A stretch of DNA of 64,000 bases, from the NCBI GenBank assembly GCA_017429765.1, contig JAFROJ010000074.1:6649-70648 (forward strand), given 5' to 3'. Under the pieces are notes generated by a model that saw only the letters and a program-made list of their open reading frames with translations, did no database searches and was not told the DNA's origin. Below are positions 1 to 64,000 of the stretch, piece by piece; positions within the stretch are counted from its first letter, which is position 1; the number at the start of each line of letters is the position of its first letter. Made by a program: the position numbers and the translations under genes. This DNA is from Bacteroidales bacterium. GTDB taxonomy: Bacteria; Bacteroidota; Bacteroidia; Bacteroidales; UBA932.

Positions 1-1
1 T

Positions 2-913
2 TCCTCCATCGAGGGACAGTCCAGGGCCTCCAATGTCGAGGAACTCATCAACAGCGCCGCCCGTTTTGTCGAGGAGCGTCGTGATGAGTACCTCCAAGGC
101 CTGATAGCGGACGGCACGATCGAGGATGAGTCGGAGGTGGAGTACCCGGTTGTGACCCTCGGGGATTTCCTCGAGAATATATCCCTTCTCTCGAATGTCG
201 ACATGGAGAGCGAGGAGGACACAATGAACAGGATAGCCTTGATGACAGTCCATTCCGCCAAGGGTCTGGAATTCCCCTATGTGTTCATCTCGGGGCTTGA
301 GGAGAACCTTTTCCCTTCCGGCGGCATGCTGACCTCGCTCGCCGACATCGAGGAGGAGAGACGTCTCATGTACGTCGGGATGACCAGGGCGAAGAAAGCC
401 CTCTACCTCTCTTTCGCCGGCACCAGGATGCGTAACGGCAAAAGGGAGTCCAATTCCCCCAGCCGTTTCATCAGGGAGATTGACTCGTCGTTCATCGCCA
501 ATCCTCTCAGGGAGGAGGTCTCGTTCGCGGATGACGATGAAGACGATTTCGGTTTCAGGAGACCTTTCAGGGGCTTCGGTTCCGGCGGCGTCCGTCATTT
601 CCCCTCTCCCCAAAGAGTCATCCCTTCACCAAAGAAAGATATTCCTTCACCCCAAAAGACCCTGTCCCCGGCCCCGTTGACGAGGGATGCCTTGAGAAAC
701 AGGCCCTTGCCCCCGAAGATTCCGGACTCGGAATTCATCCCTGTCCCCATGACGGAACTCAGGGAGGGACAGCGCGTCGAGCACAACCGCTTCGGCTTCG
801 GGAAAATCATCCAGATCACGGGAAGGGTTCCCGATTTGAAGGCCAAAATCGTTTTTGACGATTATGGTGAGAAGATTTTGTTGCTCAAATATGCGAAAAT
901 TCGACTTGAATAG
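2..913 (+). CDS. uvrD: ATP-dependent DNA helicase UvrD/PcrA family, C-terminal part (5' truncated by window)
   Basis: Frame is open from base 2. SF1 motifs LMTVHSAKGLEF and EEERRLMYVGMTRA; C-terminal Tudor-like domain GQRVEHNRFGFG. Confidence 0.93.
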   Translation, partial: SSIEGQSRASNVEELINSAARFVEERRDEYLQGLIADGTIEDESEVEYPVVTLGDFLENISLLSNVDMESEEDTMNRIALMTVHSAKGLEFPYVFISGLEENLFPSGGMLTSLADIEEERRLMYVGMTRAKKALYLSFAGTRMRNGKRESNSPSRFIREIDSSFIANPLREEVSFADDDEDDFGFRRPFRGFGSGGVRHFPSPQRVIPSPKKDIPSPQKTLSPAPLTRDALRNRPLPPKIPDSEFIPVPMTELREGQRVEHNRFGFGKIIQITGRVPDLKAKIVFDDYGEKILLLKYAKIRLE

Positions 914-949
914 TTGCTTTTAGTCGAAAATGACTATATTTAGGTCGAA

Positions 950-988
950 ATGTTAAAACGTTATGCCCATAAGCGTCATCATACCTGA
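950..988 (+). CDS. Histidine leader peptide MLKRYAHKRHHT (12 aa, not in ORF track)
   Basis: ATG TTA AAA CGT TAT GCC CAT AAG CGT CAT CAT ACC TGA: 3 His codons, the last two adjacent, directly upstream of an attenuator and hisD. Confidence 0.85.
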   Translation: MLKRYAHKRHHT

Positions 989-1061
989 CCCTCAAGGTCT
1001 GGTAATGTTTGGTGTGTAAGATTCGCATCGGCTTGCCAGACATGGTGAGCCGGTTTTTTTT
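980..1061 (+). promoter_or_regulatory. Ribosome-mediated transcription attenuator (his-type)
   Basis: Three alternative hairpins. Protector 980-990/996-1007; antiterminator GTCTGGTAA 997-1005 with TTGCCAGAC 1033-1041; terminator CGGCTTGCCA 1029-1038 / TGGTGAGCCG 1043-1052 followed by T8 (1054-1061). Confidence 0.85.
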
Positions 1062-1093
1062 GCCGGGTGATAACGAGAATAATAGATCGAGGC

Positions 1094-2362
1094 ATGAGAA
1101 TATTTGTTGAACCAGACAAACGGCAATGGAAGTACCTGTCCAGTCGTGTGACACGGGAGGACTCCATGCTGGAGTGGCGTGTCTCCACTATTCTCGAGAG
1201 AATCAAGAAGGGAGGCGACACCGCTTTGAAAGAGGTGATCAATGAGGTGGAAAGCTTCCTCCCCACGGAGTTGAAGGTCTCTGAGACTGAGTTCGAGACC
1301 GCCAGAAGGAAAGTGCCTGAGGATCTGAAGGAGGCCATCAACGCCGCCGGGAGACTCGACGCTTTCCATCGGCTGGAGGTCCCCGGGGAGGTGGAGTGGA
1401 CCGACCAAATAGGCGTGACCTGCCGTCGCCGCTTCCTTCCTGTGAGGAGGGTTGGGTTGTATATTCCCGAAGGAGCCGCTCCTTTGTTCTCCTTCGTGCT
1501 GATGCTGGGAGTCCCTTCCATGATCGCGGGCTGCCCCGAGAGGGTTATCTGCACCCCTCCGTCCAGTCACGGGACAGTGGATCCGTCCATCCTGTACGCC
1601 GCCTCGGTCTGCGGCATCAAGGACGTTTTCAAGATCGGGGGGGCGCAGGCTATCGCCGCTATGGCCTACGGCACGAATATTATCAGCAAGGTTGACAAGA
1701 TATTCGGCCCCGGCAACAGTATCGTCGCGAAAGCCAATGGAATAGTGAGCAAGGAGGGTGTGGCCGTCGATCTTCCGGCCGGCCCATCCGAGCTGATGGT
1801 GCTTTCGGACGAGAGCGCCAATGTCACTTTCATGGCGGCGGATCTCCTGTCGCGGGCGGAGAACGGGCCGGACAGCCAGGTGGTCCTGCTGTGCGAGAGT
1901 GTCACGACCGCGAGGCGTGTGATCCAGGAGATGGAGACGCTGAAAGGTAAGCTTCCAAGGAAAGACATAGTGGAAGCCGCGTTGGCCGAGAGCAGGATAA
2001 TAGTGTTCGGGAATATCGAGGACAGGATCGCTTTCGCCAACCTTTACGCCCCCGGGCGCCTGATCCTGGCCGTGGAGAACCCCGAGGAAGTGGCGTTGAG
2101 GATAGAGGCGGCCGGAAGCGTTTTCCTTGGGCACTATTCTCCGGACAGCGCCGGAGACTACGTCTGCGGAACCAATCAAATCCTGCCTTCAGGAGGTCAA
2201 GCCACAGCTTGGAGCGGTGTTGGGGTGGAGAGTTTCATGCGAGCCGTCACTTACCAGTCATTGACCAAGGAAGGTTTGGCTTCCCTGTCGGGAACCATCA
2301 TCACGATGGCGGAGGCGGAGATGTCGCAAGCCAGGGCGGAGACGGTGAAAATCAGGTTATAG
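1094..2362 (+). CDS. hisD: Histidinol dehydrogenase homologue with substituted active site (probable pseudoenzyme)
   Basis: HisD motifs GAQAIAAMAYGT, VDKIFGPGN, PAGPSE, GDY are kept. SQAEH->SRAEN, APEHL->APGRL, GTNH->GTNQ, and the C-terminal AH->AR. ATG 1094 preferred over GTG 1067. Confidence 0.9.
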   Translation: MRIFVEPDKRQWKYLSSRVTREDSMLEWRVSTILERIKKGGDTALKEVINEVESFLPTELKVSETEFETARRKVPEDLKEAINAAGRLDAFHRLEVPGEVEWTDQIGVTCRRRFLPVRRVGLYIPEGAAPLFSFVLMLGVPSMIAGCPERVICTPPSSHGTVDPSILYAASVCGIKDVFKIGGAQAIAAMAYGTNIISKVDKIFGPGNSIVAKANGIVSKEGVAVDLPAGPSELMVLSDESANVTFMAADLLSRAENGPDSQVVLLCESVTTARRVIQEMETLKGKLPRKDIVEAALAESRIIVFGNIEDRIAFANLYAPGRLILAVENPEEVALRIEAAGSVFLGHYSPDSAGDYVCGTNQILPSGGQATAWSGVGVESFMRAVTYQSLTKEGLASLSGTIITMAEAEMSQARAETVKIRL

Positions 2363-2426
2363 GAAAAAATTCTTTACTTTCTTGAGAAAAAAAACGACAA
2401 ATAATTGTTCGTATCAAAAGAATTCG

Positions 2427-2434
2427 TATATTTG
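2427..2434 (+). promoter_or_regulatory. Bacteroidota sigma-A -7 box
   Basis: TATATTTG matches TAnnTTTG; TTG at 2405-2407 lies 19 nt upstream. Confidence 0.7.
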
Positions 2435-2438
2435 AGGT

Positions 2439-2510
2439 GAAGTTTTTCATAGTTTAAGTTTAGGTTAAGTAGCGGAGCGATCGCAGTGACTGCGATTGCT
2501 CCGTGTTTTT
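2439..2510 (+). ncRNA. Candidate ~70-nt small RNA
   Basis: Own promoter, an AU-rich unstructured 5' half (GAAGTTTTTCATAGTTTAAGTTTAGGTTAAG), a 14-bp terminal hairpin with U-tail, and no ORF. The 5' end is estimated. Confidence 0.65.
2473..2510 (+). terminator. Intrinsic terminator
   Basis: CGGAGCGATCGCAG-TGA-CTGCGATTGCTCCG followed by TGTTTTT. Confidence 0.85.
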
Positions 2511-2657
2511 ATGCCATCCGTCGCGCTGGAAACAGAAATTCTTGTTTTCGCGCGATGTTTTTCTTTTTCCCTCGATTTTTTCTGTTTTGTCTCCCTAGAT
2601 TCGCGGAAGGTCGGCCTGGCGGCCGCCCTTAACCAATTGACAATGAAACTATAAACT

Positions 2658-3755
2658 ATGAAAGCTTTTGTTCGAATTATCAGGGTGGCGTTCATGACGC
2701 TCATGGCCCTTTCCCTGGTCGCTTCCTGCAACAAGATCCCGTCTGACTCAGGCCAGGGGACCCTGCGATGGAGTCTCTCCCCTGACGTCCTGACCAGATC
2801 CCCTCTGGAGCTGCCTGACACTGATTCTTTCAGGCTCAAGGTCGTCAACTCCGCGAATGTGGTACTTTATGAGGGGAGGTACGGGGACTCGCCGGAATCC
2901 ATGCTTGTGAATCCCGGCACTTACACTGTCAGTGTTGTCTCCAGGTTGTTCGAGACCCCGGAGTTCGACGCTCCGCAGTTCGGCGACGAGCAGGTGGTCG
3001 TGGTGCAGGCCGGGTCTGAGACGAGCGCCCGCCTCGAGTGTTCCCAACTCAACTCCGGGCTGCGTCTGAGATTCGACCGGGATTTCGGGGAGACCTATCC
3101 TGGCCGGCTGCTCTTCGTGGACTCGCCGGAAGGCGGCCTGTCCTATTCCCCATCTGAGTCCAGGACCGGTTTCTTCAAGCCAGGCAATGTCTCGATATCG
3201 ATGAGGGACGGCACCGCCACCACTCCCTTGCTGACACGGAATCTCTCCGCCAGGGAGATCCTGACCATAGGGATAACTTGCCCCTCGGGGGGCGGTCAAG
3301 GGACATCCCAGGGAGGCTCGCTTTCAATCAGCGTGGACACCTTGAGGACCTGGACCGAGGAGGAATACCAGATAGGCTCCCAAGGTCAGGGTGAGGCCGG
3401 GACAACCCCCGGGAGGGCCTATGGGGTCTCCCAGGTCAAGGATCACGCCGGAGAGAAAGGGGTCTGGGTCGTGGGCTATATAGTCGGGGGAGACCTGTCC
3501 TCCGGACAGAACGGGATCAAGTTCGAGGGCCCCTTCGAGTCGCTCACTAACATAGCTATAGCGTCCAGGTCCTCGGTGTCTGAGAAAGCCTCCTGCGTCT
3601 CGGTCCAACTGGCGAAGGGGAGCATAAGGGACGAATTGAACCTGGTCCAGAATCCCGGCAACCTTGGCAGGAAGATCTATCTGAAAGGGGACATAGAGGC
3701 GGCGTACTACAGTCTTCCCGGTCTCAAGAACTTGACCGCTTACTCTTTCCAGTGA
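2658..3755 (+). CDS. Lipoprotein, DUF4493-like N-terminus and DUF6359-like C-terminus
   Basis: Lipobox LVASC. C-terminal VWVVGYIVGG...VQLAKGSIRDELNL...GRKIYLKGDIEAAYY resembles DUF6359; assignment from recall. Confidence 0.65.
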   Translation: MKAFVRIIRVAFMTLMALSLVASCNKIPSDSGQGTLRWSLSPDVLTRSPLELPDTDSFRLKVVNSANVVLYEGRYGDSPESMLVNPGTYTVSVVSRLFETPEFDAPQFGDEQVVVVQAGSETSARLECSQLNSGLRLRFDRDFGETYPGRLLFVDSPEGGLSYSPSESRTGFFKPGNVSISMRDGTATTPLLTRNLSAREILTIGITCPSGGGQGTSQGGSLSISVDTLRTWTEEEYQIGSQGQGEAGTTPGRAYGVSQVKDHAGEKGVWVVGYIVGGDLSSGQNGIKFEGPFESLTNIAIASRSSVSEKASCVSVQLAKGSIRDELNLVQNPGNLGRKIYLKGDIEAAYYSLPGLKNLTAYSFQ

Positions 3756-3789
3756 CATCAATCTCATTATAAACAGAAATAACTTGCTG

Positions 3790-4971
3790 ATGAAAAACAT
3801 TCTCATTCTGGCGACTCTCTCTGTCGCCTTCCTATGCCCTTTCCGGGCATATTCCCAAGACAGGCCCCGGGCTGTCGAGCTCGGTCTCGGAGGCTCTGCC
3901 ATCAATCACACGAGGACAGTTGTCTCGAATTTCCACCAGACAGCCAGTGGAAACTATGTGTTCTCGTTGGAGCAGAAACAATTCTATGGCGGAGTCAACC
4001 TGTATTCCGCTTTCGAGCTGAAAGATTGGCTCTATCTCGATTTACAGGGTACTTTCGGATCGGCGACTTATTATGACGCGGGCGAGAGGAAGCGCGGTTT
4101 CTCTTTCATGGCCGGCCCGGGAGTCCAGTTCCGCCCTTTCACATGGAGCGAGTGGGTGAGTCCTTTCCTCCGGCTCGGCGTTAACTACTACCGGAAGAAT
4201 TTCCCCACGTGCTATTTCGGACGCTTCGAGGGGGATGTCACAAAAGAGTCGGAGTGGAGGGCGGAGGACGCCTGGAACAAGGGCTTCACCTTCGACACCC
4301 GCTCCTATGTTCCTTTGACGGCTGGAGTCGGCCTTGTGGGCTGGCTCGGCGACAGGATAGGTGTCAAGATTGAGGGGGACTACATGAGATCCCTCGGCGT
4401 GAAAGGGGCCAATTTCGCGATGGGGACAGCCGGACTCGTGTACCGGATCGGAGGGAAGAGTAAGAGACCCTTGACTGAGCCCGCGAGAGTCGTGGAGAAG
4501 GTCGTGGAGAAAGAGGTTGTGAGAGAGGTCCCTGTCGAGAAAGTCAAGGAGGTCGTCAAGGAGATTGTCAAGGAGGTCCCATTCGAGAAGACCCTTGCCG
4601 AGCTCATGGACAACGTCACCTTTGATTTTGACAAGGCTGACATCACTCCGGGAAGCGAGGCTGTCCTGGACGAGGTCGCCAAGGTGATCCTGATGTTCCC
4701 GGAGAGCAGGTTCCTGATCTGCGGGCACACGGACGCCAAGGGAGACGAAAGGTACAACGAGAGGTTGTCCGAGGCCCGGGCTAAGGCCGTTCGGGACGCT
4801 CTTGTGGAGAGAGGGGTTCCTGAGTCGATGCTATGTCACAGGGGGTTCGGGAAGCGGGCCGCCCTGGTGCCAAGAGACGCGGACGATGAGTTGAGGCGCG
4901 GCGACAGGAAGGTAGTGATTGAGCCCGTGACATGGGAACCTTTGTGGAAATACTTGAAAAACAACGATTAA
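3790..4971 (+). CDS. OmpA family outer membrane protein (beta-barrel plus peptidoglycan-binding domain)
   Basis: Signal peptide, aromatic-rich beta strands, V/E/K-rich linker, and VTFDFDKA...GHTDAKGDERYNERLSEARAKAV. Confidence 0.9.
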   Translation: MKNILILATLSVAFLCPFRAYSQDRPRAVELGLGGSAINHTRTVVSNFHQTASGNYVFSLEQKQFYGGVNLYSAFELKDWLYLDLQGTFGSATYYDAGERKRGFSFMAGPGVQFRPFTWSEWVSPFLRLGVNYYRKNFPTCYFGRFEGDVTKESEWRAEDAWNKGFTFDTRSYVPLTAGVGLVGWLGDRIGVKIEGDYMRSLGVKGANFAMGTAGLVYRIGGKSKRPLTEPARVVEKVVEKEVVREVPVEKVKEVVKEIVKEVPFEKTLAELMDNVTFDFDKADITPGSEAVLDEVAKVILMFPESRFLICGHTDAKGDERYNERLSEARAKAVRDALVERGVPESMLCHRGFGKRAALVPRDADDELRRGDRKVVIEPVTWEPLWKYLKNND

Positions 4972-4982
4972 ACTTTAAACTA

Positions 4983-7697
4983 ATGAAAAACTTCATCAAA
5001 TTGTCAGCGGCCGCGATTCTGGGAGCCGCGGTGGTGTTGTCATGCACAAGGCTGGACGTGACTCTTCCTGAGGGACCGAGGGGAGAGCAGGGAATCCAGG
5101 GTGAGTCGGGAGTCGCGGGGAAGACCGCCTACGAGGTCTGGAAGGAATATATCGCCTCAGGCGATGTCGATGACCCCTCAGGTGACGGAGGGAAATGGGA
5201 TCCTGGCAGGAACACTGTCCATGACTTCTTCACATTCCTGGTCGGGCCGAAAGGCGACGATGGCCAGGACGGCAGGGACGGGAAAGACGGGAAAGACGGC
5301 CGTGACGGTAAGGATGGCCGTGACGGGGAGGACGGCCTGATCCCTTACATCGGCGAGAACGGGAATTGGTTCATCGGGGATGAGGACACGGGAGTCCCGG
5401 CCAGGGGAGACAAAGGTGACAAGGGCGACGGGGGACTGTCCGCCTACGACCTCTGGAAAGAGTCGGTTCTCTCCGAGGAGGGCCTGGTCAATCCCGGGAA
5501 CGGGGTGTACGACCCCGATGAATATCCCTTCTGGCCTGTCGACGCGGTCAGCGAGGCTGATTTCTTCCTCTATCTCCACGGTGTCAAGGGAGATGACGGC
5601 AAGTCCGCCTACGAGCTGTGGAAAGAGTACATATCCTCCGGAGATGTGGAGAATCCGCAGGTCCCCGGGACCATGTGGGATCCTGAGGACAACAGCCTGC
5701 ATGACTATTATGTCTTCCTGACCGGCCCCAAGGGCGATGACGGCCTCATCCCTTACATCGGTGCGAACGGCGACTGGTTCATCGGTGATGTTGACACCGG
5801 AGTCCCGGCCAGGGGACAGGATGGCGCCGATGGCCGGGACGGGACAGACGGTCGTGACGGAACTGACGGTCGTGACGGAACAGACGGGCGTGACGGTCAG
5901 GACGGCAAGGACGGCGCGACCCCCTACATCGGGGCGAACGGCGACTGGTTCATCGGCGATGTGGACACCGGAGTCCCGGCCAAGGGACAGGACGGTGCCG
6001 ACGGAAAAGACGGTTTTGACGGAAAAGACGGCGCTGACGGCGCTGATGGAAAAGACGGCGCGGACGGCAAATCGGCCTATGAGATCTGGAAAGAGGATGT
6101 CCTTTCCGAGTCAGGTCTGGCTAATCCAGGGAACGGAGTCTATGATGTTTCCGAATACCCCAAATGGCCCGCGACGGCGGTCTCACTCGCCGACTTCTGG
6201 CTGTATCTGAGGGGACGGGACGGAGCGGACGGGCAGAACGGCTCGGACGGTACCGCCCACGCCCTCGCCGACACGGCCTATGTCGACAGGGTCGATCCCG
6301 GGATGTACAATGTCTCGCCCGTGATAGCTCTTGGGAAGACCATCGGCGGAACCGTTGAGTATGAATATGTTAACCCTGTCTCAGGAGGCGCGGCCTTCAT
6401 AGTCACCGGCCCGGGTCCTGTGATCATTCCGGATTGCGAGGTAGTGTTCAAGGACATGTCAGGAAGCAAGACCTACACCAAGAGATCCGACTCCCAGGGA
6501 TATGTCTACCTGACAAGGGAGGAGCTTCCTGAGTGGTCCGAGGGACTTCCCAGCGCAAAGGACACTCCCGGGAACCTTTCATCTGGTGTGAGGCCTGTCT
6601 CGTTCAAGTACGGCTCGACCGAGGTCACGGACCAGTCGAGGATCGCCGCCACTTGCAAGGTACCCTATAGAGTGGGTCTTTCCGTGGTGACGGAAAGAGG
6701 CTCGATCTATGACTATGCCGCCCACGCCGCTTTCCGTGTCTACAGGATCGTGGAGGGAGTCACCGAGAGCGAGGCGTTCATCAATTACAGGAATGTGGTC
6801 TCGCATTGGAATTATAACTCATCGTCAAGGGGCTATTGGCCCACCGTCAACTCCGCGTTCAGATATTACCGGAAAGGCGCTGACATCCTTCTCTCCAGGA
6901 TCTCGTCAGGCTATTCTCTTGACTCCGATCTGTCATCGCTGGAGGGGGACGACCTGACCGATTGGTTCTCGGACCTTAACCACATCTGCGGCCAGAAGAA
7001 TTACGACTACGCCATGCAAAGGGCGAAGGTCGCCCGGGCGAGGGTCAGGAACGGGGAGGTGTCCTGGTTCAGGGCCGGGTTCGGTGACGGCCCGGAGCCC
7101 TCGGTCGTGGGTGTGTACGACCTGCTGCTGAGGTATGACGGCGGGGTCGCGGCTTCCGGCGCCGGCGAGCTTCTCCCGGACTACGGCCTGAAGGTCTCCG
7201 ACTCGGCCAGAGAGGTTATGAATCCCCCGTATTACACTATGCCTCAGGGAGTTCAGGGTGAATACGTGTGGGACTCCGGCCACACCAGCCTGACCCTTGG
7301 CCTGTCGGACATCGACGCCTTGAAGTCCGTCACGACCTACTCCGGAGGCGATTGGGACGCGGAGGGCGTCAGGTACAATTTCGAGGCGGGGACTTTCGGG
7401 GAACGTTACAGCAACGGGGCCTCGACCAAATTCACCGTGAGCGGGAAGTACTCCGGCACGACCATCAACAGCACAGTCGGTTTCCCTTTGTACGAGTCCT
7501 TGGACCTGAAGGATGTCTATGACGGGTTCAACCTCTCTGTGGCGGACTTCGTGGACGGGTCGGTGATGCTTGGTGGTTTCTCGGGGAAATTCGCGACGAA
7601 TCTCCCGAATGTTGACTCCGCCTCCGATGCCACCGCGTCTGCTTTCGGCAGCGCCCTTTCTGTCGATGTGAAAAACGTCTCCAATATAGGAGAATAA
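4983..7697 (+). CDS. Large collagen-like repeat surface lipoprotein (904 aa)
   Basis: Lipobox VLSC (Cys21). Eight Gly-X-Y blocks are interleaved with repeated modules AY(E/D)xWKE and PYIGxNGxWFIGD. Start ATG 4983. Confidence 0.85.
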   Translation: MKNFIKLSAAAILGAAVVLSCTRLDVTLPEGPRGEQGIQGESGVAGKTAYEVWKEYIASGDVDDPSGDGGKWDPGRNTVHDFFTFLVGPKGDDGQDGRDGKDGKDGRDGKDGRDGEDGLIPYIGENGNWFIGDEDTGVPARGDKGDKGDGGLSAYDLWKESVLSEEGLVNPGNGVYDPDEYPFWPVDAVSEADFFLYLHGVKGDDGKSAYELWKEYISSGDVENPQVPGTMWDPEDNSLHDYYVFLTGPKGDDGLIPYIGANGDWFIGDVDTGVPARGQDGADGRDGTDGRDGTDGRDGTDGRDGQDGKDGATPYIGANGDWFIGDVDTGVPAKGQDGADGKDGFDGKDGADGADGKDGADGKSAYEIWKEDVLSESGLANPGNGVYDVSEYPKWPATAVSLADFWLYLRGRDGADGQNGSDGTAHALADTAYVDRVDPGMYNVSPVIALGKTIGGTVEYEYVNPVSGGAAFIVTGPGPVIIPDCEVVFKDMSGSKTYTKRSDSQGYVYLTREELPEWSEGLPSAKDTPGNLSSGVRPVSFKYGSTEVTDQSRIAATCKVPYRVGLSVVTERGSIYDYAAHAAFRVYRIVEGVTESEAFINYRNVVSHWNYNSSSRGYWPTVNSAFRYYRKGADILLSRISSGYSLDSDLSSLEGDDLTDWFSDLNHICGQKNYDYAMQRAKVARARVRNGEVSWFRAGFGDGPEPSVVGVYDLLLRYDGGVAASGAGELLPDYGLKVSDSAREVMNPPYYTMPQGVQGEYVWDSGHTSLTLGLSDIDALKSVTTYSGGDWDAEGVRYNFEAGTFGERYSNGASTKFTVSGKYSGTTINSTVGFPLYESLDLKDVYDGFNLSVADFVDGSVMLGGFSGKFATNLPNVDSASDATASAFGSALSVDVKNVSNIGE
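5073..6250 (+). repeat. Intragenic modular repeats: Gly-X-Y tracts plus three knob types
   Basis: PYIGxNGxWFIGDxDTGVPA x3 (near 5340, 5748, 5922), also similar at DNA level. AYExWKEYIxSGDV x2 and AYxxWKExVLSExGLxNPGNGVY x2. Confidence 0.9.
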
Positions 7698-7720
7698 ATA
7701 AAAATGGCTATATTGGCGCC

Positions 7721-8599
7721 ATGAAAAGGACAGCTCGCTTTTTCATGGCGCTTCTTGCCATGACTTTAGGTTGCCAGGAGTCTTCCGGGCAGAGATACAT
7801 CACAACTGACGCTGACAAGGAGGTCGCCGCCCGTATCTTGGCGACGCTTCATGAGAATAAGGACCTCAGCACTCCGGAGCTGATGGTGATCGCGGCCAAG
7901 GATCTGCTCGGCACTCCCTATGTGGCATCCACCCTCGAGGAGGATCCCTTCAATGAGGAGCTCAGGGTGTACCTGACCAAGACAGACTGCATCCTCTTCG
8001 TCGAGACCTGCCTCAATCTGGCCAGGACAGTCAAACAGTCCGCGAATAAGGTTCCCGGTTTCGACGCCTTCGCGGCCAATGTGGCCAAGACCCGCTACAG
8101 GAAGGCTCCTCCTTACACCTATTCGGACAGGATCCATTACACCACGGATTGGCTCCGCCGCCAGGAAGGCTCCCTGGAGGATCTGACCTTGAGCCTGGGA
8201 GGAAAAGAGGACCCTCGCCCGATCAACTTCATGACAAGGCATCCCAAGAGTTACAAGCAACTTGCTGACGCTGACAATATTCCCAGGGCCGCCCTTGACC
8301 TGGGAAGGATAGGCGAGGTGGAGGATGAGTTGAACAAGATCCCGATGACCTATATTCCCAAAGACAGGATAGCCGCGGCCGCCAAGGGGATAAGGTCCGG
8401 AGACATCATCTGCTTCGTCTCATCCGTGGAGGGGCTCGACATAGCCCATGTCGCTATCGCCTATGTCGAGGACGGCAGGGTCGGCTTCATCCACGCGTCA
8501 CAAGCTGACGGAAAGGTTGAAATCGACGGACGGACGATAGAAGAATACGTCAGGCCGCGTTCCAACCTTTCCGGCATCAAGGTCGTCAGACCCTTATAG
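7721..8599 (+). CDS. DUF1460 / NlpC-P60-like N-acetylmuramoyl-L-alanine amidase, probable lipoprotein
   Basis: LLGTPYVASTLE, TDCILFVE (catalytic Cys), LDIAHVAIA and FIHAS motifs. Confidence 0.85.
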   Translation: MKRTARFFMALLAMTLGCQESSGQRYITTDADKEVAARILATLHENKDLSTPELMVIAAKDLLGTPYVASTLEEDPFNEELRVYLTKTDCILFVETCLNLARTVKQSANKVPGFDAFAANVAKTRYRKAPPYTYSDRIHYTTDWLRRQEGSLEDLTLSLGGKEDPRPINFMTRHPKSYKQLADADNIPRAALDLGRIGEVEDELNKIPMTYIPKDRIAAAAKGIRSGDIICFVSSVEGLDIAHVAIAYVEDGRVGFIHASQADGKVEIDGRTIEEYVRPRSNLSGIKVVRPL

Positions 8600-8601
8600 A
8601 C

Positions 8602-9054
8602 TTATTTCTTGCCGAAGATACCTCCGAGGAGGCCACCGAGAAGCCCTGAGCCGCCGATTGAGCCGCCGAGGGCGATGATGACGTCGTTGATGTCCACCTT
8701 GCCGTCACCGTTCTGGTCCTTGAAGAGTTTAGTGACTCCGCCGAGGACAGTGGGGATGAGGGCGAGGAGGGACTTGTTGAGGACAGATCCGAGATTGAGG
8801 TTCTTCAGGATGTTGTTCGTGAAGAGACTTCCGGCGAGGGAGGTCACAGGGCTCTGGGTGGCGGAGGTCTTCCCCGTCAAGAGATCGGTGATGATGTTGA
8901 TTCCTCCTTTGCTGGTGGCTGTCTTCTTGAGACTGCCAAGGATAGAGTCTGAGAGTCCTCCGAGAACCTGGTTCTGGAGATTAGCGGGAATCTGAACCCC
9001 GCCTGCGGCGGCGCTCACCTGCTGCTTGATCACATCCGCGATTGAGAATGCCAT
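8602..9054 (-). CDS. Hypothetical protein, DUF937-like, with an EF-hand-like loop
   Basis: 150 aa; DQNGDGKVDIND loop; Gly-rich C-terminus GGLLGGLLGGIFGKK. Confidence 0.6.
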   Translation of the reverse strand: MAFSIADVIKQQVSAAAGGVQIPANLQNQVLGGLSDSILGSLKKTATSKGGINIITDLLTGKTSATQSPVTSLAGSLFTNNILKNLNLGSVLNKSLLALIPTVLGGVTKLFKDQNGDGKVDINDVIIALGGSIGGSGLLGGLLGGIFGKK

Positions 9055-9088
9055 TGCTTTGTGGTTTTGAGAGTTGGATAATATTCGT

Positions 9089-11146
9089 TTATAAAAACAG
9101 ATCGAAGTAGTCAGTGACTTTGTCCATCAAGTGTATCCTCCATCTTCCGGCGACATTGTGCTCGGAGAGGGGATAGGGGAAATAGTCCATCTGGGTGCCG
9201 TTCTCTATGCATTTCTGGACGAAACTGAGGCTGTGCTCCCAGACCACCGTGTTGTCGACGGCGCCCTGGCAGATCAGGAGTTTCCCCTTGAGGTTGGCCG
9301 CGTTCTCGATGAGACTGGTCTCCTTGAAACCCTCGGGATTAGTCTCCGGGGTGTCCATGTAACGCTCCCCGTACATGATCTCATACCATTTCCAGTCGAT
9401 GACAGGACCGCCCGCCACACCGACCTTGAAGGTCTCGGGATAGCTGGTCATCAGGGAGATTGTCATGAAACCGCCGTAGCTCCAGCCGTGAACACCGATC
9501 CTCTCGGAATCCACGAAAGGCAGGGACTTAAGCATGTTGATCCCGACCATCTGGTCCGCCATCTCGGCCTGCCCGCAGTGGCGGTGGATGACTTTCTCAT
9601 ATTCAGCGCCCCTGTTGGGTGTGCCGCGGTTGTCCTGGACATAGACCACATAGCCTTTCTGGGCCATGAGCAGCTCCCACATCCGGACGCTCCCGAGCCA
9701 GGAGTCGTTGACCAGCTGGGAATGAGGGCCTCCGTAGACATAGAGCAGGACAGGATACTTCTTGGAGGGGTCGAACCCGGCGGGCAGGTAGAGCCTGTAC
9801 CAGTTGTCGTATTGGCCGTCGGCGCTTTTCACCGTGCCCAGCATGATCTTCCCGGTCTTGAAAGCCTTGAGAGGGTTCTCGGCGCGCCCGAGCTCCCTGG
9901 TCATCTTCCCGTCGAGGGACTTGACGCAGGTCACGGAAGGCACGTTGAAACTGCTGTAACGGTCGATGAAATATTTATAGCCCGGGCTCAGGGACACGCT
10001 GTGCCACCCTTCCTCCGCGGTGAGACGGACGGACTTGCCGATCTTGGCCTTGGCGATGTTGGCCGGGCCCTTGCGGGGCTTCAGGCCGGTGACCTGGATC
10101 TTGAACAGATGGTTCTCGACAGGGGAGACCTCGGCGGAGGTGTAGTAGATGTTGGTGCCGTCGTTGTCGAGGTACTGGACATCGGCGTCAACCTCGGTCA
10201 GTCTCCTGACAGTGCCGAGGGTGTCGCAGAGGTAAAGGTTCCTGTAACCGTCCCTGACCTCGGTCCTGTAGAGGAACACATAGGTGTCCTTGATGAAATG
10301 AAGCGGGTCGGAGGGCTCGACGTAGCGGGGATCCTCGTCCTCGAGGAGAGTCCTCACGAAAGAGCCGTCGCAAGACCGGTACATGTTGAGTCTCACATGT
10401 TTCTGCGACCGGTCCAGGACCTGTATGAATAAATATCTGTCGTCCGGGGACCAGCTGATGTTGGTCAGGTAGCGGTCGTAGCCGAAGTCGGTCACGTCGC
10501 ACCAGACGGTTTTCCCGCTGGCGAGGTCGTATACTCCGAGGGAGACCTCCTCGCTTTCCATTCCGTTCATCGGGTATTTGATGCTCTTGAGGGTGCCCGT
10601 GCGGGTGGAGATGTCAAGTAGAGGGAAATCTGTCACCCGGCTCTCGTCCTTGCGGTAGAAGGCGAGCTTGTCGCCGGAGGGAGACCAGAATATTCCCCCG
10701 TTGATCCCGAACTCGTTGCGGCTGACAGCTTGCCCGTAGGTGATCTGGTCATTCTCATTCACAGCCACCGCGATCTCGGTACCGTTATTATTAATGTAGA
10801 GGCTCTGCCCTTTAGTGTAGGCGGTGACACCGTTCTTGTTGGGAATCGCCCCCCGGGTCATGCGCCTTGGCCCCTGCGGGCCCTGGGGCCCGGCCCCGTT
10901 GAACTCGACCTCCTGCCCTGTGGCGGCGTTGTAGGCCTTCATCGAGCGTCCCTCCATGAGGATGTAGGTGTTCTCGTCCGCCCATGATGCCATGATTGTC
11001 TGGGGTCTTGTCCCCATTCCCATGACCGCCTCTTCCATGGTCATCATCCTTCCCTCGTTGTTCTCGGGATGGACCGCGACGACCCCTGTCTGCGCCCGCG
11101 CCGCCACCGGCAGCGTCAGGGCCATGATGATAAGGAACTTCTTCAT
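9089..11146 (-). CDS. Dipeptidyl peptidase IV family S9B serine peptidase
   Basis: Signal peptide, DPP-IV N-terminal propeller (FWSPSGDKLAF), GWSYGG nucleophile, and Asp/His motifs GAVDNTV and EHNV. Confidence 0.93.
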   Translation of the reverse strand: MKKFLIIMALTLPVAARAQTGVVAVHPENNEGRMMTMEEAVMGMGTRPQTIMASWADENTYILMEGRSMKAYNAATGQEVEFNGAGPQGPQGPRRMTRGAIPNKNGVTAYTKGQSLYINNNGTEIAVAVNENDQITYGQAVSRNEFGINGGIFWSPSGDKLAFYRKDESRVTDFPLLDISTRTGTLKSIKYPMNGMESEEVSLGVYDLASGKTVWCDVTDFGYDRYLTNISWSPDDRYLFIQVLDRSQKHVRLNMYRSCDGSFVRTLLEDEDPRYVEPSDPLHFIKDTYVFLYRTEVRDGYRNLYLCDTLGTVRRLTEVDADVQYLDNDGTNIYYTSAEVSPVENHLFKIQVTGLKPRKGPANIAKAKIGKSVRLTAEEGWHSVSLSPGYKYFIDRYSSFNVPSVTCVKSLDGKMTRELGRAENPLKAFKTGKIMLGTVKSADGQYDNWYRLYLPAGFDPSKKYPVLLYVYGGPHSQLVNDSWLGSVRMWELLMAQKGYVVYVQDNRGTPNRGAEYEKVIHRHCGQAEMADQMVGINMLKSLPFVDSERIGVHGWSYGGFMTISLMTSYPETFKVGVAGGPVIDWKWYEIMYGERYMDTPETNPEGFKETSLIENAANLKGKLLICQGAVDNTVVWEHSLSFVQKCIENGTQMDYFPYPLSEHNVAGRWRIHLMDKVTDYFDLFL

Positions 11147-11544
11147 TATTCAGGTGTTGTTACTGAGATGATTCTGTCTACCACGTGTTTTTGCATCCCT
11201 CTCCAGGGAAGGGCTCCAAGATACTCTTTGTAGTGCAGCTCGACAGTCTTCCCGCCGCACCTCATGAGCTCGTTGGCTATCTCCTCGTCTTTGACCGAGA
11301 AATCGAAGATGTAAGACTGGATCGTGGCTGTGCCTCCGGTCTTGGGGACAGATCCCTTGAACCCCGCCTGGATCAGCCTCCCCTCATAAGTCTTCCAAAC
11401 GTAGCCTTTGTAGGTGAACTGGTTGAGTTCCCCGGCTTTCACCCCGTCGCCGAACACGAAGTAGAACTTGATGTAGACGAACAATCCCGCCGCCACCACA
11501 AGGCAGGCGATGATCCAAAGAAGGATTTTCTTTCCTGTTGACAT
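11146..11544 (-). CDS. Conserved Bacteroidota hypothetical membrane-anchored protein
   Basis: One N-terminal TM helix; GYVWKTYEG and YKEYLGALPWRG motifs; start-stop junction with the DPP-IV gene. Confidence 0.7.
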   Translation of the reverse strand: MSTGKKILLWIIACLVVAAGLFVYIKFYFVFGDGVKAGELNQFTYKGYVWKTYEGRLIQAGFKGSVPKTGGTATIQSYIFDFSVKDEEIANELMRCGGKTVELHYKEYLGALPWRGMQKHVVDRIISVTTPE

Positions 11545-11554
11545 GATAGTAATG

Positions 11555-12679
11555 CTATTTCACTGTGTTTCCGGTCATCTCCCATCCCGTCACTGTCGAG
11601 ACCACGGGAATGACCGTGTAAGCTATCTTGGTGTGTCCGGACCCGTTCGGATGCCCGTCGGCTCCGAGGTCGCCTGTCTCGTTGTGGACAGTGGACGAGA
11701 GCGCGACCAGGCTGATTTTCTTCAGGCCGCTTGAGTCGATCGCTTTCCTGATGTAGACCTCCTGAAGCGGGTCGTGTTTCGGGACCATGCAAAGGATGGG
11801 GTGATCCTCGCCATAGAAGTCCTTGATCTCTTGGAGAAGCTGGATGTAGTTCTTGACGAACACTCTTTCGGAGGGTTGCATCCTTGTGGAGAAGTCGTTG
11901 GTTCCCAAATAGATGACAGTGATGTCAGGCCTTATGGAGCCAGGCTCCCAGTTCCCCTCCCTGACCGTGTCGAATGTCTGGAGATAACGCTCCGGCATGT
12001 AATAGTCCTTGACATTGCCGTTGTAGTTCCTGGCCACGCCCATGCCGGAGTGGGCGACCACGATCTGATCCGCCCCGAAATATCTCGCCGTCATGCAGGC
12101 GTAGGTCAGGTTCTGGTTCTCAGTCTCAGGGGAGAAGCGCTCCTTGTTCGAGGCCTCGGTGCCGTAGCCGCACGTGTAGGAGTCGCCGATGAACTCGATG
12201 ACCCGGTCTTTCGGAGGGTCGGCTTGGAGGAAGACCCCGTCGGTGTGGAACTCCTTCACGGTGGTGACTCCCTGCTCACCCTCAGTGCGTTTCTGGAGGA
12301 TAACCTGATGGACGGCGGCTTTCGAGCGGCGCCCCGTCCCTGTGAGGGCCCTGACCTCCTCTTTACTGAATATCACCATCGTGGTGTCGGCCCCGGTCAC
12401 GGTCAGGACCTTGTCGGGAGCCGAGTCCATGTCCTTGTCGATCCAGACGTTGTAGTGGTTCCTCTTTGTGTCGGAGACTTTGAGGCTCAGGTCGTCACCC
12501 ATGAAGCGCACCCTGAGATACACCCCGGTCCAGTCGAAGGAGACATTCCCATCCCTGACTTCTGTCCTGCCGATGTAAGTGACTCTGCCGTCGGATCCTT
12601 TCATGATCTCGCACCAGAGAGATGATTGGGCGAGCAGGAGGGCGGACAGCAGGCACAGGAAATATTTACATGTTCTCAT
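11555..12679 (-). CDS. SGNH/GDSL esterase, CE2-like (acetylxylan esterase type)
   Basis: Signal peptide; YIGRT..FDWTG N-terminal domain; FIGDSYTCGYG, LGTNDF and DGHP motifs. Confidence 0.85.
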   Translation of the reverse strand: MRTCKYFLCLLSALLLAQSSLWCEIMKGSDGRVTYIGRTEVRDGNVSFDWTGVYLRVRFMGDDLSLKVSDTKRNHYNVWIDKDMDSAPDKVLTVTGADTTMVIFSKEEVRALTGTGRRSKAAVHQVILQKRTEGEQGVTTVKEFHTDGVFLQADPPKDRVIEFIGDSYTCGYGTEASNKERFSPETENQNLTYACMTARYFGADQIVVAHSGMGVARNYNGNVKDYYMPERYLQTFDTVREGNWEPGSIRPDITVIYLGTNDFSTRMQPSERVFVKNYIQLLQEIKDFYGEDHPILCMVPKHDPLQEVYIRKAIDSSGLKKISLVALSSTVHNETGDLGADGHPNGSGHTKIAYTVIPVVSTVTGWEMTGNTVK

Positions 12680-12717
12680 AAGCGCTTTGAAACATATAAA
12701 GTTAAACAAGATTTTCG

Positions 12718-13626
12718 TTAAAACAAAGCCCGGCTTCTCAAAGCCCGCCCCAGGGCGCTCCTAAGGCGATGGAGGTTGATTCCCAACCTTTTGACGGAAT
12801 ACAACCGGCGGTAGTCCCTTTGTTTCAGGAATATGTCGGAGCGGAACATCTCCATTCTGAGTGCGATAGCCTTGTGGTAGCGGCCTGAGGTGTACTCATC
12901 CAGGCAGGCGAGCATTCTTATCAGGGTCTCCTTGTTGGCTATGATATTCACGCCTTTATGCCTCCGGGTCCAGGATCCCTCGACGTTGAAACGGTAAACC
13001 GACATCGGGTCGTCCAGGTACACCATCCCGCCCCGTAGGGATCCCTGGATGGCGAGGACATAGTCTATCGTGATGATGTCCCTCATCGGGGTGTTCTCAA
13101 GGTAGACCTTCGACCTGCACATGACGGAGGAGGTGGCGCAGAGGTTGGCCCCGCCTCCGAGGATGACCTTCTCGACCGTTATGATCCCGCTCCGCCACCT
13201 CGGGGCGACCCATCCCTTGAACTTCCCGTCCACGCGCCTCTCCGCTTTGTGGGAACAGATGTCGGCCTCCGGGTGGGCCTCAAGGGCCTCCACCTGTCTC
13301 TGGAGCTTTAGAGGGTCTGTCCAATAATCGTCCCCCTCGCAGAGGGCTACATATTCCCCCCTGACCAGGGGGTAGATGAATGTCCGCGCGATCTTGACCC
13401 CGCGGGAGTACTGGTTCTCTTTCTGGAGGACAGCGCGGATGAGCCGGGGGTATCTGGCTTGATATTCCCGGACAATGTCGGCGGTCCCGTCGGTGGAGGC
13501 GTCGTCGTGGACAATCACCTCGAAGGGGAAACCCGTCTTTTGCGAGACGAAGCCTTCGAGGGCGTCCCGGATGTAGCTTACATGATTGTAAGTCAAGCAG
13601 ATGACTGTCACTTTGATCTCATCCAT
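12718..13626 (-). CDS. Glycosyltransferase family 2
   Basis: VTVICLTYNH, IVHDDASTDGT and YVALCEGDDYW motifs. Confidence 0.92.
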   Translation of the reverse strand: MDEIKVTVICLTYNHVSYIRDALEGFVSQKTGFPFEVIVHDDASTDGTADIVREYQARYPRLIRAVLQKENQYSRGVKIARTFIYPLVRGEYVALCEGDDYWTDPLKLQRQVEALEAHPEADICSHKAERRVDGKFKGWVAPRWRSGIITVEKVILGGGANLCATSSVMCRSKVYLENTPMRDIITIDYVLAIQGSLRGGMVYLDDPMSVYRFNVEGSWTRRHKGVNIIANKETLIRMLACLDEYTSGRYHKAIALRMEMFRSDIFLKQRDYRRLYSVKRLGINLHRLRSALGRALRSRALF

Positions 13627-14326
13627 GGCGGCCTTCGATCAGGGTGTAATCGTCCAGCATTGCAGCGAGAGCCTCCCTGGAGTTGCACATGATGGCGTCC
13701 ATGATGGACAGCCCCGGAACGAACGAGGAGCAGGGTTGGGGATATTCAGGGAGACCGGATTTGAGGAACAGAAGCTTGATCCCTCTCCGAGCGAACTCTT
13801 CCGGATCGTAAAGCCTCATGCCGCCGATGGCGTTGATGTAGGTGTCGGCGCCGGTCCTGGCGCAGAAGTCATAGATCCGCTCTTCCCTCTTGAACCGGTT
13901 GTTCCCTAGGAGGTCCGAGGTCCGTAGCAGGGGAGTGGTGATCCCGAGACAGGAGCAAACCTCCCTGATCGAGTTTTCCAGGAATAAGGAGAGATTCCGC
14001 TCGGGAAAGCTCAGCACCCTCTCCGCCAGGGCCATCCCGGTGTTGAAAAACGGAGCCTTGTGATAGGCCATCTCCAGGGTCCTGAGTTTATTACCCTTGT
14101 CGGGAGGAACGATCTCCATGTCCTTGATCAGCTTGAAACTGCTCTGTCCCTTCACCTCTATCCGGAAAAAGGCCTCTTTCCCGTTGACAAGAATCCTGTT
14201 GCGGGTGATCCATCCTTTCCTGATGAAATTGTAGTCGTCGGAGATCAGGAAAAGATCGGCCGCCTTGATCAGCTGCCACCACCCCAGATAGGGGAAAAAG
14301 TATGGTTGGTTGGCGGCCAGGATCAT
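13619..14326 (-). CDS. WbqC family protein
   Basis: NQPYFFPYLGWWQLIK, DD.NF.RKGWITRNRI, YHKAPFF, YINAIGG, PGLSIMD motifs; ATGA overlap with the upstream stop. Confidence 0.92.
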   Translation of the reverse strand: MILAANQPYFFPYLGWWQLIKAADLFLISDDYNFIRKGWITRNRILVNGKEAFFRIEVKGQSSFKLIKDMEIVPPDKGNKLRTLEMAYHKAPFFNTGMALAERVLSFPERNLSLFLENSIREVCSCLGITTPLLRTSDLLGNNRFKREERIYDFCARTGADTYINAIGGMRLYDPEEFARRGIKLLFLKSGLPEYPQPCSSFVPGLSIMDAIMCNSREALAAMLDDYTLIEGRHG

Positions 14327-15495
14327 AACACGTCGCAATATGGAAGGATTTCGGGGTCGTCGGTCAGCAGGGGACAGGCTTTCCTGTCGTCACCCACATT
14401 GGTCACGGGGAGGCTGGAGGTCCTGAACAGGCCGGAACCGAAATAGCGGTCATCGACGCATAGCATCATCCCGCAAAGGTAGTCGTCATATTCATCACCT
14501 TCCCAGATTGTCCTGAACGTACGTTGCTTGATGAATGGCTGTATGACCATCCCATCGAGGCTAAGCCCGTTCCATTCCTCCTCGGAGGTGAGTGGACCGG
14601 CCTTGACCCCCTCGCTTTTGCCGAGACGGAAGGGCTTGAGAATGAATCCGTTCTTATTCTCCTTGACCTCTGTGGCGATCTCGTCGGCCTCGGGGGTGCC
14701 GCCGACCCATGTCCTGATGGCGTGGGAGCGAAGGAAGGCGGTCTCCTCACCTGTGAGGCATCTGCCCGTGAAACTGTCCTCGAACCACAGCCGCATGAAC
14801 CTCTTGTCATGGAGAAGGAAGATGTTCCTGAAGTCAGCGCTCATCCCAGCGTCCGCCATCGCCTTGACCGTGTCCATGCTGAAAGACAGGATGTCGTTCT
14901 GGTTCAGCGCGCTGATCACGAAGGCGCGGGAAGACCATTCCTTCCTCCGAGACTCGACCTCCGGAGCCTCTATGACGTTCACCTCGTGCCCGAGCCTCTC
15001 GTAGAACTCTTTGTAGAGCCGGATCTCGTTCGTCCGGTCGGCGCTTTTCAGGACGAATATTCTTTTCCTTCCTCCCGGAAGCCCGGCCATGTAGTCCATC
15101 AGGCTGGAATATTCAGACTCCCTGGACCGTCCGGGGAAGCGGGCCATGAAACGGTCCGCCGCCTCCTCGGCGAATCTTGACATGAATATCCCGTGACCGA
15201 AGAAGCGGGAGGTGATCTCGCAGATCCTCAGGTTCCCTTCGGTGTCGATGAGGTAGTCTGGCCTCCACGTGCCGGCTTTGAAAGGGAATAGGTCTTGATA
15301 TTCAAGTATTCCCAGATCTTTTTCTCCCAGAGGCATCCAGCCGGGGACATAGTCTCTCCAGTTGAGGGCAAGATGCTCGGCGCAACGGTAGAGAACCCTG
15401 TGCAGCTCGGCGAGCTCCTCCCGGCGGCCGCCGGTGATGACCACGGGTCTGTCGTGGTACCAGCGGAGATAGTAATCTGTGAGGTCGCGGATCAT
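14323..15495 (-). CDS. ATP-grasp amide ligase (glutathionylspermidine-synthase-like / circularly permuted type)
   Basis: RPDYLID..LRICEITSRF, LLHDKR, LKP..LGKSEGV and VIQPFI motifs. Start moved to ATG 15495 (ATGA overlap with the radical SAM stop). Confidence 0.65.
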   Translation of the reverse strand: MIRDLTDYYLRWYHDRPVVITGGRREELAELHRVLYRCAEHLALNWRDYVPGWMPLGEKDLGILEYQDLFPFKAGTWRPDYLIDTEGNLRICEITSRFFGHGIFMSRFAEEAADRFMARFPGRSRESEYSSLMDYMAGLPGGRKRIFVLKSADRTNEIRLYKEFYERLGHEVNVIEAPEVESRRKEWSSRAFVISALNQNDILSFSMDTVKAMADAGMSADFRNIFLLHDKRFMRLWFEDSFTGRCLTGEETAFLRSHAIRTWVGGTPEADEIATEVKENKNGFILKPFRLGKSEGVKAGPLTSEEEWNGLSLDGMVIQPFIKQRTFRTIWEGDEYDDYLCGMMLCVDDRYFGSGLFRTSSLPVTNVGDDRKACPLLTDDPEILPYCDVL

Positions 15496-16712
15496 TTCCC
15501 GAAGAGTCTTGTCTGGTAGCCGAGGCACTGGAAGCCGTTCCGGTTGATCTCGGGGATCATCGAGGAGGGGATCCCGAGTTGTTTGCGGACCCAATAGCAA
15601 ACGCTGACGCTCATCCCGATGGTGTCGGTGTAGTCCATCATCCGCCGGATGCCCCCGACGCTCAGTTCCCGGTCAGGGGCGGTCCTTGCCCTCTGCTTGC
15701 GGTGGTCGGCGTTGGAGGGCTTCAGGTAGGCCTCGTAGAGCTGACGCTCCATGTCCTTGTCGAAGGCTCCAAGATACTGTCCGAGCATCGCCAGGTTCTC
15801 CATGCAGACGGTGAGGAACTCTGGCTTGTAATTTATTATCCCTTCGCCTCTCAGGATGTCGAAGAACGATTTGATCCCCTCGTCGTTGAGACAGGGGGTG
15901 AAGATGGGCTGGACCAGGGCCGAGTCCGCCTGGACGCCTCTCCCGGCGCAGATCCGGACAGCCCTCATCCTTTCCTCGATAGGGGCCGCATAGGGCTCGA
16001 TCAGATCCCTGAAAGCCGGCGGCATTATTGAGACGCTGGTGTTGAACTGCATCCTGTCCCTCAATTTCCCGAACAGGTCCAGGATAGTCTCTCCCTCGTC
16101 CTCTATCAACAAATGCCTCGCTCCGGCCTTTGAGGCGATGAAAAGCCTTGCTTTGGACTCGGGATTCTTCTCGAAATGGCTTATGAACTCCCTGAGTACC
16201 CTGTGGGCCACGCCCGTGAGCAAGGTGGCCTCCTGGAAGGCCTCTGTCTTCGGGGAGAAATAGTAGTAGTGGGGTTTGTTCTCCGACCCCGGGCCATTCT
16301 TTTCATCCAGCAATCTCCTGACATAGAGGTGGTAATCCAAGTCCACCACGAGTTCCCGCTCGTGGACACCGTCGGTCACAAGGCAATATTGGCAGCCGAT
16401 CCCGCATCCCTTGACCGGGTTGATCTCGTAGGTCAGGGTAGGGCAGCGGCCGGTGTAGTTGTGGATCTCGGTCTGAACCGCTGAGGGATCCCCCCTGGTC
16501 TCCCGGAAGCGGGGCTTCGGGATGAGGGAGCGGCTCCCGAACCGCGACTTGAAGACCATGCTCCCTCGCCGAAGGGCTTCCAGGGCTTCCTCGTCGGGAT
16601 CCACGTCGGCCCCAAGGGCCTTGAGGTAATAAGAATCTACAACCCGGGGGGCGAAACCCTCCAGGTTGTAGACATCAGTTTCTCGGGAATATATGGGAGT
16701 ATAGCTTCTCAT
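15492..16712 (-). CDS. Radical SAM protein, SPL/Rv2578c-like
   Basis: EINPVKGCGIGCQYC (CxxxCxxC) and IEPYAAPIEERMRA, which is typical of the SPL-like subgroup. Confidence 0.85.
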   Translation of the reverse strand: MRSYTPIYSRETDVYNLEGFAPRVVDSYYLKALGADVDPDEEALEALRRGSMVFKSRFGSRSLIPKPRFRETRGDPSAVQTEIHNYTGRCPTLTYEINPVKGCGIGCQYCLVTDGVHERELVVDLDYHLYVRRLLDEKNGPGSENKPHYYYFSPKTEAFQEATLLTGVAHRVLREFISHFEKNPESKARLFIASKAGARHLLIEDEGETILDLFGKLRDRMQFNTSVSIMPPAFRDLIEPYAAPIEERMRAVRICAGRGVQADSALVQPIFTPCLNDEGIKSFFDILRGEGIINYKPEFLTVCMENLAMLGQYLGAFDKDMERQLYEAYLKPSNADHRKQRARTAPDRELSVGGIRRMMDYTDTIGMSVSVCYWVRKQLGIPSSMIPEINRNGFQCLGYQTRLFGK

Positions 16713-16729
16713 CCGCTATACCTCCATGG

Positions 16730-17755
16730 CTAATTAGCCATCAATTGCGGCAGGAAGGTACTGAACACGAGCACGACAAGTCCTATCACAAGCACGGCGA
16801 CAGTCTTCTTGGACACGCCCTTCCACTCCTTGAGGATGATACCCCAGACATTGGAGAAGGTGACGTTGAGAGCCATGAGGATGCACCAGCTGAAGGTGAT
16901 GAGGACAGGGTAGTTCGTGAGGAAGCCTTTGCCGAGGCTGAGGCCGAAGAACTGGCTGTACCAGAGCAGACCGGCCAGGGCGCAGAACAAAAGGTTGTTC
17001 GCCCAGAGATTGCCCTTGCGGTAGTCGCCCCAGGTCTTGTTCTTGCTGTTCTGGAAGAAGCAGTAGGCCGCATTGGTCAGGAAACCTCCGAAGGTGACAA
17101 GCATGGTGGCGGGCAGGGTCTGGAAGATGGGCTTGGTGCCGGGCAGGAACAGGTCCTGGCCGAAATTCAAGCCGATGTTGAAGCAGGCGCTCATGAAACC
17201 GGCGAGAAGGGCGACGGCTATTCCCTTACCGAAGTTGAAATCCTTGACAGCCTTCTTTTTCTCCTCCTCGGGCAGGGCGGCGGATTTCATCGCGCCGGCC
17301 ACACCGATGATGGCGATACCGATGATGGTGACGACGACTCCGACTATGACGGCGGTGGTGAGGTCACTGGCGTGTCCCGTGAAGACCGGGCCGAGGATGG
17401 CTCCGAGACCGGAGCAGGTGCCGAGCGCTATTGACTGGCCGAGGGCCACTCCGAGGTAACGCATTGATAGTCCGAAGGTAAGGCCTCCGATGCCCCAGAG
17501 CACGCCGAACAGGACTGTCAGCCAGGCGTCCTTGGGATGAGAGCTGATCAGGGACAGCAGATCCCCGAATGAACCGCCTGTCCCTGAGACAGAGAGTATC
17601 GAGCCGATGATCGGGAACACGAGCCAGGCGAAAACACCCTGGACGATCCAGAAACTCTCCCAACTCCAATCCTTGATCTTGTTGATCGGGACATAACTGG
17701 ATGACTGGCAGAAAGCGCCGACGGCGATGATAAGAAGTCCGATTACAAGTAACAT
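16730..17755 (-). CDS. rhaT: L-rhamnose/proton symporter RhaT family
   Basis: About 10 TM helices; WSWESFW, LWGIGGLTFGLSMRYLGVALG and WGIILKEWKG motifs. Confidence 0.92.
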   Translation of the reverse strand: MLLVIGLLIIAVGAFCQSSSYVPINKIKDWSWESFWIVQGVFAWLVFPIIGSILSVSGTGGSFGDLLSLISSHPKDAWLTVLFGVLWGIGGLTFGLSMRYLGVALGQSIALGTCSGLGAILGPVFTGHASDLTTAVIVGVVVTIIGIAIIGVAGAMKSAALPEEEKKKAVKDFNFGKGIAVALLAGFMSACFNIGLNFGQDLFLPGTKPIFQTLPATMLVTFGGFLTNAAYCFFQNSKNKTWGDYRKGNLWANNLLFCALAGLLWYSQFFGLSLGKGFLTNYPVLITFSWCILMALNVTFSNVWGIILKEWKGVSKKTVAVLVIGLVVLVFSTFLPQLMAN

Positions 17756-17831
17756 TTCGCGATGTGGTTTAAAAACATCCGCTATATTAGCGAAAATTCA
17801 CGAGAAATAAAAGACCCGCCCTGATGGAAAT

Positions 17832-17866
17832 AAAAAGAGCCGGGGATCGAATGATCTCCGGCTCTT
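17832..17866 (-). terminator. Intrinsic terminator downstream of the tRNA
   Basis: 14-bp stem 17835-17848 / 17853-17866 with a U-tract on the minus strand. Confidence 0.8.
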
Positions 17867-17895
17867 GTCTCATTGGCGCCTTTCGGCACCTTAAG

Positions 17896-17967
17896 TACTG
17901 GGTAGGAGAATCGAACTCCTATTGCAAGATTGAGAATCTTGAGTACTAACCGTTATACGAACCCAGC
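17896..17967 (-). tRNA. tRNA-Glu (anticodon CTC)
   Basis: Cloverleaf: GCTGGGT/ACCCAGT acceptor, CAAGA-TTCTCAA-TCTTG anticodon arm, AGGAG-TTCGATT-CTCCT T arm. CCA is not encoded. Confidence 0.95.
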
Positions 17968-17981
17968 GTTGTTCGGGACTG

Positions 17982-17989
17982 CAAATATA
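17982..17989 (-). promoter_or_regulatory. -7 box for the tRNA gene
   Basis: TATATTTG on the minus strand, 14 nt upstream of the tRNA. Confidence 0.75.
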
Positions 17990-18010
17990 TATAAAAAACT
18001 CAATGTTCCA

Positions 18011-18040
18011 AAAAAAAGTCGCGCACAGGCGCGACTTTTT
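18011..18040. terminator. Bidirectional-type terminator after rpmE
   Basis: A7-GTCGCGC-ACAG-GCGCGAC-T5. Confidence 0.8.
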
Positions 18041-18058
18041 CTTTCCGATCCGCGAAGA

Positions 18059-18310
18059 CTATCTCTTGCGGTCCTTGTATCTCTGGTAGAATTTGTCGAC
18101 GCGACCGGCGGTGTCAACGAGCTTGACCTTGCCAGTGTAGAAAGGATGAGAGGTGTTGGAGATCTCAACCTTCACAACCGGGTACTCGACGCCGTCCACC
18201 ATCAGAGTCTCTTTGGTCTCCGCGCAGGAACGGGTGATGAACACGGTTTCGTTTGACATATCCTTGAAAGCTACAAGGCGGTAGGTTTCGGGATGAAGTC
18301 CTTTTTTCAT
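18059..18310 (-). CDS. rpmE2: 50S ribosomal protein L31 type B
   Basis: MKKGLHP..YR.V.F.D, ISNTSHPFYTGK and DTAGRVDKF motifs; ATG at 18310. Confidence 0.96.
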   Translation of the reverse strand: MKKGLHPETYRLVAFKDMSNETVFITRSCAETKETLMVDGVEYPVVKVEISNTSHPFYTGKVKLVDTAGRVDKFYQRYKDRKR

Positions 18311-18355
18311 TGCTTTACGATCTAAATTGTACAATCTTTCGCTGTAAAAAGCCTG

Positions 18356-18363
18356 CAAAGATA
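18356..18363 (-). promoter_or_regulatory. -7 box for rpmE
   Basis: TATCTTTG on the minus strand. Confidence 0.7.
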
Positions 18364-18402
18364 ACCCTTTTCTCCGAATAATCAAGCGTTCACGTCATTT
18401 TT

Positions 18403-19467
18403 TCACTTGATCCGGTAGGGCTGGTCGTCGTAGAGAGAGTAGCGCTTCGCCTTCCGGATCCATTTCTGCTCCTCCAACTTGACATGCTCCCTGGCCTCCT
18501 GGAATCCTGTCTTCCCCTTGATGTAGCCGAGCAGAACCGGGTCGGCGAGTTTTTCCTCGAATCCGGGGAGGAGCTCAAACTGCGGGTATCTTTCAAGGAA
18601 GTACCTGATTAACTGGACAGTATGCAGCAGCGAGTGGTACTCGGCGCCTGGCTGGAGCATGATCTGATAGCCCTGGCAGCGCTGCCCCTGATGCCTTCCG
18701 GCGGCCGGGGTGAAGGTGCAAGGCCTCATCAGCGTGCCCTGGGGGGCGGGGATGATGTCAACCTGGCTGTGCTTTATGAAGGGGGCCCCGAAATATTCAT
18801 ACGGACGGGCGGTGCCTATGGCGGGAGTGATGGTCGTGTTGTTCCAGAGTCCTCCCCCGGGATACATCTGGCAGGTGAACATCCCGGGAATATCCGAGGC
18901 GGGGGCTATCGTCCAAGGCAACAGCTGCCTTGTCGCGTCGCTGGCCAGGGCGGAGATCACGTGCAGGGGGAAACCGGCCCCTATCTCATTGTAGTACAGG
19001 GCGCAAAGCTCCCCGAGGGTGAGCCCGTGACGGTGCGCCACCTTGGGGGTGTGCGGCTCGACCGCTCCCGAAGGCATCGAACCTTCCACGATCCTTCCCG
19101 CGGGGTTGATGTGATCGACCACGTAGAGGGAAGGGGAGTCCTCCATCCTCGTCATGATCTCCATGAGGCGGAAAACGTCTTTGGTGTAGTTGAAATACCT
19201 CGCTCCGGCGTCCTGGATCTCGACCACGACGGCGTCCAGCCTCTCCAGGTCGGAGGGCTCGAACGCGATGTGGTTGGTGCCTGGGGTGAGCTCGGTGTCC
19301 CTCGGTGTGAGGAGAACCGCCAGGTTGCCCCTGTCCCTGAACATGTCGTGCAGGTAGCGCCCCCGGGCGGTGTCCCAGCAGTTCTGGGTGCAGAAACACC
19401 CGACCCTGCCTCCGAGCAACGCCTTGTCCAGCTGGTCCTCCAGCGCCGTGGTCCTGAAAGAGAACAT
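18403..19467 (-). CDS. Divergent DUF1343 / NamZ-like (exo-beta-N-acetylmuramidase fold) protein
   Basis: EIQDAGARYFNY, DHINP, HRHGLTLGEL, YPG and GTARPYEYFGAP resemble DUF1343. PEHG and EGT motifs are absent; no signal peptide. Confidence 0.75.
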   Translation of the reverse strand: MFSFRTTALEDQLDKALLGGRVGCFCTQNCWDTARGRYLHDMFRDRGNLAVLLTPRDTELTPGTNHIAFEPSDLERLDAVVVEIQDAGARYFNYTKDVFRLMEIMTRMEDSPSLYVVDHINPAGRIVEGSMPSGAVEPHTPKVAHRHGLTLGELCALYYNEIGAGFPLHVISALASDATRQLLPWTIAPASDIPGMFTCQMYPGGGLWNNTTITPAIGTARPYEYFGAPFIKHSQVDIIPAPQGTLMRPCTFTPAAGRHQGQRCQGYQIMLQPGAEYHSLLHTVQLIRYFLERYPQFELLPGFEEKLADPVLLGYIKGKTGFQEAREHVKLEEQKWIRKAKRYSLYDDQPYRIK

Positions 19468-19468
19468 C

Positions 19469-20916
19469 CTACATCAAACTTTTGGCTATTCCTATCACCT
19501 CCGCGGCCAGGGCCTCGGCGGCCTCGAGTGTTGGGGCCTCGGAATAGATCCTGATGATCGGCTCCGTGTTGGAGCGACGGAGGTGAACCCACTCGCGCCT
19601 GTCCTCGAAACTGATCTTGACCCCGTCCTCGAGGTTGATCTCCTCTGAGGCGTAGACTTCTTTCAGCTTATTCAGGATCTTGTCTGTCAGGCTCTTGTCG
19701 GAAAGCTCTATCTTGTTTTTGGCGATGTGGTACTCGGGATAGGTCTTCCTGAGCTCGCTGGCTTTCATTCTCTTCCTGGCGAGGTTGGAGAGGAACAGGG
19801 CGACGCCGACCATGGCGTCGCGGCCATAATGGAGGGCGGGGTAGATGACTCCTCCGTTGCCCTCGCCTCCGATCAGGGCGTTGGTAGCCCGCATCAGCGT
19901 GGTGACATTCACCTCACCGACAGCGGAGGCCTTGTAGCTTCCTCCGAAACTCTCTGTCACGTCCCGCAGGGCCCTGCTGCTGGAAAGGTTGGAGCAGGAG
20001 ACGGGAGCGTAGGGACAGGTCACCTCCTCGAGGCTGATGTCCTGGGCCTCGGCTATCCTCGCGGCCCTCTCGAAAAGATACGAGGCCACGCTGACGATTG
20101 TGTATTCCTCGCCGAAAGGCTCCCCGTCCTCCTGGATGAAGGCGAGACGGTCCACGTCGGGATCGACGGATATTCCCAGATCTGCCTTCTCCTGGACAAC
20201 AGCGGCGCTCAGGCTGGTCAGGTTGGCCGGAAGTGGCTCCGGGTTGTGGGCGAAGTCACCTGTCGGGGCGCAATTCAGGCGGACGCATTCAACCCCGAGC
20301 CTCTCGAGGAGTCTTGGCATTATTATGCCTCCGACCGAGTTGACCGCGTCAAGAACCACCTTGAAACCGGCCTCCGTGATGGACTCCACATCCACATCCG
20401 GCAGGGCCAGGACGGCGTCCAGATGCTCGTCGGTGTAGTCATGCTCGGTGACATGGCCGAGATCCTCGACCCCGGCGAACTCGAAGTCTCCCTTCCCGGC
20501 GACTTCCAGGATGGCCTCCCCCTCCTTGGCGGTGAGGAACTCGCCACGCTCGTTGAGCAGTTTCATGGCGTTCCAGTGGCGGGGATTGTGTGAGGCGGTC
20601 AGGATTATTCCACCGTCCGCGCCGGCGAAGGTGACGGCCATCTCGGTGGTCGGTGTCGACGCAAGCCCGATCTTGACCACATCGATCCCGCAGGCGACCA
20701 GAGTGCCGGTCACAAGGCTCTCCACCATTGGGCCGGAGAGCCTGGCGTCCCTTCCCACCACGACCTTGTACCTTTCCCCGTAAGGTTTCGGCTTCCTTTG
20801 GGGCAGGGTGGCGCTGTAGGCGTAGGTGAAGCTCACTATATCAACAGGAGAAAGCCCTTCACCGGGCTTTCCTCCTATGGTTCCCCGGATGCCGGAGATG
20901 GATTTGATCAGGCTCA

Positions 20917-20917
<1 letters not shown>
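19469..20917 (-). CDS. glmM: Phosphoglucosamine mutase (Bacteroidota type)
   Basis: MSLIKSISGIRGT, TASHNP phosphoserine motif, DPDVDR, GGEGNGG. Confidence 0.9.
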
Positions 20918-23186
<2,269 letters not shown>

Positions 23187-23194
<8 letters not shown>

Positions 23195-23807
23195 CGCCCT
23201 GCTCCTCCTCCATCGCTTCCTCCGCCGCGTGACGGCCCTTGACTATCTTGGACGAGGCCTTGCTGAGGTTCTCCTCGTCTTCCATGTATCTCTTGATCTT
23301 GCGGATGGCCTCCTGGTAGCCGGGGATCTGGACTTTCTCGTAGAGGTTGACCTTCTGGGTGGTCTTCTTTCTCTGGTAGTCGAGGATCCGCCTCTTCTCC
23401 ATGTAGACCTCGGACTCTATCCCGAGCCGTGACAGCTCTTTGAGAATAGCCACCCCGTCCATGTACCACGCCGGCTTGACGAAAGTGTTGAAGGGGCGGA
23501 TCTCGTAGGTTATCTCCCCGAGCTCCGGGCATTTGACACCGGCCACCTTGACAGTCTTAAGCTCTACATCCGTGATGGTCACAAGATCGCGCTCGAACTC
23601 GTTCCACAGAGGCGCGAGATAGTCATATCTTTTCTCCGCCTCGTCAAGTTCCCTGATCAGGCTCTCGCTCTTCTCCTTTGCCTTCCGCACCTCAAGCCGA
23701 AGCGCGCTCTCCTTGTTCTGCAACGTCGGGAGAGCTTTCAGGCGCGTCTTGAGCTGCTTCTGCAGGTTGTTCAGCGCTGTCTTGTTGTATTGAAACTTGA
23801 TAGCCAT
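23187..23807 (-). CDS. ntpD: V-type ATPase subunit D
   Basis: LKALPTLQNKESALR and KTTQKVNLYEKVQIP motifs. Confidence 0.95.
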
Positions 23808-23809
23808 TA

Positions 23810-25132
23810 TCAGCGGCCTTTCCAGTATTTGTCGATCAGTGACTGCTTTATTCCTGTCTCCGCCTTGGTGAAATACTTCCCGAAGAGTTCCCAGGCCGTG
23901 TCGAGCATCTCGTTGATGGATATGTTGACGTCGATCGAGAGAAGCCTCGTGGCGTATTCCTTGGCGTATTGGAGACAGCGGTGGTCGTAGTCCGAGAGGT
24001 CGAAACCGTTCTCCAGCTTTGTCTTGGCGTTCTGGGCGTCGGCGTACAGCCTGACGCCGGCGTTCATCACCTGGCTGTGATCCTCACGGGTCTTTATGTT
24101 CTGGACCCTCTGCTTGAGCCTGGAGAGGGAGCGGAAAGGATCGATGATGACTTTGCCCGAGTCTGAGTCGGTGCGGAGGAACAACTGTCCCTCAGTGATG
24201 TACCCGGTGTTGTCCGGGATCGCGTGGGTGATGTCCCCGTCGTTCAGGGTGGTGACGGCTATGATGGTGATGGAACCGTCCGTCGGCAGCTGAACGGCCT
24301 TCTCGTAGATCTTCGCGAGATCAGAGTACAGGGAGCCGGGCATGGAGTCTTTCGAGGGGATCTGGTCCATCCTGTTCGACACGATCGACAGGGCGTCGGC
24401 GTAGAGGGTCATGTCCGTCAGGAGAACCAGCACTTTCTCGTTCTTGTCGACGGCGAAATACTCCGCGGCCGTCAGGGCCATGTCCGGGACAAGCAGGCGC
24501 TCCACGGGCGGGTCCTCAGTCGTGTTGACGAAGCAGATGATCCTGTCAATGGCGCCGGCGTCCTCGAACGCGTGGCGGAAGAACAGGTAATCGTCGTTGG
24601 AGAGGCCCATCCCACCGAGGATGATCTTGTCCACGTCCGCTCTCAGGGCGACATCCGCCATGACCTGGTTGTAGGGCTGGTCCGGATCCGCGAAGAAGGG
24701 GATCTTCTGGCCGGAGACTATCGTGTTGTTGAGGTCGATGCCCGCTATTCCGGTGGGGATCAGCTCTGAGGGCTGACGCCTCTTATAGGGATTGACGGAA
24801 GGCCCACCGATCTCCCTGACCTCTCCCTCAACCTCCGGGCCGCCGTCGATGGGATGACCGTAGGCGTTGAAGAAACGTCCGGAAAGCTGGTCCGATACTT
24901 TCAGGACAGGCGGTTGGCCGAGGAAGGTTATCTCGGCGTTGGTGGGGATGCCTTCGGTCCCGGAGAACACCTGGAGGGTCACCAGGTCACCCCTCGTCTT
25001 GACGACCTGGGCGAGACGCCCGCCCACCACAGCCAGCTCATCGTTGGCGACCCCCTTAGCCTTGAGGGAGACAGTCGCCTTGGTGATGGCTTCCAGCCTG
25101 GTGTAGATTCTTTGGTATGCTTTAGTTGCCAT
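23810..25132 (-). CDS. ntpB: V-type ATPase subunit B
   Basis: TGIAGID...GQKIPFF, PGSLYSDLA.IYEKA and PDNTGYITEGQ motifs. Confidence 0.96.
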   Translation of the reverse strand: MATKAYQRIYTRLEAITKATVSLKAKGVANDELAVVGGRLAQVVKTRGDLVTLQVFSGTEGIPTNAEITFLGQPPVLKVSDQLSGRFFNAYGHPIDGGPEVEGEVREIGGPSVNPYKRRQPSELIPTGIAGIDLNNTIVSGQKIPFFADPDQPYNQVMADVALRADVDKIILGGMGLSNDDYLFFRHAFEDAGAIDRIICFVNTTEDPPVERLLVPDMALTAAEYFAVDKNEKVLVLLTDMTLYADALSIVSNRMDQIPSKDSMPGSLYSDLAKIYEKAVQLPTDGSITIIAVTTLNDGDITHAIPDNTGYITEGQLFLRTDSDSGKVIIDPFRSLSRLKQRVQNIKTREDHSQVMNAGVRLYADAQNAKTKLENGFDLSDYDHRCLQYAKEYATRLLSIDVNISINEMLDTAWELFGKYFTKAETGIKQSLIDKYWKGR

Positions 25133-26876
25133 ATTCACGAGCCAGTTTACGGGTCTTGGCCGCGTATTCCTCGAACGCCTTGCCGTGGAACTTGGAATAG
25201 TTCATCTGGCGAAGGTCGTTGATCAACTCCTTGAAGAAGTCGCGGCATTTCTCAAAGTCATCGAATTGGTATTCCATGTCGCAGAGCTCCAGGGTCAGGT
25301 CGAGCATGTACTTCTGGCGCTCGATGGGACAGAGGGCGTCGACGCTGTCGAAAGCGTCTTGCTGGAGGAAGGCGAAGTCGATCAGCTCCGACTTCCAGAA
25401 ACTGACATGGTAGCTGATAGGCACCCCGTCGTCACCGAGGATGTTGATCTGCTCGTAGGCCTCCCGCCCGCGGCGGAGAGTGTTCTTGGCCTTCAGGACG
25501 TCAGCCACCCAGCCGTGTTTGACATTCTCGTCGAGCCAGGAGATGATCTCGGGGTATTCAAGGTATTTGGAATAGGACTCGATAGGGTTGACGGCAGGGT
25601 ACCTCTTCTGGTCGGCGCGGTTCTGCTCGAGACCGTAGAAGCATCTCGCCGCCTTCTTGGTGGATTCGGTGACAGGCTCCTTGAGGTTTCCTCCGGCGGG
25701 GGAGACGGTCCCGATGAAGGTGACCGCCCCGGTCTGGCCGTTGTTCAGCACGACCATCCCGGCCCTTGAATAGAAATTCGAGATGATGGCTGACAGGTCT
25801 ACGGGGAAGGCGTCGGCTCCGGGGAGTTCCTCCATCCTGTTGGACATCTCCCTGAGGGCCTGCGCCCAGCGGGAGGTCGAGTCGGCCAGCAGGAGGCACT
25901 TCAGCCCCATGGCCCTGTAGTATTCACAGATGGTCATGGCGGTGTAGACGGAAGCCTCGCGGGCGGCCACGGGCATGTTGGAGGTGTTGCAGATGATGGT
26001 AGTCCTTTCCATGAGCCGCCTGCCGGTGTGGGGATCGATCAGCTCGGGGAACTCCGTGAATATCTCCACGACCTCGTTGGCCCTCTCTCCGCAGGCGGCC
26101 ATCACGATGACATCGGCCTCGCCTTGCTTGGCGATAGCGTGCTGGAGGACGGTCTTCCCGCAACCGAAAGGCCCGGGGATGAAACCTGTGCCTCCCTCGG
26201 CGATGGGATTGAAACTGTCGATGCACCTCACGCCCGTCTCCATGATCTTCCTGGGCCTGGGTTTCTCCCTATAATTCTTGATGGCCACCTTCACAGGCCA
26301 TTTCTGGGTCATGGTGATGTATCTCGACTCTCCGGCCTCGTCCGTGAGGGTGGCGATGATCATGTCGATGTTGTAGTTGCCGGCGGGGATGATCTTCTTG
26401 ACCTTGAACTCTCCCTTGAAGGAGAAGGGGACCATGATCTTGTGGGGCAGCCAGCCTTCTTTCACCTCGCCCAGCCAGTCACCGGCGACGACGGTGTCGC
26501 CGGGAAAGACTATCGGGATGAATTCCCATGTCTTCTCGTGGTCGAGGGGGTCGGTGTACTCTCCTCTCTTGAGGAAGACCGACTCCATGGTGCTGAGGTT
26601 GTTCTGCAGGCCGTCATACACGCTCGAGAGCAGTCCGGGGCCGAGGGTGACCTCAAGCATCCTGCCCAGGAACTCGACCGGATCCCCGTTCTTGAGTCCC
26701 CTGGTGCTCTCGAACACCTGGACCGAGGCCTTGTCGCCATTGACCTTGATGACCTCCGCCAGAAGGGGGGTGCCATCCACGGTTATATGGCACAACTCGT
26801 TCTCGGCCACCGGGCCATCCACCTGGACCGTGACAAGGTTAGAGACTATGCCTGTAACTTTTCCTGTTGTCTTCAT
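25122..26876 (-). CDS. ntpA: V-type ATPase subunit A
   Basis: Walker A GPFGCGKT, CGERANE and DSTSRWAQALRE motifs. True start is ATG 26876; the ORF-track extension is spurious. Confidence 0.96.
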   Translation of the reverse strand: MKTTGKVTGIVSNLVTVQVDGPVAENELCHITVDGTPLLAEVIKVNGDKASVQVFESTRGLKNGDPVEFLGRMLEVTLGPGLLSSVYDGLQNNLSTMESVFLKRGEYTDPLDHEKTWEFIPIVFPGDTVVAGDWLGEVKEGWLPHKIMVPFSFKGEFKVKKIIPAGNYNIDMIIATLTDEAGESRYITMTQKWPVKVAIKNYREKPRPRKIMETGVRCIDSFNPIAEGGTGFIPGPFGCGKTVLQHAIAKQGEADVIVMAACGERANEVVEIFTEFPELIDPHTGRRLMERTTIICNTSNMPVAAREASVYTAMTICEYYRAMGLKCLLLADSTSRWAQALREMSNRMEELPGADAFPVDLSAIISNFYSRAGMVVLNNGQTGAVTFIGTVSPAGGNLKEPVTESTKKAARCFYGLEQNRADQKRYPAVNPIESYSKYLEYPEIISWLDENVKHGWVADVLKAKNTLRRGREAYEQINILGDDGVPISYHVSFWKSELIDFAFLQQDAFDSVDALCPIERQKYMLDLTLELCDMEYQFDDFEKCRDFFKELINDLRQMNYSKFHGKAFEEYAAKTRKLAREYGN

Positions 26877-26890
26877 ATAGTGATTCTCGT

Positions 26891-27499
26891 TTATTCGTTT
26901 GACGGTGCGTTGTAGTTGACGCCTCCGTAGGATCCCCTTGTCTCGGAGAGCAGTGTGTCGAACATGTCCCGGCCGGCCTCCTCGTCGAGCGAGCGCCACC
27001 TGTCGACCAACAGCATCTTGGCCACAAGGCCAAGTATCGCGTCCATGTCGAAATAGCTGAATGTCGTCAGCGAGCTGATCTTCTCCCACCTGATGGAGTC
27101 CAGGCCTCTCTCCCGGGCCAGGATGTCCGTCATGGACAGAGTCTCCGCGACCTTGCCCTCCTCCTCGAACTCCCCGGCGTCGATGTCGATCGTGTCCGCC
27201 GCCTCAGGCCTTCCGAAGGCCTTGTTGACGAACCTGGCCTTGGCGTTGCGGAACTTGAGGTCGAAGGTGAAATATTCCCGGACAAAACGGTTGGGGCTTT
27301 TGAGGGCGGCCTCATAGAACTCCCTGTCGAGACTCTCCTCGCCGAACCCCTCGACCACAGTGTCGACGGTTTTGGAGTCCCTCGGGGAAAGCTGGGACTT
27401 TATCCACGAGAGATAGCCGTCAAGTGTCCTTCCCTCCCCGAATCTCCAGTCAGGGGAGAGGGAGGGAACGCTGGCGATTATGTACTCGTAATTGGCCAT
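26891..27499 (-). CDS. V-type ATPase subunit C-like (DUF2764)
   Basis: Sits between subunits E and A; YEYIIASVP and ERGLDSIRWE motifs. Confidence 0.85.
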   Translation of the reverse strand: MANYEYIIASVPSLSPDWRFGEGRTLDGYLSWIKSQLSPRDSKTVDTVVEGFGEESLDREFYEAALKSPNRFVREYFTFDLKFRNAKARFVNKAFGRPEAADTIDIDAGEFEEEGKVAETLSMTDILARERGLDSIRWEKISSLTTFSYFDMDAILGLVAKMLLVDRWRSLDEEAGRDMFDTLLSETRGSYGGVNYNAPSNE

Positions 27500-28107
27500 C
27501 ACTCCCCGAAGAGCATCTTACGTGTCACAGGCCTCATGTACTCCCCGATCAGGTTCTCGAAAGCCTCGGCGGTGAGGTCTATGAAATATGACCCGTCCTT
27601 GGGGCCGATCGTGAAACCTCCCTTGACTCTGCCCGAGTACGTCGCGGTGATCTTGGAGGACAGGATACTCGCCAGCTCCCCGCTGACGAAAGGCTCCAAC
27701 TCGGCCTTGAGGCTCTCGGGAAGGACAAGCTCAAGATCCACGCTCTCCTGCGAGTTGAATCTCTCCGCGACGGCGGTGATGATCTCCTTGACAAAGTCCA
27801 CCGATGACAGGACGGAAGCGGACTTCCCTCCTATAATCCCCTTGAGCATAAGGTTCTCGATGTCCGTCTTGGTGGCCTGGACGCTCTGAGTCGCGGCCAT
27901 CTTGACATCGCCCTCCACCTTGACCCTGAAGTCCCTGGCGTCGTTCTCGGCCTTCCTGACGATCTCCTTGGCCTTCTTCTGGGCCTCCTCGATGATCATG
28001 GTCGCTTTCGCCTCTGCCTTGGCGATGATGGCCTCTCCCTCTTCCTTGCCTTTGGACAGGCCCTCTTTATAAAGTTTGTCCGTGAGTTCCTGGAGTTTAT
28101 TTTCCAT
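27499..28107 (-). CDS. ntpE: V-type ATPase subunit E
   Basis: MENKLQELTDKLYKEGLSKG coiled coil; first gene of the operon. Confidence 0.92.
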   Translation of the reverse strand: MENKLQELTDKLYKEGLSKGKEEGEAIIAKAEAKATMIIEEAQKKAKEIVRKAENDARDFRVKVEGDVKMAATQSVQATKTDIENLMLKGIIGGKSASVLSSVDFVKEIITAVAERFNSQESVDLELVLPESLKAELEPFVSGELASILSSKITATYSGRVKGGFTIGPKDGSYFIDLTAEAFENLIGEYMRPVTRKMLFGE

Positions 28108-28153
28108 ATGACATGATGTGTTAGTCCTGTTATTCACATTGATTTCACGTTAG

Positions 28154-29296
28154 TTAGCCGAGGAAGCCGAGGAGTATACCGGCGGCGACCGCGGAACCGA
28201 TGACACCGGCCACGTTGGGCCCCATGGCGTGCATGAGCAGATGGTTGCCCGGATCGAATTCCCTTCCCACGACCTCAGACACGCGCGCGCTGTCAGGCAC
28301 CGCCGAGACACCGGCGTTACCGATCAGCGGATTGATCTTCCGGTCTCCCTTTAGGAACAGGTTCCAGAACTTGACGAAGAGGACACCGACCGTGGTCGCT
28401 ATCACGAACGACAGCAGACCGAGGAGGAATATCTTGAGGGAGGCTCCGGTGAGGAACTTGTCCGCCTGGGTGGAGGCTCCGACGGTCAGGCCGATGAGAG
28501 TTGTCACCACATCGATCAGCGGACCCCTGGCGGTCTCGGCGAGACGCCTGGTCACTCCGCTCTCTTTCAACAGGTTCCCGAAGAAGAGCATGCCCAGGAG
28601 GGGAAGCCCGGAGGGGACTATGAAAGCGGTGAGGAGGAAGCCCACGATGGGGAAGACTATCTTCTCCCTCTGGCTGACAACCCGGGGGGCGGGCATCCTC
28701 ATGAGGCGCTCCTTCTTGGTCGTCAGGGCCAGCATTATGGGCCTTTGGATCACCGGCACGAGGGCCATGTAGGAATACGCGCTCACGGCGATCGCGCCCA
28801 TGAGATCGGGAGCCAGTTTCGATGAGAGGAATATCGCCGTGGGACCGTCGGCTCCGCCGATGATGCCGATGGCTCCGGCCTGGTTGGGGTCGAAGCCGAG
28901 GGCCAGGGCAAGAAGATAGGCCCCGAATATTCCTGTCTGGGCGGCCGCGCCTATCAGCAACAGCCGAGGTTGCGAGATCAGGGCGGAGAAGTCGGTCATG
29001 GCACCGATCCCGAGGAAGATGAGGGGAGGGTACCATCCCTGTTTAACTCCTTGATACAGAGTGTTCAGGACAGAGCCGTCCTCATAGACGCCGATGTTCA
29101 GGCCCGGAAACATGGGAATGTTCCCGATGATCATCCCGAATCCGATGGGAACGAGGAGCAGAGGCTCCCAACCCTTCTTGATGGCGATGGTGATGAACAC
29201 CACGCCAATCAAGATCATCGCGAAATTCTGCCACGTGGCGTTGGCGAATCCGGTGAAAAACCAAAATTGCCGAAGGTTCTCGACTATGGTGTTCAT
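28154..29296 (-). CDS. mmdB: Na+-translocating decarboxylase beta subunit
   Basis: EPLLLVPIGFG, IGIIGGADGPT and HAMGPNVAGVIGSA motifs. Confidence 0.96.
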   Translation of the reverse strand: MNTIVENLRQFWFFTGFANATWQNFAMILIGVVFITIAIKKGWEPLLLVPIGFGMIIGNIPMFPGLNIGVYEDGSVLNTLYQGVKQGWYPPLIFLGIGAMTDFSALISQPRLLLIGAAAQTGIFGAYLLALALGFDPNQAGAIGIIGGADGPTAIFLSSKLAPDLMGAIAVSAYSYMALVPVIQRPIMLALTTKKERLMRMPAPRVVSQREKIVFPIVGFLLTAFIVPSGLPLLGMLFFGNLLKESGVTRRLAETARGPLIDVVTTLIGLTVGASTQADKFLTGASLKIFLLGLLSFVIATTVGVLFVKFWNLFLKGDRKINPLIGNAGVSAVPDSARVSEVVGREFDPGNHLLMHAMGPNVAGVIGSAVAAGILLGFLG

Positions 29297-29297
29297 C

Positions 29298-29723
29298 CTA
29301 GGCGATCTTGACGATTTCAGCTCCCTCGAGGACCGAGTCTCCCTTGTTCACGAGAACAGCCGTCACGGTCCCGTCGAAAGAGGCCTGGATCTCGTTCTCC
29401 ATCTTCATGGCCTCAATCACGGCCACTTTCTGGCCTGCCTTGACAGCCTGTCCCTCCTTGACTGACACCTCGATGATCACGCCAGGTAGGGGAGAGGTGA
29501 CGACTTTGCCCGGTCCTGCGGCGGGGGCGGGGGCTGGCTGGGGAGCGGCCTGCGGAGCCGCGGCGGCGGGGGCGGCGGCCACAGGGGCCGCGGGAGCCAT
29601 GGGCTCCTCCATCTCGACTTTGTAGGAGGCCCCGTTGACGGTGACATCGGCGATGGTCCCTTCCACGGAATTGATCTCGACGTTATACTCGTTGCCGTTG
29701 ATCTTGAATTTGTAGGTCTTCAT
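29298..29723 (-). CDS. mmdC: Biotin carboxyl carrier subunit
   Basis: Ala/Pro linker and the biotinylation motif EAMKMENE. Confidence 0.95.
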   Translation of the reverse strand: MKTYKFKINGNEYNVEINSVEGTIADVTVNGASYKVEMEEPMAPAAPVAAAPAAAAPQAAPQPAPAPAAGPGKVVTSPLPGVIIEVSVKEGQAVKAGQKVAVIEAMKMENEIQASFDGTVTAVLVNKGDSVLEGAEIVKIA

Positions 29724-29743
29724 ATCTGTATCTCGTGTTTTTA

Positions 29744-30682
29744 TTATCGTGGTGATTGTCTGAATGTCTGTGTCTTGTCTGCCCAGCCGCCGCCAGCGGA
29801 GGGGACGATCGTGATCACGAGACTCTCAAGGTCGTGGATCCCGCCCCCAAGGTAGTCGTGGAGCGCGAGCGCTATCGCCGCCTGGACCTCCCCGCCGCTC
29901 TCACGAGAGAGGGCCATTGAGATGGCCGCCGCGATCTCCGGAGTCATTTCCCCGGCTTTTCTCGAACCCTTCACCTTCCTCGGCCTGGCCTCTTTCGGGG
30001 AGGGGGATTGAAGCCTTCTGCTCATCTTCCCGATCCATCCGAATATGATGGCGAGGATGATGAGGGCGGTGAACACGACCGAGACGGCTATCAACGTGAG
30101 GACGAAGCCATGAGGGTCTTTCTCTCCCATGACCTCGCTCTTGCTCTTCGCGTCCACATCCCCGTTGTAGGTGCCAGGGGTGGGCTTGGCGGACACCCTT
30201 GTCTCGAAATCCATCCCCTTCACGCCCTGTGGCACTCTCACGACGGAGTGGTCGGCGGGAAGGTCGGCGGGGATGTCGATCCGGTCGATGACAGTCCTGC
30301 CGTCATTGCTGACAAGGTAGACCGTCGTTCCCCGGCGGAGCTGGAAGTTGGTGTGGTAAGTGCCCTGGAATGACTTGCCGCTGGTGTAAAAGACAACACT
30401 CTGCCTCGGGCCGATCTTGGTGGAAAGGTCGGAGGTGGGAATATGATACTTCTTCAAGTCGGAGAGGTCGTCGGAGAGGTAGCACCCTCCGAACTTGACC
30501 GTGCCGCTGGATGTGTTGAACAGCTCGATCCAGCCGTTCCTCTGGCCATAGTCGTCGGTGACGCCCTCGGTGTTGTCCACCAGAACCTCGCCGATCTTGA
30601 GGTCGGTCAGGTTCTGCGCCCCGAGAGAGGCTCCGCAAAGCAGCGAGACGACGGCGGCTATAATAATCCTGATTCGTCTCAT
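29744..30682 (-). CDS. oadG: OadG-family subunit with an N-terminal lamin-tail-like domain
   Basis: Signal peptide; IGEVLVDN...WIELFN..G.YLSDD (LTD-like); TM helix SVVFTALIILAIIF; repeated AAIAxAL motifs. Confidence 0.8.
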   Translation of the reverse strand: MRRIRIIIAAVVSLLCGASLGAQNLTDLKIGEVLVDNTEGVTDDYGQRNGWIELFNTSSGTVKFGGCYLSDDLSDLKKYHIPTSDLSTKIGPRQSVVFYTSGKSFQGTYHTNFQLRRGTTVYLVSNDGRTVIDRIDIPADLPADHSVVRVPQGVKGMDFETRVSAKPTPGTYNGDVDAKSKSEVMGEKDPHGFVLTLIAVSVVFTALIILAIIFGWIGKMSRRLQSPSPKEARPRKVKGSRKAGEMTPEIAAAISMALSRESGGEVQAAIALALHDYLGGGIHDLESLVITIVPSAGGGWADKTQTFRQSPR

Positions 30683-30686
30683 CGCT

Positions 30687-32249
30687 TTACAGAGGAAGAT
30701 TGTCATGTTTCTTGGCGGGGATGGTCTGCTTCTTCCCGGCGAGTTGCTCGAGGGCCCGGATGACCCTGAAACGTGTGTTCCGCGGCTCGATCACATCGTC
30801 GATGTAGCCCTTGGTCGCGGCCTGGTAGGGGTTGTTGAAGAGCTCCTCGTACTCGGCCTTCTTCTCCTGACGGATCCTCTCCTGCTCAGCGGGATCCTTC
30901 ACAGCCTTTATGTCCTTGGCGTACAGCACGTTGACAGCGCCGTCGGCTCCCATCACGGCGATCTGGGCGGAGGGCCAGGCGTAGACCAGGTCAGCCCTCA
31001 GGTGCTTGCTGCTCATCACGATGTACGAGCCTCCGTAGCTCTTGCGGAGCTCGACGGTGACCTTCGGGACAGTGGCCTCGCCGTAGGCGTAGAGGAGCTT
31101 GGCCCCGTTGGTGATGACAGCGCCGTACTCCTGCTGGGTGCCGGGAAGGAACCCGGGCACGTCGACGAGCGACACCAGGGGAATGTTGAAGGCGTCGCAG
31201 AAACGCACGAAACGGGCGCCCTTGCGCGACGCGTTGATGTCAAGCACTCCGGCCAGGGTCTTCGGCTGGTTCGCCACGATCCCGACGCTACGGCCGTTCA
31301 TGTGGGCGAAACCCACTATGATGTTCTTGGCGAAGTCCTTATGGATCTCGAAGAACTTCCCGTCGTCCACTATGCTCCCGATCACCTTGTACATGTCGTA
31401 AGGTGTGTTGGGGTTGTCGGGGATTATCTCGTTGAGGCTGTCGTCCACACGGCTGACCGGATCGTTGGTGGGGACTCTCGGGGCCTCTTCCATGTTGTTC
31501 TGGGGAATGTAGGAGAGCAACTCCTTGATCAGGCGGATTCCGTCCTCCTCGTTCTCGGCGGCGAAATGGGCCACTCCGCTCTTGGAGGCGTGGACACTAG
31601 CCCCGCCAAGCTCCTCCTGGCTGACCTCCTCCCCGAGCACACTCTTGACCACGGATGGTCCGGTGAGGAACATGTAGGAAGTGTTCTTCACCATGACCGT
31701 GAAGTCGGTGAGGGCGGGGGAGTACACGGCTCCGCCGGCGCAAGGGCCGAAAATGCCGGAGATCTGCGGCACGACACCCGAGGCGAGGATATTCCTCTCG
31801 AATATCTCACCGTAGCCGGCCAGGGAATCGACCCCCTCCTGGATCCTGGCTCCGCCCGAGTCGTTCAGGCAGATGAAAGGAGCCCCGTTCCGCGAGGCCA
31901 GGTCAAGGACCTTGCAGATCTTCTCGGACATGGTCTTGGAGAGCGAGCCTCCGGAGACCGTGAAGTCCTGCGCGGCCACATAGACGAGTCGGCCGCCGAT
32001 CGTGCCCATCCCGGTCACGACACCGTCGCCGTCGACATGATTCCGGTCCATCCCGAAATTGACGCAACGGTGACGGACAAACATGTCGAACTCCTCGAAG
32101 CTCCCCTCGTCGAGCAATAGGGCGAGCCTTTCCCTCGCCGTCATCTTGCCTTTCTCGTGCTGGGCGTCAATCCTTGCCTGACCTCCGCCCAGCTTGGCGG
32201 CTGCCCTGCGCTCAACCAGCCTCGCGATATTTTCCTTTTGAATGCTCAT
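30687..32249 (-). CDS. mmdA: Acyl-CoA carboxyltransferase / methylmalonyl-CoA decarboxylase alpha subunit
   Basis: [34 protein letters not shown] and VDVPGFLPG motifs. Confidence 0.93.
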
Positions 32250-32276
32250 ATTATCCTAAACCTTTATGGTAATTCA

Positions 32277-32284
32277 CAAATATA
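32277..32284 (-). promoter_or_regulatory. -7 box for the mmd operon
   Basis: TATATTTG on the minus strand, 27 nt upstream of mmdA. Confidence 0.75.
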
Positions 32285-32304
32285 CCAAAAACCCCGTTTA
32301 AATC

Positions 32305-32344
32305 AAAAAAAACAAGCCCCGGGATAAGGCTCACCCCAGGGCTT
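32305..32344 (-). terminator. Intrinsic terminator after yebC
   Basis: 10-bp stem 32314-32323 / 32335-32344 with a U-tract on the minus strand. Confidence 0.7.
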
Positions 32345-32364
32345 TCTAATTCTCGCGGGAATAA

Positions 32365-33120
32365 CTATTCCTCAGCAGGTTTCATGGTGTTGTAGACGGC
32401 GGTGACATCGTCATCGTCCTCGAGGAGGCCGGTGAGCTTGTCGAGGGTCTCCCTCTGCTCGGGGGTGACCTCCTTGAGCTCTGTGTTGGGGAGCCTCTCG
32501 AAGCCTCCGGAGACGAGCTCGTAGCCGTTGTCCTCGATGAACTTCTGGATAGCGCCGTAAGAGCTGTAGGCCCCGTAGATGACGATGTTCTTTTTCACGT
32601 CGCCGTTCTCGTCCTCCTGCTCCTCGACAAACACCTCGGGATCGTCGTCGCAATCGCAGAGCTCAAGCTGGAGCTCGTCGATATCGAGACCCTCCTGGTC
32701 CTTGACACGGAACACGCACTTGTGGTCGAACATGAAGCTCACGCTGCCGCTGGTGCCGAGGGCGCCGCCGCACTTGGTGAAGTAGCTGCGCACATTGGCC
32801 ACGGTCCTGGTGTTGTTGTCAGTGGCGGCTTCCACAAGGTAAGCGATGCCGTGGGGGCCGTAGCCCTCGTACACCAGCTCCTTGAAATCGCCCTGGTCCT
32901 TCTCAAGGGCTTTCTTGATGGCCCTCTCGACATTGTCCTTGGGCATGTTCTCGCTCCTGGCCTCGGCGATGAGCGCCCTGAGCCTGGGATTGCCGGTCAC
33001 GTCGGGACCGCCCTGCTTGACGGCGATGGTTATCTCCTTCCCGATCTTCGTGAAGGTCTTGGCCATGTGGCCCCATCTCTTGAATTTCCTTTCCTTGCGG
33101 AACTCAAACGCTCTTCCCAT
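32365..33120 (-). CDS. yebC: YebC/PmpR family protein
   Basis: MGRAFEFRK, NMPKDNVERAIKKA, YEGYGPHG and TDNNTRT motifs; ATG 33120. Confidence 0.95.
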   Translation of the reverse strand: MGRAFEFRKERKFKRWGHMAKTFTKIGKEITIAVKQGGPDVTGNPRLRALIAEARSENMPKDNVERAIKKALEKDQGDFKELVYEGYGPHGIAYLVEAATDNNTRTVANVRSYFTKCGGALGTSGSVSFMFDHKCVFRVKDQEGLDIDELQLELCDCDDDPEVFVEEQEDENGDVKKNIVIYGAYSSYGAIQKFIEDNGYELVSGGFERLPNTELKEVTPEQRETLDKLTGLLEDDDDVTAVYNTMKPAEE

Positions 33121-33121
33121 A

Positions 33122-33805
33122 TCACTTCTGGCTTTCGATCCTGGAGATGTACTTGTCGACGTCGTATCCCTCCACAGACTGGGGATACTTCTCCTTGATG
33201 GCTTTGTAGTAGGTGAGGGCCTTCTCCTTGTCGCCCGTCTGCTCGCAGACCACACCGGCCTTGAGCATGTAGTTGGCGGCGAACACGTTGTCGGCCACGG
33301 CAATCGCCTTGTCGAAGCAGTCGAGGGCCTTGGCGTAATCCTCGAGACCTGTGTAGGCGTCGCCCATGCAGGCTATCGCGCGGGCTTTGAGGATGGTCTC
33401 CTTACCGTTGTACTTCTTGAGGAAGTCTATCGCCTCCTGGTAGTTGCCGAGCTGGAGCTCGCAGACACCGGCGTAGAAATAGACATCCTTTCCGGCCTTG
33501 GCGCCGAAATCGTCGATGATCTGGGAGAAACCAAGGACATTCCCGTCGCCGTTGAGGGCGAGCTCATACTCACCGGAGCGGAAATTGGCCTCGGCGGGAT
33601 ACATCTGCTCGACGGCCTCGCGGGTCTTCGGCTGGTAATAGAATTTGTAATAGGCCACCACGGCCAGACCGATCACCAGGAGGGCGATCAGGATGCTGTA
33701 GATGGTCTTTTTGTTCTCACGGAAGAACTGGTCGGTCTTGGAGACAGTCTCGTTCACTCTGTCCTGACGCTCCTGCTCTTTCACTTCTGCTACTTTCTTT
33801 GCCAT
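33122..33805 (-). CDS. Membrane-anchored tetratricopeptide repeat protein (YfgM-like)
   Basis: One TM helix followed by TPR helices (YFYAGVC..LG.Y.EA, A..GDAY). Confidence 0.85.
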   Translation of the reverse strand: MAKKVAEVKEQERQDRVNETVSKTDQFFRENKKTIYSILIALLVIGLAVVAYYKFYYQPKTREAVEQMYPAEANFRSGEYELALNGDGNVLGFSQIIDDFGAKAGKDVYFYAGVCELQLGNYQEAIDFLKKYNGKETILKARAIACMGDAYTGLEDYAKALDCFDKAIAVADNVFAANYMLKAGVVCEQTGDKEKALTYYKAIKEKYPQSVEGYDVDKYISRIESQK

Positions 33806-33915
33806 TATTATCGATTTTTTGTTTTTTACCTTAATTTTACACGACAGTCCGCAAAAATAGAAAAAATTGTTTAATCATGCAATATGATTATCTTCGCGAT
33901 AGTCTATTAATGAGG

Positions 33916-35022
33916 ATGCCGATCTTAAGAAAAATAGCTGTCCAGGATTTCCGGAATATAGTTTTCCAGGAGCTTTCCTTTTCCCCGAACATCAATTGCG
34001 TCTCCGGCAACAACGGTGTCGGGAAGACCAATCTGATGGACGCTATCTGGTACCTGTCCATGACCAAAAGCGCCTTCGCCTCCTCCGACAGGTACAATTT
34101 CCGCCACGGGAAGGACTCCTTCGCCATCTCCGGGACCTACGACATGGGTGACGGGCCGGCGGCCAGGTTCTCCGTCCAGGTGGACGGGAAGGGGGAGAAG
34201 AAGGTCCGCAGGGACGACAAGGCCTATTCCCGCGTCTCGGACCACATCGGCGTCCTTCCCATCGTGATGGTCTCCCCGAGCGACACCTCCCTTGTCAGCG
34301 AGAGCGGGGACGACCGCAGGCGTTTCGTCAACTCCGTGCTGTCCCAGATGGACAGGGAATATCTCTCCGCCGCCCAGCAGTACAACAGGCTCCTCGCCCA
34401 GAGGAACCGCATGCTGAAAGACGGGATCAGGGACGAGGGGCTCCTGTCGGTCTTCGACGAGCGGATGGAGGGCCACGCCGAGGCGGTGTTCAAGGCCAGG
34501 GACAAGTTCGCGGAGGATCTCATGCCGATAGTCTCCGACTTCTACGCCACCCTCTCGGGCGGGCGGGAGTCAGTCACGATAGGCTACCAGTCCGATCTCC
34601 GCAAGGGCTCCCTGACCGAGCAGCTCAAGGCCTCCAGGGAAAAGGATCTCGCCCTTGGGTACACCACCGCGGGCGTCCAGAGGGATGATTTCATCTTCAA
34701 GATGGACGGCTACCCGATCCGTCGCTGCGGCTCCCAGGGCCAGCAGAAATCCTTCCTTGTGTCCCTGAAGTTCGCCCAGTACGAGATCATGAGACGCAGG
34801 TACGGCTTCCCTCCCACGATGTTGCTGGACGACGTGTTCGACAAGCTTGACATGAGCAGGATATCCAACCTTCTCGGCATGGTGGCGGGCAACGACTTCG
34901 GCCAGATATTCATAACCGACAGCGACAAGGTCAGGATGGCCGGGATAGTCGACAACCTGACCTCCGACCGGGCGTATTTCGTGGCGGACGGCGGAGAGTT
35001 CAAGGAGGTGATGGATGCCTGA
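33916..35022 (+). CDS. recF: DNA replication/repair protein RecF
   Basis: Walker A GNNGVGKTN; GSQGQQK and LLDDVFDKLD motifs. Start 33910 or 33916. Confidence 0.95.
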   Translation: MPILRKIAVQDFRNIVFQELSFSPNINCVSGNNGVGKTNLMDAIWYLSMTKSAFASSDRYNFRHGKDSFAISGTYDMGDGPAARFSVQVDGKGEKKVRRDDKAYSRVSDHIGVLPIVMVSPSDTSLVSESGDDRRRFVNSVLSQMDREYLSAAQQYNRLLAQRNRMLKDGIRDEGLLSVFDERMEGHAEAVFKARDKFAEDLMPIVSDFYATLSGGRESVTIGYQSDLRKGSLTEQLKASREKDLALGYTTAGVQRDDFIFKMDGYPIRRCGSQGQQKSFLVSLKFAQYEIMRRRYGFPPTMLLDDVFDKLDMSRISNLLGMVAGNDFGQIFITDSDKVRMAGIVDNLTSDRAYFVADGGEFKEVMDA

Positions 35023-35359
35023 GTTCCGCAAGATCAAGGGCGTTCCCCGCAAGGAGGCGGTCTCGATGGGCGAGATCGTCCCTCTCTTTGTCAAGTCGAG
35101 GGGGTTGAGCGCCGCTCTTAACACCCGCAGGGTCTTCGCCGCATGGGACGAGGTCTCAGGAGTCAAGGAATTCACGCTGAGGAAGTTCTACAGGGACGGG
35201 AAACTGTTCGTGACCCTTTCCTCGTCGATGGTCCGAAGCCATCTTGAGTTCCAGAAAGAGTCCCTTGTGGACGCCGTCAACGCTTTCCTCGAGAAAGACA
35301 GCCTGTTCGACAAGGACTGCGCCAAGGCGGGTTTTGTCAAAGAGATAATACTTAAGTGA
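35015..35359 (+). CDS. DUF721 / DciA-like protein
   Basis: Follows recF with an overlap; W...G....YRDGKLFVTLSSSMVRSHL motif. Confidence 0.85.
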   Translation: MPEFRKIKGVPRKEAVSMGEIVPLFVKSRGLSAALNTRRVFAAWDEVSGVKEFTLRKFYRDGKLFVTLSSSMVRSHLEFQKESLVDAVNAFLEKDSLFDKDCAKAGFVKEIILK

Positions 35360-35361
35360 AT

Positions 35362-36411
35362 ATGGAAGGAGAAAGGATCAAGGTGGTGATCGACGACGCG
35401 ATCCCGTTCATCTCGGGAGTCTTGGAGCCGTTCGCCGACGTCGTGTACAAAGGTGGCAGGGAAATATGCCGGGAGGACCTGATGGACGCCTCCGCTCTGG
35501 TGATCCGCACAAGGACCAGATGCGACGAGGCCCTTCTGGAGGGGACCGCCGTCAAGTTCATAGCGACCGCGACCATAGGCACGGACCACATCAACCATGA
35601 CTATTGCGACCGGAAGGGGATAGTGGTGCGAAACGCCGCCGGATGCAACGCCGGCGGAGTGATGAACTATGTCTTCTCGGCCCTTTACGGCGTGGCGTCC
35701 AGGCAGTCCATCCGACTTGACGGCTGCAAGCTGGGAATAGTCGGCGTCGGCAACGTGGGGAGCCGGGTGGACCGGGTGGCCGGTTACCTGGGTTTCAAAG
35801 TCCTCAAGAACGACCCCCCGAGAATGGCCGCAGAGGGTCCTGAGGGTTTCTGCCCCCTGGACTATCTCCTCGCCAACTCCCAGATAGTCACCATGCACGT
35901 GCCTCTGGACGAGACCACTTTCAGGATGTGCGACGACTCCTTCTTCGAGAAGATTAAGCCAGGGACCATATTCATAAACGCCTCCCGGGGGGAGGTCGTG
36001 GACGAGGCCGCCCTCAAGAGGGCCATCCCCAAGCTCGGCCCTGTCATCATAGACACCTGGAACAACGAGCCTGACATCGACCGCGAGCTGATGGACATGG
36101 TGGACATCGCGACCCCGCACATCGCCGGTTACTCCTATCAGGGCAAGCAGAACGGCACGGCCGCCGCGGTCCGGGCCCTGGCTCGTTTCTTCGGCTTCGA
36201 GAGACTCTACGAGTTCTTCCCGAAGACCGAGATCGAGAGCCTGGAGGCCGTGAAACTCGACCTTAAAGGCAAAAAGCAGGGCGAGATCACCTCGGCCCTG
36301 CAATACAACTATCCGATTTTCACGGACGATTTCATGTTCCGGATGGACCCCGGCGGATTCGAGGGGCTTCGCTCCCATTACCAGTACCGCCGTGAGTTCT
36401 ATGTGGGTTGA
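35362..36411 (+). CDS. pdxB: 4-phosphoerythronate dehydrogenase
   Basis: IRTRTRCD, TATIGTDH, GIVGVGNVG, INASRGEV and TPHIAGYS motifs. Confidence 0.92.
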   Translation: MEGERIKVVIDDAIPFISGVLEPFADVVYKGGREICREDLMDASALVIRTRTRCDEALLEGTAVKFIATATIGTDHINHDYCDRKGIVVRNAAGCNAGGVMNYVFSALYGVASRQSIRLDGCKLGIVGVGNVGSRVDRVAGYLGFKVLKNDPPRMAAEGPEGFCPLDYLLANSQIVTMHVPLDETTFRMCDDSFFEKIKPGTIFINASRGEVVDEAALKRAIPKLGPVIIDTWNNEPDIDRELMDMVDIATPHIAGYSYQGKQNGTAAAVRALARFFGFERLYEFFPKTEIESLEAVKLDLKGKKQGEITSALQYNYPIFTDDFMFRMDPGGFEGLRSHYQYRREFYVG

Positions 36412-36414
36412 CCC

Positions 36415-37170
36415 TTAGTTCGTCGCGCTTTTCACTTCCCCGCCTTCCCGGTAGGCGACCTCTCCGGATCCGCTGACTCTCTGGACGATGACCCTCTCAG
36501 CGTCCAGGTCCCCTGAATAGAACGATCCTGAGCCGTCCTTCTTGAGAGTCAGCTCGCCGGTCTTGCCCTTAAGGACTGTGTCACCCGAGCCGGAGCATGA
36601 GATGGAGACCGAGCCGGAGTTGACAATCTGGATCGTCAGGTCCCCGGAACCTTCCTTGTCGACGCTGACCATCCCGATGGTCTCGCAGCCTACGATCATG
36701 GTGTCTCCCGATCCCGACTTGTTCACGAGCAGATACTCGTCGCTCAACCCCTCGTGGATCATCAGATCCCCGCTCCCACGGGCCTCGATCACTTTGATTG
36801 TCGGGGCGTAGACAGTGACATGCTCGTCCTGGGCGATCGGGCCGCTCATCATGATCGTCAGCAAGCCGTTGCCCTTGTCAACCAGGACTTTGACAGAGTC
36901 CCTTGTGGCGTGGGTGCCTTTGATGACCACCTCCGGATCCCCCTCCCGGACAATGAAGTCGACATCGACCGGGCCGTTGTTACAGATTCCCCGGAACTCG
37001 CCAGGAAAGACGACGAGGGAGTCGGATTCGGAATAGATCTTTCTCGAGGAGGCGATCCTGATGTTTATCGCCTTCTTCGCCTCCTCGCTCAATTTGACAT
37101 AGCACGAGGACACCGAGAGCGCCGTCGCCGCGAGCAATGAGGCGAATAATATTCTTTTAGCCAGTTTCAT
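36415..37170 (-). CDS. GIN/DUF2807 adhesin-like lipoprotein
   Basis: Lipobox VSSC; beta-helix repeats (S/E)GSGD occurring about 6 times. Confidence 0.8.
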   Translation of the reverse strand: MKLAKRILFASLLAATALSVSSCYVKLSEEAKKAINIRIASSRKIYSESDSLVVFPGEFRGICNNGPVDVDFIVREGDPEVVIKGTHATRDSVKVLVDKGNGLLTIMMSGPIAQDEHVTVYAPTIKVIEARGSGDLMIHEGLSDEYLLVNKSGSGDTMIVGCETIGMVSVDKEGSGDLTIQIVNSGSVSISCSGSGDTVLKGKTGELTLKKDGSGSFYSGDLDAERVIVQRVSGSGEVAYREGGEVKSATN

Positions 37171-37178
37171 ATTCTAAT

Positions 37179-37523
37179 CTATTTATTCTCAAATATTTCC
37201 TTGGGATCAAGACCGAGCAGTTCCATCTTCTTGATGACGAGAGGAAGCTCTTCCTCGAGGAATTCCTTCCTGGAACTCTCGAGGACGATGGCCATGGCGT
37301 CGTCTGAGATGAAATAGCCGATCCCGCGCTTGTTGAATATCACTCCCTCCGTGGTGAGACGCTCGTATGCGCGCATGACTGTGTTGGGGTTGACTCCGAT
37401 TTCGGCCCCGTATTCCCTGACGGAGGGTATCCGGTCCCCGGCTCTAAGGTCGCCGGAGAGTATCTTTTCCCGGATGGCGTCCCTTATCTGGAGGAATATC
37501 GCTTTGTTTGAGTTGAATTCCAT
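37179..37523 (-). CDS. GntR family (YtrA-like) regulator
   Basis: IFLQI, IPSVRE..GVNPNTVMRAY and KRGIGYF motifs. Confidence 0.93.
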   Translation of the reverse strand: MEFNSNKAIFLQIRDAIREKILSGDLRAGDRIPSVREYGAEIGVNPNTVMRAYERLTTEGVIFNKRGIGYFISDDAMAIVLESSRKEFLEEELPLVIKKMELLGLDPKEIFENK

Positions 37524-37535
37524 GGGTCTCTTGTT

Positions 37536-38360
37536 TTAGTGTTGGAGCTTCTTGACCCTGAACCAAGACCAAAGGCCAAGTCCGCAGACGACTAAGATCA
37601 GCTCGACATTCGCCCAGAAGTTAATCCAGAAGTCGATGTTATCCGCGTGGTTGTTGAGCCAGGTCTCCATCCTGTCGCCGAAAGCGCCGAAGTCGACTGA
37701 CGAGATGATGGTGGAGATGACGGCGAACATGACAAAAGCAAGGACGAAGAGGACGATGATGGTTTTGGCCACCTTTCCTTTCTTGAATATCAAGGCTCCG
37801 AGAAGGAAGACGGACACGGCCTGTAGGGTCGCGGAGACAAATAGCCAGGCTCCTTTGGCGTTGAATCTGACAAAGGATTCAGTGTCAAGCTCGCTCCATT
37901 TCTTTATGATCGAGTCACCGCAACGATTGTCCGCCAGGCAGACCAGCGCGTCGCTGAGAAGATAGCCGCAGAAGAAGACGGCGGGGATGACGACCAGGCT
38001 GATCAGCATCATGGACAGGAACTTCTCCAACCTGGAGGCCGGAAGCTCGAGCCACTCCGACCCCTTGGCCTTCTCGGTGACGAAACCGTAGGATTTGGCG
38101 GGGAACGAGATCAGGAATCCGACTGTCATGATGGCGAACACGATGCTCCTTGGAGTGATCTGCGGACGCGCGAGAGGCGTCCCGGTGAACAGGGCGGAGA
38201 TCCCGTTCTGGCTCAGGCCGGAGAAAAACAAGAAGATTATGTAGAACGCGACGGGCCAGATCAACGGAGTGACCAGATAGATCGCGTTCTCCTTCCATTG
38301 TGACTTGAGATCGAAGGCGAGATACTTCCCGAAACGGTTGAGGTTGAATACATCGCTCAT
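37536..38360 (-). CDS. ABC-2-type permease-like membrane protein
   Basis: About 6 TM helices; LELPASRLEKF motif; follows the ABC ATPase gene. Confidence 0.8.
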   Translation of the reverse strand: MSDVFNLNRFGKYLAFDLKSQWKENAIYLVTPLIWPVAFYIIFLFFSGLSQNGISALFTGTPLARPQITPRSIVFAIMTVGFLISFPAKSYGFVTEKAKGSEWLELPASRLEKFLSMMLISLVVIPAVFFCGYLLSDALVCLADNRCGDSIIKKWSELDTESFVRFNAKGAWLFVSATLQAVSVFLLGALIFKKGKVAKTIIVLFVLAFVMFAVISTIISSVDFGAFGDRMETWLNNHADNIDFWINFWANVELILVVCGLGLWSWFRVKKLQH

Positions 38361-38375
38361 GACTATTCCTCCGTA

Positions 38376-39203
38376 TTATTTTTTGAACATATTCTTAATC
38401 AAATCCTTATGGGAATGGGCGGCGTTGAAGAGAGCTTCCATGTTGACCTTGCTGTCCTCGCCGTCGGGGTTAGGGCAGACTTGAAGGAAACCTCCGGGGA
38501 GCCGCTCGCTGTAGAGGGCGTCCTCGCGGAGCGCGGTGCCGTAGTCAAAGTACAGTTTGGAGGAGATTTCCTCGAGAGTGGCGTTCAGCAGCACGTCCCG
38601 CTTGTCAAGGATGATCACGGGGTCGATGATGTTCTCGAGGTCCCTCACCTGGTGGGTCGAGATCACGATCGTGGAGTCCTCTGGAGTGTATTTCACGATC
38701 GCCGCCCTGAACTGGGCCTTGGAGGGGATGTCGAGCCCGTTGGTGGGCTCGTCCATGAACAGGTACTTGGCGCCCGTGGCCAGGGCGAGGGAGATGTGGG
38801 TCTTCTTCAGCTGGCCGGCGGACATCTGGTTCATTCTCTTCCCGGGATCAGTCTCGAACTCCCTCATGATGACGATGAACTTGTCGTGGTCGTAAAGGGG
38901 CCAGAAACGCCCTCGCTCACTGGCGTAATCCTCAGCCTTCATCGCCGCGGGAGCCACCTCGTCGGGGAGGTAATACTGCTTCTCCAGCAGGGACGGGGCG
39001 CGGTCGAAAGGATCCTGGCCGTCAGTCAGGATACTCCCGCCGCTGACCTTCTTAAGGCCGCTGAGCAAAGTGAGCAACGTCGTTTTCCCGACTCCGTTCT
39101 CCCCGAGCAGGCCGTAGATCCTGCCCTCCTCGAGGACTGTCGAGATGTTCTTCAGCACCGGTGTTTTCCCGTAGCTGAAAACGAGGTCTTTGATCTCAAT
39201 CAT
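38376..39203 (-). CDS. ABC transporter ATP-binding protein
   Basis: GENGVGKT, SAGQ and MDEPTNGLD motifs. Confidence 0.93.
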   Translation of the reverse strand: MIEIKDLVFSYGKTPVLKNISTVLEEGRIYGLLGENGVGKTTLLTLLSGLKKVSGGSILTDGQDPFDRAPSLLEKQYYLPDEVAPAAMKAEDYASERGRFWPLYDHDKFIVIMREFETDPGKRMNQMSAGQLKKTHISLALATGAKYLFMDEPTNGLDIPSKAQFRAAIVKYTPEDSTIVISTHQVRDLENIIDPVIILDKRDVLLNATLEEISSKLYFDYGTALREDALYSERLPGGFLQVCPNPDGEDSKVNMEALFNAAHSHKDLIKNMFKK

Positions 39204-39218
39204 ATTTCGCGGTTTTTA

Positions 39219-39240
39219 GTGTATTAGTTCAATAGTACAC
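39219..39240. promoter_or_regulatory. Palindromic YtrA/GntR-type operator
   Basis: GTGTATTA-N6-TAGTACAC (7/8 inverted repeat), immediately downstream of the -7 box TATCTTTG (39243-39250, minus strand). Confidence 0.75.
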
Positions 39241-39282
39241 CGCAAAGATACGAATGAAAATCAATAATCCAAATATTTCGGA

Positions 39283-39726
39283 CTATTTCAGATGATTTTT
39301 TCTCCACTCCGAGGGAGTCATCCCGGTCGAGGATTTGAATTGATGGCGGAAGTTGGACTTGTCGCTGATCCCGAGAGACTGGCCGATCTTGCAGGCGGGA
39401 GTCTCCGGGAACTCCAGAAGCATCCTCTTCGCGTCCTCGATCCTGAGCTCTTTCCTCCAGGAGAGGAAACTCATCCCGAAACGCCTGGCGCAGAAGTAGC
39501 TGAGCTCGTCCGAGGTCAGCCCGAGCTCCTCGAGGATCCGGTCCATGGGACCGTAATCGATCCGGTACTTGCCGTCGGACACCCATCTCTCCAGCCTTTT
39601 CCCGACCCTGGCCATTATCTTTCTCCTGATGGCGTCGGCCTCCGCCTTTTTCCGCTTGACCCGGCGGTAACGCCTGATCCTGATTCTCAAGGCGGTGATT
39701 GGAAGTTTTCCTTGGTTTAAGTTCAT
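39283..39726 (-). CDS. Small AraC-family helix-turn-helix protein
   Basis: SFLSWRKELRIEDAK and GISDKSNFRHQFKSSTGMTPSEWR motifs. Confidence 0.85.
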   Translation of the reverse strand: MNLNQGKLPITALRIRIRRYRRVKRKKAEADAIRRKIMARVGKRLERWVSDGKYRIDYGPMDRILEELGLTSDELSYFCARRFGMSFLSWRKELRIEDAKRMLLEFPETPACKIGQSLGISDKSNFRHQFKSSTGMTPSEWRKNHLK

Positions 39727-39775
39727 GTCTTTTACGGTTTTAGTTTAAAAGTATAGCAATTTAGAAAAATTCGTG

Positions 39776-39783
39776 TACTTTTG
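39776..39783 (+). promoter_or_regulatory. -7 box for lysA
   Basis: TACTTTTG, 22 nt upstream of the lysA ATG. Confidence 0.65.
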
Positions 39784-39805
39784 CAATGTTGTATATTGAA
39801 CGGAC

Positions 39806-41020
39806 ATGCTTAGGATTGATGATTTCGCCTCTTTCAGGAGAGTTGCCACCCCTTTTTATTACTACGACATAGATCTTTTCCAGAGGACAGCCGACAAGGT
39901 CGCCGAGCTCTCCTCCCGCACCGGCATTCATGTCCATTATTCGGTGAAGGCCAATTCCGACAGGAGGTTGAACGACATCCTGAGCTCAAGAGGGATCGGC
40001 GCCGACTGCGTGAGCGGGGACGAGATCGATTTCGCCGTGAGTTGCGGGTACGACCCCAAGAAGATATTCTTCGCCGGTGTGGCAAAGTCCGACAAGGAGA
40101 TATGCCAGGCTTTCCAGGTAGGGATCGGGGCCTTCGTCGTGGAGTCCCTCGAGGAGATCGAGATCGTGAGCGACATAGCTCGAAGGCTCGGCCGCAGGGC
40201 TCCGATGAGCCTTAGGATCAACCCGAACATCGACCCCCACACCCACCATTACATCACCACCGGGCTTTACGAGGACAAGTTCGGGATCTCCGACAGGAGC
40301 TTCGACGAGGCTGTCGCCATGGTCAAGGACAATCCCTACATCGATTTCTACGGCCTCCAGTTCCACATCGGGTCCCAGATCCTCGAGGTCGAGAGCGTGG
40401 TCAAGCTCGAGTGCGAGAAAGTCAACGACGTGGTCGCCCGCTTCGAGAGCACCGGCCTTGTTGTCAGGAATATCGATCTTGGCGGTGGCCTGGGAGTCGA
40501 TTACGACGATCCTGACGGACATCCTGTGCCGGACTTCGACACCTGGTTCAGGACCATCCACGACAACCTTGCCCACCGTCCCGACCAGCAGGTCCACATC
40601 GAGCCGGGCCGCTCTCTGGTGGCCCAGTCCGGTTCCCTCATCACCGAGGTCCTCTATGTCAAGAAAGGGGAGAACAAACGTTTCCTGATGGTCGACGCCG
40701 GCATGAACGACCTCATCCGCCCGGCCCTGTACGGAGCCTATCACAAGATCGAGAATCTCTCCGCCCATTACGAGGACCAGGACAGCCGCGACACGAGGGT
40801 CTACGACGTTGTCGGCCCTGTCTGCGAGTCGTCCGACTGCTTCGGCAAGGAGCGCTCCCTAGCCAAGAGCTGGAGAGGGGACAGGATCGCCATAAGGAGC
40901 GCCGGAGCCTACGGCCAGGTCATGGCCTCCAGGTACAACATGCGTCCTTTCGCCCCGTCCGTCTATTCGGACAGGATCGCCGAGGCTCCCAGAAGGAAGG
41001 ACTATTTTATCTCCGAATAA
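39806..41020 (+). CDS. lysA: Diaminopimelate decarboxylase
   Basis: YSVKAN (PLP Lys), HIGSQ, DLGGGLG, EPGRSLV, GPVCESSD and GAYG motifs. Confidence 0.95.
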   Translation: MLRIDDFASFRRVATPFYYYDIDLFQRTADKVAELSSRTGIHVHYSVKANSDRRLNDILSSRGIGADCVSGDEIDFAVSCGYDPKKIFFAGVAKSDKEICQAFQVGIGAFVVESLEEIEIVSDIARRLGRRAPMSLRINPNIDPHTHHYITTGLYEDKFGISDRSFDEAVAMVKDNPYIDFYGLQFHIGSQILEVESVVKLECEKVNDVVARFESTGLVVRNIDLGGGLGVDYDDPDGHPVPDFDTWFRTIHDNLAHRPDQQVHIEPGRSLVAQSGSLITEVLYVKKGENKRFLMVDAGMNDLIRPALYGAYHKIENLSAHYEDQDSRDTRVYDVVGPVCESSDCFGKERSLAKSWRGDRIAIRSAGAYGQVMASRYNMRPFAPSVYSDRIAEAPRRKDYFISE

Positions 41021-41035
41021 TCTGACGACTGCCCT

Positions 41036-42361
41036 CTAACGTCTGAAGGAGCGCATCCGCTGGGCCATATTCCCGGTCAGGGCGCCTTTCATCATCTTGC
41101 GGGTCGCCTCGAACTGCTTGAGAAGTTTGTTGACCTCGGTGACATCCGTGCCGCTTCCGTCAGCGATCCTCTTCCGCCTGCTCCCGTTGATGATCTCGGG
41201 ATTGTCCCTCTCGGCGGGGGTCATCGACATGATGATGGCCTCGATGTTCTTGAAGGCCGAGTTGTCGTCTATGTCCACATCCTTGATCATCTTCCCGACC
41301 CCGGGGATCATGCCGGCCAGATCCTTGATGTTACCCATCTTCTTGACCTGCTGGATCTGGTTGTAGAAGTCCATGAGGCCGAACTTGTCCTTGGCGAGTT
41401 TCTTCCTGGTCTCGCGGGCCTGTCTCTCGTCGAACTGCTCCTGGGCTCTCTCGACGAGGGAGACCACATCGCCCATCCCGAGGATCCTGTCAGCCGCGCG
41501 GTCCGGGTGGAACACGTCCATTGCGTCCATCTTCTCTCCGGTTGAGACGAACTTGATGGGCTTTCCTGTCACGTGTTTGATCGACAGGGCGGCTCCACCC
41601 CTGGTGTCGCCGTCCATCTTCGTGAGGACCACTCCGTCGAAATCCAGCCTCTCGTTGAAGACCTTGGCCGTCTCGACGGCGTCCTGTCCAGTCATGGCGT
41701 CGACCACGAACAGCGACTCAGTGGGCTTGACGGCGGAGTGGAGGGCGGAGATCTCGTCCATCAGCTCCTGGTCCACGGCGAGTCGTCCGGCGGTGTCTAT
41801 GATCACGACCGGATAGCCTTCCGACTTGGCCTTGGCGACGGCGGCCTTGGCGATCTTGATGGGGTCTTTCTCCCCGTCCTCTGAATAGACCTCGACGCCT
41901 ACCTGCTCTCCCAAGACCTTCAGCTGCTCGATGGCGGCGGGGCGGAAGGTGTCGCAGGCGGCAAGCAGGACCTTCATGCCCCTCTTGCTCTTGATGTGGC
42001 CTGCCAGCTTGGCCGAGAAGGTGGTCTTACCGGAACCGTTCAGACCAGCGACGAGGACTGTCCCTGGATTGCCTTTGATGTTGATCTCGGACGATTGGCT
42101 GCCCATGAACTCGGCCAGCTCGTCGTGGACGATCTTCACCATCATCTGCTTGGGGTTCACGGCTGTGAGGACATGCTGCCCCATCGCCTTGACCTTGACC
42201 CTGTCGCAGAACTCCTTGGCGACCTTGTAGCTCACATCGGCGTCAAGCAGGGCCCTGCGGACATCCTTAAGGGTCTCAGCCACATTTATTTCTGTGATCC
42301 GGCCTTCGCCCTTCAGTATCTTGAAGGACCGCTCCAGCCTTTCCTGTAGATTCTCGAACAT
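41036..42361 (-). CDS. ffh: Signal recognition particle protein
   Basis: GLNGSGKTT, DTAGR, DAMTGQDA, TKMDGDTRGGAALS motifs and a Met-rich M domain. Confidence 0.97.
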   Translation of the reverse strand: MFENLQERLERSFKILKGEGRITEINVAETLKDVRRALLDADVSYKVAKEFCDRVKVKAMGQHVLTAVNPKQMMVKIVHDELAEFMGSQSSEINIKGNPGTVLVAGLNGSGKTTFSAKLAGHIKSKRGMKVLLAACDTFRPAAIEQLKVLGEQVGVEVYSEDGEKDPIKIAKAAVAKAKSEGYPVVIIDTAGRLAVDQELMDEISALHSAVKPTESLFVVDAMTGQDAVETAKVFNERLDFDGVVLTKMDGDTRGGAALSIKHVTGKPIKFVSTGEKMDAMDVFHPDRAADRILGMGDVVSLVERAQEQFDERQARETRKKLAKDKFGLMDFYNQIQQVKKMGNIKDLAGMIPGVGKMIKDVDIDDNSAFKNIEAIIMSMTPAERDNPEIINGSRRKRIADGSGTDVTEVNKLLKQFEATRKMMKGALTGNMAQRMRSFRR

Positions 42362-42383
42362 CTTTAACAGTCTTTTGAGAGTG

Positions 42384-42391
42384 CAAATATA
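42384..42391 (-). promoter_or_regulatory. -7 box for ffh
   Basis: TATATTTG on the minus strand. Confidence 0.7.
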
Positions 42392-42395
42392 AGAA

Positions 42396-42426
42396 TTGTC
42401 CGCGAGACTACGAGTCCCGCGGACAA
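42396..42426 (-). terminator. Terminator after the orphan susD
   Basis: 14-bp stem TTGTCCGCGAGACT / AGTCCCGCGGACAA with one wobble; U-rich tail on the minus strand. Confidence 0.7.
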
Positions 42427-42455
42427 AACTAAGCTGAGATTATCCTGTAAGATGA

Positions 42456-44180
42456 CTACCAGCCGGGGTTCTGGCCAAGGTTCGGGTTGAGGTCGAGCTG
42501 GCCTGAAGGAATAGGACGGAGGTAGTGCTTCTTGTCGAAGGTGCGGGTGCCCTTGGCGGTCATGTCGATGTAGCCGTTGGCGTCCACCTTGGCGGTCGAC
42601 GTGGCGGTGAGATGCTCGCCGACCCAGGCGCCCTTGGCGATGTCAGGATAGTTGCCGGTGTCGAGCTTGTCAAGCTGATGCCAGCGGACAAGGCTCCAGT
42701 AACGGTCGTTCTTGTCATACATCAGCTCGACGCGGCGCTCGCGGCGGACCTCCCAGATCAAGTCGCTGACACCCATGTTGTTGGCGGGGTCAGGACGAGG
42801 ATTGGCGGAAAGGTTCGGCATGCCCGCGCGGGCGCGGAGCTTATTGACGCAATCGACGGCGCCGGAGGCGTCACCAAGCTCGGCGCAGGCCTCGGCCTTG
42901 TTGATGATGATCTCGGCGAGCCAGAAGATGGGGGCGTCGGTGTAGTTCTTCCCACCCTCGGGACGATAGGCCACGGGGATCTCGTTGGTGTCGAACTTCA
43001 GCACTCCATAACCAGAGGAGGAGGTGGTCAGGTGACCGACCCCGTAGCGCTGGTAAGGGGTTCCGTTGTACATCAGGTTGGCGTCGATGGACTCGGCCAG
43101 ACGAGGGTCGCGGACGGCGAGGACCCCGCTGAGGTCGGCGTTCCAGGCGTTGGTCGGATGCTCGGTGAAGGTAGCGTGGTCGCTCTTGTCCTCGGAGGTG
43201 TTGGCGAGGCACTCGCCGTCGATGAAGAGGTAGGAGTCGAACGCGGCCTTGGACATTCCGCTCTGCATGGTGGAAGAGCAGGTGTAGTCGATCAGGGAAT
43301 GGCAGAAGGAGTTCTCGAGAGTGTACTTCTTGTACATGATCATCTCCTTGTTGCCGTTCAGGTCGATCGAGTTGTAGGTGGCCCTGTAGGAGGAGCCGAG
43401 AGCGTAGTTGCCGTTGTTGATGAGGGCGTCGCAGGCTGTCTTGCACTCGGTCAGGTACTTCTGGGCGCGGCCGCTGTCGGCGGCTTTCTGGCCGTCGGCG
43501 CTGCTGCGGTACTTGCAGAAGGTTCCCTCATAGAGGCAGATCTCGGACTTGATGGCCTGGGCGACGGCGCGGTTGAGCTCAACCCTGGAGGTGGACTCCT
43601 TGATGTTGGCCACGGCGAAGTTCAGGTCCTCGAGAACCTTGTCCATGACGACGTCACGGTCGGTCCTGCTGGAGAAGATGTAGCCGTCGCGGTCTTCCTC
43701 GGTGACGTCAAGCACATGGTCGACCCAGACGCAGTCCCCGAAGGAGCGGACCAGGACATAGTGGTAATAGGCGCGGTAGAGACGGCCGACTCCGATCCAG
43801 TGGTTCTTCGAGGCCTCGCTCATGCTCTCGATCCCGGGAACCTTCTCGATGAGGGTGTTGGCGCGGCGGATCTCGGTGTAGCTGCCGTTCCAAGTGCCGT
43901 TGGAGGCGTCGACAGTGCGGGAATACCAATCCTGGAAACCGCTGCTGATCTGGTTGTCGTTGAGGGTCTGCCAATAGAACACACCGTTGGTGGAGGTACC
44001 GTTGCCGTAGCCTACCCACTCGTTGTAGAAGTAGTTGGCGAACATCTCGACGTTCTTCTCGCTGGTCCAGAAGTTCGAGTTGGTGAAGTCCGTGAGGGGC
44101 TCCTTGTCAAGAACTTTCTCGCAGCTGGCAAGAAGGACGAAAGACAACATCACTACGATGATATGGTTGATCTTTTTCAT
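42456..44180 (-). CDS. susD: SusD/RagB lipoprotein
   Basis: Lipobox LASC; LYRAYYHY.LVRSFG and RRERRVEL motifs; C-terminal NPGW. Confidence 0.95.
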   Translation of the reverse strand: MKKINHIIVVMLSFVLLASCEKVLDKEPLTDFTNSNFWTSEKNVEMFANYFYNEWVGYGNGTSTNGVFYWQTLNDNQISSGFQDWYSRTVDASNGTWNGSYTEIRRANTLIEKVPGIESMSEASKNHWIGVGRLYRAYYHYVLVRSFGDCVWVDHVLDVTEEDRDGYIFSSRTDRDVVMDKVLEDLNFAVANIKESTSRVELNRAVAQAIKSEICLYEGTFCKYRSSADGQKAADSGRAQKYLTECKTACDALINNGNYALGSSYRATYNSIDLNGNKEMIMYKKYTLENSFCHSLIDYTCSSTMQSGMSKAAFDSYLFIDGECLANTSEDKSDHATFTEHPTNAWNADLSGVLAVRDPRLAESIDANLMYNGTPYQRYGVGHLTTSSSGYGVLKFDTNEIPVAYRPEGGKNYTDAPIFWLAEIIINKAEACAELGDASGAVDCVNKLRARAGMPNLSANPRPDPANNMGVSDLIWEVRRERRVELMYDKNDRYWSLVRWHQLDKLDTGNYPDIAKGAWVGEHLTATSTAKVDANGYIDMTAKGTRTFDKKHYLRPIPSGQLDLNPNLGQNPGW

Positions 44181-44201
44181 ATTCTTGTTCGTTGTTTGAG
44201 A

Positions 44202-47200
44202 TTAGAAGGTAACCTGCACACCACATGAATAAGTCTTCATCAGAGGGTTCACACGGCCCCATGACACGCCCGACCCGTCGTTCATCTCAGGATCGATGCC
44301 GTTCTGACGGTTGTGGTTGATGATATCCAACAGGTTGTTGGTGGCGGCGTACACCCTGACCTTGTCGATGGAGATCTTCTGGGTCAGGTTCTTGGGGATG
44401 GTGTACCCGAAGGTGATATTCTTCAGACGGAGGTAAGCCATGTTGAGGATGTACTTGGTCTGAGGATAGTAGTTGTAACGACCCGTGGTGATGATGTTGG
44501 AGCTGATGGTTCCCTGGTTTCCGGCGCCTCCGTAAAGACGCGGGTGATCGGCGCTCTGGTCAACATTGCCGCTGTTGATCTGGTCGAGGGACACATAGTT
44601 CATCTGGCCCTTGTAGATGGCGTCGGCGCCTCTGGAATAAGGCATCACGAACTGCGAGACGGTCCAGATGTTCCTCTTGCCGACTCCCTGGAGATAGATG
44701 TCAAGGTCGAAGCCCTTCCATTCGCCGCCGATACGCAGCGAGTACTGGTACCTCGGTGTGGTGTTGCCGATCTTGACAAGGTCGCCGTGGTCTTCCTCGG
44801 TTCCCTTGCCCCAGTCGATGACGCCGTCACCGTTCTGGTCGACGAACTTGATGTCGCCGGGCCCGTAGTGGAAGTTGCCGTTCTCGAGTTTCTTCTGGCT
44901 AGCGGAGTTGGCGACGTCGGTCGCTGACTCGAAGTAGCGGTCGGTCTCGAATCCCCAGATGTCACCGTAGGTCTTGCCGGTGTAGGTGGTGTTCAGCTGC
45001 ATCGCGTCGTTCTTCCAATAGGTGACCTTGGTGGTGTAGTCGGAGAGGTTGGCGATGGCGTAGAGGTTGAACTGGCCGAAGTTGTGGTGCCAGTCGACAT
45101 TGAGCTCCCAACCGCGTGAGCGGAGCGAGCCGGCGTTCTCGTAAGCCGCGCTGGTTCCGAGGACGGCGGGCATTGTCTGGCCGGGGGCGAGCATGCCCTT
45201 GGTGTCGCGCTGGAACCAGTCGAAGGTGACGTTGAGGTCGCCCTTGAGGATGCCGAGGTCAACACCGATGTTCGTGGTCGCGAGGGACTCCCAGGTCAGG
45301 TCGGCGGAGACGAGCTTCGGCAGGCCGAAGTAGTCGTATTTGGCGGTGCCGCTACCCATCCAGTACACGGAGTTGCCGTACTTGGTCATGGTCTCGATGA
45401 ACATGTTGGTACCGACTTCCTGGTTGCCGATCACACCGTAGGAGGCGCGGATCTTCGCGTTGCTGACAACGGGCTTGATGGGCTCCCAGAAGCTCTCCTG
45501 GGAGATTCTGTAACCGACGGAGGCTGAAGGGAAGAACGCCCAGCGGCTGTTGGCCGGGAACTTGGAGGAACCGTCGTAACGGCCGTTAAGCTCGACGAGG
45601 ATCTTGTCGGCGTAGTTGTAGTTGATCCTTCCGAAGAAACCGGCGGAGCCCCAGTGCGTGTGCCTGTGGGTGTAGCTGTAGAAGGTGGGGGTCAGCGCGA
45701 GCTCGGGGAGGGCGGGATCCATGACGTCATGGTTCTCGTAGTAGAGGTACTCATATTCCGACTCGTCGACGTTGGTACCGGCCATGATCTGGAAGTTGTG
45801 CTTCTGGGCCGGGCTGAACTCGTACTTGGCGTAGAGGTTGGCGGTGTAGCCGTTGGTGAACGAGCGGGATGTCTCCACGAAGCTGGTGGTCACGAGGGTC
45901 GAGCTGGGAGCCTGGATGTTACCCCAGGTGTTGTAGACGGTGAGGGGGACTCCGACGCCCTTGTAACGGGTGGTGTAGTTCGTGAAAGTGAAGTCTCCGT
46001 TGAGGGTCAGGCCCTTGGCGAGAGTCGCCGTGGCGAACCCGCCGAGACGGAGGTTGGCGCCGCGGTCGTAGGCGTCGCCCGCCTGCTTGCGGTAGCCGAT
46101 GATGTTACGGGCGTCGATCCCGTTGATGGTTCCGTAGGGGCCGAAGTTGGAGGGCCAGCGCCAGACATAGGCCAGGCCCATTCCGCGGGTGTACGGATAG
46201 TCGTATTCCTTGTTCATGTAGTTGACCCTGGCGCCGACATTCAGCCACTTCTTGACCTGGGAGTTGACATTGACGGTCACATTGTACTTGGTGCGGGTGT
46301 CGGGGTTGAACTTCATGATGCCCTGCTGCTTGTCCATACCGATGGACATGTAGTAGTTGGTCTTGCCGGACGAGCCCTGGATGGAGAGGGTGTGGTTCTG
46401 CGATGGGGTGGCGTTGTTGAACACGATCCCGACCACGTCCCAGTCGGCCACATAGGAGCCGGACCCGTTGGCGTTGAAATAGTAGTCGTCGTCGAGGACC
46501 ATCTCGCGGTACCCGGACTTGCCGCCGTGCTTCTTCTCCCAAGTGGCGACCGCGTTGATGAACTTGGGATCGTCGAAGTAGATTCCGAAGAGCTCGGACT
46601 CGACTCCCATGTTCTTGTTGACCTCGTTGAACGCTGTGACCTGCTTGCTCAGGATGTCGTAGTCGGCGAGGTTGGTCGCGGAGCTCCAACCGAAGTTGTT
46701 GGAGTAGCGGATGACGGCCTTCTCCGAGGTCTTGCCGGCCTTGGTCGTGATCATCACGACACCGAAGGCGGCCCTTGTACCGTAGATGGAGGTGGAGGCG
46801 GCGTCCTTGAGGACAGAGATGTTGTCAATGTCCTGGGGGTTAAGGTAGGAGATGTTGTCGATCGGAACACCGTCGACGATGTACAGGGGCTTGGAAGTGC
46901 CGCTGTTAGAGAGGGTTCCGATGCCGCGGATGGTGATCGTCGGATCGGCGTTGATGTCACCGTTGATGTTGATGACGGTGAGGCCGGGCACGGCTCCCTG
47001 GAGGGCCTTGCCCAGGTTGGTCTCAGACTTGGACTCGAGGGTCTTGGTCACGTCCACTGTGGAGACGGCGCCGGTGAGGTTGGCCTTCTTCTGTGTGCCG
47101 TAACCGACGACCACGACCTCGTCGAGGTACTTGGAGTCTTCCTGCAGCGTGACGGTCATCCCGTTCCTGGCGGCGACGACGACGGTCTCATAGCCAAGGA

Positions 47201-47474
47201 AGGAGATCTCCAGCTGGGCGCCCTCGGCGACAGCGATGGAGAAAGAACCGTCCGAGGCGGTGACAGCCCCGCGGTTGGTTCCCGGGATCATCACGCTGGC
47301 TCCGATGACCGGTGAGCCCTGGGCGTCGACCACCTTTCCGGTGATCGTCCTCTGCTGGGCCTCGGCCGCGAGATCGGTTTTTGATACCTCAGCCCGCAGG
47401 CTCCCGAACGAAAGGAAGCCCGTGAGCAGGATCATGAGAAAAGCCGGAACTCTTGAAACATGATTCTTTTTCAT
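44202..47474 (-). CDS. susC: SusC/RagA TonB-dependent transporter
   Basis: LDEVVVVGYG, SVLKDAASTSIYG.RAAFGV.MITTK and RYDGSSKF motifs; C-terminal Phe. Confidence 0.97.
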   Translation of the reverse strand: MKKNHVSRVPAFLMILLTGFLSFGSLRAEVSKTDLAAEAQQRTITGKVVDAQGSPVIGASVMIPGTNRGAVTASDGSFSIAVAEGAQLEISFLGYETVVVAARNGMTVTLQEDSKYLDEVVVVGYGTQKKANLTGAVSTVDVTKTLESKSETNLGKALQGAVPGLTVININGDINADPTITIRGIGTLSNSGTSKPLYIVDGVPIDNISYLNPQDIDNISVLKDAASTSIYGTRAAFGVVMITTKAGKTSEKAVIRYSNNFGWSSATNLADYDILSKQVTAFNEVNKNMGVESELFGIYFDDPKFINAVATWEKKHGGKSGYREMVLDDDYYFNANGSGSYVADWDVVGIVFNNATPSQNHTLSIQGSSGKTNYYMSIGMDKQQGIMKFNPDTRTKYNVTVNVNSQVKKWLNVGARVNYMNKEYDYPYTRGMGLAYVWRWPSNFGPYGTINGIDARNIIGYRKQAGDAYDRGANLRLGGFATATLAKGLTLNGDFTFTNYTTRYKGVGVPLTVYNTWGNIQAPSSTLVTTSFVETSRSFTNGYTANLYAKYEFSPAQKHNFQIMAGTNVDESEYEYLYYENHDVMDPALPELALTPTFYSYTHRHTHWGSAGFFGRINYNYADKILVELNGRYDGSSKFPANSRWAFFPSASVGYRISQESFWEPIKPVVSNAKIRASYGVIGNQEVGTNMFIETMTKYGNSVYWMGSGTAKYDYFGLPKLVSADLTWESLATTNIGVDLGILKGDLNVTFDWFQRDTKGMLAPGQTMPAVLGTSAAYENAGSLRSRGWELNVDWHHNFGQFNLYAIANLSDYTTKVTYWKNDAMQLNTTYTGKTYGDIWGFETDRYFESATDVANSASQKKLENGNFHYGPGDIKFVDQNGDGVIDWGKGTEEDHGDLVKIGNTTPRYQYSLRIGGEWKGFDLDIYLQGVGKRNIWTVSQFVMPYSRGADAIYKGQMNYVSLDQINSGNVDQSADHPRLYGGAGNQGTISSNIITTGRYNYYPQTKYILNMAYLRLKNITFGYTIPKNLTQKISIDKVRVYAATNNLLDIINHNRQNGIDPEMNDGSGVSWGRVNPLMKTYSCGVQVTF

Positions 47475-47538
47475 GAATAAAAAAGGTTTGTGAATAAAGA
47501 TATGGTTAGATAGTTTGGTCTAATTGGTCCTTAATGTC

Positions 47539-47569
47539 CAAATATAGTGATTTTTCTCGGGATCGCAAA
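47539..47569 (-). promoter_or_regulatory. Canonical sigma-A promoter for the orphan susCD
   Basis: TTTG (47566-47569), 19-nt spacer, TATATTTG (47539-47546). Confidence 0.8.
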
Positions 47570-47581
47570 GAAACAGACATA

Positions 47582-48460
47582 TTATTTATTAAGAAAATGA
47601 GGCCGGTGGGAGGCGGCCGCCAGCTCCCTCCGCCGGCGCTCCAGCTCGGGGAATTCCGTCTCCGGGATCGCCCACTCCGCGAACCTTGCCCAGATGTGGC
47701 CGGTCGCCTGCTCCGAGAGGTGGATCATGTCGGGGGCGTAGAAGCGGTAGTCCCGAAGCTCGTCCATGACTATCTCGTAGGCGGGGAAATACTCCGCCCG
47801 GTCCGGGAAGGCCCTGACCACGCAGTCCGCGGCGAGCAGCAAGGTGGCCTTGCTGAGCTGGTTCCCGTGGGCCCCGTCCTTGAGGTGCCTGACAGGGGAG
47901 ACCGTGAATATGAACTCCTTCTCCGGGAAACGCCTGACAAGACTCTTCAGGACCGAGGTGACCTCCCCGGCGTCCAGGCGCCTCCGCCGGAACTCCTTGG
48001 CGTCGATCTTGAGGCAGTTGGACACTATCTCGCCGGTTCTGACGCTCTCGAAACACCAGGCAGTGCCGAGGGTTATTATCACCTTGCCCGCGGCCTTCCA
48101 CGCCTCCGAGGCCTTGGCCAGGGCGGAGTTGGCGTTCTCGAGGAACTCGCCGGCGGTGGGGCGGGCGAAAGAGGTGTGGTGGCTGAACGAGCAGACAAGC
48201 CCGGCCCCGGAGCCCATCTCCACGCAGTCTTTCACGGTGAAAGGGGCCCCTGAGGACAGCCTGGCCACGGAGTTGCATATCGACACGGGATTGTAAAGAG
48301 TCCCGAAAGGGTTGACGAGGACATCCATCCCCAACGCCCTCATCCTTTCCCCGATGTTGTCGGCGAAGCAGCTTCCCAGAAGTACGGTCCGGTCGCTGAC
48401 GGAGAGCCTTATGCGGCTCTTCCCGGCCTGGACCGGAGTCTGCAATCTTAATTCTTCCAT
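47582..48460 (-). CDS. GSCFA domain protein (SGNH-like)
   Basis: LLGSCFA, NPFGTLYNP, TVSPVRH and YFPAYEI..DELRDYRFY..D..H motifs. Confidence 0.92.
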   Translation of the reverse strand: MEELRLQTPVQAGKSRIRLSVSDRTVLLGSCFADNIGERMRALGMDVLVNPFGTLYNPVSICNSVARLSSGAPFTVKDCVEMGSGAGLVCSFSHHTSFARPTAGEFLENANSALAKASEAWKAAGKVIITLGTAWCFESVRTGEIVSNCLKIDAKEFRRRRLDAGEVTSVLKSLVRRFPEKEFIFTVSPVRHLKDGAHGNQLSKATLLLAADCVVRAFPDRAEYFPAYEIVMDELRDYRFYAPDMIHLSEQATGHIWARFAEWAIPETEFPELERRRRELAAASHRPHFLNK

Positions 48461-48520
48461 GTCCGCTAAATTAAGAAATAATCGCTAAATTCGCCCAATA
48501 ATGAATCATCCGCTGTTTTT

Positions 48521-50269
48521 ATGAATATCAGAACTCTCGCCTCAGCCCTCGCCGTCTGCCTGGCGGCGGCCTCCTGCTCCGGCCCGAAGGACGGGACATA
48601 TTCCTTCACCCTTTTGACCACCAACGACATCCATGGGACATTCTTCGACTCCACCTACGTCGGGGGGAATGTCAAGAAATCCCTCTACGGGATCAAGCAC
48701 GTCGTGGACAGCGTCCGGTCGGCGGACGGCGCGGGGAATGTCATCCTCGTGGACGCCGGTGACATAGTCCAGGGCGACAACGCCGCCTATTATTTCAACT
48801 ACGTGGACACCCTCGCCCCCCACGTCTATCCCCGTATGGCCAAGTACATGGGGTACGACGCCGTGGCCCTCGGCAACCACGACATCGAGGCCGGCCATCC
48901 GGTCTATGACCGCCTGGTCAAGGACATGAAGGCCCAGGGGATCCCTCTCCTCGCCGGGAACGCCATCCGCACCGACAACGGTAAGCCATATTTCCAGACC
49001 TACACCGTCCTCAAGAGGAACGGGCTCAGGATAGCGGTTCTCGGCTACGACAACGCCAACATCGCCGGCTGGCTCTCCGAGAGGCTTTGGTACGGGATGA
49101 GGTTCGAGAGCCTTATCCCCTTGGTACAGAAGGATGTGGACAGGGTGGTGGCCAAGGAGAAACCCCATGTCGTGATAGTCGCCGTCCATTCCGGGACGGG
49201 CAACGGGGACGGCACCCAGCTCGAGAGCCAGGGACTCGACCTCATGAAGAGCCTCAAGGGGGTGGATTTCCTCATCTGCTCCCATGACCACAGGCCCAGG
49301 GTCGTCCAGAGCGACACCATCTGCCTGATCAACTCCGGAAGCCACAGCCGCTACACCGGCCGGGGCAGGATCGACCTGGCCGTGGAAGGGGGGAAGGTGG
49401 TCTCGAAGAGCCTCTCCGCTTCCCTGATCCCTGTCGACGCCAGGAAGATAGACACATTGATGGCCAAGGAGTTCCATGATGATTTCGCCGCCGTCAAGGC
49501 TTTCAGCGTCAGGAAGGTCGGCGAGTTGAGGGAGGATCTCGTGACAAGGGACGCCTACAAAGGGATGTGCGGCTATCTCGACCTGATCCACGCCCTGTCG
49601 CTGTCAATGCCCGAGGCCAGGATCTCCTTCGCCGCGCCCCTGACCTTCAACGGCACCGTCAAGGCGGGCGACATCATCTACAACGACCTGTTCACGATCT
49701 ATCCCTTCGAGAACCAGCTGTACGTGGTCAAGATGACCGGAAAGGAGGTTAAGGATTATCTCGAGGCCTCCTACGACGGTTGGGTCAACACTGTCTCCGC
49801 TCCTGCGGACCACGTCTTGAGGATAGTCCCGAGGGACGACCCGAGGACTGGCTCGAGGACATGGTCATTCTCCGGGAGGTCGTACAATTTCGACTCGGCG
49901 GGAGGGCTTGTCTACACCGTGGACGTGACCAGGCCGAGAGGGGAGAGGGTCGTGATCGAGTCCTTCGCCGACGGAGCACCGTTCTCTGAGGGCGAGACCT
50001 ACAATGTGGCCATGACCTCTTACCGCGCCAGCGGCGGAGGCGGGCTGATGGCCGAGGCGGGGATCGACACCGGCAGGATCGAGGAGAGACTTGTCGCGAC
50101 CTATCCCGAGTTCAGGGACATCCTTTACGAGTACCTGAAGGAGAACAGCGTCCTCGAGCCCTCATCCATAGGCGCCGGCGCCGGGATCGGGCGCTGGAGG
50201 TTCGTCCCGGAGGCGGTCGCCGTACCGGGTATCGAGAGGGATATGGAACTCCTGTTCGGGAATAGGTAG
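48521..50269 (+). CDS. Bifunctional metallophosphatase / 5'-nucleotidase lipoprotein
   Basis: Lipobox AASC; TNDIHG, DAGD, GNHD and SHDH motifs; YPFENQL in the C-terminal domain. Confidence 0.92.
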   Translation: MNIRTLASALAVCLAAASCSGPKDGTYSFTLLTTNDIHGTFFDSTYVGGNVKKSLYGIKHVVDSVRSADGAGNVILVDAGDIVQGDNAAYYFNYVDTLAPHVYPRMAKYMGYDAVALGNHDIEAGHPVYDRLVKDMKAQGIPLLAGNAIRTDNGKPYFQTYTVLKRNGLRIAVLGYDNANIAGWLSERLWYGMRFESLIPLVQKDVDRVVAKEKPHVVIVAVHSGTGNGDGTQLESQGLDLMKSLKGVDFLICSHDHRPRVVQSDTICLINSGSHSRYTGRGRIDLAVEGGKVVSKSLSASLIPVDARKIDTLMAKEFHDDFAAVKAFSVRKVGELREDLVTRDAYKGMCGYLDLIHALSLSMPEARISFAAPLTFNGTVKAGDIIYNDLFTIYPFENQLYVVKMTGKEVKDYLEASYDGWVNTVSAPADHVLRIVPRDDPRTGSRTWSFSGRSYNFDSAGGLVYTVDVTRPRGERVVIESFADGAPFSEGETYNVAMTSYRASGGGGLMAEAGIDTGRIEERLVATYPEFRDILYEYLKENSVLEPSSIGAGAGIGRWRFVPEAVAVPGIERDMELLFGNR

Positions 50270-51166
50270 CTAAATCCTCGACCCCTGGGTCATCGTCCGG
50301 TACTCGGCCGGAGTGCGGCCTGTCATGTTGCGGAACGCCGTGAAGAAATAGTCATGGTTGTTGTAGCCCACGTGATAGGCCACTTCCTTGATGCTCAGCG
50401 ACGTGTTGGTGAGCAACTCCTTGGCCTTGCTCATCCTGACCTCGCTGATGTAGCGGGCGGGGGAGAAACCGGTGTATTCCTTGAAAGTCTTCCGGAAGGT
50501 CGAGTAACTCAGGCACAGCCTGGCCGCGACCTCCTCCGGAGTGATGTCCTGGTAGTTCTCGCGGATCATCACCTTGGCCTGGCCGATCTTGTTGGCGGTG
50601 TCTGATTTCTGGTACTGGTAGTTCTTGTCGTAGAAATAGGCGAGGCTCAGCAGGCGGCTCACTATTCCTGCCAGAAGCTGCTGGAAACCAGACTCTTGCG
50701 CCACTGCTGCCGAGATCGCCTCGTCGTACAGGGAGACAATGTCCTCGTGGATGTTGACCTTGAAGACAGGCCTCTCCCTGGAGATGAACTTGTTCTTCAC
50801 CAGGTTGGTTATCAACTCGCCGTTGAACCCGATCCAGTACTCTTTCCACCCTGTCTGCGGGTCCGGGTGGTAGGAGTGCCACTCGCCCGGGAAGAGGAGG
50901 AACATCATCCCGCTCGTGACGGGGATCGCCCTGCCCCTCCCGAGGGTCTCGCAGTAGAACTTGCCCCTTCCCTCGGTGATGTAGAGAAGCTGGTACTCTT
51001 GCAGAATCCTGCCGTTCTCGACCCTGAATATGTACCTGGAGGGGTGGTTCCGGGGCGGATAGTCCATCCCCGGGGCGATTCTCTGCTGGCCGACGGAATT
51101 CACCGCCGTTCCCCATTGAAGGTCAAGGGGATTCACCGCCAAATATTTCAGATGGACATCTTCCAT
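50270..51166 (-). CDS. AraC family regulator (cupin plus HTH), divergent from the PUL
   Basis: LLFPGEWHSY cupin; FRKTFKEYTG.SP..Y and YF...F..MTG.TP.EYR motifs. Confidence 0.93.
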   Translation of the reverse strand: MEDVHLKYLAVNPLDLQWGTAVNSVGQQRIAPGMDYPPRNHPSRYIFRVENGRILQEYQLLYITEGRGKFYCETLGRGRAIPVTSGMMFLLFPGEWHSYHPDPQTGWKEYWIGFNGELITNLVKNKFISRERPVFKVNIHEDIVSLYDEAISAAVAQESGFQQLLAGIVSRLLSLAYFYDKNYQYQKSDTANKIGQAKVMIRENYQDITPEEVAARLCLSYSTFRKTFKEYTGFSPARYISEVRMSKAKELLTNTSLSIKEVAYHVGYNNHDYFFTAFRNMTGRTPAEYRTMTQGSRI

Positions 51167-51272
51167 CGCGTGTGCATACATTAAAACTCTCCGCGAATAT
51201 ATCAAAAAAAATCGCAATCAAAAATCCGAGTCGGAATATCAGAATCTTTAGTCTTATTATTTATAAAAACGA

Positions 51273-51280
51273 TAAATTTG
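51273..51280 (+). promoter_or_regulatory. -7 box for the tandem SusCD PUL
   Basis: TAAATTTG in the AT-rich intergenic region. Confidence 0.6.
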
Positions 51281-51421
51281 TAAATGGATTTTTCCCGATT
51301 TGGGAGATAGGACTGATAACCGTGCCCAATAAAACGCTAAGATAACGCAATACTTTGAAATAACATAATTTAACTCAAAACCACTTTAACACGACTATTT
51401 GTTTTTTTAATCTATCACTGT

Positions 51422-54400
51422 ATGAAAATACACGGTAAAAACCTGTCTGCGACTCTGCTCCCGGGTGCGAGAGCGGTTGTCGCGGTTGTTTGCCTCCTGT
51501 TCTGCGCGGGTCTATGGACTCCGTCCAGCGCCCAGCGGGGGAGGGAGATTACCGGTACGGTAGTCGATGAGAACAACCTTCCAATGCCTGGGGTGACCGT
51601 CATGGTCGATGGTACGGTAAACGGTACGATGACTACCGAAGCCGGTGTCTTCGTCTTGACGAACGTCCCTGCCAACGCGACCCTCGTCATCTCCTGCATC
51701 GGTTACACGACGCAGAGGATCGAGGTCGGCACTCGAAACAATTTCTCCATCAAGCTGGTCCCGGACGCCGAGATGCTTGAGGAGACGGTCGTCGTCGCCT
51801 TCGGTCAGCAGAAGAAAGCGACGGTGACCGGCGCTATCGCGACTGTCTCCTCGACAGACTTGCGCAAGACCACCACCACCCGTCTTGACAACGCTCTCGC
51901 CGGACGTGTCACCGGCCTTACCTCCATGCAGAACGGCGGAGGTCAGCCCGGACGTGACGGTGCCACGATGTATCTTCGTGGAGCCGCGACCACTAACGGC
52001 AAGAGTCCTCTGGTCATCGTCGACGGTGTCGAGCGCGAGGACGGTATCCGTACCCTCGACATGAACGAGGTCGAGAGCATCTCTGTCCTTAAGGACGCCT
52101 CCGCGACCGGTCTGTACGGAGTACGTGGCGCTAACGGTGTTATCATCATCACCACCCGCCGCGGCCAGAAGGGCAAACCCAACCTGAGCATCTCCTTTGA
52201 CCAGTCGATGTCCCAGTTCACAGTCGAGCCCGACAGGCTTCACTCCTGGGAGTACATGGAACTCCGCAACGAGGCTCTCGTGAACTCAGGCTCCCCGGCC
52301 GCTTATAGCGACGAGGTTATCGCCAAGTTCAAGAACCCTCTCTTCGGCCTCACCGGCAACGAGCCCAACTACGCCGAACTTAAGAAGATGCGCGAGTACC
52401 TGTACTGCGACAACGACTACTACCGCATGATGTTCAAGAAGTTCACCCCCCAGTCCCGTTTCAGCGCCAACCTCAGCGGCGGTACCGACAAGGTGAACTA
52501 CTTCCTCAACATCGGCTACATCCACCAGAACGGTAACCTGAAGACCTTGGGTTACGATGAGCTGGGCTACAACCCCCAGTCCTACATGAACCGTTTCAGC
52601 CTCCGTTCCAACCTGGATTTCCATCTTACCAAGGATCTCACGGTCTCGCTGAACCTCGCTTCCTACACCGAGGATATCAATATGCCGCTCGCGATCGGTA
52701 TGTACGGAGGCGATGAGAACTGGATGATGCGTGACCTTATCTACCAGGCCACCTGTATCACCCCTATCTCCGTCGGCCCCACCACCATCAGTGAGTTCGG
52801 AGTTGACGACGGGGCTGTCGTCACCCACTCATGGATGGACCGTACCGCTTACGAGTGTATCAACTACCGTGGTTTCCAGACGGACACCAAGAAGAACCTC
52901 AACTCCACGTTGTCCGCCAACTACGACCTCAGCAGCCTTATCACCAAGGGCCTGTCGATCAACGGATCGGTCTCTTACGATACTTACAATATGGGTATTC
53001 TCTACGGTCAGAAGTCAGTCCAGATGTATCTCCCTGTCGTGGACTACACCAACGACACCATGACCTACGCCACCCACTCGCAGAACCCTTCACCGCTCAG
53101 CCTCGGCCACACCCGCAGCTCCAACTATGTGATCTACGGACAGGCCGCCATCAATTACGCTCGCAGGTTCGCAGACAAGCATGACGTCACCGCCATGGTC
53201 ACCGCCTACCGCCGTTATTGGGAGTCGACTGGCGCTGACATCCCTTACAACCTTATCGGTTCCGCGGCCCGTGTCACCTACGGCTATGACGACCGTTACC
53301 TCTTCGAGGCCAACATGGGTTACAACGGATCGGAGCAGTTCGCCCCGGCCAACCGTTTCGGTTTCTTCCCCTCAGCCTCAGTCGGCTGGATCGCCTCGAA
53401 CGAGAAATTCCTCAAGAACAACAACTTCCTGACCTGGCTCAAGTTCCGCGGTTCCTATGGTCTCGTGGGTAATGACTCCCAGGGTGGTAACCGCTTCCTT
53501 TACATGGACCACATCTCCGTCGGGGGTAATCAGGACCGTGGTGTCAGCGGACTTGGCAGCAGAACCATCTCCGAGGGCCTGCTCGGTAACAAGGAGCTCC
53601 AGTGGGAGGTCGCCAAGAAGATGGACCTCGGTGTCGAGATCGGTATCTTCGAGGATTTGAGGATCAACTTCGACTACTTCACCGAGAACCGTGACCACAT
53701 CCTTATCTCCCGTAAGACCATCCCCTCTTTCCAGGGTTTGAGTCTGAGTTACATCCCTAGGGTCAACATGGGAGTTGTCGAGAACCACGGTTTCGAGGTC
53801 GAGCTCAAGTACAGCCACGATTTCAAGAACGGTTTCGCCATCAACCTCGGCGGTAACATGGGCTTCAACGACAACAAGGTCATAGAGTACGACGAGGTTA
53901 ACAGAGGAGACGCTTACGCCTATCCGCTCCGCACCGAGGGCTACCGCCTTGGCCAGAGTTGGGGTTACCTGATCGACTGGGACAGCCCCGGTCATGGCTA
54001 CTTCACCTCACAAGAGGAACTTGACCAGTACCTGTCACACACCACGTACGGCTTCGGCGTCCCGAGGGTCGGTGACTTCGTCTACAAGGATGTGACCGGC
54101 GACGGCGTTGTCGATGACAAAGACCTCAGCCCGATAGGTTTTTCCAGCTCCATCCCCGGACTCAACTACGCCTTCAACCTGGGCGCCCAGCTCAAGAACT
54201 TCGATTTCAACATCCTGTTCACCGGACTCGGCCGCTACAATTCCAACAACTGGAGCACCGCCCAGAATGTCGCTGAATACATCTACCAGGGAACGTACTA
54301 CGAATTCCACAAGTCCGCTTGGACAGAGGAGCGTTACAAGAATGGCGAGAAGATCACATGGCCCGCGCTTTCCACGGCCAAGACCACTAGCCACCAGGCT

Positions 54401-54643
54401 AACGACTTCTTCATCCAGAGCCGCGCTTTCCTGCGTCTGAAGAACGTTGAGTTAGGCTACAACCTCCCTCAGAAGTCTCTCCAGAAGGTCGGCGTCAAGG
54501 GAATGAGGATCTACGCCTCCGGACAGAACCTCCATTACTGGACTAAGTATAACTTGGGCAGTCATATCGATCCCGAGCACAACGACCACATCGGTTATCC
54601 TATCCCTAAGACCTATATGCTTGGGTTAAACATCAACTTCTAA
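51422..54643 (+). CDS. susC: SusC TonB-dependent transporter (PUL copy 1)
   Basis: LEETVVVAFG, SVLKDASATGLYGVRGANGVIIITT and GYNGSEQF motifs; C-terminal Phe. Confidence 0.97.
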   Translation: MKIHGKNLSATLLPGARAVVAVVCLLFCAGLWTPSSAQRGREITGTVVDENNLPMPGVTVMVDGTVNGTMTTEAGVFVLTNVPANATLVISCIGYTTQRIEVGTRNNFSIKLVPDAEMLEETVVVAFGQQKKATVTGAIATVSSTDLRKTTTTRLDNALAGRVTGLTSMQNGGGQPGRDGATMYLRGAATTNGKSPLVIVDGVEREDGIRTLDMNEVESISVLKDASATGLYGVRGANGVIIITTRRGQKGKPNLSISFDQSMSQFTVEPDRLHSWEYMELRNEALVNSGSPAAYSDEVIAKFKNPLFGLTGNEPNYAELKKMREYLYCDNDYYRMMFKKFTPQSRFSANLSGGTDKVNYFLNIGYIHQNGNLKTLGYDELGYNPQSYMNRFSLRSNLDFHLTKDLTVSLNLASYTEDINMPLAIGMYGGDENWMMRDLIYQATCITPISVGPTTISEFGVDDGAVVTHSWMDRTAYECINYRGFQTDTKKNLNSTLSANYDLSSLITKGLSINGSVSYDTYNMGILYGQKSVQMYLPVVDYTNDTMTYATHSQNPSPLSLGHTRSSNYVIYGQAAINYARRFADKHDVTAMVTAYRRYWESTGADIPYNLIGSAARVTYGYDDRYLFEANMGYNGSEQFAPANRFGFFPSASVGWIASNEKFLKNNNFLTWLKFRGSYGLVGNDSQGGNRFLYMDHISVGGNQDRGVSGLGSRTISEGLLGNKELQWEVAKKMDLGVEIGIFEDLRINFDYFTENRDHILISRKTIPSFQGLSLSYIPRVNMGVVENHGFEVELKYSHDFKNGFAINLGGNMGFNDNKVIEYDEVNRGDAYAYPLRTEGYRLGQSWGYLIDWDSPGHGYFTSQEELDQYLSHTTYGFGVPRVGDFVYKDVTGDGVVDDKDLSPIGFSSSIPGLNYAFNLGAQLKNFDFNILFTGLGRYNSNNWSTAQNVAEYIYQGTYYEFHKSAWTEERYKNGEKITWPALSTAKTTSHQANDFFIQSRAFLRLKNVELGYNLPQKSLQKVGVKGMRIYASGQNLHYWTKYNLGSHIDPEHNDHIGYPIPKTYMLGLNINF

Positions 54644-54657
54644 AAATGGAGATGAAT

Positions 54658-56592
54658 ATGAAAAAATCTATATACTTTCTTGTAGTCGCCGCCGTTGTCC
54701 TCTGCTTGAGCGCAGTGTCATGCAGCAAGTATCTTGACAAGGCTCCTGACGGCCAGATCTCCCTTGAAGAGGTTTGGGGTGACTACGACAAGACACTGGC
54801 TTACATTAACACCTGCTACAAGAACCTTCCCACGAAGTCCTGCCAGTATTTCTTCTGGACCCGCGGGCCGGTCAACTGGTGTGACGACTCATGGGACGGT
54901 GACGACCTCGACGTGAACTGGGCCGGGTCGGCGCTCCTTTACAGCGGATCCGCCTCCGCGTCCAGCCATCCGGTCTGGAGCGTCACGGGTACCGTTGAGA
55001 ACAACTATTGGACTAAGTACTTCGGAAGCATCCGCAATTGCGCCATGTTCATCAAGTACGCTGATCCCGCGATCATCGGCTCCGAGTACAACAGGTTGAT
55101 CGCCGAGGCCAAGCTCCTCCGCGCCTACTATTACTCTGAACTCCTCGCGTGGTTCGGCTGCGGCCTTCCCATCGTCGAAGAGCCTTATACCTACACCGAC
55201 GATTTCTCCGAGGTCACCCGCGCCAGCTACTATGAGGTTGTCAAGTTCATCATCAAGGACTGTGACGAGGCCATCGCCTGCTCTGAGCTGCCTTTCAGGA
55301 TCACGACTTCCGGTGAGGCCCGCCGTATGTGCAAGGCCCTTGCCTACGCGATCAAGTCCAGGATGATCCTCTTCGCCGCCAGCCCTCTCTACAACGAAGG
55401 CAACAACTACTGGAGTGAGGCTTACACAATCACCAAGCAGGCCGTGGATCAGCTCAGGTCCAATGGATACAAGCTGTACAACACCTTGAACCAGCCGGGA
55501 ACCTGGGGAGCTGAGACCGCTCACCTGCCTAACCTGTATGCCCAGATCTACAACGAGTATTTCAACCAGGACCAGGCCTACACCGACGCGCCCGCCGACA
55601 TGGAGACAATCTTCCGCCTGACCAACGGCGCGTGGGACCTCGCCAACGTCGACTGCATCGGAGCCATCTGCGGTTACAAGACCGGAACCTGCCCTTCGCA
55701 GGAACTCGTGGACGCCTATGAGACCATCGATGGCCAGCCCGTCCTCAACCTATCCAAGCCTTACAACGACGAGACGCACCTGAGTCCGAACTACAACTCC
55801 GCCAACACTCTCTACGATCCGCAGAATCCTTACGCCAACCGTGACCCCCGCTTCTACGCTACCATATATTATAATGGTTCCAAGCGTTATTGCACCTGGG
55901 GTACCGGTGCCGCCGCGAACTCTTTCGAGAACGCTGGCCAGAACGCGGGCTGGAGAGGATCGCGTACAATCGCCACCTGGGCCCGCTGGGAGCAGAACGG
56001 AGTCATCCACGATCAATGTGAGAACATCATGGGTTGGTCGATCACCGGAAGAACCTACACCCGTACCGGTTATTACGAGCGCAAGTTCGTCCATCCCAAC
56101 TCTGACCATGCGGTCCTGACTCTTTCCGGAGCTGACCACAAGGACTATCGTTTCGCCGAGTTGCTTCTCAACTACGCCGAGGCCGCCCTCGAGAGCGGTC
56201 ATGAGGATGAGGCCCGCTCGGCCACGAACGAGGTCCGCGCCCGTGTCGGCATGCCCGCGATTCCCGCCAGCGTGACCGGCAACGACCTCCGCCTGAGGAT
56301 CCGCAACGAGCGCCGCGTGGAGTTCGCCCTTGAGGGACAGCGTTACTTCGACATCCGTCGTTGGCAGAACCCTGACGGTGACCTTTCCGAGACGGATCAC
56401 TGGGTGACCGCCGCCTACATCACCTGCCATGTCGACGCTGCCGGCAAGGTTACCGGTTACACCTATGACCGCCACCTCATCAAGGAGCGCCAGTGCTACA
56501 CCAACAAGTACCTGAAGGTCGCGATTCCGCTTTCCGAGGTCAACAACATGCTCGCCGTCACCGGTGAGAACTGGCAGAACCCCGGCTGGTAG
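54658..56592 (+). CDS. susD: SusD lipoprotein (PUL copy 1)
   Basis: Lipobox AVSC; LLRAYYY and RNERRVEFALEG motifs; ends QNPGW. Start could be 54646. Confidence 0.95.
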   Translation: MKKSIYFLVVAAVVLCLSAVSCSKYLDKAPDGQISLEEVWGDYDKTLAYINTCYKNLPTKSCQYFFWTRGPVNWCDDSWDGDDLDVNWAGSALLYSGSASASSHPVWSVTGTVENNYWTKYFGSIRNCAMFIKYADPAIIGSEYNRLIAEAKLLRAYYYSELLAWFGCGLPIVEEPYTYTDDFSEVTRASYYEVVKFIIKDCDEAIACSELPFRITTSGEARRMCKALAYAIKSRMILFAASPLYNEGNNYWSEAYTITKQAVDQLRSNGYKLYNTLNQPGTWGAETAHLPNLYAQIYNEYFNQDQAYTDAPADMETIFRLTNGAWDLANVDCIGAICGYKTGTCPSQELVDAYETIDGQPVLNLSKPYNDETHLSPNYNSANTLYDPQNPYANRDPRFYATIYYNGSKRYCTWGTGAAANSFENAGQNAGWRGSRTIATWARWEQNGVIHDQCENIMGWSITGRTYTRTGYYERKFVHPNSDHAVLTLSGADHKDYRFAELLLNYAEAALESGHEDEARSATNEVRARVGMPAIPASVTGNDLRLRIRNERRVEFALEGQRYFDIRRWQNPDGDLSETDHWVTAAYITCHVDAAGKVTGYTYDRHLIKERQCYTNKYLKVAIPLSEVNNMLAVTGENWQNPGW

Positions 56593-56623
56593 TAGTTCCC
56601 TAACCTTATTAATTGAATCTGAT

Positions 56624-59600
56624 ATGATGAAAAAGCATATAATCATAGCCGCCGCGTTGATGCTTCTTGGCAGTGCTTTCGCGAGCGCGCAGTCTGATTT
56701 CGCTGTATCGGGTACCGTTAAGGATGTTTACGGGAACCCCCTGCCCGGCGTGATCGTCTCCGCGAACAACAAAGCCTTGTACATCACTGACAAGAACGGC
56801 CAGTACACAGCCACCGCCGGCAGCTCCGATGAGCTGACTTTCGCGCTTGTCGGTTTCAAGAAGCAGACGGTCAAGGCATCGTCTGATATGCAGGTTGTCC
56901 TCGAGGATGACGCTCACGATCTCTCCGAGGTCATCAACCTGGGCTATTCCAAGGTTTCCCGGGAGGATCTTTCCGATGCCGTCTCCACGGTTTCCGGCGC
57001 GACCCTCGGCAAATCCCTCAACACCCGTCTGCAGCAGACCCTTTCAGGCCGCCTGTCGGGTTTGACGACCATCGAGAGCACCTTCGAGCCCACTTATGAG
57101 GAACTCTCCATGTACGTCCGCGGCCTTTCCACCGTCCACGGTGGCGCCGCTGGCGTCGTGATCGACGGAGTCCTCTATGACAGCTATTCACACGACATCC
57201 TCTACCGTATCTCCCCTGAGGAGGTTGAGTCCATCACCCTTCTCAAGGACGGCGCCTCACAGGCCATCTACGGTGTCCGCGGAGCCAATGGCCTCCTGGT
57301 CATCAACACCAAGAGGGGAACCCCCGGCAAACTCAAGGTCGGAGTCAATGTCTCCGAGACTGTCGAGCAGCCTGTCGATGTGATGCACCAGTTCGACTCC
57401 TACGAGTACGCCACCATGCGTAACCAGGCCGCCTACAACGACGGCCGCGGCAAGAATGTTTTCTTCTCCGAGTCCGCTCTTGACAACTTCAAGAAGGGAA
57501 CCAACACCGATTACTATCCCAACACCGACTGGGCCGACCTGCTCATGAGGAAGGCTTCCAATCTCCAGAGGGTAGCTATCGATGCCATCGGAGGAGGTGA
57601 GAGGGTGCAGTACTTCACCACCATGAACCTCATCCACCAGGGTTCTTTCTGGAACACTGACACTGACAAGTACAAGACCGACAACGAGAAAGTCCGTCTC
57701 AACTTCCGTTCGAACATCGACGTGATGGTCAACAGCTGGATCGGACTCTTCATGAACCTTGCCGGTTCCGTGGTGAAGGCCCACACTCCCAACTCGAGTG
57801 TCGCTTACAACAACACCATCTACGAGTACATGGCGTTCATGCCCCCGACAGTTTACGGCCCCGTCACACCCGAGATCATGGGATCCGACGGAGAGACCGT
57901 GATCCAGCCCGCCGGAGACGTGATCTCCACCGTCAACATGGTCAACAGCCCTTACGGTTTGCTGAACAGGAGCGGTTACAACAACGCCACCAACACCAAT
58001 ATCTACGGCCAGGGAGGTCTCCAGTTCGACCTGAGCTTCCTGACCCCCGGTCTCTGGGCGAAGGCCAGTGTGGGATACCTCTCCTACATCACCGCCACCA
58101 TGACCACCACGCAGTCCTACAAGAGGGTCTATCGTGACGACGACTGGTCCAAGTTGAGCTTCACCCAGCTCGGCACCACGATCGACGGAACCCTGGGCTA
58201 CGGCAAGGGTACCGCCCTTTACGGCTACATGTCCTACAAGGGTGAGGCCGGTTACACCCGCGATTTCGGCAAGCACCACATCAACGCTAACGCCTACGCG
58301 ATGTACCAGAGCTTTATTGACCAGACCGGCAACGCCGCCGCGACTTACGACTACCGTCGTATCTACACCGGTGTCGAGGCCCTTTACAACTACGATCACC
58401 GCTACGCTCTCCACCTGACGACGGGTTACTCCGCCTCGGATTACTTCCCGAGGTCAACCCGCTTCATCTGGACTCCCGGTGTCAGCGCCGCCTGGATCGC
58501 CTCCAACGAGTCATTCATGAAGGAGACTCTTCCTTGGCTGTCCCTCTTCAAGGTCCGCGGGTCGTACGCCATCACCGGCAACGATTCCACCGGTTTCGGC
58601 CGTTACGCCTACAAGGATCAGGTGACTTCCGTCCAGGGTGGAAACATTTCCTGGCTGAGGTACTACACCAACGAGTCTGTCTACGGTAACGACGGTCTGG
58701 TGCCTGAGAAGATCCACAAGGCCAACATCGGTATCGATCTCGGCCTCGGCAACCAGTTCACCGCTTCCTTCGACGTGTTCAAGGAGAAGATGAACAACGG
58801 TCTCGCGCAGTCCACCGCTTCCATTCCTTCCTATCAGGGTATCTCCCTCGGTTCCTTCCCTGTGCTTAACATGAGCCAGTACGAGAATAAGGGATGGGAA
58901 CTCTCCGTTGGCTATAACAAGCGCTTCAACGAGGATTGGGGAGTGTTCATCAACGGCCATCTGGGCTACAACAAGAACAAGATCATCTATGTGGGTGAGT
59001 CCGAGAAGGGTGAGGATTATGCTTACCGCTATCGTACCGAGGGCTTCCCTTACGGCCAGACCTGGGGTTATCTCGTGGACTGGAGCAACGGCAACGGTCT
59101 CTTCAACTTCCAGGACGAGATCGACAGCCACGCCACCTATTCCTTCGGTACTCCCCGTCTGGGTGACATCAAGTACCAGGATCTCAACAAGGACGGTGTG
59201 ATCGACGACAAGGACCAGGCCCCTATCGCCAATGGCAGCCTGCCTCGCTACTCCTTCGGCCTCGACCTGGGATTCACTTGGAAGTCTTTCGAGGTGTCCG
59301 CCCTCTTCCAGGGTGTGGCTGACTACTACAGGAACTACAGTTACCTGTACGGCTATCACACTGTGCGTGACGGTTTCTACACCGAGAGCATGAGGAACGC
59401 CTGGACCTCCGAGAAGTGGCTCAATGGCGAGACTATCGACTATCCCGCCCTCTCCACCGCTTCGACCACCAACACCCAGACGAGCGACTACTTCTACAGG
59501 AACGCCTCGTTCGTCCGTCTGAAGAACGCCCAGATCGCCTACAAGCTTCCCAAGCGCTTCTGTGATTCCATCGGAGCGGGAACGGCTAAGATCTATCTTG

Positions 59601-59719
59601 GCGGACAGAACCTGTTCTGCTTCGACAAGCTTCCCGCGGACATGCCGGTCGAAGGCAACAATGTCACCGCCCTTCCGGTCTTCCGTATGTACCGTATCGG
59701 AGTTGACCTGTCCTTCTAG
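56624..59719 (+). CDS. susC: SusC TonB-dependent transporter (PUL copy 2)
   Basis: ITLLKDGASQAIYGVRGANG.LVINTKRG motif; C-terminal Phe. Confidence 0.95.
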   Translation: MMKKHIIIAAALMLLGSAFASAQSDFAVSGTVKDVYGNPLPGVIVSANNKALYITDKNGQYTATAGSSDELTFALVGFKKQTVKASSDMQVVLEDDAHDLSEVINLGYSKVSREDLSDAVSTVSGATLGKSLNTRLQQTLSGRLSGLTTIESTFEPTYEELSMYVRGLSTVHGGAAGVVIDGVLYDSYSHDILYRISPEEVESITLLKDGASQAIYGVRGANGLLVINTKRGTPGKLKVGVNVSETVEQPVDVMHQFDSYEYATMRNQAAYNDGRGKNVFFSESALDNFKKGTNTDYYPNTDWADLLMRKASNLQRVAIDAIGGGERVQYFTTMNLIHQGSFWNTDTDKYKTDNEKVRLNFRSNIDVMVNSWIGLFMNLAGSVVKAHTPNSSVAYNNTIYEYMAFMPPTVYGPVTPEIMGSDGETVIQPAGDVISTVNMVNSPYGLLNRSGYNNATNTNIYGQGGLQFDLSFLTPGLWAKASVGYLSYITATMTTTQSYKRVYRDDDWSKLSFTQLGTTIDGTLGYGKGTALYGYMSYKGEAGYTRDFGKHHINANAYAMYQSFIDQTGNAAATYDYRRIYTGVEALYNYDHRYALHLTTGYSASDYFPRSTRFIWTPGVSAAWIASNESFMKETLPWLSLFKVRGSYAITGNDSTGFGRYAYKDQVTSVQGGNISWLRYYTNESVYGNDGLVPEKIHKANIGIDLGLGNQFTASFDVFKEKMNNGLAQSTASIPSYQGISLGSFPVLNMSQYENKGWELSVGYNKRFNEDWGVFINGHLGYNKNKIIYVGESEKGEDYAYRYRTEGFPYGQTWGYLVDWSNGNGLFNFQDEIDSHATYSFGTPRLGDIKYQDLNKDGVIDDKDQAPIANGSLPRYSFGLDLGFTWKSFEVSALFQGVADYYRNYSYLYGYHTVRDGFYTESMRNAWTSEKWLNGETIDYPALSTASTTNTQTSDYFYRNASFVRLKNAQIAYKLPKRFCDSIGAGTAKIYLGGQNLFCFDKLPADMPVEGNNVTALPVFRMYRIGVDLSF

Positions 59720-59737
59720 CCTGACCTAATCTCAAAA

Positions 59738-61471
59738 ATGATGAAAGATATGAAAAAATATATCGTATTCTTAATGTTGGCCGTTTTCCTTCTCCCTGCC
59801 TGCAACAAGATGCTGGACCTCAGGGACAACGGAACGACTGACATGAGTCAGGTGTTCTCGGATCGTAACATGACCCGTGGCTATATCAACGCCTGCTACA
59901 ACTATATAGTCGGAACCAACCTGCGTGTCGGCTCGTTCACGGACGACGCCCAGGATGCCCAGGCGATCACCGCCGGCACCAACTATGACTATTGGTACAA
60001 CCAGACGCTCAACGCGAGCAACTTCGGATCCCATAACTTCGACGGAGACCCTTGGACACAATTGTTCCAGGGAATCCGCAAGTGCAACGTTTTCCTCGCC
60101 AACATCGGGGAATCCACAGCGAAGATGACCGAGCAGGAGCGTCAGGCATGGTCCGCCCAGGCCAAGACCCTCCGTGCCCTGTACTACATGCAGCTTGTGA
60201 AGCGTTATGGCGGTGTTCCCCTCCTCACCGAGGATCTCGGGACCGACCACGACTATTCCACTGATTCCCGCGCGAGTGTCGGTGACGTGATCAACCAGAT
60301 CCTCACTGACTGCGACGAGGCCATCGCCATTCCTGACAGCGAGGACTACTCCTATGTCTACGGTGACGGCCAGTGGGGAATGATGACCAAGGCCGTCGCC
60401 CAGGCGATCCGCGCCGAGGCCGCCACCTATGCCATCAGCCCCCTGTTCTCTGACAGTGGTTTCGACAAGCAAAGGGCCCTGACCATCGCTGCCGACGCCC
60501 TCGCCAACCTGCTGAGCCACGGTTATTCTCTCTGGACCCGTTCCTCCGCCACTTCCTCGGCCTACGCTCTCTACCACCTCACCAACCCGAACGACAACCG
60601 GGCTGTTGACAAGGAGACGATCTACGGCGGTTACCGTGTGGCCCCCTGGTCCGAGTGCGGAGTGCCTATCGTGGCCGGTACCACCACCGCCGGTTCCTGC
60701 CCTACCCAGGAGCTTATCGACGCCTATGAGATGGCTAACGGACAGCCCGCGATCACCGGTTACTCCGACGCGGCCCATCTTCAGCCGATCGTGAACACCG
60801 CTTCCGGCTACAATCCGGAGAAGCCCTATGAGGGCCGCGATCCCCGTTTCTACGACTCGATCTTCTACAACATGTCCAAGAGGGGCGGAGCCTACATCAA
60901 CACCTATGTCGGCGGTACCTGCGGAATCAGTTCCACGAACATCCGCTACACCTGCACAGGTTACTACATGCGCAAGTTCGCCGCCGACGGGTCGAACCGT
61001 AACTCCAACCAGGACGGCTACCTCCGCCTCATGCGTCTGACCGACGTGTACATGAACTTCGCCGAGGTCGCCTATCAGGTGGCAGGCCCTTACCAGAACG
61101 TCAGCGGTGTCAACATGTCGGCGGCCGACGCTGTCAACGCCATCCGCGAGCGCGCCGGTATGCCCAACCTCCCTTCAGGTCTCTCCGCGAGCGAATTCGA
61201 GACCCGCTACCGCAACGAGCGTCGTGTCGAATATGCCTTCGAGATGGACCGCTACTTCAGCCTGCGCCGCTGGAATGTCCTCAGTGATAACGCCAAGCAG
61301 GTCACCGGCATGCGTATCACCCAGGAGGGTTCCAAGTACACCTACACCCGTTTCGCCTTCGATCCTCGCCAGACCGCCGAGAGCAAGTATTTGCTCTACC
61401 CGATCAACATCACCGAGCTCAACAAGATGACGAAACTCACCGGTAACAACTGGCAGAATCCGGGTTGGTAG
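59738..61471 (+). CDS. susD: SusD lipoprotein (PUL copy 2)
   Basis: Lipobox LPAC; LVKRYGGVP and RNERRVEYAFE motifs; ends QNPGW. Confidence 0.95.
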   Translation: MMKDMKKYIVFLMLAVFLLPACNKMLDLRDNGTTDMSQVFSDRNMTRGYINACYNYIVGTNLRVGSFTDDAQDAQAITAGTNYDYWYNQTLNASNFGSHNFDGDPWTQLFQGIRKCNVFLANIGESTAKMTEQERQAWSAQAKTLRALYYMQLVKRYGGVPLLTEDLGTDHDYSTDSRASVGDVINQILTDCDEAIAIPDSEDYSYVYGDGQWGMMTKAVAQAIRAEAATYAISPLFSDSGFDKQRALTIAADALANLLSHGYSLWTRSSATSSAYALYHLTNPNDNRAVDKETIYGGYRVAPWSECGVPIVAGTTTAGSCPTQELIDAYEMANGQPAITGYSDAAHLQPIVNTASGYNPEKPYEGRDPRFYDSIFYNMSKRGGAYINTYVGGTCGISSTNIRYTCTGYYMRKFAADGSNRNSNQDGYLRLMRLTDVYMNFAEVAYQVAGPYQNVSGVNMSAADAVNAIRERAGMPNLPSGLSASEFETRYRNERRVEYAFEMDRYFSLRRWNVLSDNAKQVTGMRITQEGSKYTYTRFAFDPRQTAESKYLLYPINITELNKMTKLTGNNWQNPGW

Positions 61472-61498
61472 TCGGCAAACCTTTAAATGTTAATGATT

Positions 61499-63118
61499 AT
61501 GAAAAAATACATACTCATACTTTTCGCGGCGGCTTCACTCGTCTGGTCTTGCAACGAACTGGATAATGACTCCAGGCTCGGGAGCATGACCGCACCCGGA
61601 GCGCTCTCGAATGTCGAGACTTCCGCCCGTATCGGATCTGTGGTCTTCACTTGGGACAACCCTACCTCGGGAGATTACTACTACACCCTGGTCGAGTTCC
61701 AGCGCGGCGGCGAGACTGTCAAGCACAAGATCAGCCGTTACGCCGTCAGCCCGACCAAGGGAGAGGGACACACCCGTTACATCTACGAGGGATTCGAAGA
61801 CACGAACACCTACACCTTCACCCTGACCCCTTACTCCGCCGACGGGCAGGCTGGTCCTTCCCAGACTGTCACCGGTGCCGCCGAGGACGCCTCCTACGCC
61901 TACAAATATGTGGCTGAGACCGTCACGATCGAGCCTGAGGTCGAGGGTGCCCAGGTGTCTTGGATCAATGAGTACCACCGTGACGTCACGGTCAACATCT
62001 CTTATGAGGATGTTGCCGGCCAGGTCGTGACCAAGAAGGTCACTTCCTCAGCTGACGGTAAAGTCTCCATCGGAGCCTTCACAAAGACCACGAGCGTCAC
62101 CGTCACGAGCGCCAATGCCGCCGGGCAGACCTCTGAGCCTACCGTCGTCTCTGTCACTCCAAAGACGGGTGAGATCCCTGTCTCCAGGATGGCCATCGAC
62201 GAGTATTCAGACTTCTGGCAGTCCGGATATGAGCTCAAGAACGTCCTTGACCGCAACATGAACTCCTACTGGCACACCGCCCTGACCGGACCTTACCACT
62301 GGTTCATCGTCGATCTCGGCTATGTCCACATGGTCAATGCGATCGAGGTTATCCGTCGTCAGACCGATGCCGGTTACGGTTCTCCTCTGAAGGCTCTCAA
62401 GCTCTCTGTCAGCGTCGACGACGAGAACTTCACCACAGTCTACGACGGTGAGTACGACGCCGGCCCTGTCTACGCCAACCACATGTTCATCTTCGATGAG
62501 CAGCTCGCGCGCTACATCAAGGTCGAGGTCACGTCAGAGGGAAGCTGGGCTCACGTCGCTGAGTTCCTCGCCTACTACAGCCCTGATCCTAAGAGCGCTT
62601 CTCCTTACGCTGATGAGGCTTCCGCCGAACTCGCTCCGGATCCGGATGACGATCCTACAGTCTATGAAGACGTGGAGTACCTCTATCCTGACAACTTCGG
62701 TCAGGCCGGCTGGGTCAACAACCTCAAGTACTACCAGGCTGATGACCGCTCGAACGACACAGAGTGGACATTCGAGACCACCGGTGGTGACTCCTGGATG
62801 CCTCTGGGCCGTCTGAAGAATGACGCTGCCGGTCCCATGCTCGTGTTCCAGTACAAGTGCACCAAGAGCATCACGCTCGAGTTCTTCTGGTGCAACGAGA
62901 AGGGATTCGGTGACGGCGGTCCCGCGGGAGGCCGTTCCACAGCGTTCAGTATCAGCAAGTCTGATGAGTGGAAGACATTCAAGAGGGACTTCTCCAATGA
63001 CTGGAAGACCCACAAGTGGTCCGGTAAGGCTGGCTGTACCGTTCGTTTCGACGTCGGTGACGGTGCCGGTGTGACCCTCGTGGTCCGTAACATGCGTTGG
63101 CAGCCGGTTCCCCAGTAA
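61499..63118 (+). CDS. Surface glycan-binding-type lipoprotein (DUF4959-like N-terminus plus F5/8 discoidin domain)
   Basis: Lipobox VWSC; D.NMNSYWHT, HWFIVDLG and ARYIKV discoidin motifs. Confidence 0.8.
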   Translation: MKKYILILFAAASLVWSCNELDNDSRLGSMTAPGALSNVETSARIGSVVFTWDNPTSGDYYYTLVEFQRGGETVKHKISRYAVSPTKGEGHTRYIYEGFEDTNTYTFTLTPYSADGQAGPSQTVTGAAEDASYAYKYVAETVTIEPEVEGAQVSWINEYHRDVTVNISYEDVAGQVVTKKVTSSADGKVSIGAFTKTTSVTVTSANAAGQTSEPTVVSVTPKTGEIPVSRMAIDEYSDFWQSGYELKNVLDRNMNSYWHTALTGPYHWFIVDLGYVHMVNAIEVIRRQTDAGYGSPLKALKLSVSVDDENFTTVYDGEYDAGPVYANHMFIFDEQLARYIKVEVTSEGSWAHVAEFLAYYSPDPKSASPYADEASAELAPDPDDDPTVYEDVEYLYPDNFGQAGWVNNLKYYQADDRSNDTEWTFETTGGDSWMPLGRLKNDAAGPMLVFQYKCTKSITLEFFWCNEKGFGDGGPAGGRSTAFSISKSDEWKTFKRDFSNDWKTHKWSGKAGCTVRFDVGDGAGVTLVVRNMRWQPVPQ

Positions 63119-63152
63119 TGGACAACTGTTAGTTAACACAACTCTTTGATAT

Positions 63153-63189
63153 TGTGTCCCGTTCCCCCCGCGGCGCGGGACACATTTTT
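63153..63189 (+). terminator. Intra-PUL terminator-like hairpin
   Basis: TGTGTCCCG 63153-63161 / CGGGACACA 63176-63184 followed by T5. Confidence 0.6.
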
Positions 63190-63211
63190 AATATTCAAAA
63201 ACCATCAGGCA

Positions 63212-64000
63212 ATGAAACCGAGTTTATCCATTCCCGTCATTTTGATGGCTCTTTTGGCCGCTTTCTCCTGCTCCCGCGCGGACAGGGTCGCGGCCCAAGA
63301 CGGTGACCTCTTCGCTGATACCTGGGTCGCCACCGACGCCCTCGGGAGGACTATGCCTCTGATCGATTCCGTGGGCCCGGTCAAGAACGACCAGCGCAGG
63401 GTCGTTGGAATATTCTACATCACATGGCATACCCAGAATCTCCTCAACGCGAGAAGCCCCTACGAGGCCGATGTCACGAAGGTTCTCCATAATGACCCGA
63501 ACGCCCGTTTCCAGTCTGACAACCCGGAGTGGAAGTACGGCTCCTATCACTGGGGTGAGCCCGAGATGGGGTATTTCCTCAGCCAGGACGAGTGGGTCAT
63601 CCGCAAGGACATGTCCATGCTCGCCGACGCCGGCGTGGACGTGCTGGTCATGGACGTGACCAACGCCGTCCGCTACTGGGACGAGTGGGACGTGACCTTC
63701 TCCGTCATGGAGAAGATGCGCGCCGAGGGCAACAAGACCCCCCAGTTCCTATTCTGGTGCTACAACGGCCCGGTCGTGACCGTGGTCCAGGACATCTACG
63801 ACAGGATCTACAAAGAGAACAAATACTCCGACCTGTGGTTCTACTGGGACGGCAAGCCCTTGCTCCTCTACAACGCCCGGCCCGAGCTTGACGCCAACGG
63901 AAGTGGTTATGAGACAAATGATTACTCCGACGAGGTCAAGGAGTTCTTCACCCTGAGGAACATGTGGTGGGGCTACTACGAGTGGGGAGGCGAGCGCTAC
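63212..64000 (+). CDS. Putative GH71/GH99-like glycoside hydrolase lipoprotein (3' truncated; absent from ORF track)
   Basis: MKPSLSIPVILMALLAAFSC lipobox; VGIFYITWH, WGEPEMGYF, LADAGVDVLVMD and YWDGKPLLL resemble GH99-like TIM barrels. Open to the window end. Confidence 0.65.
   Translation, partial: MKPSLSIPVILMALLAAFSCSRADRVAAQDGDLFADTWVATDALGRTMPLIDSVGPVKNDQRRVVGIFYITWHTQNLLNARSPYEADVTKVLHNDPNARFQSDNPEWKYGSYHWGEPEMGYFLSQDEWVIRKDMSMLADAGVDVLVMDVTNAVRYWDEWDVTFSVMEKMRAEGNKTPQFLFWCYNGPVVTVVQDIYDRIYKENKYSDLWFYWDGKPLLLYNARPELDANGSGYETNDYSDEVKEFFTLRNMWWGYYEWGGERY

Follow-up and report, generated by a model that had tools for sequence, protein, structure and literature searches.

A probable non-catalytic survivor of a deleted histidine operon: an orphan hisD-derived gene, long constrained and apparently now being lost, in uncultured Bacteroidales

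The only his gene left from a deleted histidine operon in the window, by which we mean the whole 64-kb stretch of DNA that was analysed, is an orphan derived from hisD (positions 1094..2362, forward strand, 422 aa), recognised by profile matches, alignments and predicted fold. Our verdict is that its product is a HisD-derived pseudoenzyme or relic, non-catalytic, long maintained and now disappearing. On balance, we consider it probable that this lone hisD survivor died as an enzyme, was kept for a long time for a non-catalytic role and is now being lost.

The locus retains the outline of the former operon. In close relatives the intact order is nqr<-uvrD->leader-hisG-hisD-hisCB-hisH-hisA-hisF-hisIE-DUF4493-OmpA; in the window species and in a second species, represented by protein cluster P0053, it is uvrD-leader-hisD-like-DUF4493-OmpA. 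The hisD-like gene is thus the orthologue in the original hisD position and not a paralogue; hisG is gone upstream, hisCB-hisH-hisA-hisF-hisIE are gone downstream, both by clean removal, and the hisD-like gene is the sole survivor. On the upstream side lies the 3' end of a UvrD/PcrA-type helicase gene (137..913, forward strand; Pfam families assigned on the full-length gene in contig L008), a conserved neighbour in the clade that also precedes the intact his operon in relatives, and the leader of the window aligns with the leader upstream of hisG in those relatives. On the downstream side, blastn to the relative L004 places a deletion scar at 2363..2436 (forward strand). Window positions 2388-2467 are 97.5% identical to L004 10459-10539, 3' of hisIE; since the sequence from about 2388 lies after hisIE in relatives, hisCB-hisH-hisA-hisF-hisIE were lost between the hisD stop codon and about 2388. 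A comparison of the junctions between the two lineages did not establish identity: divergence is too great, and the sister lineage has a further deletion within its terminator. Downstream of the hisD-like gene come a FopS-like sRNA with a promoter of its own and a conserved stretch of intergenic DNA.

A tblastn search with all his-operon proteins of relatives found only the hisD-like gene in the 64-kb window, which bears out the original prediction that no other his gene is adjacent. No other his genes were found in the 21-kb loci, and among 5.8 billion proteins there was no HisCB between 92% identity (the canonical lineage) and 74%. The earlier suggestion of a regulatory subunit of the pathway is not supported, since no other his gene could be attributed to the window species or its sister.

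The gene itself is a full member of the family by every profile criterion. Its frame runs uninterrupted from an ATG start to a TAG stop, as originally predicted, and the product matches Pfam Histidinol_dh (PF00815) over its full length with 443.7 bits (cut-off 27) and TIGR00069 hisD with 425.3 bits (cut-off 243.8). It shares 80% amino acid identity with the canonical HisD of a sister species. Structure modelling, one of the follow-ups proposed at the outset, gave an AF2 model with the four-domain HisD fold (pLDDT 88.4, pTM 0.83; Foldseek TM 0.93 to 6AN0 and 0.91 to 1KAE, both HisD crystal structures), although the model is driven by an alignment of canonical HisD sequences and is little informative on the pocket. 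Public records name the protein "histidinol dehydrogenase", and it passes every HMM cut-off. A scan of GTDB genome contigs with the window protein matched only distant proteobacterial and spirochaete HisD, and no RNA-seq runs carrying the gene were found.

The active site tells a different story from the annotation. Substitutions were checked by HMMER alignment to E. coli HisD (1k75) and in a 160-sequence alignment, and E. coli numbering is used here. Gln259, His262, Asp360 and His419' are the established Zn ligands (PMC5585171), and the window protein carries Q259R (1853), H262N (1862) and H419R (2333). The catalytic dyad, in which His327 is the general base and Glu326 activates water (PMC11382572), has become E326G/H327R (2054-2059), and H367 is now Gln (2177). 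All substitutions listed by the original prediction are therefore real, as is the retained D360, which is D355 of the window protein (2156..2158, forward strand) and its last remaining Zn ligand; in many conspecific alleles this residue too is Asn. NAD+ is contacted by Tyr130, Gly133/134, Ser/Thr135, Gln188, Asn211, Phe/Tyr213 and Ser237 (PMC5585171). Y130, G134, Q188, N211 and S237 are retained, and G133E, T135A and Y213I, which had earlier been missed, damage the pyrophosphate and adenine contacts.

These changes fall on residues that the family does not vary. E326, H327 and H367 are invariant in 154 canonical homologues, and the window protein differs at 10 of the 77 columns strictly invariant among them (canonical controls, 0), a difference well outside what chance would give. 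Mutants of equivalent residues in the HisD family lose more than 100-fold in activity (PMC11382572). H327R takes away the general base and E326G the Glu that activates water, and only one of four Zn ligands remains; to judge from its sequence, the protein is catalytically dead and cannot be a normal histidinol dehydrogenase. That it is still a working enzyme, or that the substitutions are sequencing or assembly artefacts, has next to no probability: the HMM-based annotation speaks for activity, but the catalytic dyad and three of the four Zn ligands are absent, the equivalent mutations are crippling, and no pathway to supply histidinol was found in the window, the 21-kb loci or the HisCB protein search. 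An assembly error, which the original prediction had allowed for, is ruled out by the identical sequence on at least four independent metagenome contigs and in one NCBI protein.

The second species carries the same orphan gene, with 67% amino acid identity to the window protein. Among 159 retrieved homologues, only these two have the altered catalytic signature. Searching the proteins again from the sister protein gave no extra clusters of this kind, and a scan of metagenome contigs for the degenerate pattern YAPGRLILAV gave two matches, both unrelated to HisD, and no further dead-HisD lineages. The orthologue that the original prediction had called for thus exists, with E326G/H327R/H419R in common and dN/dS values of 0.11-0.18.

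Both lineages have changes in the pocket, often with different replacements. In each, 9 of the 19 ligand contacts defined in the literature are changed, NAD contacts included. The Zn-ligand positions 259, 262, 360 and 419 read R, N, D, R in the window protein and Q, Q, D, R in the sister lineage, position 367 is Q in the former and D in the latter, and the NAD-contact changes of the sister lineage are T135E, N211D and Y213S. When the neighbourhood of the ligands is defined by literature contact lists plus or minus two residues, changed conserved positions in the window protein are concentrated there (14/53, compared with 8/116 elsewhere; p = 0.001), and the sister lineage shows more erosion away from the active site (23/116 conserved positions). 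Changed conserved positions overlap between the lineages, with 11 shared and 4.1 expected (p = 1.5e-4). Because the replacements at 259, 262, 367, 135 and 213 are lineage-specific, these look like released sites and not like a newly selected pocket. Neither the proposed histidinol or NAD sensor nor the proposed metal-free binder, in which Arg stands in for Zn2+, is supported by this pattern, with both ligand sites eroded, and eroded differently in each lineage.

The same comparison bears on the possibility of a neo-functionalised enzyme, whose Arg-rich, metal-free pocket would convert another, probably anionic, substrate. The window protein has gained three pocket Arg residues (259, 327, 419), and the sister lineage has two of these as well; the fold and the long-term constraint persist; nearly all changes on the stem branch are non-synonymous, and omega reaches its upper bound there, though not significantly; and the HisD family has already yielded enzymes for other substrates, such as HpsN (PMC11382572). 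However, the pocket residues differ between lineages and, at position 360, even among alleles, the NAD contacts are damaged differently in each, no replacement general base or acid is present, and null alleles are common. In HpsN itself both the Zn ligands and the dyad are still present, and activity falls 580-fold in the E318A mutant and 240-fold in H319A (PMC11382572). We regard a new enzyme as improbable.

Did the enzyme die once or twice? E326G, H327R and H419R are shared with the same or same-class codons. Both lineages have CCC GGG CGC where canonical genes have CCG GAG CAY, GTC TGY where these have GCC AGC, and AGG/AGA for Arg419 where these have CAC, a three-nucleotide change; TTT4 is also common to both. 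Shared derived amino acids split 8:2:1 in quartet counts. The codon comparison thus shows that the inactivating substitutions arose once, before the window and sister species split (dS >1). Bulk sequence leaves the gene tree undecided (T1 vs T2, dlnL 0.7) and the flanking genes favour a different tree; the argument for a single origin therefore rests on the rare codon changes together with the shared gene order. The alternative is histidinol salvage, in which an active orphan HisD worked under its His attenuator and was inactivated recently and independently in each lineage. It would account for the survival of precisely hisD and a His-responsive leader, and for low omega on long branches with null alleles segregating now, and the bulk likelihood is compatible with trees that do not make sisters of the two dead lineages. 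It needs, however, that eight positions changed in parallel to identical residues, by the same or same-class codons and with the three-nucleotide step from CAC to AGR at H419 among them, which is very unlikely in a short neutral terminal phase. We therefore give salvage little credence, less even than a new enzyme.

Since their inactivation, both copies have evolved under constraint. Between the window gene and P0053, NG86 gives dS 1.27, dN 0.23 and omega 0.18. In a maximum-likelihood branch model, omega_fg is 0.122 against an omega_bg of 0.065 (2dlnL 9.8), and omega_fg = 1 is rejected (2dlnL = 232); the terminal branches have omega 0.12 and 0.11, with a range of 0.11-0.15 across all three topologies. 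About 0.6 and 1.3 substitutions per codon have accumulated on the two post-inactivation branches, and yet the two genes differ in length by only one in-frame codon and have no stops. These codon models show both dead copies to have been, by our estimates, under strong purifying selection since inactivation, with omega about 0.11-0.14 over dS >1. With omega far below 1 and neutrality rejected, the history is not one of mere recent decay.

Three other explanations of the constraint were weighed, and the first two rejected. Recent recombination with a canonical hisD would leave a near-identical segment, and none is seen, sliding-window pS being uniformly 0.43-0.69. Selection only against polarity on downstream genes would leave the amino acids unconstrained, and the FopS-like sRNA has its own promoter. 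Selection against misfolding alone predicts that early null alleles fix fast, not persistence over dS >1.

Present populations give another view. The commonest conspecific allele has a TGA stop at codon W102 (TGG in the window, 1397..1399, forward strand; contigs L012-L017; Logan runs X1, X2 and X4), and this stop is seen in at least 10 contigs and in three of the four Logan runs examined. Another allele has one additional G at the G7 run at 1637..1643 (forward strand), causing a frameshift (split products P0162/P0165; contig of run X3), and a third has lost 58 bp at 2079..2136 (forward strand), also with a frameshift (L018). The sister species has an allele with a +1 A frameshift. Intact alleles are apparently a minority among the sampled contigs. 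Because of the stop, the frameshift and the deletion in conspecifics, and the frameshift and attenuator loss in the sister, the gene is dispensable today. Within species, most changes in the gene are non-synonymous, about 5 N : 2 S plus nulls (window species) and 7 N : 5 S (sister species), and those in the flanks number 7 N : 8 S and 10 N : 18 S; an MK-style comparison of polymorphism with divergence was not significant, with few polymorphisms.

These alleles speak for a functionless relic, a unitary pseudogene in waiting that has been decaying since the operon was deleted, of which the window happens to show a still-intact allele. Both species have several independent nulls, which make up most of the sampled contigs, conserved ligand sites erode lineage by lineage up to the last Zn ligand (D360N in many alleles), the attenuator of the sister lineage has decayed, and omega is about twofold above that of canonical hisD. 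Against this, omega = 1 is firmly rejected on the post-inactivation branches; by rough arithmetic, neutral branches of such length should carry tens of stops and indels, and there is not one stop. From the NG86 values, a neutral phase covers at most the last 0.04-0.07 dS units, and the reading frame of the window allele is undisrupted. A relic without function throughout is thus unlikely, though it has more in its favour than a new enzyme. Recent neutral decay, the alternative named in the original prediction, does not describe the long-term history and is partly true of the present.

Upstream of the gene lie the remains of its former control. The sequence TATATTTA (935..942, forward strand), conserved in five of five aligned lineages, may be the -7 box (Bacteroidetes type, consensus TAnnTTTG) of the promoter that once served the his operon. 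It is followed by a leader peptide ORF, MLKRYAHKRHHT and a stop (950..988, forward strand), with three His codons, of which a tandem CAT CAT stands just before the Thr codon and the stop. Homologous leaders occur upstream of hisG in relatives (MKSFASYHHHHHLAV, MIIKNAHKHHHSLAF and MLKRSGHKRHYHPTF, each with a stop); that of the window is poorer in His than the HHHHH and HKHHH leaders of relatives and comparable to the leader of one relative with an intact operon. RNAalifold predicts a conserved hairpin (973..1015, forward strand), based on four leaders with little covariation, that pairs the stretch of His codons with a G/U-rich segment further downstream and encloses GGTCTGG. This heptamer is complementary to CCAGAC of the terminator's 5' arm, a putative antiterminator pairing. 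The predicted and conserved intrinsic terminator (1027..1062, forward strand) has a 12-bp stem with a GACA loop (1027-1054) and a T8 run (1055-1062), and its 3' arm varies among relatives by G-U/G-C and U-A/U-G changes that keep the pairing. The Rfam His_leader model (RF00514), which is proteobacterial, gave no match at the gathering threshold or at E<=1, and no experimental test of a his leader attenuator in Bacteroidales was found in the literature. At the level of sequence the predicted attenuator is intact in the window, as had been claimed, but in the sister lineage neither the ATG and His codons of the leader nor the T-run of the terminator survives, and control by His starvation does not hold up as a conserved feature.

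We propose the following course of events for the favoured reading, that of a dead hisD survivor long kept for a non-catalytic role. A Bacteroidales lineage would have deleted its his operon from both sides, leaving hisD. The dead protein may then have been kept for a fold-dependent role, such as binding a partner or serving as a structural part, while the former ligand-binding positions drifted independently in the two lineages. In the window species, transcription would still start from the old his promoter, and the retained His-codon leader and terminator may gate expression, allowing it mainly when histidyl-tRNA is scarce. Such a role is presumably weak or conditional, and the gene would be in an early stage of loss, because nonsense, frameshift and deletion alleles are common in both species. 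Against this reading weigh the frequent null alleles, the mostly non-synonymous changes within species and, in the sister lineage, the lost attenuator and the wider erosion. In addition, active-site changes aside, the only shared derived residues are Y4F, A166S and I386V, and none of the surface points to a new interface. A more specific version, a pseudoenzyme born at operon loss, kept for millions of years for its non-catalytic function and induced by His starvation through the orphaned attenuator, we put forward only tentatively.

The host is an uncultured gut or rumen Bacteroidales bacterium, and any metabolic reconstruction of a rumen or gut MAG in which the window protein counts as HisD will be wrong; a check of catalytic residues would catch a dead HisD that HMM cut-offs let pass. 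After its catalytic death the gene persisted under purifying selection for more than one synonymous substitution per site, unlike ordinary bacterial pseudogenes. Null alleles in two species, set beside past constraint, offer a view of how a pseudoenzyme arises and possibly dies, with natural knock-outs at hand. By sequence, classical His-codon leader attenuators (HHHHH) stand upstream of hisG in uncultured Bacteroidales, and one such attenuator would now control a non-enzyme. If the more specific version is true, in which His starvation induces the pseudoenzyme, the histidinol dehydrogenase family would have its first dead-enzyme member, and nature would supply a case of an operon relic co-opted instead of lost.

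Compared with known systems, the gene has partial counterparts. With canonical HisD (EC 1.1.1.23; 1K75/1KAE, 6AN0, 5VLB-D) it shares full-length sequence, predicted fold, genomic position and a His leader, but it is without Q259, H262, H419, E326/H327 and H367, is altered at G133, T135 and Y213, has no accompanying his genes and tolerates null alleles. Its leader resembles hisL of enterobacteria (RF00514) in having a short His-codon ORF, putative alternative hairpins and a predicted intrinsic terminator before the first gene; it differs in the lack of an Rfam match, in having three His codons (two in tandem) and in standing now ahead of a dead gene. HpsN, a DHPS-3-dehydrogenase of sulfonates, belongs to the same superfamily with a role outside histidine synthesis, so the fold can be repurposed, and it keeps an octahedral Zn site, the Glu318/His319 dyad, NAD binding and a diagnostic His126 sulfonate motif (PMC11382572). 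In the window protein the dyad and most Zn ligands are absent, and its match to HpsN is distant (about 27-28% identity, 151 bits). HisZ, an ancient and widespread catalytically inactive paralogue of HisRS, regulates short-form HisG. Both HisZ and the window gene are catalytically dead homologues of an enzyme, kept by selection and tied to histidine metabolism. HisZ, however, has HisG as its partner, whereas the window gene is an orthologous relic of recent date, seen in two species, and no hisG was found with it. With the segregating pseudogenes of auxotrophs it shares the loss of a pathway operon in a nutrient-rich habitat, an eroded site and nonsense and frameshift alleles. Ordinary relics of that kind, however, evolve neutrally and are quickly deleted, whereas the window gene is intact, with omega about 0.12 and dS >1 after its catalytic death.

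The hisD-like frame at 1094-2362 (+) runs uninterrupted over 422 codons, and its product matches Pfam Histidinol_dh over its full length (443.7 bits) and NCBIfam TIGR00069 hisD (425 bits; cut-off 243.8); among solved structures, the Elizabethkingia (6AN0) and E. coli (1K75) HisD are closest. In HisD, H327 acts as the general base, water is activated by E326, and the substrate-positioning Zn is held by Q259, H262, D360 and H419' (PMC11382572, PMC5585171); in the HisD-related HpsN, replacing the equivalent Glu by Ala lowers kcat/KM 580-fold and the equivalent His by Ala 240-fold (PMC11382572). Residue-by-residue alignment to E. coli HisD and a 160-sequence alignment bear out every active-site change of the original prediction: Q259 to R (1853), H262 to N (1862), E326/H327 to G/R (2054-2059), H367 to Q (2177) and H419 to R (2333), with D360 unchanged (2156-2158). 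Three NAD contacts, which that prediction had not mentioned, are also altered (G133E, T135A, Y213I). Altogether, 9/19 ligand-contact residues are changed, against none in a canonical sister protein (contacts per PMC11382572, PMC5585171), and the protein differs at 10/77 columns invariant in 154 canonical homologues, where controls differ at 0. The identical sequence recurs in one NCBI protein and four or more independent contigs; thus, the substitutions are no assembly artefact. That the gene encodes a still-active HisD, or is an artefact, is hardly credible, as all the evidence set out here contradicts it.

The neighbourhood indicates how the gene came to stand alone. In the nearest relatives with canonical HisD (P0002-P0004, 77-80% aa identity to the window protein) and two outgroup MAGs (GCA_017429185.1, GCA_017548985.1), the genes run nqrFEDCBA <- uvrD -> leader - hisG - hisD - hisCB - hisH - hisA - hisF - hisIE, followed by DUF4493/DUF6359 - OmpA-like - large protein - AmiA-like. 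The window species (L008-L011) and a sister species carrying the homologue P0053 (L001-L003) read uvrD -> leader - hisD-like - DUF4493 onward. The leader upstream of hisG in the relatives aligns with window 914-1075, and the sequence 3' of hisIE in the canonical loci L004/L005 is 97.5% identical to window 2388-2467. Gene order and these alignments identify the window gene as the orthologous hisD, stranded once hisG and hisCB-IE were excised. Indeed, the predicted absence of adjacent his genes extends to the whole 64-kb window. When the relatives' HisCB was searched against 5.8 billion proteins, it returned one 92% cluster and next-best matches of at most 74%; because that cluster adjoins canonical can1-type hisD, the search indirectly attributes no HisCB to either orphan-bearing species. 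A GTDB genome scan gave distant matches only. The relatives' operons carry hisC fused to the IGPD portion of hisB, encoding a single protein (~550 aa; Pfam Aminotran_1_2 + IGPD; L004 6117-7769, L028 11299-12954).

Classical leader-peptide His attenuators precede hisG in uncultured Bacteroidales (L028 9013-9136, L030 9009-9138, L004 3868-3992); the leader peptides are MKSFASYHHHHHLAV and MIIKNAHKHHHSLAF in the outgroups, each followed by a strong terminator, and MLKRSGHKRHYHPTF in the canonical sister lineage. The window leader encodes MLKRYAHKRHHT at 950-988 (+). In the consensus fold, the His-codon stretch pairs with a segment further 3', and an 11-bp terminator helix is predicted, in which 3'-arm variation preserves pairing; scanning the window sequence by itself gives 12 pairs at 1027-1054, then T8. 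GGTCTGG, part of the first hairpin, has its complement CCAGAC in the terminator 5' arm, and we read this pairing as the putative classical alternative structure of the attenuator. No Rfam family matches the window leader or the relatives' His leaders. The attenuator, predicted to be intact, is so at sequence level in the window, not in the sister species. There, upstream of the hisD-like gene (L001 9770-9928), the leader ATG is gone, CAA TAT stands in place of CAT CAT, and deletion has removed the terminator 3' arm with its T-run. As the -7-like box is kept though the attenuator has decayed, expression in the sister species, if any, would be constitutive.

The P0053 gene is also an orthologue sharing part of the substitutions: at the seven signature positions it encodes Q, Q, G, R, D, D, R, compared with R, N, G, R, D, Q, R in the window gene. 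Both read CCC GGG CGC (canonical CCG GAG CAY) and GTC TGY (canonical GCC AGC), both have TTT at codon 4, and both use an AGR arginine at codon 419, three nucleotide changes away from the canonical CAC. Shared derived amino acids group window and P0053 at 8 sites; the alternative groupings have 2 and 1. Bulk sequence leaves the tree unresolved (nucleotide quartets in hisD 17:14:15), and under the codon model ((win,P53),can) scores lnL -5894.8, ((win,can),P53) -5895.6 and the remaining topology -5901.7; distances are distorted by the lower GC3 of P0053 (0.65 vs 0.73). The flanking genes favour (P53,can) (nqrA 8:0:1, uvrD 6:3:2; L008, L001, L004), in discord with the hisD characters, which we read as a near-trichotomy with lineage sorting or old recombination at the locus. 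The rare multi-step codon changes and identical gene order are the evidence that the dead allele arose once. Histidinol salvage followed by recent parallel inactivation would be an elegant account, but it requires eight identical parallel changes, one a triple-nucleotide change, and is very improbable.

Selection persisted after this single loss. Window and P0053 proteins differ in length by one codon, with no stop in either; their genes give dS 1.27, dN 0.229 and omega 0.18 (NG86), and neighbouring genes dS 1.0-1.2 and omega 0.07-0.13. In a self-written GY94/F3x4 branch model (6 taxa, 422 codons), one ratio gives omega 0.085 (lnL -5899.04), and two ratios give 0.065 for background and 0.122 for the dead-lineage branches (lnL -5894.14; 2dlnL = 9.8, p ~0.002); foreground omega fixed at 1 (lnL -6010.25) is rejected (2dlnL = 232). 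Separate ratios are 0.121 on the window branch and 0.110 on the P0053 branch, and terminal-branch omega is 0.11-0.15 under all three topologies; on the short stem, where nearly all change is non-synonymous, omega reaches its upper bound without significance. Recent import of canonical sequence was rejected, as sliding windows hold no unusually low-dS segment. Together, these results show that constraint relaxed about two-fold yet stayed strong long after catalysis was lost, with orthologue omega (0.11-0.18) well below 1. A functionless relic is at odds with these values and the intact frames, and we regard it as doubtful.

In the window protein, the changes are enriched around the pocket. At positions conserved in at least 98% of canonical HisD, 18/123 are changed in the window protein and 28/123 in P0053; 11 are common to both (expected 4.1, p = 1.5e-4), often with different replacements. 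Among sites conserved at 90% or more, the window protein is changed at 14/53 within 2 residues of ligand contacts vs 8/116 elsewhere (p = 0.001); P0053 is more dispersed (17/53 vs 23/116, p = 0.12). The AF2 model (pLDDT 88.4) matches HisD structures at TM 0.91-0.93 and is less confident only at 363-374, the loop after former H367. The overall picture is a scaffold that stayed conserved and a pocket that was released, not newly tuned. This counts against the proposed histidinol/NAD sensor and the metal-free binder with Arg in place of Zn. A new enzyme is unlikely too, given the lineage-specific pocket and damaged NAD site.

In the present-day population the gene is often broken. Clustered at 90% identity, the window protein falls together with broken versions: a W102* allele (1399 G>A) in 10 or more contigs drawn from many samples, which also carries F134I, T360I and D355N, the last of these hitting the only remaining Zn ligand, with zero synonymous changes; a 58-bp deletion (2079-2136) in one contig; and an extra G lengthening the G7 tract at 1637-1643 in another. 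All four Logan metagenome runs examined over the region hold a null allele (W102* in 3, frameshift in 1). One sister-species allele has an extra A truncating the C-terminus and also differs by 7 non-synonymous and 5 synonymous changes. Flanking genes show N : S = 7 : 8 (window species) and 10 : 18 (sister species), a suggestive contrast too small for significance. Clearly, the gene is dispensable in many strains today.

Several other features lie in the window. A FopS-like Bacteroidetes sRNA candidate (2437-2513, +; conserved upstream region from ~2388) matches the full Rfam model RF04319 at 32 bits (E 0.02), below the gathering score of 56, ends in a 15-bp terminator hairpin (2472-2504) plus T-run, and is itself preceded by TATATTTG; B. 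thetaiotaomicron has described FopS sRNAs (PMC11697453). In all relatives, the candidate sits between hisIE and the DUF4493 gene. Gut metagenome assembled depth rises there from ~7x to 345-973x and many different contigs join; therefore, it belongs to a multicopy family. Downstream of the DUF4493/DUF6359 lipoprotein-like gene (2658-3755) and an OmpA-family gene (3784-4971), a gene of conserved position (4932-7697, +) encodes a 921-aa protein of repeated modules whose GxY repeats are collagen-like (Pfam Collagen, 45 bits). The sole Rfam match at gathering threshold is a tRNA gene (17896-17967, -). A lone SusC-like TonB-dependent receptor (44202-47474, -) and two tandem SusC/SusD pairs with a DUF4959/F5_F8-type-C protein after them (51422-63118, +) show typical polysaccharide-utilisation locus architecture, consistent with a Bacteroidales origin.

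Over the long term the data are incompatible with a plain pseudogene, and at population level with an indispensable gene. Recent neutral decay, the alternative first offered, thus fails over the long term, given omega and the intact frames, and suits the null alleles of many strains today; the pseudoenzyme interpretation keeps its dead site and long constraint and loses its sensor and Arg-for-Zn roles. A dead HisD derivative, kept for a fold-dependent non-catalytic role and now weakly selected or disappearing, fits both sets of data. Our literature search found no paper tying histidinol dehydrogenase to pseudoenzymes. The finding is a likely pseudoenzyme or co-opted relic, so far limited to two uncultured species; it matters in practice for annotation and provides a tractable natural system carrying its own knock-out alleles.

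Follow-up and report, generated by a model that had tools for sequence, protein, structure and literature searches.

The window, which is the whole stretch of 64,000 nucleotides that we analyzed, carries near its 5' end a uvrD-like helicase gene, hisD, and an operon that begins with a DUF4493/DUF6359 gene. The region between hisD and this operon very probably contains a real gene for a regulatory RNA of about 72 bases. The features of the locus are:

137–913: uvrD-like helicase gene
1067–2362: hisD, which bounds the intergenic region upstream of the sRNA
2404–2407, + strand: possible −33 element, ATTG (consensus TTTG), 19 nt 5' of the −7 box; read from the sequence and weak by itself
2427–2434, + strand: −7 promoter box TATATTTG, a motif match to TAnnTTTG (Bacteroidetes primary sigma factor)
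2439, + strand: predicted transcription start, the G of GAAGUUUUU, placed at the onset of conservation
2439–2471, + strand: 5' seed region of 33 nt, unpaired in the fold (RNA GAAGUUUUUCAUAGUUUAAGUUUAGGUUAAGUA; DNA GAAGTTTTTCATAGTTTAAGTTTAGGTTAAGTA)
2472–2504, + strand: terminator stem-loop with 15 pairs (9 of them G-C) and a 3-nt loop, followed by GTTTTTAT
2505–2511, + strand: U tract, GUUUUUA; the predicted 3' end is near 2510, for an RNA of about 72 nt
2596–2603, + strand: separate −7 box of the DUF4493 operon, TAGATTCG, with one mismatch to TAnnTTTG
2658–3755, + strand: DUF4493/DUF6359 gene (ATG at 2658), which bounds the intergenic region downstream
3790–4971: OmpA-family gene
4983–7697: collagen-like gene with collagen repeats (ATG at 4983)
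7721–8599: AmiA-like amidase gene

An earlier note on this DNA, made without database searches, had described a promoter, an unstructured stretch, and a strong terminator, with no ORF. The layout held up: the −7 box at 2427–2434 is followed by 33 open nucleotides and then by a 15-bp stem with a U run. The statement about ORFs needs to be narrowed. There is no conserved ORF, but a 32-amino-acid ORF does exist on the minus strand (2450..2352, beginning MKNF). The predicted fold of 2436–2512 has an energy of −29.7 kcal/mol (z = −5.65; 0 of 200 shuffled sequences were as stable), and its 5' part is essentially open. TAnnTTTG occurs three times on the + strand of the window, including at 2427–2434; a simple expectation from composition is about nine per strand. 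Four variable bases separate the box from G2439, and a TTG at the −33 spacing is retained in the alignment of the near clade.

hisD ends at 2362 and there is no other terminator before 2472; the terminator of the sRNA probably also terminates the hisD transcript. On the other side, in each of the 14 near-clade loci the DUF4493 operon has a TAnnTT[TC]G box of its own, about 50 nt 5' of the ATG, so we consider the sRNA and the operon to be separate transcription units. The 5' UTR of the operon can form a hairpin as well (2607–2630 in the window), which is kept in 14 near relatives with some covariation. In this hairpin, 84.7% of the cells of the alignment are paired, versus 32–42% when the partner is slid. 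RNAalifold, if unaided, gave no consensus fold for this 5' UTR; the hairpin is supported only if the structure is supplied.

Relationship to FopS and conservation across Bacteroidales

FopS (RF04319) was described in 2025 as a "family of paralogous sRNAs" from Bacteroidaceae that switches off polysaccharide-utilization loci (PMC11697453). The earlier note had suggested a resemblance to these RNAs. When the whole window was compared to Rfam at the gathering thresholds, the sole match was a tRNA (17896–17967, minus strand, 59.1 bits; beside it, at 18011–18107 on the minus strand, lies a sub-threshold match to Leu_leader, with 29.5 bits and E = 0.047, which is probably due to chance). A sensitive scan of 2380–2560 gave RF04319 (BTncRNA_FopS) as the best match, with 2437–2513 aligning to positions 1–71 of the 71 in the model. 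The score is 32.1 bits, as compared to a gathering cutoff of 56, with E = 0.002 for this targeted search of 181 nt. A blind scan of the whole window with RF04319 found the same match (2437–2513) with E = 0.71, so the match alone would not carry a claim of homology. The seed of the window type is identical to that of FopS at 25 of 31 aligned bases, and it aligns to RF04319 as UUUUUCAU.GU.U.AG..UU.AGGUUAA.

To find related copies, we used a pattern of the 25 bases that are common to the window and to the FopS consensus, AAGTTTTTCATNGTNTNAGN{0,2}TTNAGGTTAA. This pattern matched at least 120 stretches of species-representative genomes. Among the listed matches, 8 are copies from Bacteroidaceae or Phocaeicola that are above the Rfam cutoff (65.8–70.6 bits), and the 113 others are of the window type and lie below it. 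Conversely, a covariance model built from the window type (R1) gave 92.3 bits for the window copy and only weak scores for classical copies (26.3 and 22.1 bits). The suggested resemblance is thus borne out: RF04319 is the best match in Rfam, the full model is covered, and the same pattern retrieves FopS copies that pass the cutoff. From these comparisons of sequences, we take the window RNA to be a homologue of FopS from a divergent branch, and not a member of the family by Rfam's criterion. We also considered a second covariance-model match within the window (39702–39783, 19.9 bits) as a possible paralogue, but it lies antisense to the start of a gene and we rejected it. In L076 (5546–5726), a classical FopS copy is preceded, at a distance of about 160 nt, by a tRNA and by a small SRP RNA of Bacteroidales (119 bits).

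Across the 121 listed copies, conservation begins at the G that matches 2439, and the preceding four bases are variable. In 73 of these copies, a strict TAnnTTTG ends 3–5 nt (mostly 4) 5' of the conserved G, and 16 more have the box with one mismatch. The spacing from the −7 box to the predicted start in the window copy is the same as in the FopS copies that pass Rfam's cutoff. Seed positions 1–31 are invariant in 82 distinct sequences of the primary-sigma type, including 6 positions that the pattern leaves free, although this invariance is partly built in, as the exact pattern was used to select the copies. One locus (L121) was fetched independently of the RNA, via its DUF4493 protein (67% identical), and it has the same base at 33 of 33 positions of the seed, along with a compensated change from G-U to G-C in the stem. 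Sampling via the DUF4493 protein yielded two metagenome loci, one of them with upstream DNA.

The terminator has been maintained as a structure. Among 90 distinct hairpin sequences, all 13 consensus pairs show compensatory changes, and 95% of the cells are paired, versus 77% in shuffled alignments (0 of 500 reached the observed value) and 33–49% if the partner is slid. G-U pairs are frequent in the stem, and the opposite strand would have A-C mismatches in their place, so the molecule under selection is the RNA of the + strand. A T run is present in 107 of the 118 listed copies that are full-length, and the median length, measured from the start through the T run, is 74 nt.

Another 24 of the listed copies belong to a second promoter class, with TGGCA(C/T)-N5-TT(G/T) at a fixed distance of 12–13 nt 5' of the conserved G (L011, L015, L017, L022, L024, L030, L033, L042, L043, L049, L054, L056, L061 at 3561–3634, L062, L066, L080, L087, L089, L091, L095, L108, L111, L116, and L118). 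This layout is the textbook −24/−12 pattern of sigma-54 promoters. The terminator with a GCAGUGA loop that is found with the primary-sigma type is present in 0 of these 24 copies. Two of the loci have tandem RNA genes, 117–150 nt apart: L061 (3561–3634 and 3678–3751) has one copy with each type of promoter, and L066 (4464–4537 and 4314–4386, minus strand) has two −24/−12 copies, the second of which has one change in the seed (GGUUGAG).

The commonest setting of the window-type copies is a uvrD-like helicase gene, then the sRNA, and then the DUF4493 operon. The 3' end of a uvrD-like gene lies about 42–45 nt upstream of 42 listed copies of the primary-sigma type and of 22 of the 24 listed copies of the −24/−12 type. 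Since both types sit at the slot next to uvrD, they mark one locus in different lineages. In 48 of the 113 listed window-type copies, a DUF4493 gene follows on the same strand after 120–260 nt; other window-type copies retain the RNA without an adjacent DUF4493 gene. In the lineage of the window, hisD (1067–2362) lies between uvrD and the sRNA; L067 and L114 have it about 4.4 kb upstream.

Window-type copies outside of the Bacteroidaceae are found in Cryptobacteroides, in genomes labelled as Rikenellaceae, and in unclassified Bacteroidales MAGs, from gut and rumen. Copies also appear in bins assigned to Methanomethylophilaceae, Eggerthellaceae, Coprococcus eutactus, Acutalibacteraceae, and Acetatifactor (L003, L033, L053, L054, L088, and L105). 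Some of these contigs have DUF4493, OmpA, or uvrD-like neighbors, and we think that they are probably mis-binned Bacteroidales.

The earlier note had mentioned paralogy as a trait of FopS. The window type appears to be single-copy in one closely related organism. In run X22, the flanks of the dominant relative have a depth of 192–196x and the common core of the element has a depth of 205–218x, which implies one copy in that genome. The window itself contains one copy. An estimate of many paralogues, from core depths of 500–2000, was withdrawn: this figure was a sum over overlapping unitigs from many species, and the actual depth of the core is 320 in X3 and 205–218 in X22. Five sequencing runs that are labelled as transcriptomic (TRANSCRIPTOMIC PolyA; X7, X10, X13, X15, and X21) were also considered as evidence for the RNA, but their contigs and depths match those of their DNA twins and the contigs extend beyond both ends of the RNA, and we treated them as DNA. 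RNA-labelled and DNA runs from the same samples are nearly equal in size (X6/X7, X9/X10, X12/X13, and X14/X15); side by side, X6 and X7 have identical contigs and depths, so the RNA label looks unreliable. The bovine metatranscriptomes X28–X30 contained no match to the sRNA.

Predicted pairing with start codons

We scanned both strands of the window for duplexes with the seed region (seeded with 7-mers; the energies ignore the accessibility of the target). The three best sites are at −26.5, −24.3, and −23.7 kcal/mol, and all three lie on start codons; the next-best site is at −17.5. Of 300 dinucleotide shuffles, 1% had a best site as low as −26.5, and none had a third-best site as low as −23.7. 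These predicted target sites are:

2627–2668, + strand: 5' UTR and start codon of the DUF4493/DUF6359 gene; −23.7 kcal/mol (third-best), with its core at 2652–2663
4968–4994, + strand: start of the collagen-like gene; −26.5 kcal/mol (best), about 24 pairs with two 1-nt bulges
39702–39730, − strand: start codon and first 9 codons of an AraC-type HTH regulator; −24.3 kcal/mol (second-best)

The AraC-type gene (39726..39283, minus strand) encodes 147 amino acids and matches the Pfam domains HTH_18 and HTH_AraC. The other two sites correspond to complementarities that had been noticed before, and the matches are as they were described. 2445–2456 is the reverse complement of 2652–2663 at 12 of 12 positions, spanning the ATG of the DUF4493 gene at 2658, and 2438–2450 (TGAAGTTTTTCAT) is the reverse complement of 4983–4995, at the start of the collagen-like gene, at 13 of 13 positions. 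T2438 is probably outside of the RNA, as conservation begins at G2439, so the perfect run with the collagen-like gene is 12 nt and not 13. The pairing can indeed be extended to 4968 if two 1-nt bulges are allowed: the minus strand of 4968–4994 aligns to model positions 1–26 with two single-base insertions. These two starts pair much better than the bulk of Met-Lys starts do. Other targets that the earlier note had proposed do not stand out in this way. The 9-nt match at the start of ompA exists (ATGAAAAAC at 3790–3798), but its energy of −15.1 kcal/mol is at the level of a generic Met-Lys-Lys start. Similarly, the ATGAAAAA starts of the susC/susD type are at −15 to −16 kcal/mol, like any Met-Lys-Lys start, so that the pairing with susC starts that is characteristic of FopS is not predicted here.

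We then examined related loci that together comprise 1.67 Mb (counting both strands). These contain 10 sites at ORF starts with energies of −20 kcal/mol or below, as compared to 1.1 ± 1.4 such sites in shuffles, and 0 of 120 shuffles reached 10. (ORF starts in these background sets are rough calls.) Among homologues of the DUF4493 gene with a Met-Lys start (n = 38), the median energy is −16.5 kcal/mol and 50% are at −17 or below. For other Met-Lys starts (n = 96), the median is −12.2 kcal/mol and 5% are at −17 or below, and for other ATGAAAAA starts (n = 23), the median is −13.4 kcal/mol and none are at −17 or below. The difference between the DUF4493 starts and the other Met-Lys starts has p = 3e-6; relative to the other ATGAAAAA starts, p = 0.002.

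The pairing with DUF4493 is absent from many distant relatives (−7 to −10 kcal/mol). Because these distant homologues lack it, the synteny may be historical rather than functional. The long pairing with the collagen-like gene is kept only in the closest relative of the window (L122) and is lost in L081, L114, and L115.

A gene for an AMP-binding acyl-CoA synthetase (protein MLERFL...) lies at 3334–4995 in L034, at 3820–4374 in L078, and near 953 in L055. In these three species, CUAAACUUAAAC lies directly 5' of the ATG, and the predicted energy with the seed is −22 to −25 kcal/mol. Judging from this complementarity, the gene may be a second conserved target.

Proposed role and comparison with known sRNAs

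We propose that 2439 to about 2510 on the + strand probably encodes a trans-acting sRNA that is homologous to FopS, has its own promoter and terminator, and blocks selected start codons. The sRNA would be transcribed from its own primary-sigma promoter (2427–2434) and would end at the intrinsic terminator. Its open 5' 33 nt resemble an antisense copy of the region where translation starts in Bacteroidetes mRNAs (CCUAAACUUAAACU-AUG-AAAAACUUC). Most likely, this seed pairs with the start codon and its flanks in certain mRNAs and prevents the ribosome from binding there. Among the predicted targets, the one that recurs is the DUF4493 lipoprotein gene, which is immediately downstream in most relatives; in the genome of the window, the collagen-like gene of the same operon and the AraC-type regulator are additional predicted targets. 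Repression of translation by the window RNA is suggested by analogy to FopS-10 of Bacteroides thetaiotaomicron (PMC11697453), and an RbpB-like protein might conceivably take part.

We also considered that the RNA might mainly titrate an RRM-type (RbpB-like) protein, with the complementarity to start codons being secondary. All 33 bases of the seed are invariant, which is beyond what a pairing seed would normally need, and RbpB of B. thetaiotaomicron binds the 5' part of each FopS (PMC11697453). However, ORF starts have about 9-fold more strong pairing sites than shuffles do, and FopS-10 represses by pairing in vitro without RbpB (PMC11697453). (The 64-kb window has no RRM signature, but it is too small a stretch to judge from.) Titration as the main role seems unlikely to us.

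We think it quite unlikely that the element is instead a cis-acting leader or attenuator of the DUF4493 gene, in which transcription would start at 2439 and the 5' segment of a read-through RNA would mask the start codon 210 nt downstream. The location of the unit, 120–260 nt upstream of a same-strand DUF4493 gene in 48 of the 113 listed copies, fits this idea, and so does the seed, which is complementary to the DUF4493 start in the window as well as in many relatives. But the operon has its own −7 box in all 14 near-clade loci, and the terminator is strong (15 pairs, −29.7 kcal/mol) with no alternative antiterminator pairing visible. Furthermore, the RNA is also retained at loci where no DUF4493 gene adjoins it, and the characterized relatives in FopS act in trans (PMC11697453).

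Very improbably, there might be no sRNA at all, with the hairpin serving only to terminate the gene before it (hisD in the window and uvrD in other loci) and with the box and the complementarity arising by chance in AT-rich DNA. As mentioned above, no other terminator lies between the end of hisD and 2472, and about nine TAnnTTTG boxes are expected per strand of the window. But a terminator would not explain why 33 invariant bases lie at a fixed distance from a −7 or −24/−12 box in over 100 species, nor would it explain the full-length match to FopS. We give even less credence to the idea that the element is mobile or repetitive DNA, like a MITE or a REP. Metagenome assemblies do break at the element, with contigs that end inside it and continue into many different flanks, but an identical 33-mer that is common to many co-occurring species explains these breaks. 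Most copies lie in one syntenic slot between uvrD and DUF4493, the relative that was sequenced at about 195x has one copy, and there are neither terminal inverted repeats nor target duplications. Also, viral contigs contained 0 matches to the window-type variant, although carriage by phages has been reported for FopS. Finally, there is almost no chance that the minus strand encodes a small protein or preserves what is left of a gene start (ATG at 2450–2448): that strand does resemble a typical leader followed by ATGAAAAAC, and the first four residues of its 32-residue ORF are those of the collagen-like protein, but across 100 related copies the ORF varies from 5 to 92 amino acids (median 17.5) with only the first four codons (MKNF) conserved, the terminator has G-U pairs that are compatible only with the + strand, and there is no promoter box in that orientation within 2451–2657.

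Returning to the trans-acting sRNA, we speculate, with considerable doubt, that the locus represents the ancestral form of FopS: a single-copy gene, present throughout the order at a syntenic locus between a uvrD-like helicase gene and the DUF4493 surface-lipoprotein operon, whose original target was this operon and whose promoter was swapped between primary sigma and a sigma-54-type −24/−12 promoter in different lineages, with the 12–15 scattered copies in Bacteroidaceae that target polysaccharide-utilization loci being a later expansion. If these proposals are true, then the seed and layout of FopS reach into uncultured Bacteroidales of the gut and rumen (Cryptobacteroides/RC9-type, MAGs labelled as Rikenellaceae, and others), and FopS-like RNAs have a second class of targets that are not polysaccharide-utilization loci. 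There would also be an evolutionary origin for a multicopy family of sRNAs, and a natural case of one sRNA gene under two different sigma factors. The branch that includes the window is missed by the current Rfam cutoff for RF04319.

Among better-known sRNAs, RybB, MicA, and OmrA/OmrB of Proteobacteria are also short RNAs with an open 5' seed and a terminator, and they repress the mRNAs of surface proteins near the start codon. They are Hfq-dependent, and their expression depends on sigma-E or OmpR. The window RNA is not known to have any sequence relationship to them. The Qrr sRNAs of Vibrio have sigma-54 promoters, are sometimes present in several copies, are Hfq-dependent, and have quorum-sensing targets. 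This is a parallel to the −24/−12 variants and to the tandems in L061 and L066, rather than to the window copy, and the sequences are not known to be related.

A closer comparison is GibS of Bacteroides, which has its R1 seed in common with FopS; its binding sites are translation start regions, and its promoter is non-canonical (PMC7366714). The sigma-54-like variants of the related loci are similar to GibS in that a non-canonical promoter replaces the primary-sigma one. We considered whether the PM2 promoter of GibS might be the TGGCAC-N5-TTGC sigma-54-like box, but PM2 is described as a near-palindromic −10/−30 motif (PMC7366714), which gives no support to this idea, and we rejected it. GibS also carries a second seed, R2, for which the window RNA has no room. 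The window RNA has one open region only and a TAnnTTTG promoter, and 2380–2560 has no GibS-like match in Rfam.

The closest comparison is to FopS itself. FopS RNAs are about 65–70 nt long, have primary-sigma promoters, and consist of an open 5' seed and then a terminator (PMC11697453). B. thetaiotaomicron has 14 copies and other Bacteroides genomes have 12–15 (PMC11697453). FopS represses the translation of susC by pairing with the start codon and is antagonized by the RRM protein RbpB; specifically, FopS-10 blocks the translation of the susC gene BT_3983 in vitro, as confirmed with compensatory mutations (PMC11697453). The window RNA is similar in its length (about 65–75 nt), in its primary-sigma promoter, with TAnnTTTG directly upstream at the same spacing, in its single-stranded 5' seed, which contains UUUUUCAU...GGUUAA and is antisense to start-codon regions, and in its single terminator hairpin with a GUGA-type loop. 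It differs from FopS at 6 positions of the seed, which is 2 bases shorter, and in its longer terminator stem. Also, the window type occupies one syntenic locus and is apparently single-copy in one relative, instead of having 12–15 scattered copies; its recurrent predicted target is the DUF4493 lipoprotein gene and not susC; and some lineages have a −24/−12 (sigma-54-like) promoter. What is new relative to FopS, then, is a form that scores below the Rfam cutoff, lies outside of the Bacteroidaceae, is syntenic, may be single-copy, and in some lineages has a −24/−12 promoter.

Follow-up and report, generated by a model that had tools for sequence, protein, structure and literature searches.

The window (the whole 64-kb stretch of DNA that was analyzed, from a rumen Bacteroidales genome) carries a conserved gene cassette whose most likely role is to attach an unusual acyl or peptide-like group to an amino sugar within a surface polysaccharide. 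The window's four genes encode a radical SAM enzyme, an ATP-grasp protein, a WbqC family protein, and a GT2 glycosyltransferase (Table 1). They probably represent one instance of a mobile module that, when complete, comprises radical SAM, ATP-grasp, WbqC, GT2, and DegT, and that would encode a four-step sugar pathway.

Table 1. Features of the cassette and its immediate flanks in the window.
Feature	Coordinates	Strand	Length and remarks
CE2/GDSL carbohydrate esterase	11555..12709	minus	downstream flank, outside the cassette
GT2 gene	13626-12718	minus	302 aa
WbqC gene	14326-13619	minus	235 aa
ATP-grasp gene	15495-14323	minus	390 aa counted from ATG
Radical SAM gene	16712-15492	minus	406 aa, ATG start
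Spacer between RhaT and radical SAM genes	16713..16729	minus	17 nt
RhaT-type sugar:H+ symporter	16730..17755	minus	flanking gene, outside the cassette

The original prediction described four translationally coupled genes, and both their coordinates and their coupling were borne out. The radical SAM stop codon and the ATP-grasp start codon overlap as ATGA at 15492-15495, the ATP-grasp stop and the WbqC start as ATGA at 14323-14326, and the WbqC and GT2 genes share 8 bp (ATGGATGA) at 13619-13626. The internal ATG starts were favored over the upstream TTG starts of the mechanical ORFs, based on homologue lengths and on gene calls on identical public contigs. The gene overlaps are beyond chance; it was noted that they recur in other genomes and are conserved across phyla. 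Of 77 loci, 62 showed a 4-bp overlap between ATP-grasp and WbqC, and 41 showed an overlap of 4, 8, or 11 bp between radical SAM and ATP-grasp. WbqC and GT2 are neighbors in 38 loci, and in 31 of these they share 8 or 4 bp.

Co-occurrence was assessed in 80 species-representative genomes found via the ATP-grasp gene. The radical SAM gene was present in 79 and WbqC in 77 of these, with the misses located at contig ends. The radical SAM/ATP-grasp pair thus accompanies WbqC and GT2 outside the window as well (triad in 77-79/80, GT2 within 10 kb in 56/80), the opposite of what would have refuted the original prediction. As a four-gene unit, the proposal held for the core of radical SAM, ATP-grasp, and WbqC, but GT2 is only a frequent co-evolving accessory, adjoining WbqC in 38/80 genomes. 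A DegT sugar aminotransferase, encoded within 10 kb in 37/80 genomes, is usually the fifth member of the cassette, although the window's clade is without it. Two further look-ups, with the radical SAM protein as the starting point, recovered the same five genes. No described pathway for the gene set was matched in PDB, Pfam, NCBIfam, or full-text searches, in keeping with its original description as uncharacterized.

Distant relatives of the ATP-grasp protein (33-41% identity) were encoded without a radical SAM gene, next to some or all of WbqC, DegT, GT2, Wzx, sulfotransferases, and a phosphoglycosyltransferase. Because these loci keep WbqC, DegT, and GT2, the radical SAM enzyme looks like an added tailoring step. 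The window's GT2 subfamily also accompanies these distant ATP-grasp/WbqC loci (31-39% identity over 71-89% of the length), and the other GT2s encoded there barely match the window's GT2. This protein (PF00535 at 2e-20) is the putative dedicated transferase of the module, and it is predicted to be soluble, with no obvious transmembrane segment.

We examined the genomic contexts of the cassette in the window and elsewhere. The lack of an adjacent aminotransferase or flippase extends to the entire 64-kb window, which held no homologue of either, and no aminotransferase, flippase, or polymerase was found nearby in the window or the recovered loci of its clade. The original prediction of a glycan (amino-sugar) modification pathway was supported by other copies, which are flanked by DegT, Wzx, Wzy, an initiating phosphoglycosyltransferase, and UpxY. 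Prevotella copies lie inside capsule loci, and in Prevotella sp. P6B1 and its relatives the order was UpxY, initiating phosphoglycosyltransferase, triad, DegT, ATPgrasp_ST, Wzx, acyltransferase, GT2, Wzy, and GT2. The Lachnospiraceae order was GT2, Wzx, DegT, WbqC, radical SAM, ATP-grasp, and a MATE transporter.

Fibrobacter loci contain the triad alone, without GT2 or DegT, beside genes for a saccharopine-dehydrogenase-like protein and an arginine decarboxylase. This arrangement would fit a triad that makes a diffusible small molecule unrelated to glycans, either a pseudo-peptide natural product (compare the Cp1B product, E-64) or a polyamine conjugate, as would the MATE exporter after the triad in Lachnospiraceae and the small pseudo-peptides made by the sole characterized relatives of the ATP-grasp enzyme. 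However, the Fibrobacter context is confined to one or two lineages, WbqC is a polysaccharide-locus family, DegT, GT2, Wzx, Wzy, or UpxY are neighbors in most lineages, and a dedicated GT2 subfamily travels with the module, so that such a product appears very improbable.

In many cases the five genes form a self-contained module that does not lie in a capsule locus, which is compatible with an amino-acid-bearing sugar made for attachment to protein, or with modification of a protein itself (type IX cargo linkers, exosortase substrates, or elongation factor P). Bacteroidota use N-seryl and N-glycyl amino sugars as anchors for type IX secretion cargo (PMC7468200), an exosortase gene adjoins one distant ATP-grasp, WbqC, and DegT locus, and an efp gene overlaps the radical SAM start in one Bacteroidales clade. 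We nevertheless regard a protein target as highly unlikely, since the efp adjacency was seen in 7 loci of that single clade, whose EF-P has a PGKGP loop, and no sortase-like gene lies near the window's cassette. In Actinobacteria, EF-P with this loop reportedly functions without modification. The Wbp/Vim pathway of Porphyromonas gingivalis and Tannerella forsythia, with its N-seryl or N-glycyl diamino-uronic acid linking sugars (PMC7468200), does show amino-acid-acylated amino sugars with a defined role in Bacteroidota surface glycans, but its enzymes are unrelated to those of the cassette (VimA is acyltransferase-like and VimE a deacetylase), the sugar is another one, and neither a radical SAM nor an ATP-grasp enzyme takes part.

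The ATP-grasp protein had no match in the local Pfam copy, and it carries a precomputed PF28486 (AnkG_N) assignment. Its family profile matched the Cp1B chain 9cjn in the PDB (E 5e-37) and glutathione synthetases (E 1.6e-5 to 2e-3). From these profile matches it is a predicted amide ligase of the AnkG_N, Cp1B, and eukaryotic glutathione-synthetase type, and the earlier label of GSP-synthase-like gives way to the ATP-grasp lineage shared by Cp1B and AnkG (fungal amide ligases of E-64 and NK13650 biosynthesis) and the eukaryotic glutathione/homoglutathione synthetases. Cp1B converts a dicarboxylic acid and an amine to an amide with release of ADP, and alanine substitution of its R139, D141, or E163 abolishes or strongly reduces activity (PMC12568646). 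These three residues align with the invariant R78, D80, and E93 of the cassette protein and N165 with T95; three of the four Cp1B residues with an activity loss or drop on substitution are invariant in the cassette family. Compared with Cp1B, the cassette enzyme is bacterial, approximately 120 residues shorter, has T in place of N165, and is embedded in polysaccharide loci rather than in a secondary-metabolite cluster.

WbqC was assigned to PF08889 at 4e-62 (210 bits against a 21.3-bit cut-off). Its AlphaFold2 model (pLDDT 95.2, pTM 0.92) matched no PDB fold, with the best comparison being E 0.12 and TM 0.39 to TyrRS, and we know of no biochemical characterization of the family. It is of the same family as WbqC/WbnG of the Escherichia coli O121 and Shigella dysenteriae type 7 O-antigen clusters, for which addition of a glycyl group to the 4-amino sugar Qui4N was only proposed, as in the Pfam description of PF08889. 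The DegT aminotransferase beside WbqC in other loci is the same kind of neighbor as in those clusters, and WbqC is presumed to be the step acting on the amino sugar. Unlike its O-antigen counterparts, the cassette WbqC is joined by a 4-bp overlap to a Cp1B-like ATP-grasp gene and is accompanied by a radical SAM gene.

The radical SAM protein possesses a CX3CX2C motif (C103, C107, and C110) and scored 17.7 bits against Pfam, under the 29.5-bit cut-off. All 14 members tested matched PF04055 (best E 3.7e-9) and the PA0069 and Rv2578c radical SAM models (best E 1e-10). It was noted that 157 of its 406 positions are at least 97% conserved among 74 sequences from three phyla, and identity across families and phyla was 60-68% for radical SAM, 49-60% for ATP-grasp, and 37-56% for WbqC. 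Judged from sequence, the protein appears to represent a new, very conserved subfamily, in which four extra invariant cysteines (C90, C255, C372, and C396) may be ligands of an auxiliary Fe-S cluster. The description of this enzyme as SPL-like holds as a distant kinship: the SPL/COG1533 families (PA0069, Rv2578c, and "mobile pair protein B") are its nearest curated families, and the NP..GC...C.YC cluster motif typical of the group is present. However, it scores 20-30 bits where the family cut-offs are 360-430, a profile search of the PDB yielded no sequence relative, any solved SPL included, and the enzyme differs from the group in its extra cysteines and in a context of glycan synthesis, not DNA repair.

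The radical SAM enzyme may act on an acyl or amino-acid unit or, within the same glycan pathway, on the NDP-4-amino-4,6-dideoxy sugar itself. In the latter case it would possibly perform a deamination, epimerization, or C-modification, in a role comparable to that of DesII after DesI, leaving its product for acylation by WbqC and the ATP-grasp enzyme. The adjacent DegT proteins scored best against the DesI model (dTDP-4-keto-6-deoxyglucose 4-aminotransferase, NCBIfam) in 4 of 5 loci tested, albeit far below the equivalog cut-off. In desosamine biosynthesis, the radical SAM enzyme DesII acts on the DesI product, TDP-4-amino-4,6-dideoxyglucose, and a DesI-like aminotransferase is genetically linked to a radical SAM enzyme in the cassette loci with DegT as well. 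Conservation of the radical SAM protein far above that of its partners is also consistent with a small substrate that is the same everywhere, for example an NDP-sugar. Against this, no DesII-type model is matched by the protein, and COG1533-type families are its sole curated relatives. The relatives without a radical SAM gene retain DegT, WbqC, ATP-grasp, and GT2, so that the amino sugar would serve there in its unaltered form. Unlike the DesI/DesII pair, the module additionally has two candidate amide-forming enzymes and a glycosyltransferase. Overall, a sugar-acting radical SAM enzyme is rather unlikely.

For the pathway as a whole, we infer the substrates, step order, radical reaction, and acceptor glycan. 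DegT would convert an NDP-4-keto-6-deoxyhexose to a viosamine-like NDP-4-amino-4,6-dideoxyhexose; DegT is absent from the window, so another part of the genome would have to provide this aminotransferase step. The ATP-grasp enzyme would activate a carboxylate as an acyl phosphate, and together with WbqC it would attach an acyl or aminoacyl (pseudo-peptide) group to the sugar amine through an amide bond. The radical SAM enzyme would carry out a single tailoring step on a small, invariant substrate, which would be the acyl/amino-acid unit or else the NDP-sugar, and the dedicated soluble GT2 would transfer the finished sugar to a lipid-linked surface polysaccharide (capsule or O-antigen-like). 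The earlier proposal follows the same logic as the adjacent genes PylB and PylC of pyrrolysine biosynthesis, where an unusual amino acid made by a radical SAM enzyme is amide-joined by an ATP-grasp ligase. However, no sequence relationship of PylB or PylC to the cassette proteins was detected, PylC is of a different ATP-grasp lineage (D-Ala-D-Ala-ligase type), and PylB and PylC yield a free amino acid instead of a group carried on a glycan.

The cassette is a mobile module swapped between rumen bacteria of three phyla. Its carriers were Bacteroidales, Fibrobacter, Lachnospiraceae, and one Erysipelotrichales bin, nearly all of them metagenome-derived herbivore-gut genomes, with no wider range as far as seen. 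The gene tree conflicts with taxonomy, and in a cassette-free relative (L093) homology stops exactly at the RhaT stop codon and synteny picks up again inside the CE2/GDSL esterase gene. Transfer is indicated by the cross-phylum distribution, the incongruent tree, and this syntenic relative, not by the GGAGGT at 16725-16720 (7 nt before the radical SAM ATG) that had been taken as a hint of foreign origin. This hint was discarded, as GGAGGT occurs 79 times in the window and is unconserved in the nine or ten closest syntenic relatives, which have GGCCG, GGAAG, GGTAG, GGATTG, etc. at its position; the neighboring GTATAGCG (16721-16714) is conserved in the same relatives. A GGAGG is indeed also present before the ATG at 38360. 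The RhaT-type symporter gene is probably co-transcribed with the cassette, because it lies 17 nt upstream and terminator-like hairpins occur only upstream of it. A check of sequencing runs did not demonstrate expression, with RNA-labelled runs giving figures nearly identical to those of DNA-labelled runs.

The radical SAM, ATP-grasp, WbqC and GT2 genes of the window had been described from the sequence as joined by overlaps, and this description was exact: the three junctions read ATGA, ATGA and ATGGATGA. The overlapping ATG starts are favoured by homologue lengths and by the gene calls on identical public contigs; a mechanical ORF list had stretched two of the cassette genes to upstream TTG codons.

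Coordinates of the four cassette genes in the window
Gene	Position	Strand	Product length
Radical SAM	16712-15492	minus	406 aa
ATP-grasp	15495-14323	minus	390 aa
WbqC	14326-13619	minus	235 aa
GT2	13626-12718	minus	302 aa

The setting is an ordinary Bacteroidales chromosome, with V-type ATPase genes, a phosphoglucosamine-mutase-like gene, NamZ, ribosomal protein L31, tRNA-Glu and RhaT on one flank and a CE2 esterase, a small protein and a DPP-IV-like peptidase on the other. The original prediction was also right that no aminotransferase or flippase is adjacent. No homologue of DegT, Wzx, Wzy, UpxY or an initiating phosphoglycosyltransferase was found within the 64 kb, and the window's cassette is not part of a capsular polysaccharide locus by this measure. 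It was noted that the tRNA-Glu gene (anticodon CTC; 17895-17967, minus strand), which separates the L31 gene from RhaT, has terminator-like hairpins on both sides, and that contig depth in this region is far above its surroundings in all four metagenome runs mapped to the window.

The recurrence of the gene set was assessed by scanning an ATP-grasp query alignment of 13 sequences against 185,579 species-representative genomes. From the 188 loci confirmed, the best 80 were retained, and their called ORFs were searched with the window's proteins. Among these best 80 of 188 loci, the radical SAM gene was present in 79 of 80 genomes and WbqC in 77 of 80; a GT2 gene was found within 10 kb in 56 of 80 and a DegT-family aminotransferase within 10 kb in 37 of 80. 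The four loci lacking radical SAM or WbqC all lie at a contig edge. The prediction had been staked on the radical SAM/ATP-grasp pair recurring with WbqC and GT2, and the pair co-occurs with both. The most frequent order in uncultured Bacteroidales is radical SAM, ATP-grasp, WbqC, GT2, DegT, and two look-ups based on the radical SAM protein returned the same five genes, with the radical SAM gene divergently transcribed in one. The overlaps were conserved as well: 4 bp between ATP-grasp and WbqC in 62 of 77 loci, 4, 8 or 11 bp between radical SAM and ATP-grasp (41 of 77), and 8 or 4 bp between WbqC and GT2 in 31 of the 38 loci where these two are adjacent. The invariant core is thus radical SAM, ATP-grasp and WbqC, with GT2 and DegT as frequent partners.

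The surroundings of this core connect it to surface glycans. In Prevotella sp. P6B1, the sole cultured carrier among the best 80 of 188 loci, and in eight related loci, the three core genes sit within a classic Bacteroidota capsule locus in the order UpxY-type antiterminator, initiating phosphoglycosyltransferase, core genes, DegT, a "sugar-transfer associated" ATP-grasp, Wzx, acyltransferase, GT2, Wzy and GT2. In the Prevotella-type loci (L069-L083) the cassette does lie inside a capsular polysaccharide locus. The Lachnospiraceae loci run GT2, Wzx, DegT, WbqC, radical SAM, ATP-grasp, with a MATE transporter last. More distant ATP-grasp relatives (33-41% identity) are accompanied by some or all of WbqC, DegT, GT2, Wzx, sulfotransferases and a phosphoglycosyltransferase, and once by an exosortase, with no radical SAM gene nearby in those loci. 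The window's GT2 has near full-length counterparts there at 31-39% identity, and the other GT2s of those loci hardly match it. The older unit is therefore WbqC, ATP-grasp and GT2 (with DegT in some), and the radical SAM enzyme is an addition in the clade that includes the window.

Several of these loci carried features of their own. Two distant ATP-grasp loci (L086 1113-3125 and L087 580-2592) encode a 670-aa DegT whose roughly 290 additional C-terminal residues have no recorded Pfam match, with a sulfotransferase gene upstream. In two others (L090 9347-9895 and L091 7480-8028) the exosortase gene (EpsH) directly follows the ATP-grasp gene, with WbqC, DegT, Wzx and sulfotransferase in the locus, which recalls a published idea of amino-acid-modified sugars serving exosortase systems. 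A sugar that anchors proteins or modifies EF-P is a minor rival to a surface-glycan product. In L015 (8220-8783), and likewise in L016, L018, L019, L021, L022 and L025, an efp gene whose product has a PGKGP-type loop runs 14 nt into the radical SAM frame, so that the cassette is coupled to efp in this lineage; its radical SAM gene apparently starts at GTG. An EF-P modification system was set aside, as the overlap belongs to one clade with PGKGP-type EF-P. Two Fibrobacter loci (L001 11509-14696 and L033 11985-15247) carry the three core genes without GT2 or DegT, beside saccharopine-dehydrogenase-like and arginine decarboxylase genes of polyamine synthesis. This Fibrobacter context favours another minor rival, a polyamine conjugate outside glycan metabolism, and the capsule loci of the Prevotella type favour the glycan product.

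We then considered which sugar the module might act on. The adjacent DegT of four of five loci tested had as its best match the DesI model (dTDP-4-keto-6-deoxyglucose 4-aminotransferase), well below the cut-off, which suggests a viosamine-like 4-amino-4,6-dideoxyhexose. WbqC was reportedly first invoked in E. coli O121 for the same type of sugar. The main internal alternative is that the radical SAM enzyme acts on the NDP-sugar itself, like DesII after DesI. The DesI resemblance of the DegT proteins is in keeping with this; the neighbouring DegT scored 225-310 bits against a cut-off of 650, so that a DesI/DesII-type pair was not recovered, and no DesII-type match was found for the radical SAM protein.

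The radical SAM protein belongs to its superfamily by the motif CX3CX2C (C103, C107, C110), invariant in 74 sequences, and by PF04055, which is matched by 14 of 14 family members tested (best E 3.7e-9); the window protein alone reaches 17.7 bits, below the Pfam cut-off of 29.5. The original prediction had called it SPL-like. A distant tie to COG1533-type models stands, since all 14 members match both PA0069 and Rv2578c of NCBIfam (E about 1e-10 at best). Membership in the SPL family does not: these matches fall far under the cut-offs (about 28 bits for the window protein, against 360 and 430), and a 14-member profile recovered no SPL chain from the PDB at E up to 10. The same profile search of the PDB found no solved relative of the family. 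Conservation is exceptionally high, with 157 of 406 positions at least 97% conserved across the 74 sequences from Bacteroidota, Fibrobacterota and Bacillota. Beyond the cysteines of the SAM cluster, four more (C90, C255, C372 and C396) never vary and C303 hardly does; from the four invariant residues we infer a second Fe-S cluster. It was noted that in Prevotella, Fibrobacter, Lachnospiraceae and Erysipelotrichales (loci L076, L033, L067, L050, L061 and L079) the radical SAM protein has a charge-rich insertion of about 45 residues after window residue 140 (columns 177-221 of the protein alignment A3), which the window's clade does not have. In one further locus (L173 9078-11863), ScmC-like, PqqD-like and ABC-transporter genes resembling a peptide-maturation set lie about 1.9 kb beyond the radical SAM copy, an adjacency that is probably incidental.

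The ATP-grasp protein had been likened to GSP synthetase, and this likeness did not survive at the family level: no Pfam or NCBIfam match was obtained at E up to 0.01, and no GSP synthetase, YgiC or YjfC chain of the PDB was recovered at E up to 10. YgiC and YjfC are named among the structural neighbours of Cp1B (PMC12568646), and the resemblance is therefore one of fold only. A 45-sequence profile instead retrieved Cp1B (9cjn) at 5e-37 and the eukaryotic glutathione and homoglutathione synthetases at 1.6e-5 to 2e-3; together with conserved acid-site residues, this places the protein in the Cp1B/AnkG/eukaryotic glutathione-synthetase lineage. The fold assignment rests on this PDB profile search, a single-sequence AlphaFold2 model having a mean pLDDT of 42. 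PF28486 (AnkG_N) is precomputed on the window protein and on all listed homologues; the local Pfam copy gave no match to the window protein, PF28486 being a newer entry. Cp1B condenses a dicarboxylic acid with an amino acid, releasing ADP, and its activity is abolished or strongly reduced by alanine at R139, D141, E163 or N165 (PMC12568646). The first three of these align with the invariant R78, D80 and E93 of the window protein, and N165 aligns with T95. From the profile match and these three alignments, the enzyme is probably an active acyl-phosphate-forming amide ligase outside the GSP-synthetase family.

WbqC family membership is clear (PF08889; 210.3 bits against a gathering score of 21.3, residues 7-220 of 235), and the family has been proposed to carry out aminoacyl (glycyl) transfer to an NDP-amino sugar. 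A full-text literature search for WbqC turned up no characterisation of its activity. In a Streptomyces operon, WbqC is joined with a dedicated ProRS and a tRNA (PMC10404621), which by analogy hints that WbqC may use aminoacyl-tRNA and is taken here as a lead. An AlphaFold2 model built with 61 homologues is a very confident alpha/beta structure (pLDDT 95.2, pTM 0.92). Foldseek against the PDB returned nothing with E < 0.1, the nearest folds being class I TyrRS catalytic domains at a TM of about 0.39, too weak for interpretation; PDB sequence searches with WbqC and with the radical SAM protein gave nothing informative. The GT2 assignment is equally clear, from PF00535 (1.9e-20, residues 7-166) and the acidic motifs HDDAS and EGDD in the window protein.

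Carriers among the best 80 of 188 loci are nearly all metagenome-assembled genomes of ruminant or other herbivore guts, and include Bacteroidales families, Prevotellaceae, 11 Fibrobacter, four Lachnospiraceae and one Erysipelotrichales bin. The public runs that hold the window's cassette are likewise gut metagenomes, sheep and goat among them. Two public runs labelled as RNA-Seq PolyA (X8 and X17) give figures nearly identical to those of the DNA-labelled X7 and X16 (X7 mapped to the window; X16 judged from run size): X8 and X7 are of the same sample with almost identical depths, variants and contigs on window 9000-19500, and X17 and X16 are of equal size. Their RNA/DNA labels look unreliable, and the runs were set aside as evidence of expression.

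Cassette proteins from other phyla are as close to the window's as are those of other Bacteroidales families; radical SAM identity to the window is 64-67% for Fibrobacter and 60-68% for Prevotellaceae. A quick distance tree (neighbour-joining) of the concatenated radical SAM and ATP-grasp sequences puts Fibrobacter in two separate places, and Prevotellaceae likewise. Contamination could account for single bins, but not for eleven Fibrobacter bins with long contigs. Ten genome loci of the window's clade have the cassette between RhaT and the CE2 esterase, and a metagenome contig of the same synteny (L093: PGM, NamZ, RhaT, then CE2, small protein, DPP-IV) has no cassette. Its homology to the window ends exactly at the RhaT stop codon, and its RhaT-CE2 slot holds an opposite-strand gene (3367-4422) for a 351-aa protein bearing a signal peptide and ending in phenylalanine; it looks like an outer-membrane beta-barrel.

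It is the cross-phylum similarity, the tree placement and the cassette-free L093 that argue for mobility, and not the GGAGGT at 16725-16720, 7 nt ahead of the radical SAM start. That motif had been offered as a weak hint of foreign origin, which we do not uphold: it varies in the closest relatives, is frequent in the window, and stands in a region of unmarked GC (0.575-0.577 for the cassette, no different from the flanks). The adjoining GTATAGCG is kept among those relatives where GGAGGT is variable. That strong Shine-Dalgarno motifs are found only in the Firmicutes copies, as expected there, also counts against reading GGAGGT as a foreign Shine-Dalgarno remnant.

From these observations a pathway can be proposed. 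A DegT-type enzyme, its gene lying outside the window in the same genome, would make an NDP-4-amino-4,6-dideoxyhexose, on whose amino group WbqC and the ATP-grasp ligase would assemble an amide-linked substituent. By analogy with Cp1B, the ligase would convert a carboxylic acid, possibly a dicarboxylic one, into its acyl phosphate for activation; WbqC may supply the first aminoacyl unit or catalyse transfer to the sugar. The radical SAM enzyme would then perform one tailoring step on an invariant small substrate, and the dedicated GT2 would put the sugar onto a lipid-linked glycan. The substrates, step order and acceptor are our proposal, built on the observed family memberships, residue conservation and genomic association. 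A small non-glycan pseudo-peptide is a minor rival to this glycan pathway, for which the capsule genes and the GT2 counterparts speak. The boldest reading is that a mobile module restricted to the herbivore gut makes an unseen surface sugar, a 4-amino-deoxyhexose bearing a radical SAM-tailored pseudo-peptide, through a new-fold WbqC amide-forming enzyme, a bacterial Cp1B/glutathione-synthetase-type ATP-grasp and a radical SAM enzyme of COG1533 type that has a second Fe-S cluster, three families without a characterised bacterial member. We hold this composite tentatively, judging it rather more likely to be wrong than right.

We class the cassette as a glycan-tailoring cassette. The module would act in the manner of the pathway branches that N-acylate O-antigen and capsule sugars, and echoes the logic of PylB/PylC and DesI/DesII while belonging to neither. 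Aminoacylated amino sugars matter in Bacteroidota through the Wbp/Vim pathway (PMC7468200), whose enzymes are unrelated to those of the module. The four-gene set had not been recognised from any described pathway, and full-text literature searches (WbqC/radical SAM, ATP-grasp/viosamine, radical SAM/ATP-grasp/capsule) agreed, yielding no described pathway and no paper linking these families. It stands apart from the many uncharacterised capsule genes in its unusual set of enzymes, a radical SAM protein conserved to an extreme degree, a WbqC model without a solved structural relative, and a spread across phyla apparently limited to a single habitat.

O-antigens and capsules commonly carry amide-linked amino acids and organic acids on their amino sugars, and few of the enzymes that install them are known. 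The module offers a compact, very conserved and defined gene set for finding such enzymes. From it WbqC would gain a first function and structure, the Cp1B/AnkG ATP-grasp lineage a first bacterial role, and a glycan-associated radical SAM enzyme of the SPL-like COG1533 group a first substrate; if the boldest reading is true, this radical SAM would be the first of its COG1533-type group with a non-DNA substrate. Movement among Bacteroidota, Fibrobacterota and Bacillota, with nearly all carriers in rumen or hindgut, points to strong selection on cell-surface chemistry in that habitat, for which phages, protozoal grazing and host antibody are candidate pressures. The cultured Prevotella sp. P6B1 provides a way in.

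Two smaller observations were made on the sequence itself. The GGAGG reported ahead of the ATG at 38360 was found (within 38361-38375, minus strand); the gene starting there follows an ABC-transporter ATPase gene (38376-39203) and encodes a protein of 274 aa without a Pfam match. The 11-mer TATAGCGGATG is present in two copies on the minus strand, at 16710-16720, where it ends in the radical SAM start codon, and at 17776-17786, 21 nt upstream of the RhaT start and within a palindrome CGCTA-n-TAGCG; shuffled sequences average 0.45 matches at up to one mismatch. TATAGCG is kept at both sites in 9 of 10 syntenic relatives, with neighbouring bases varying, and the pair may represent a regulator-binding site or a recombination footprint.
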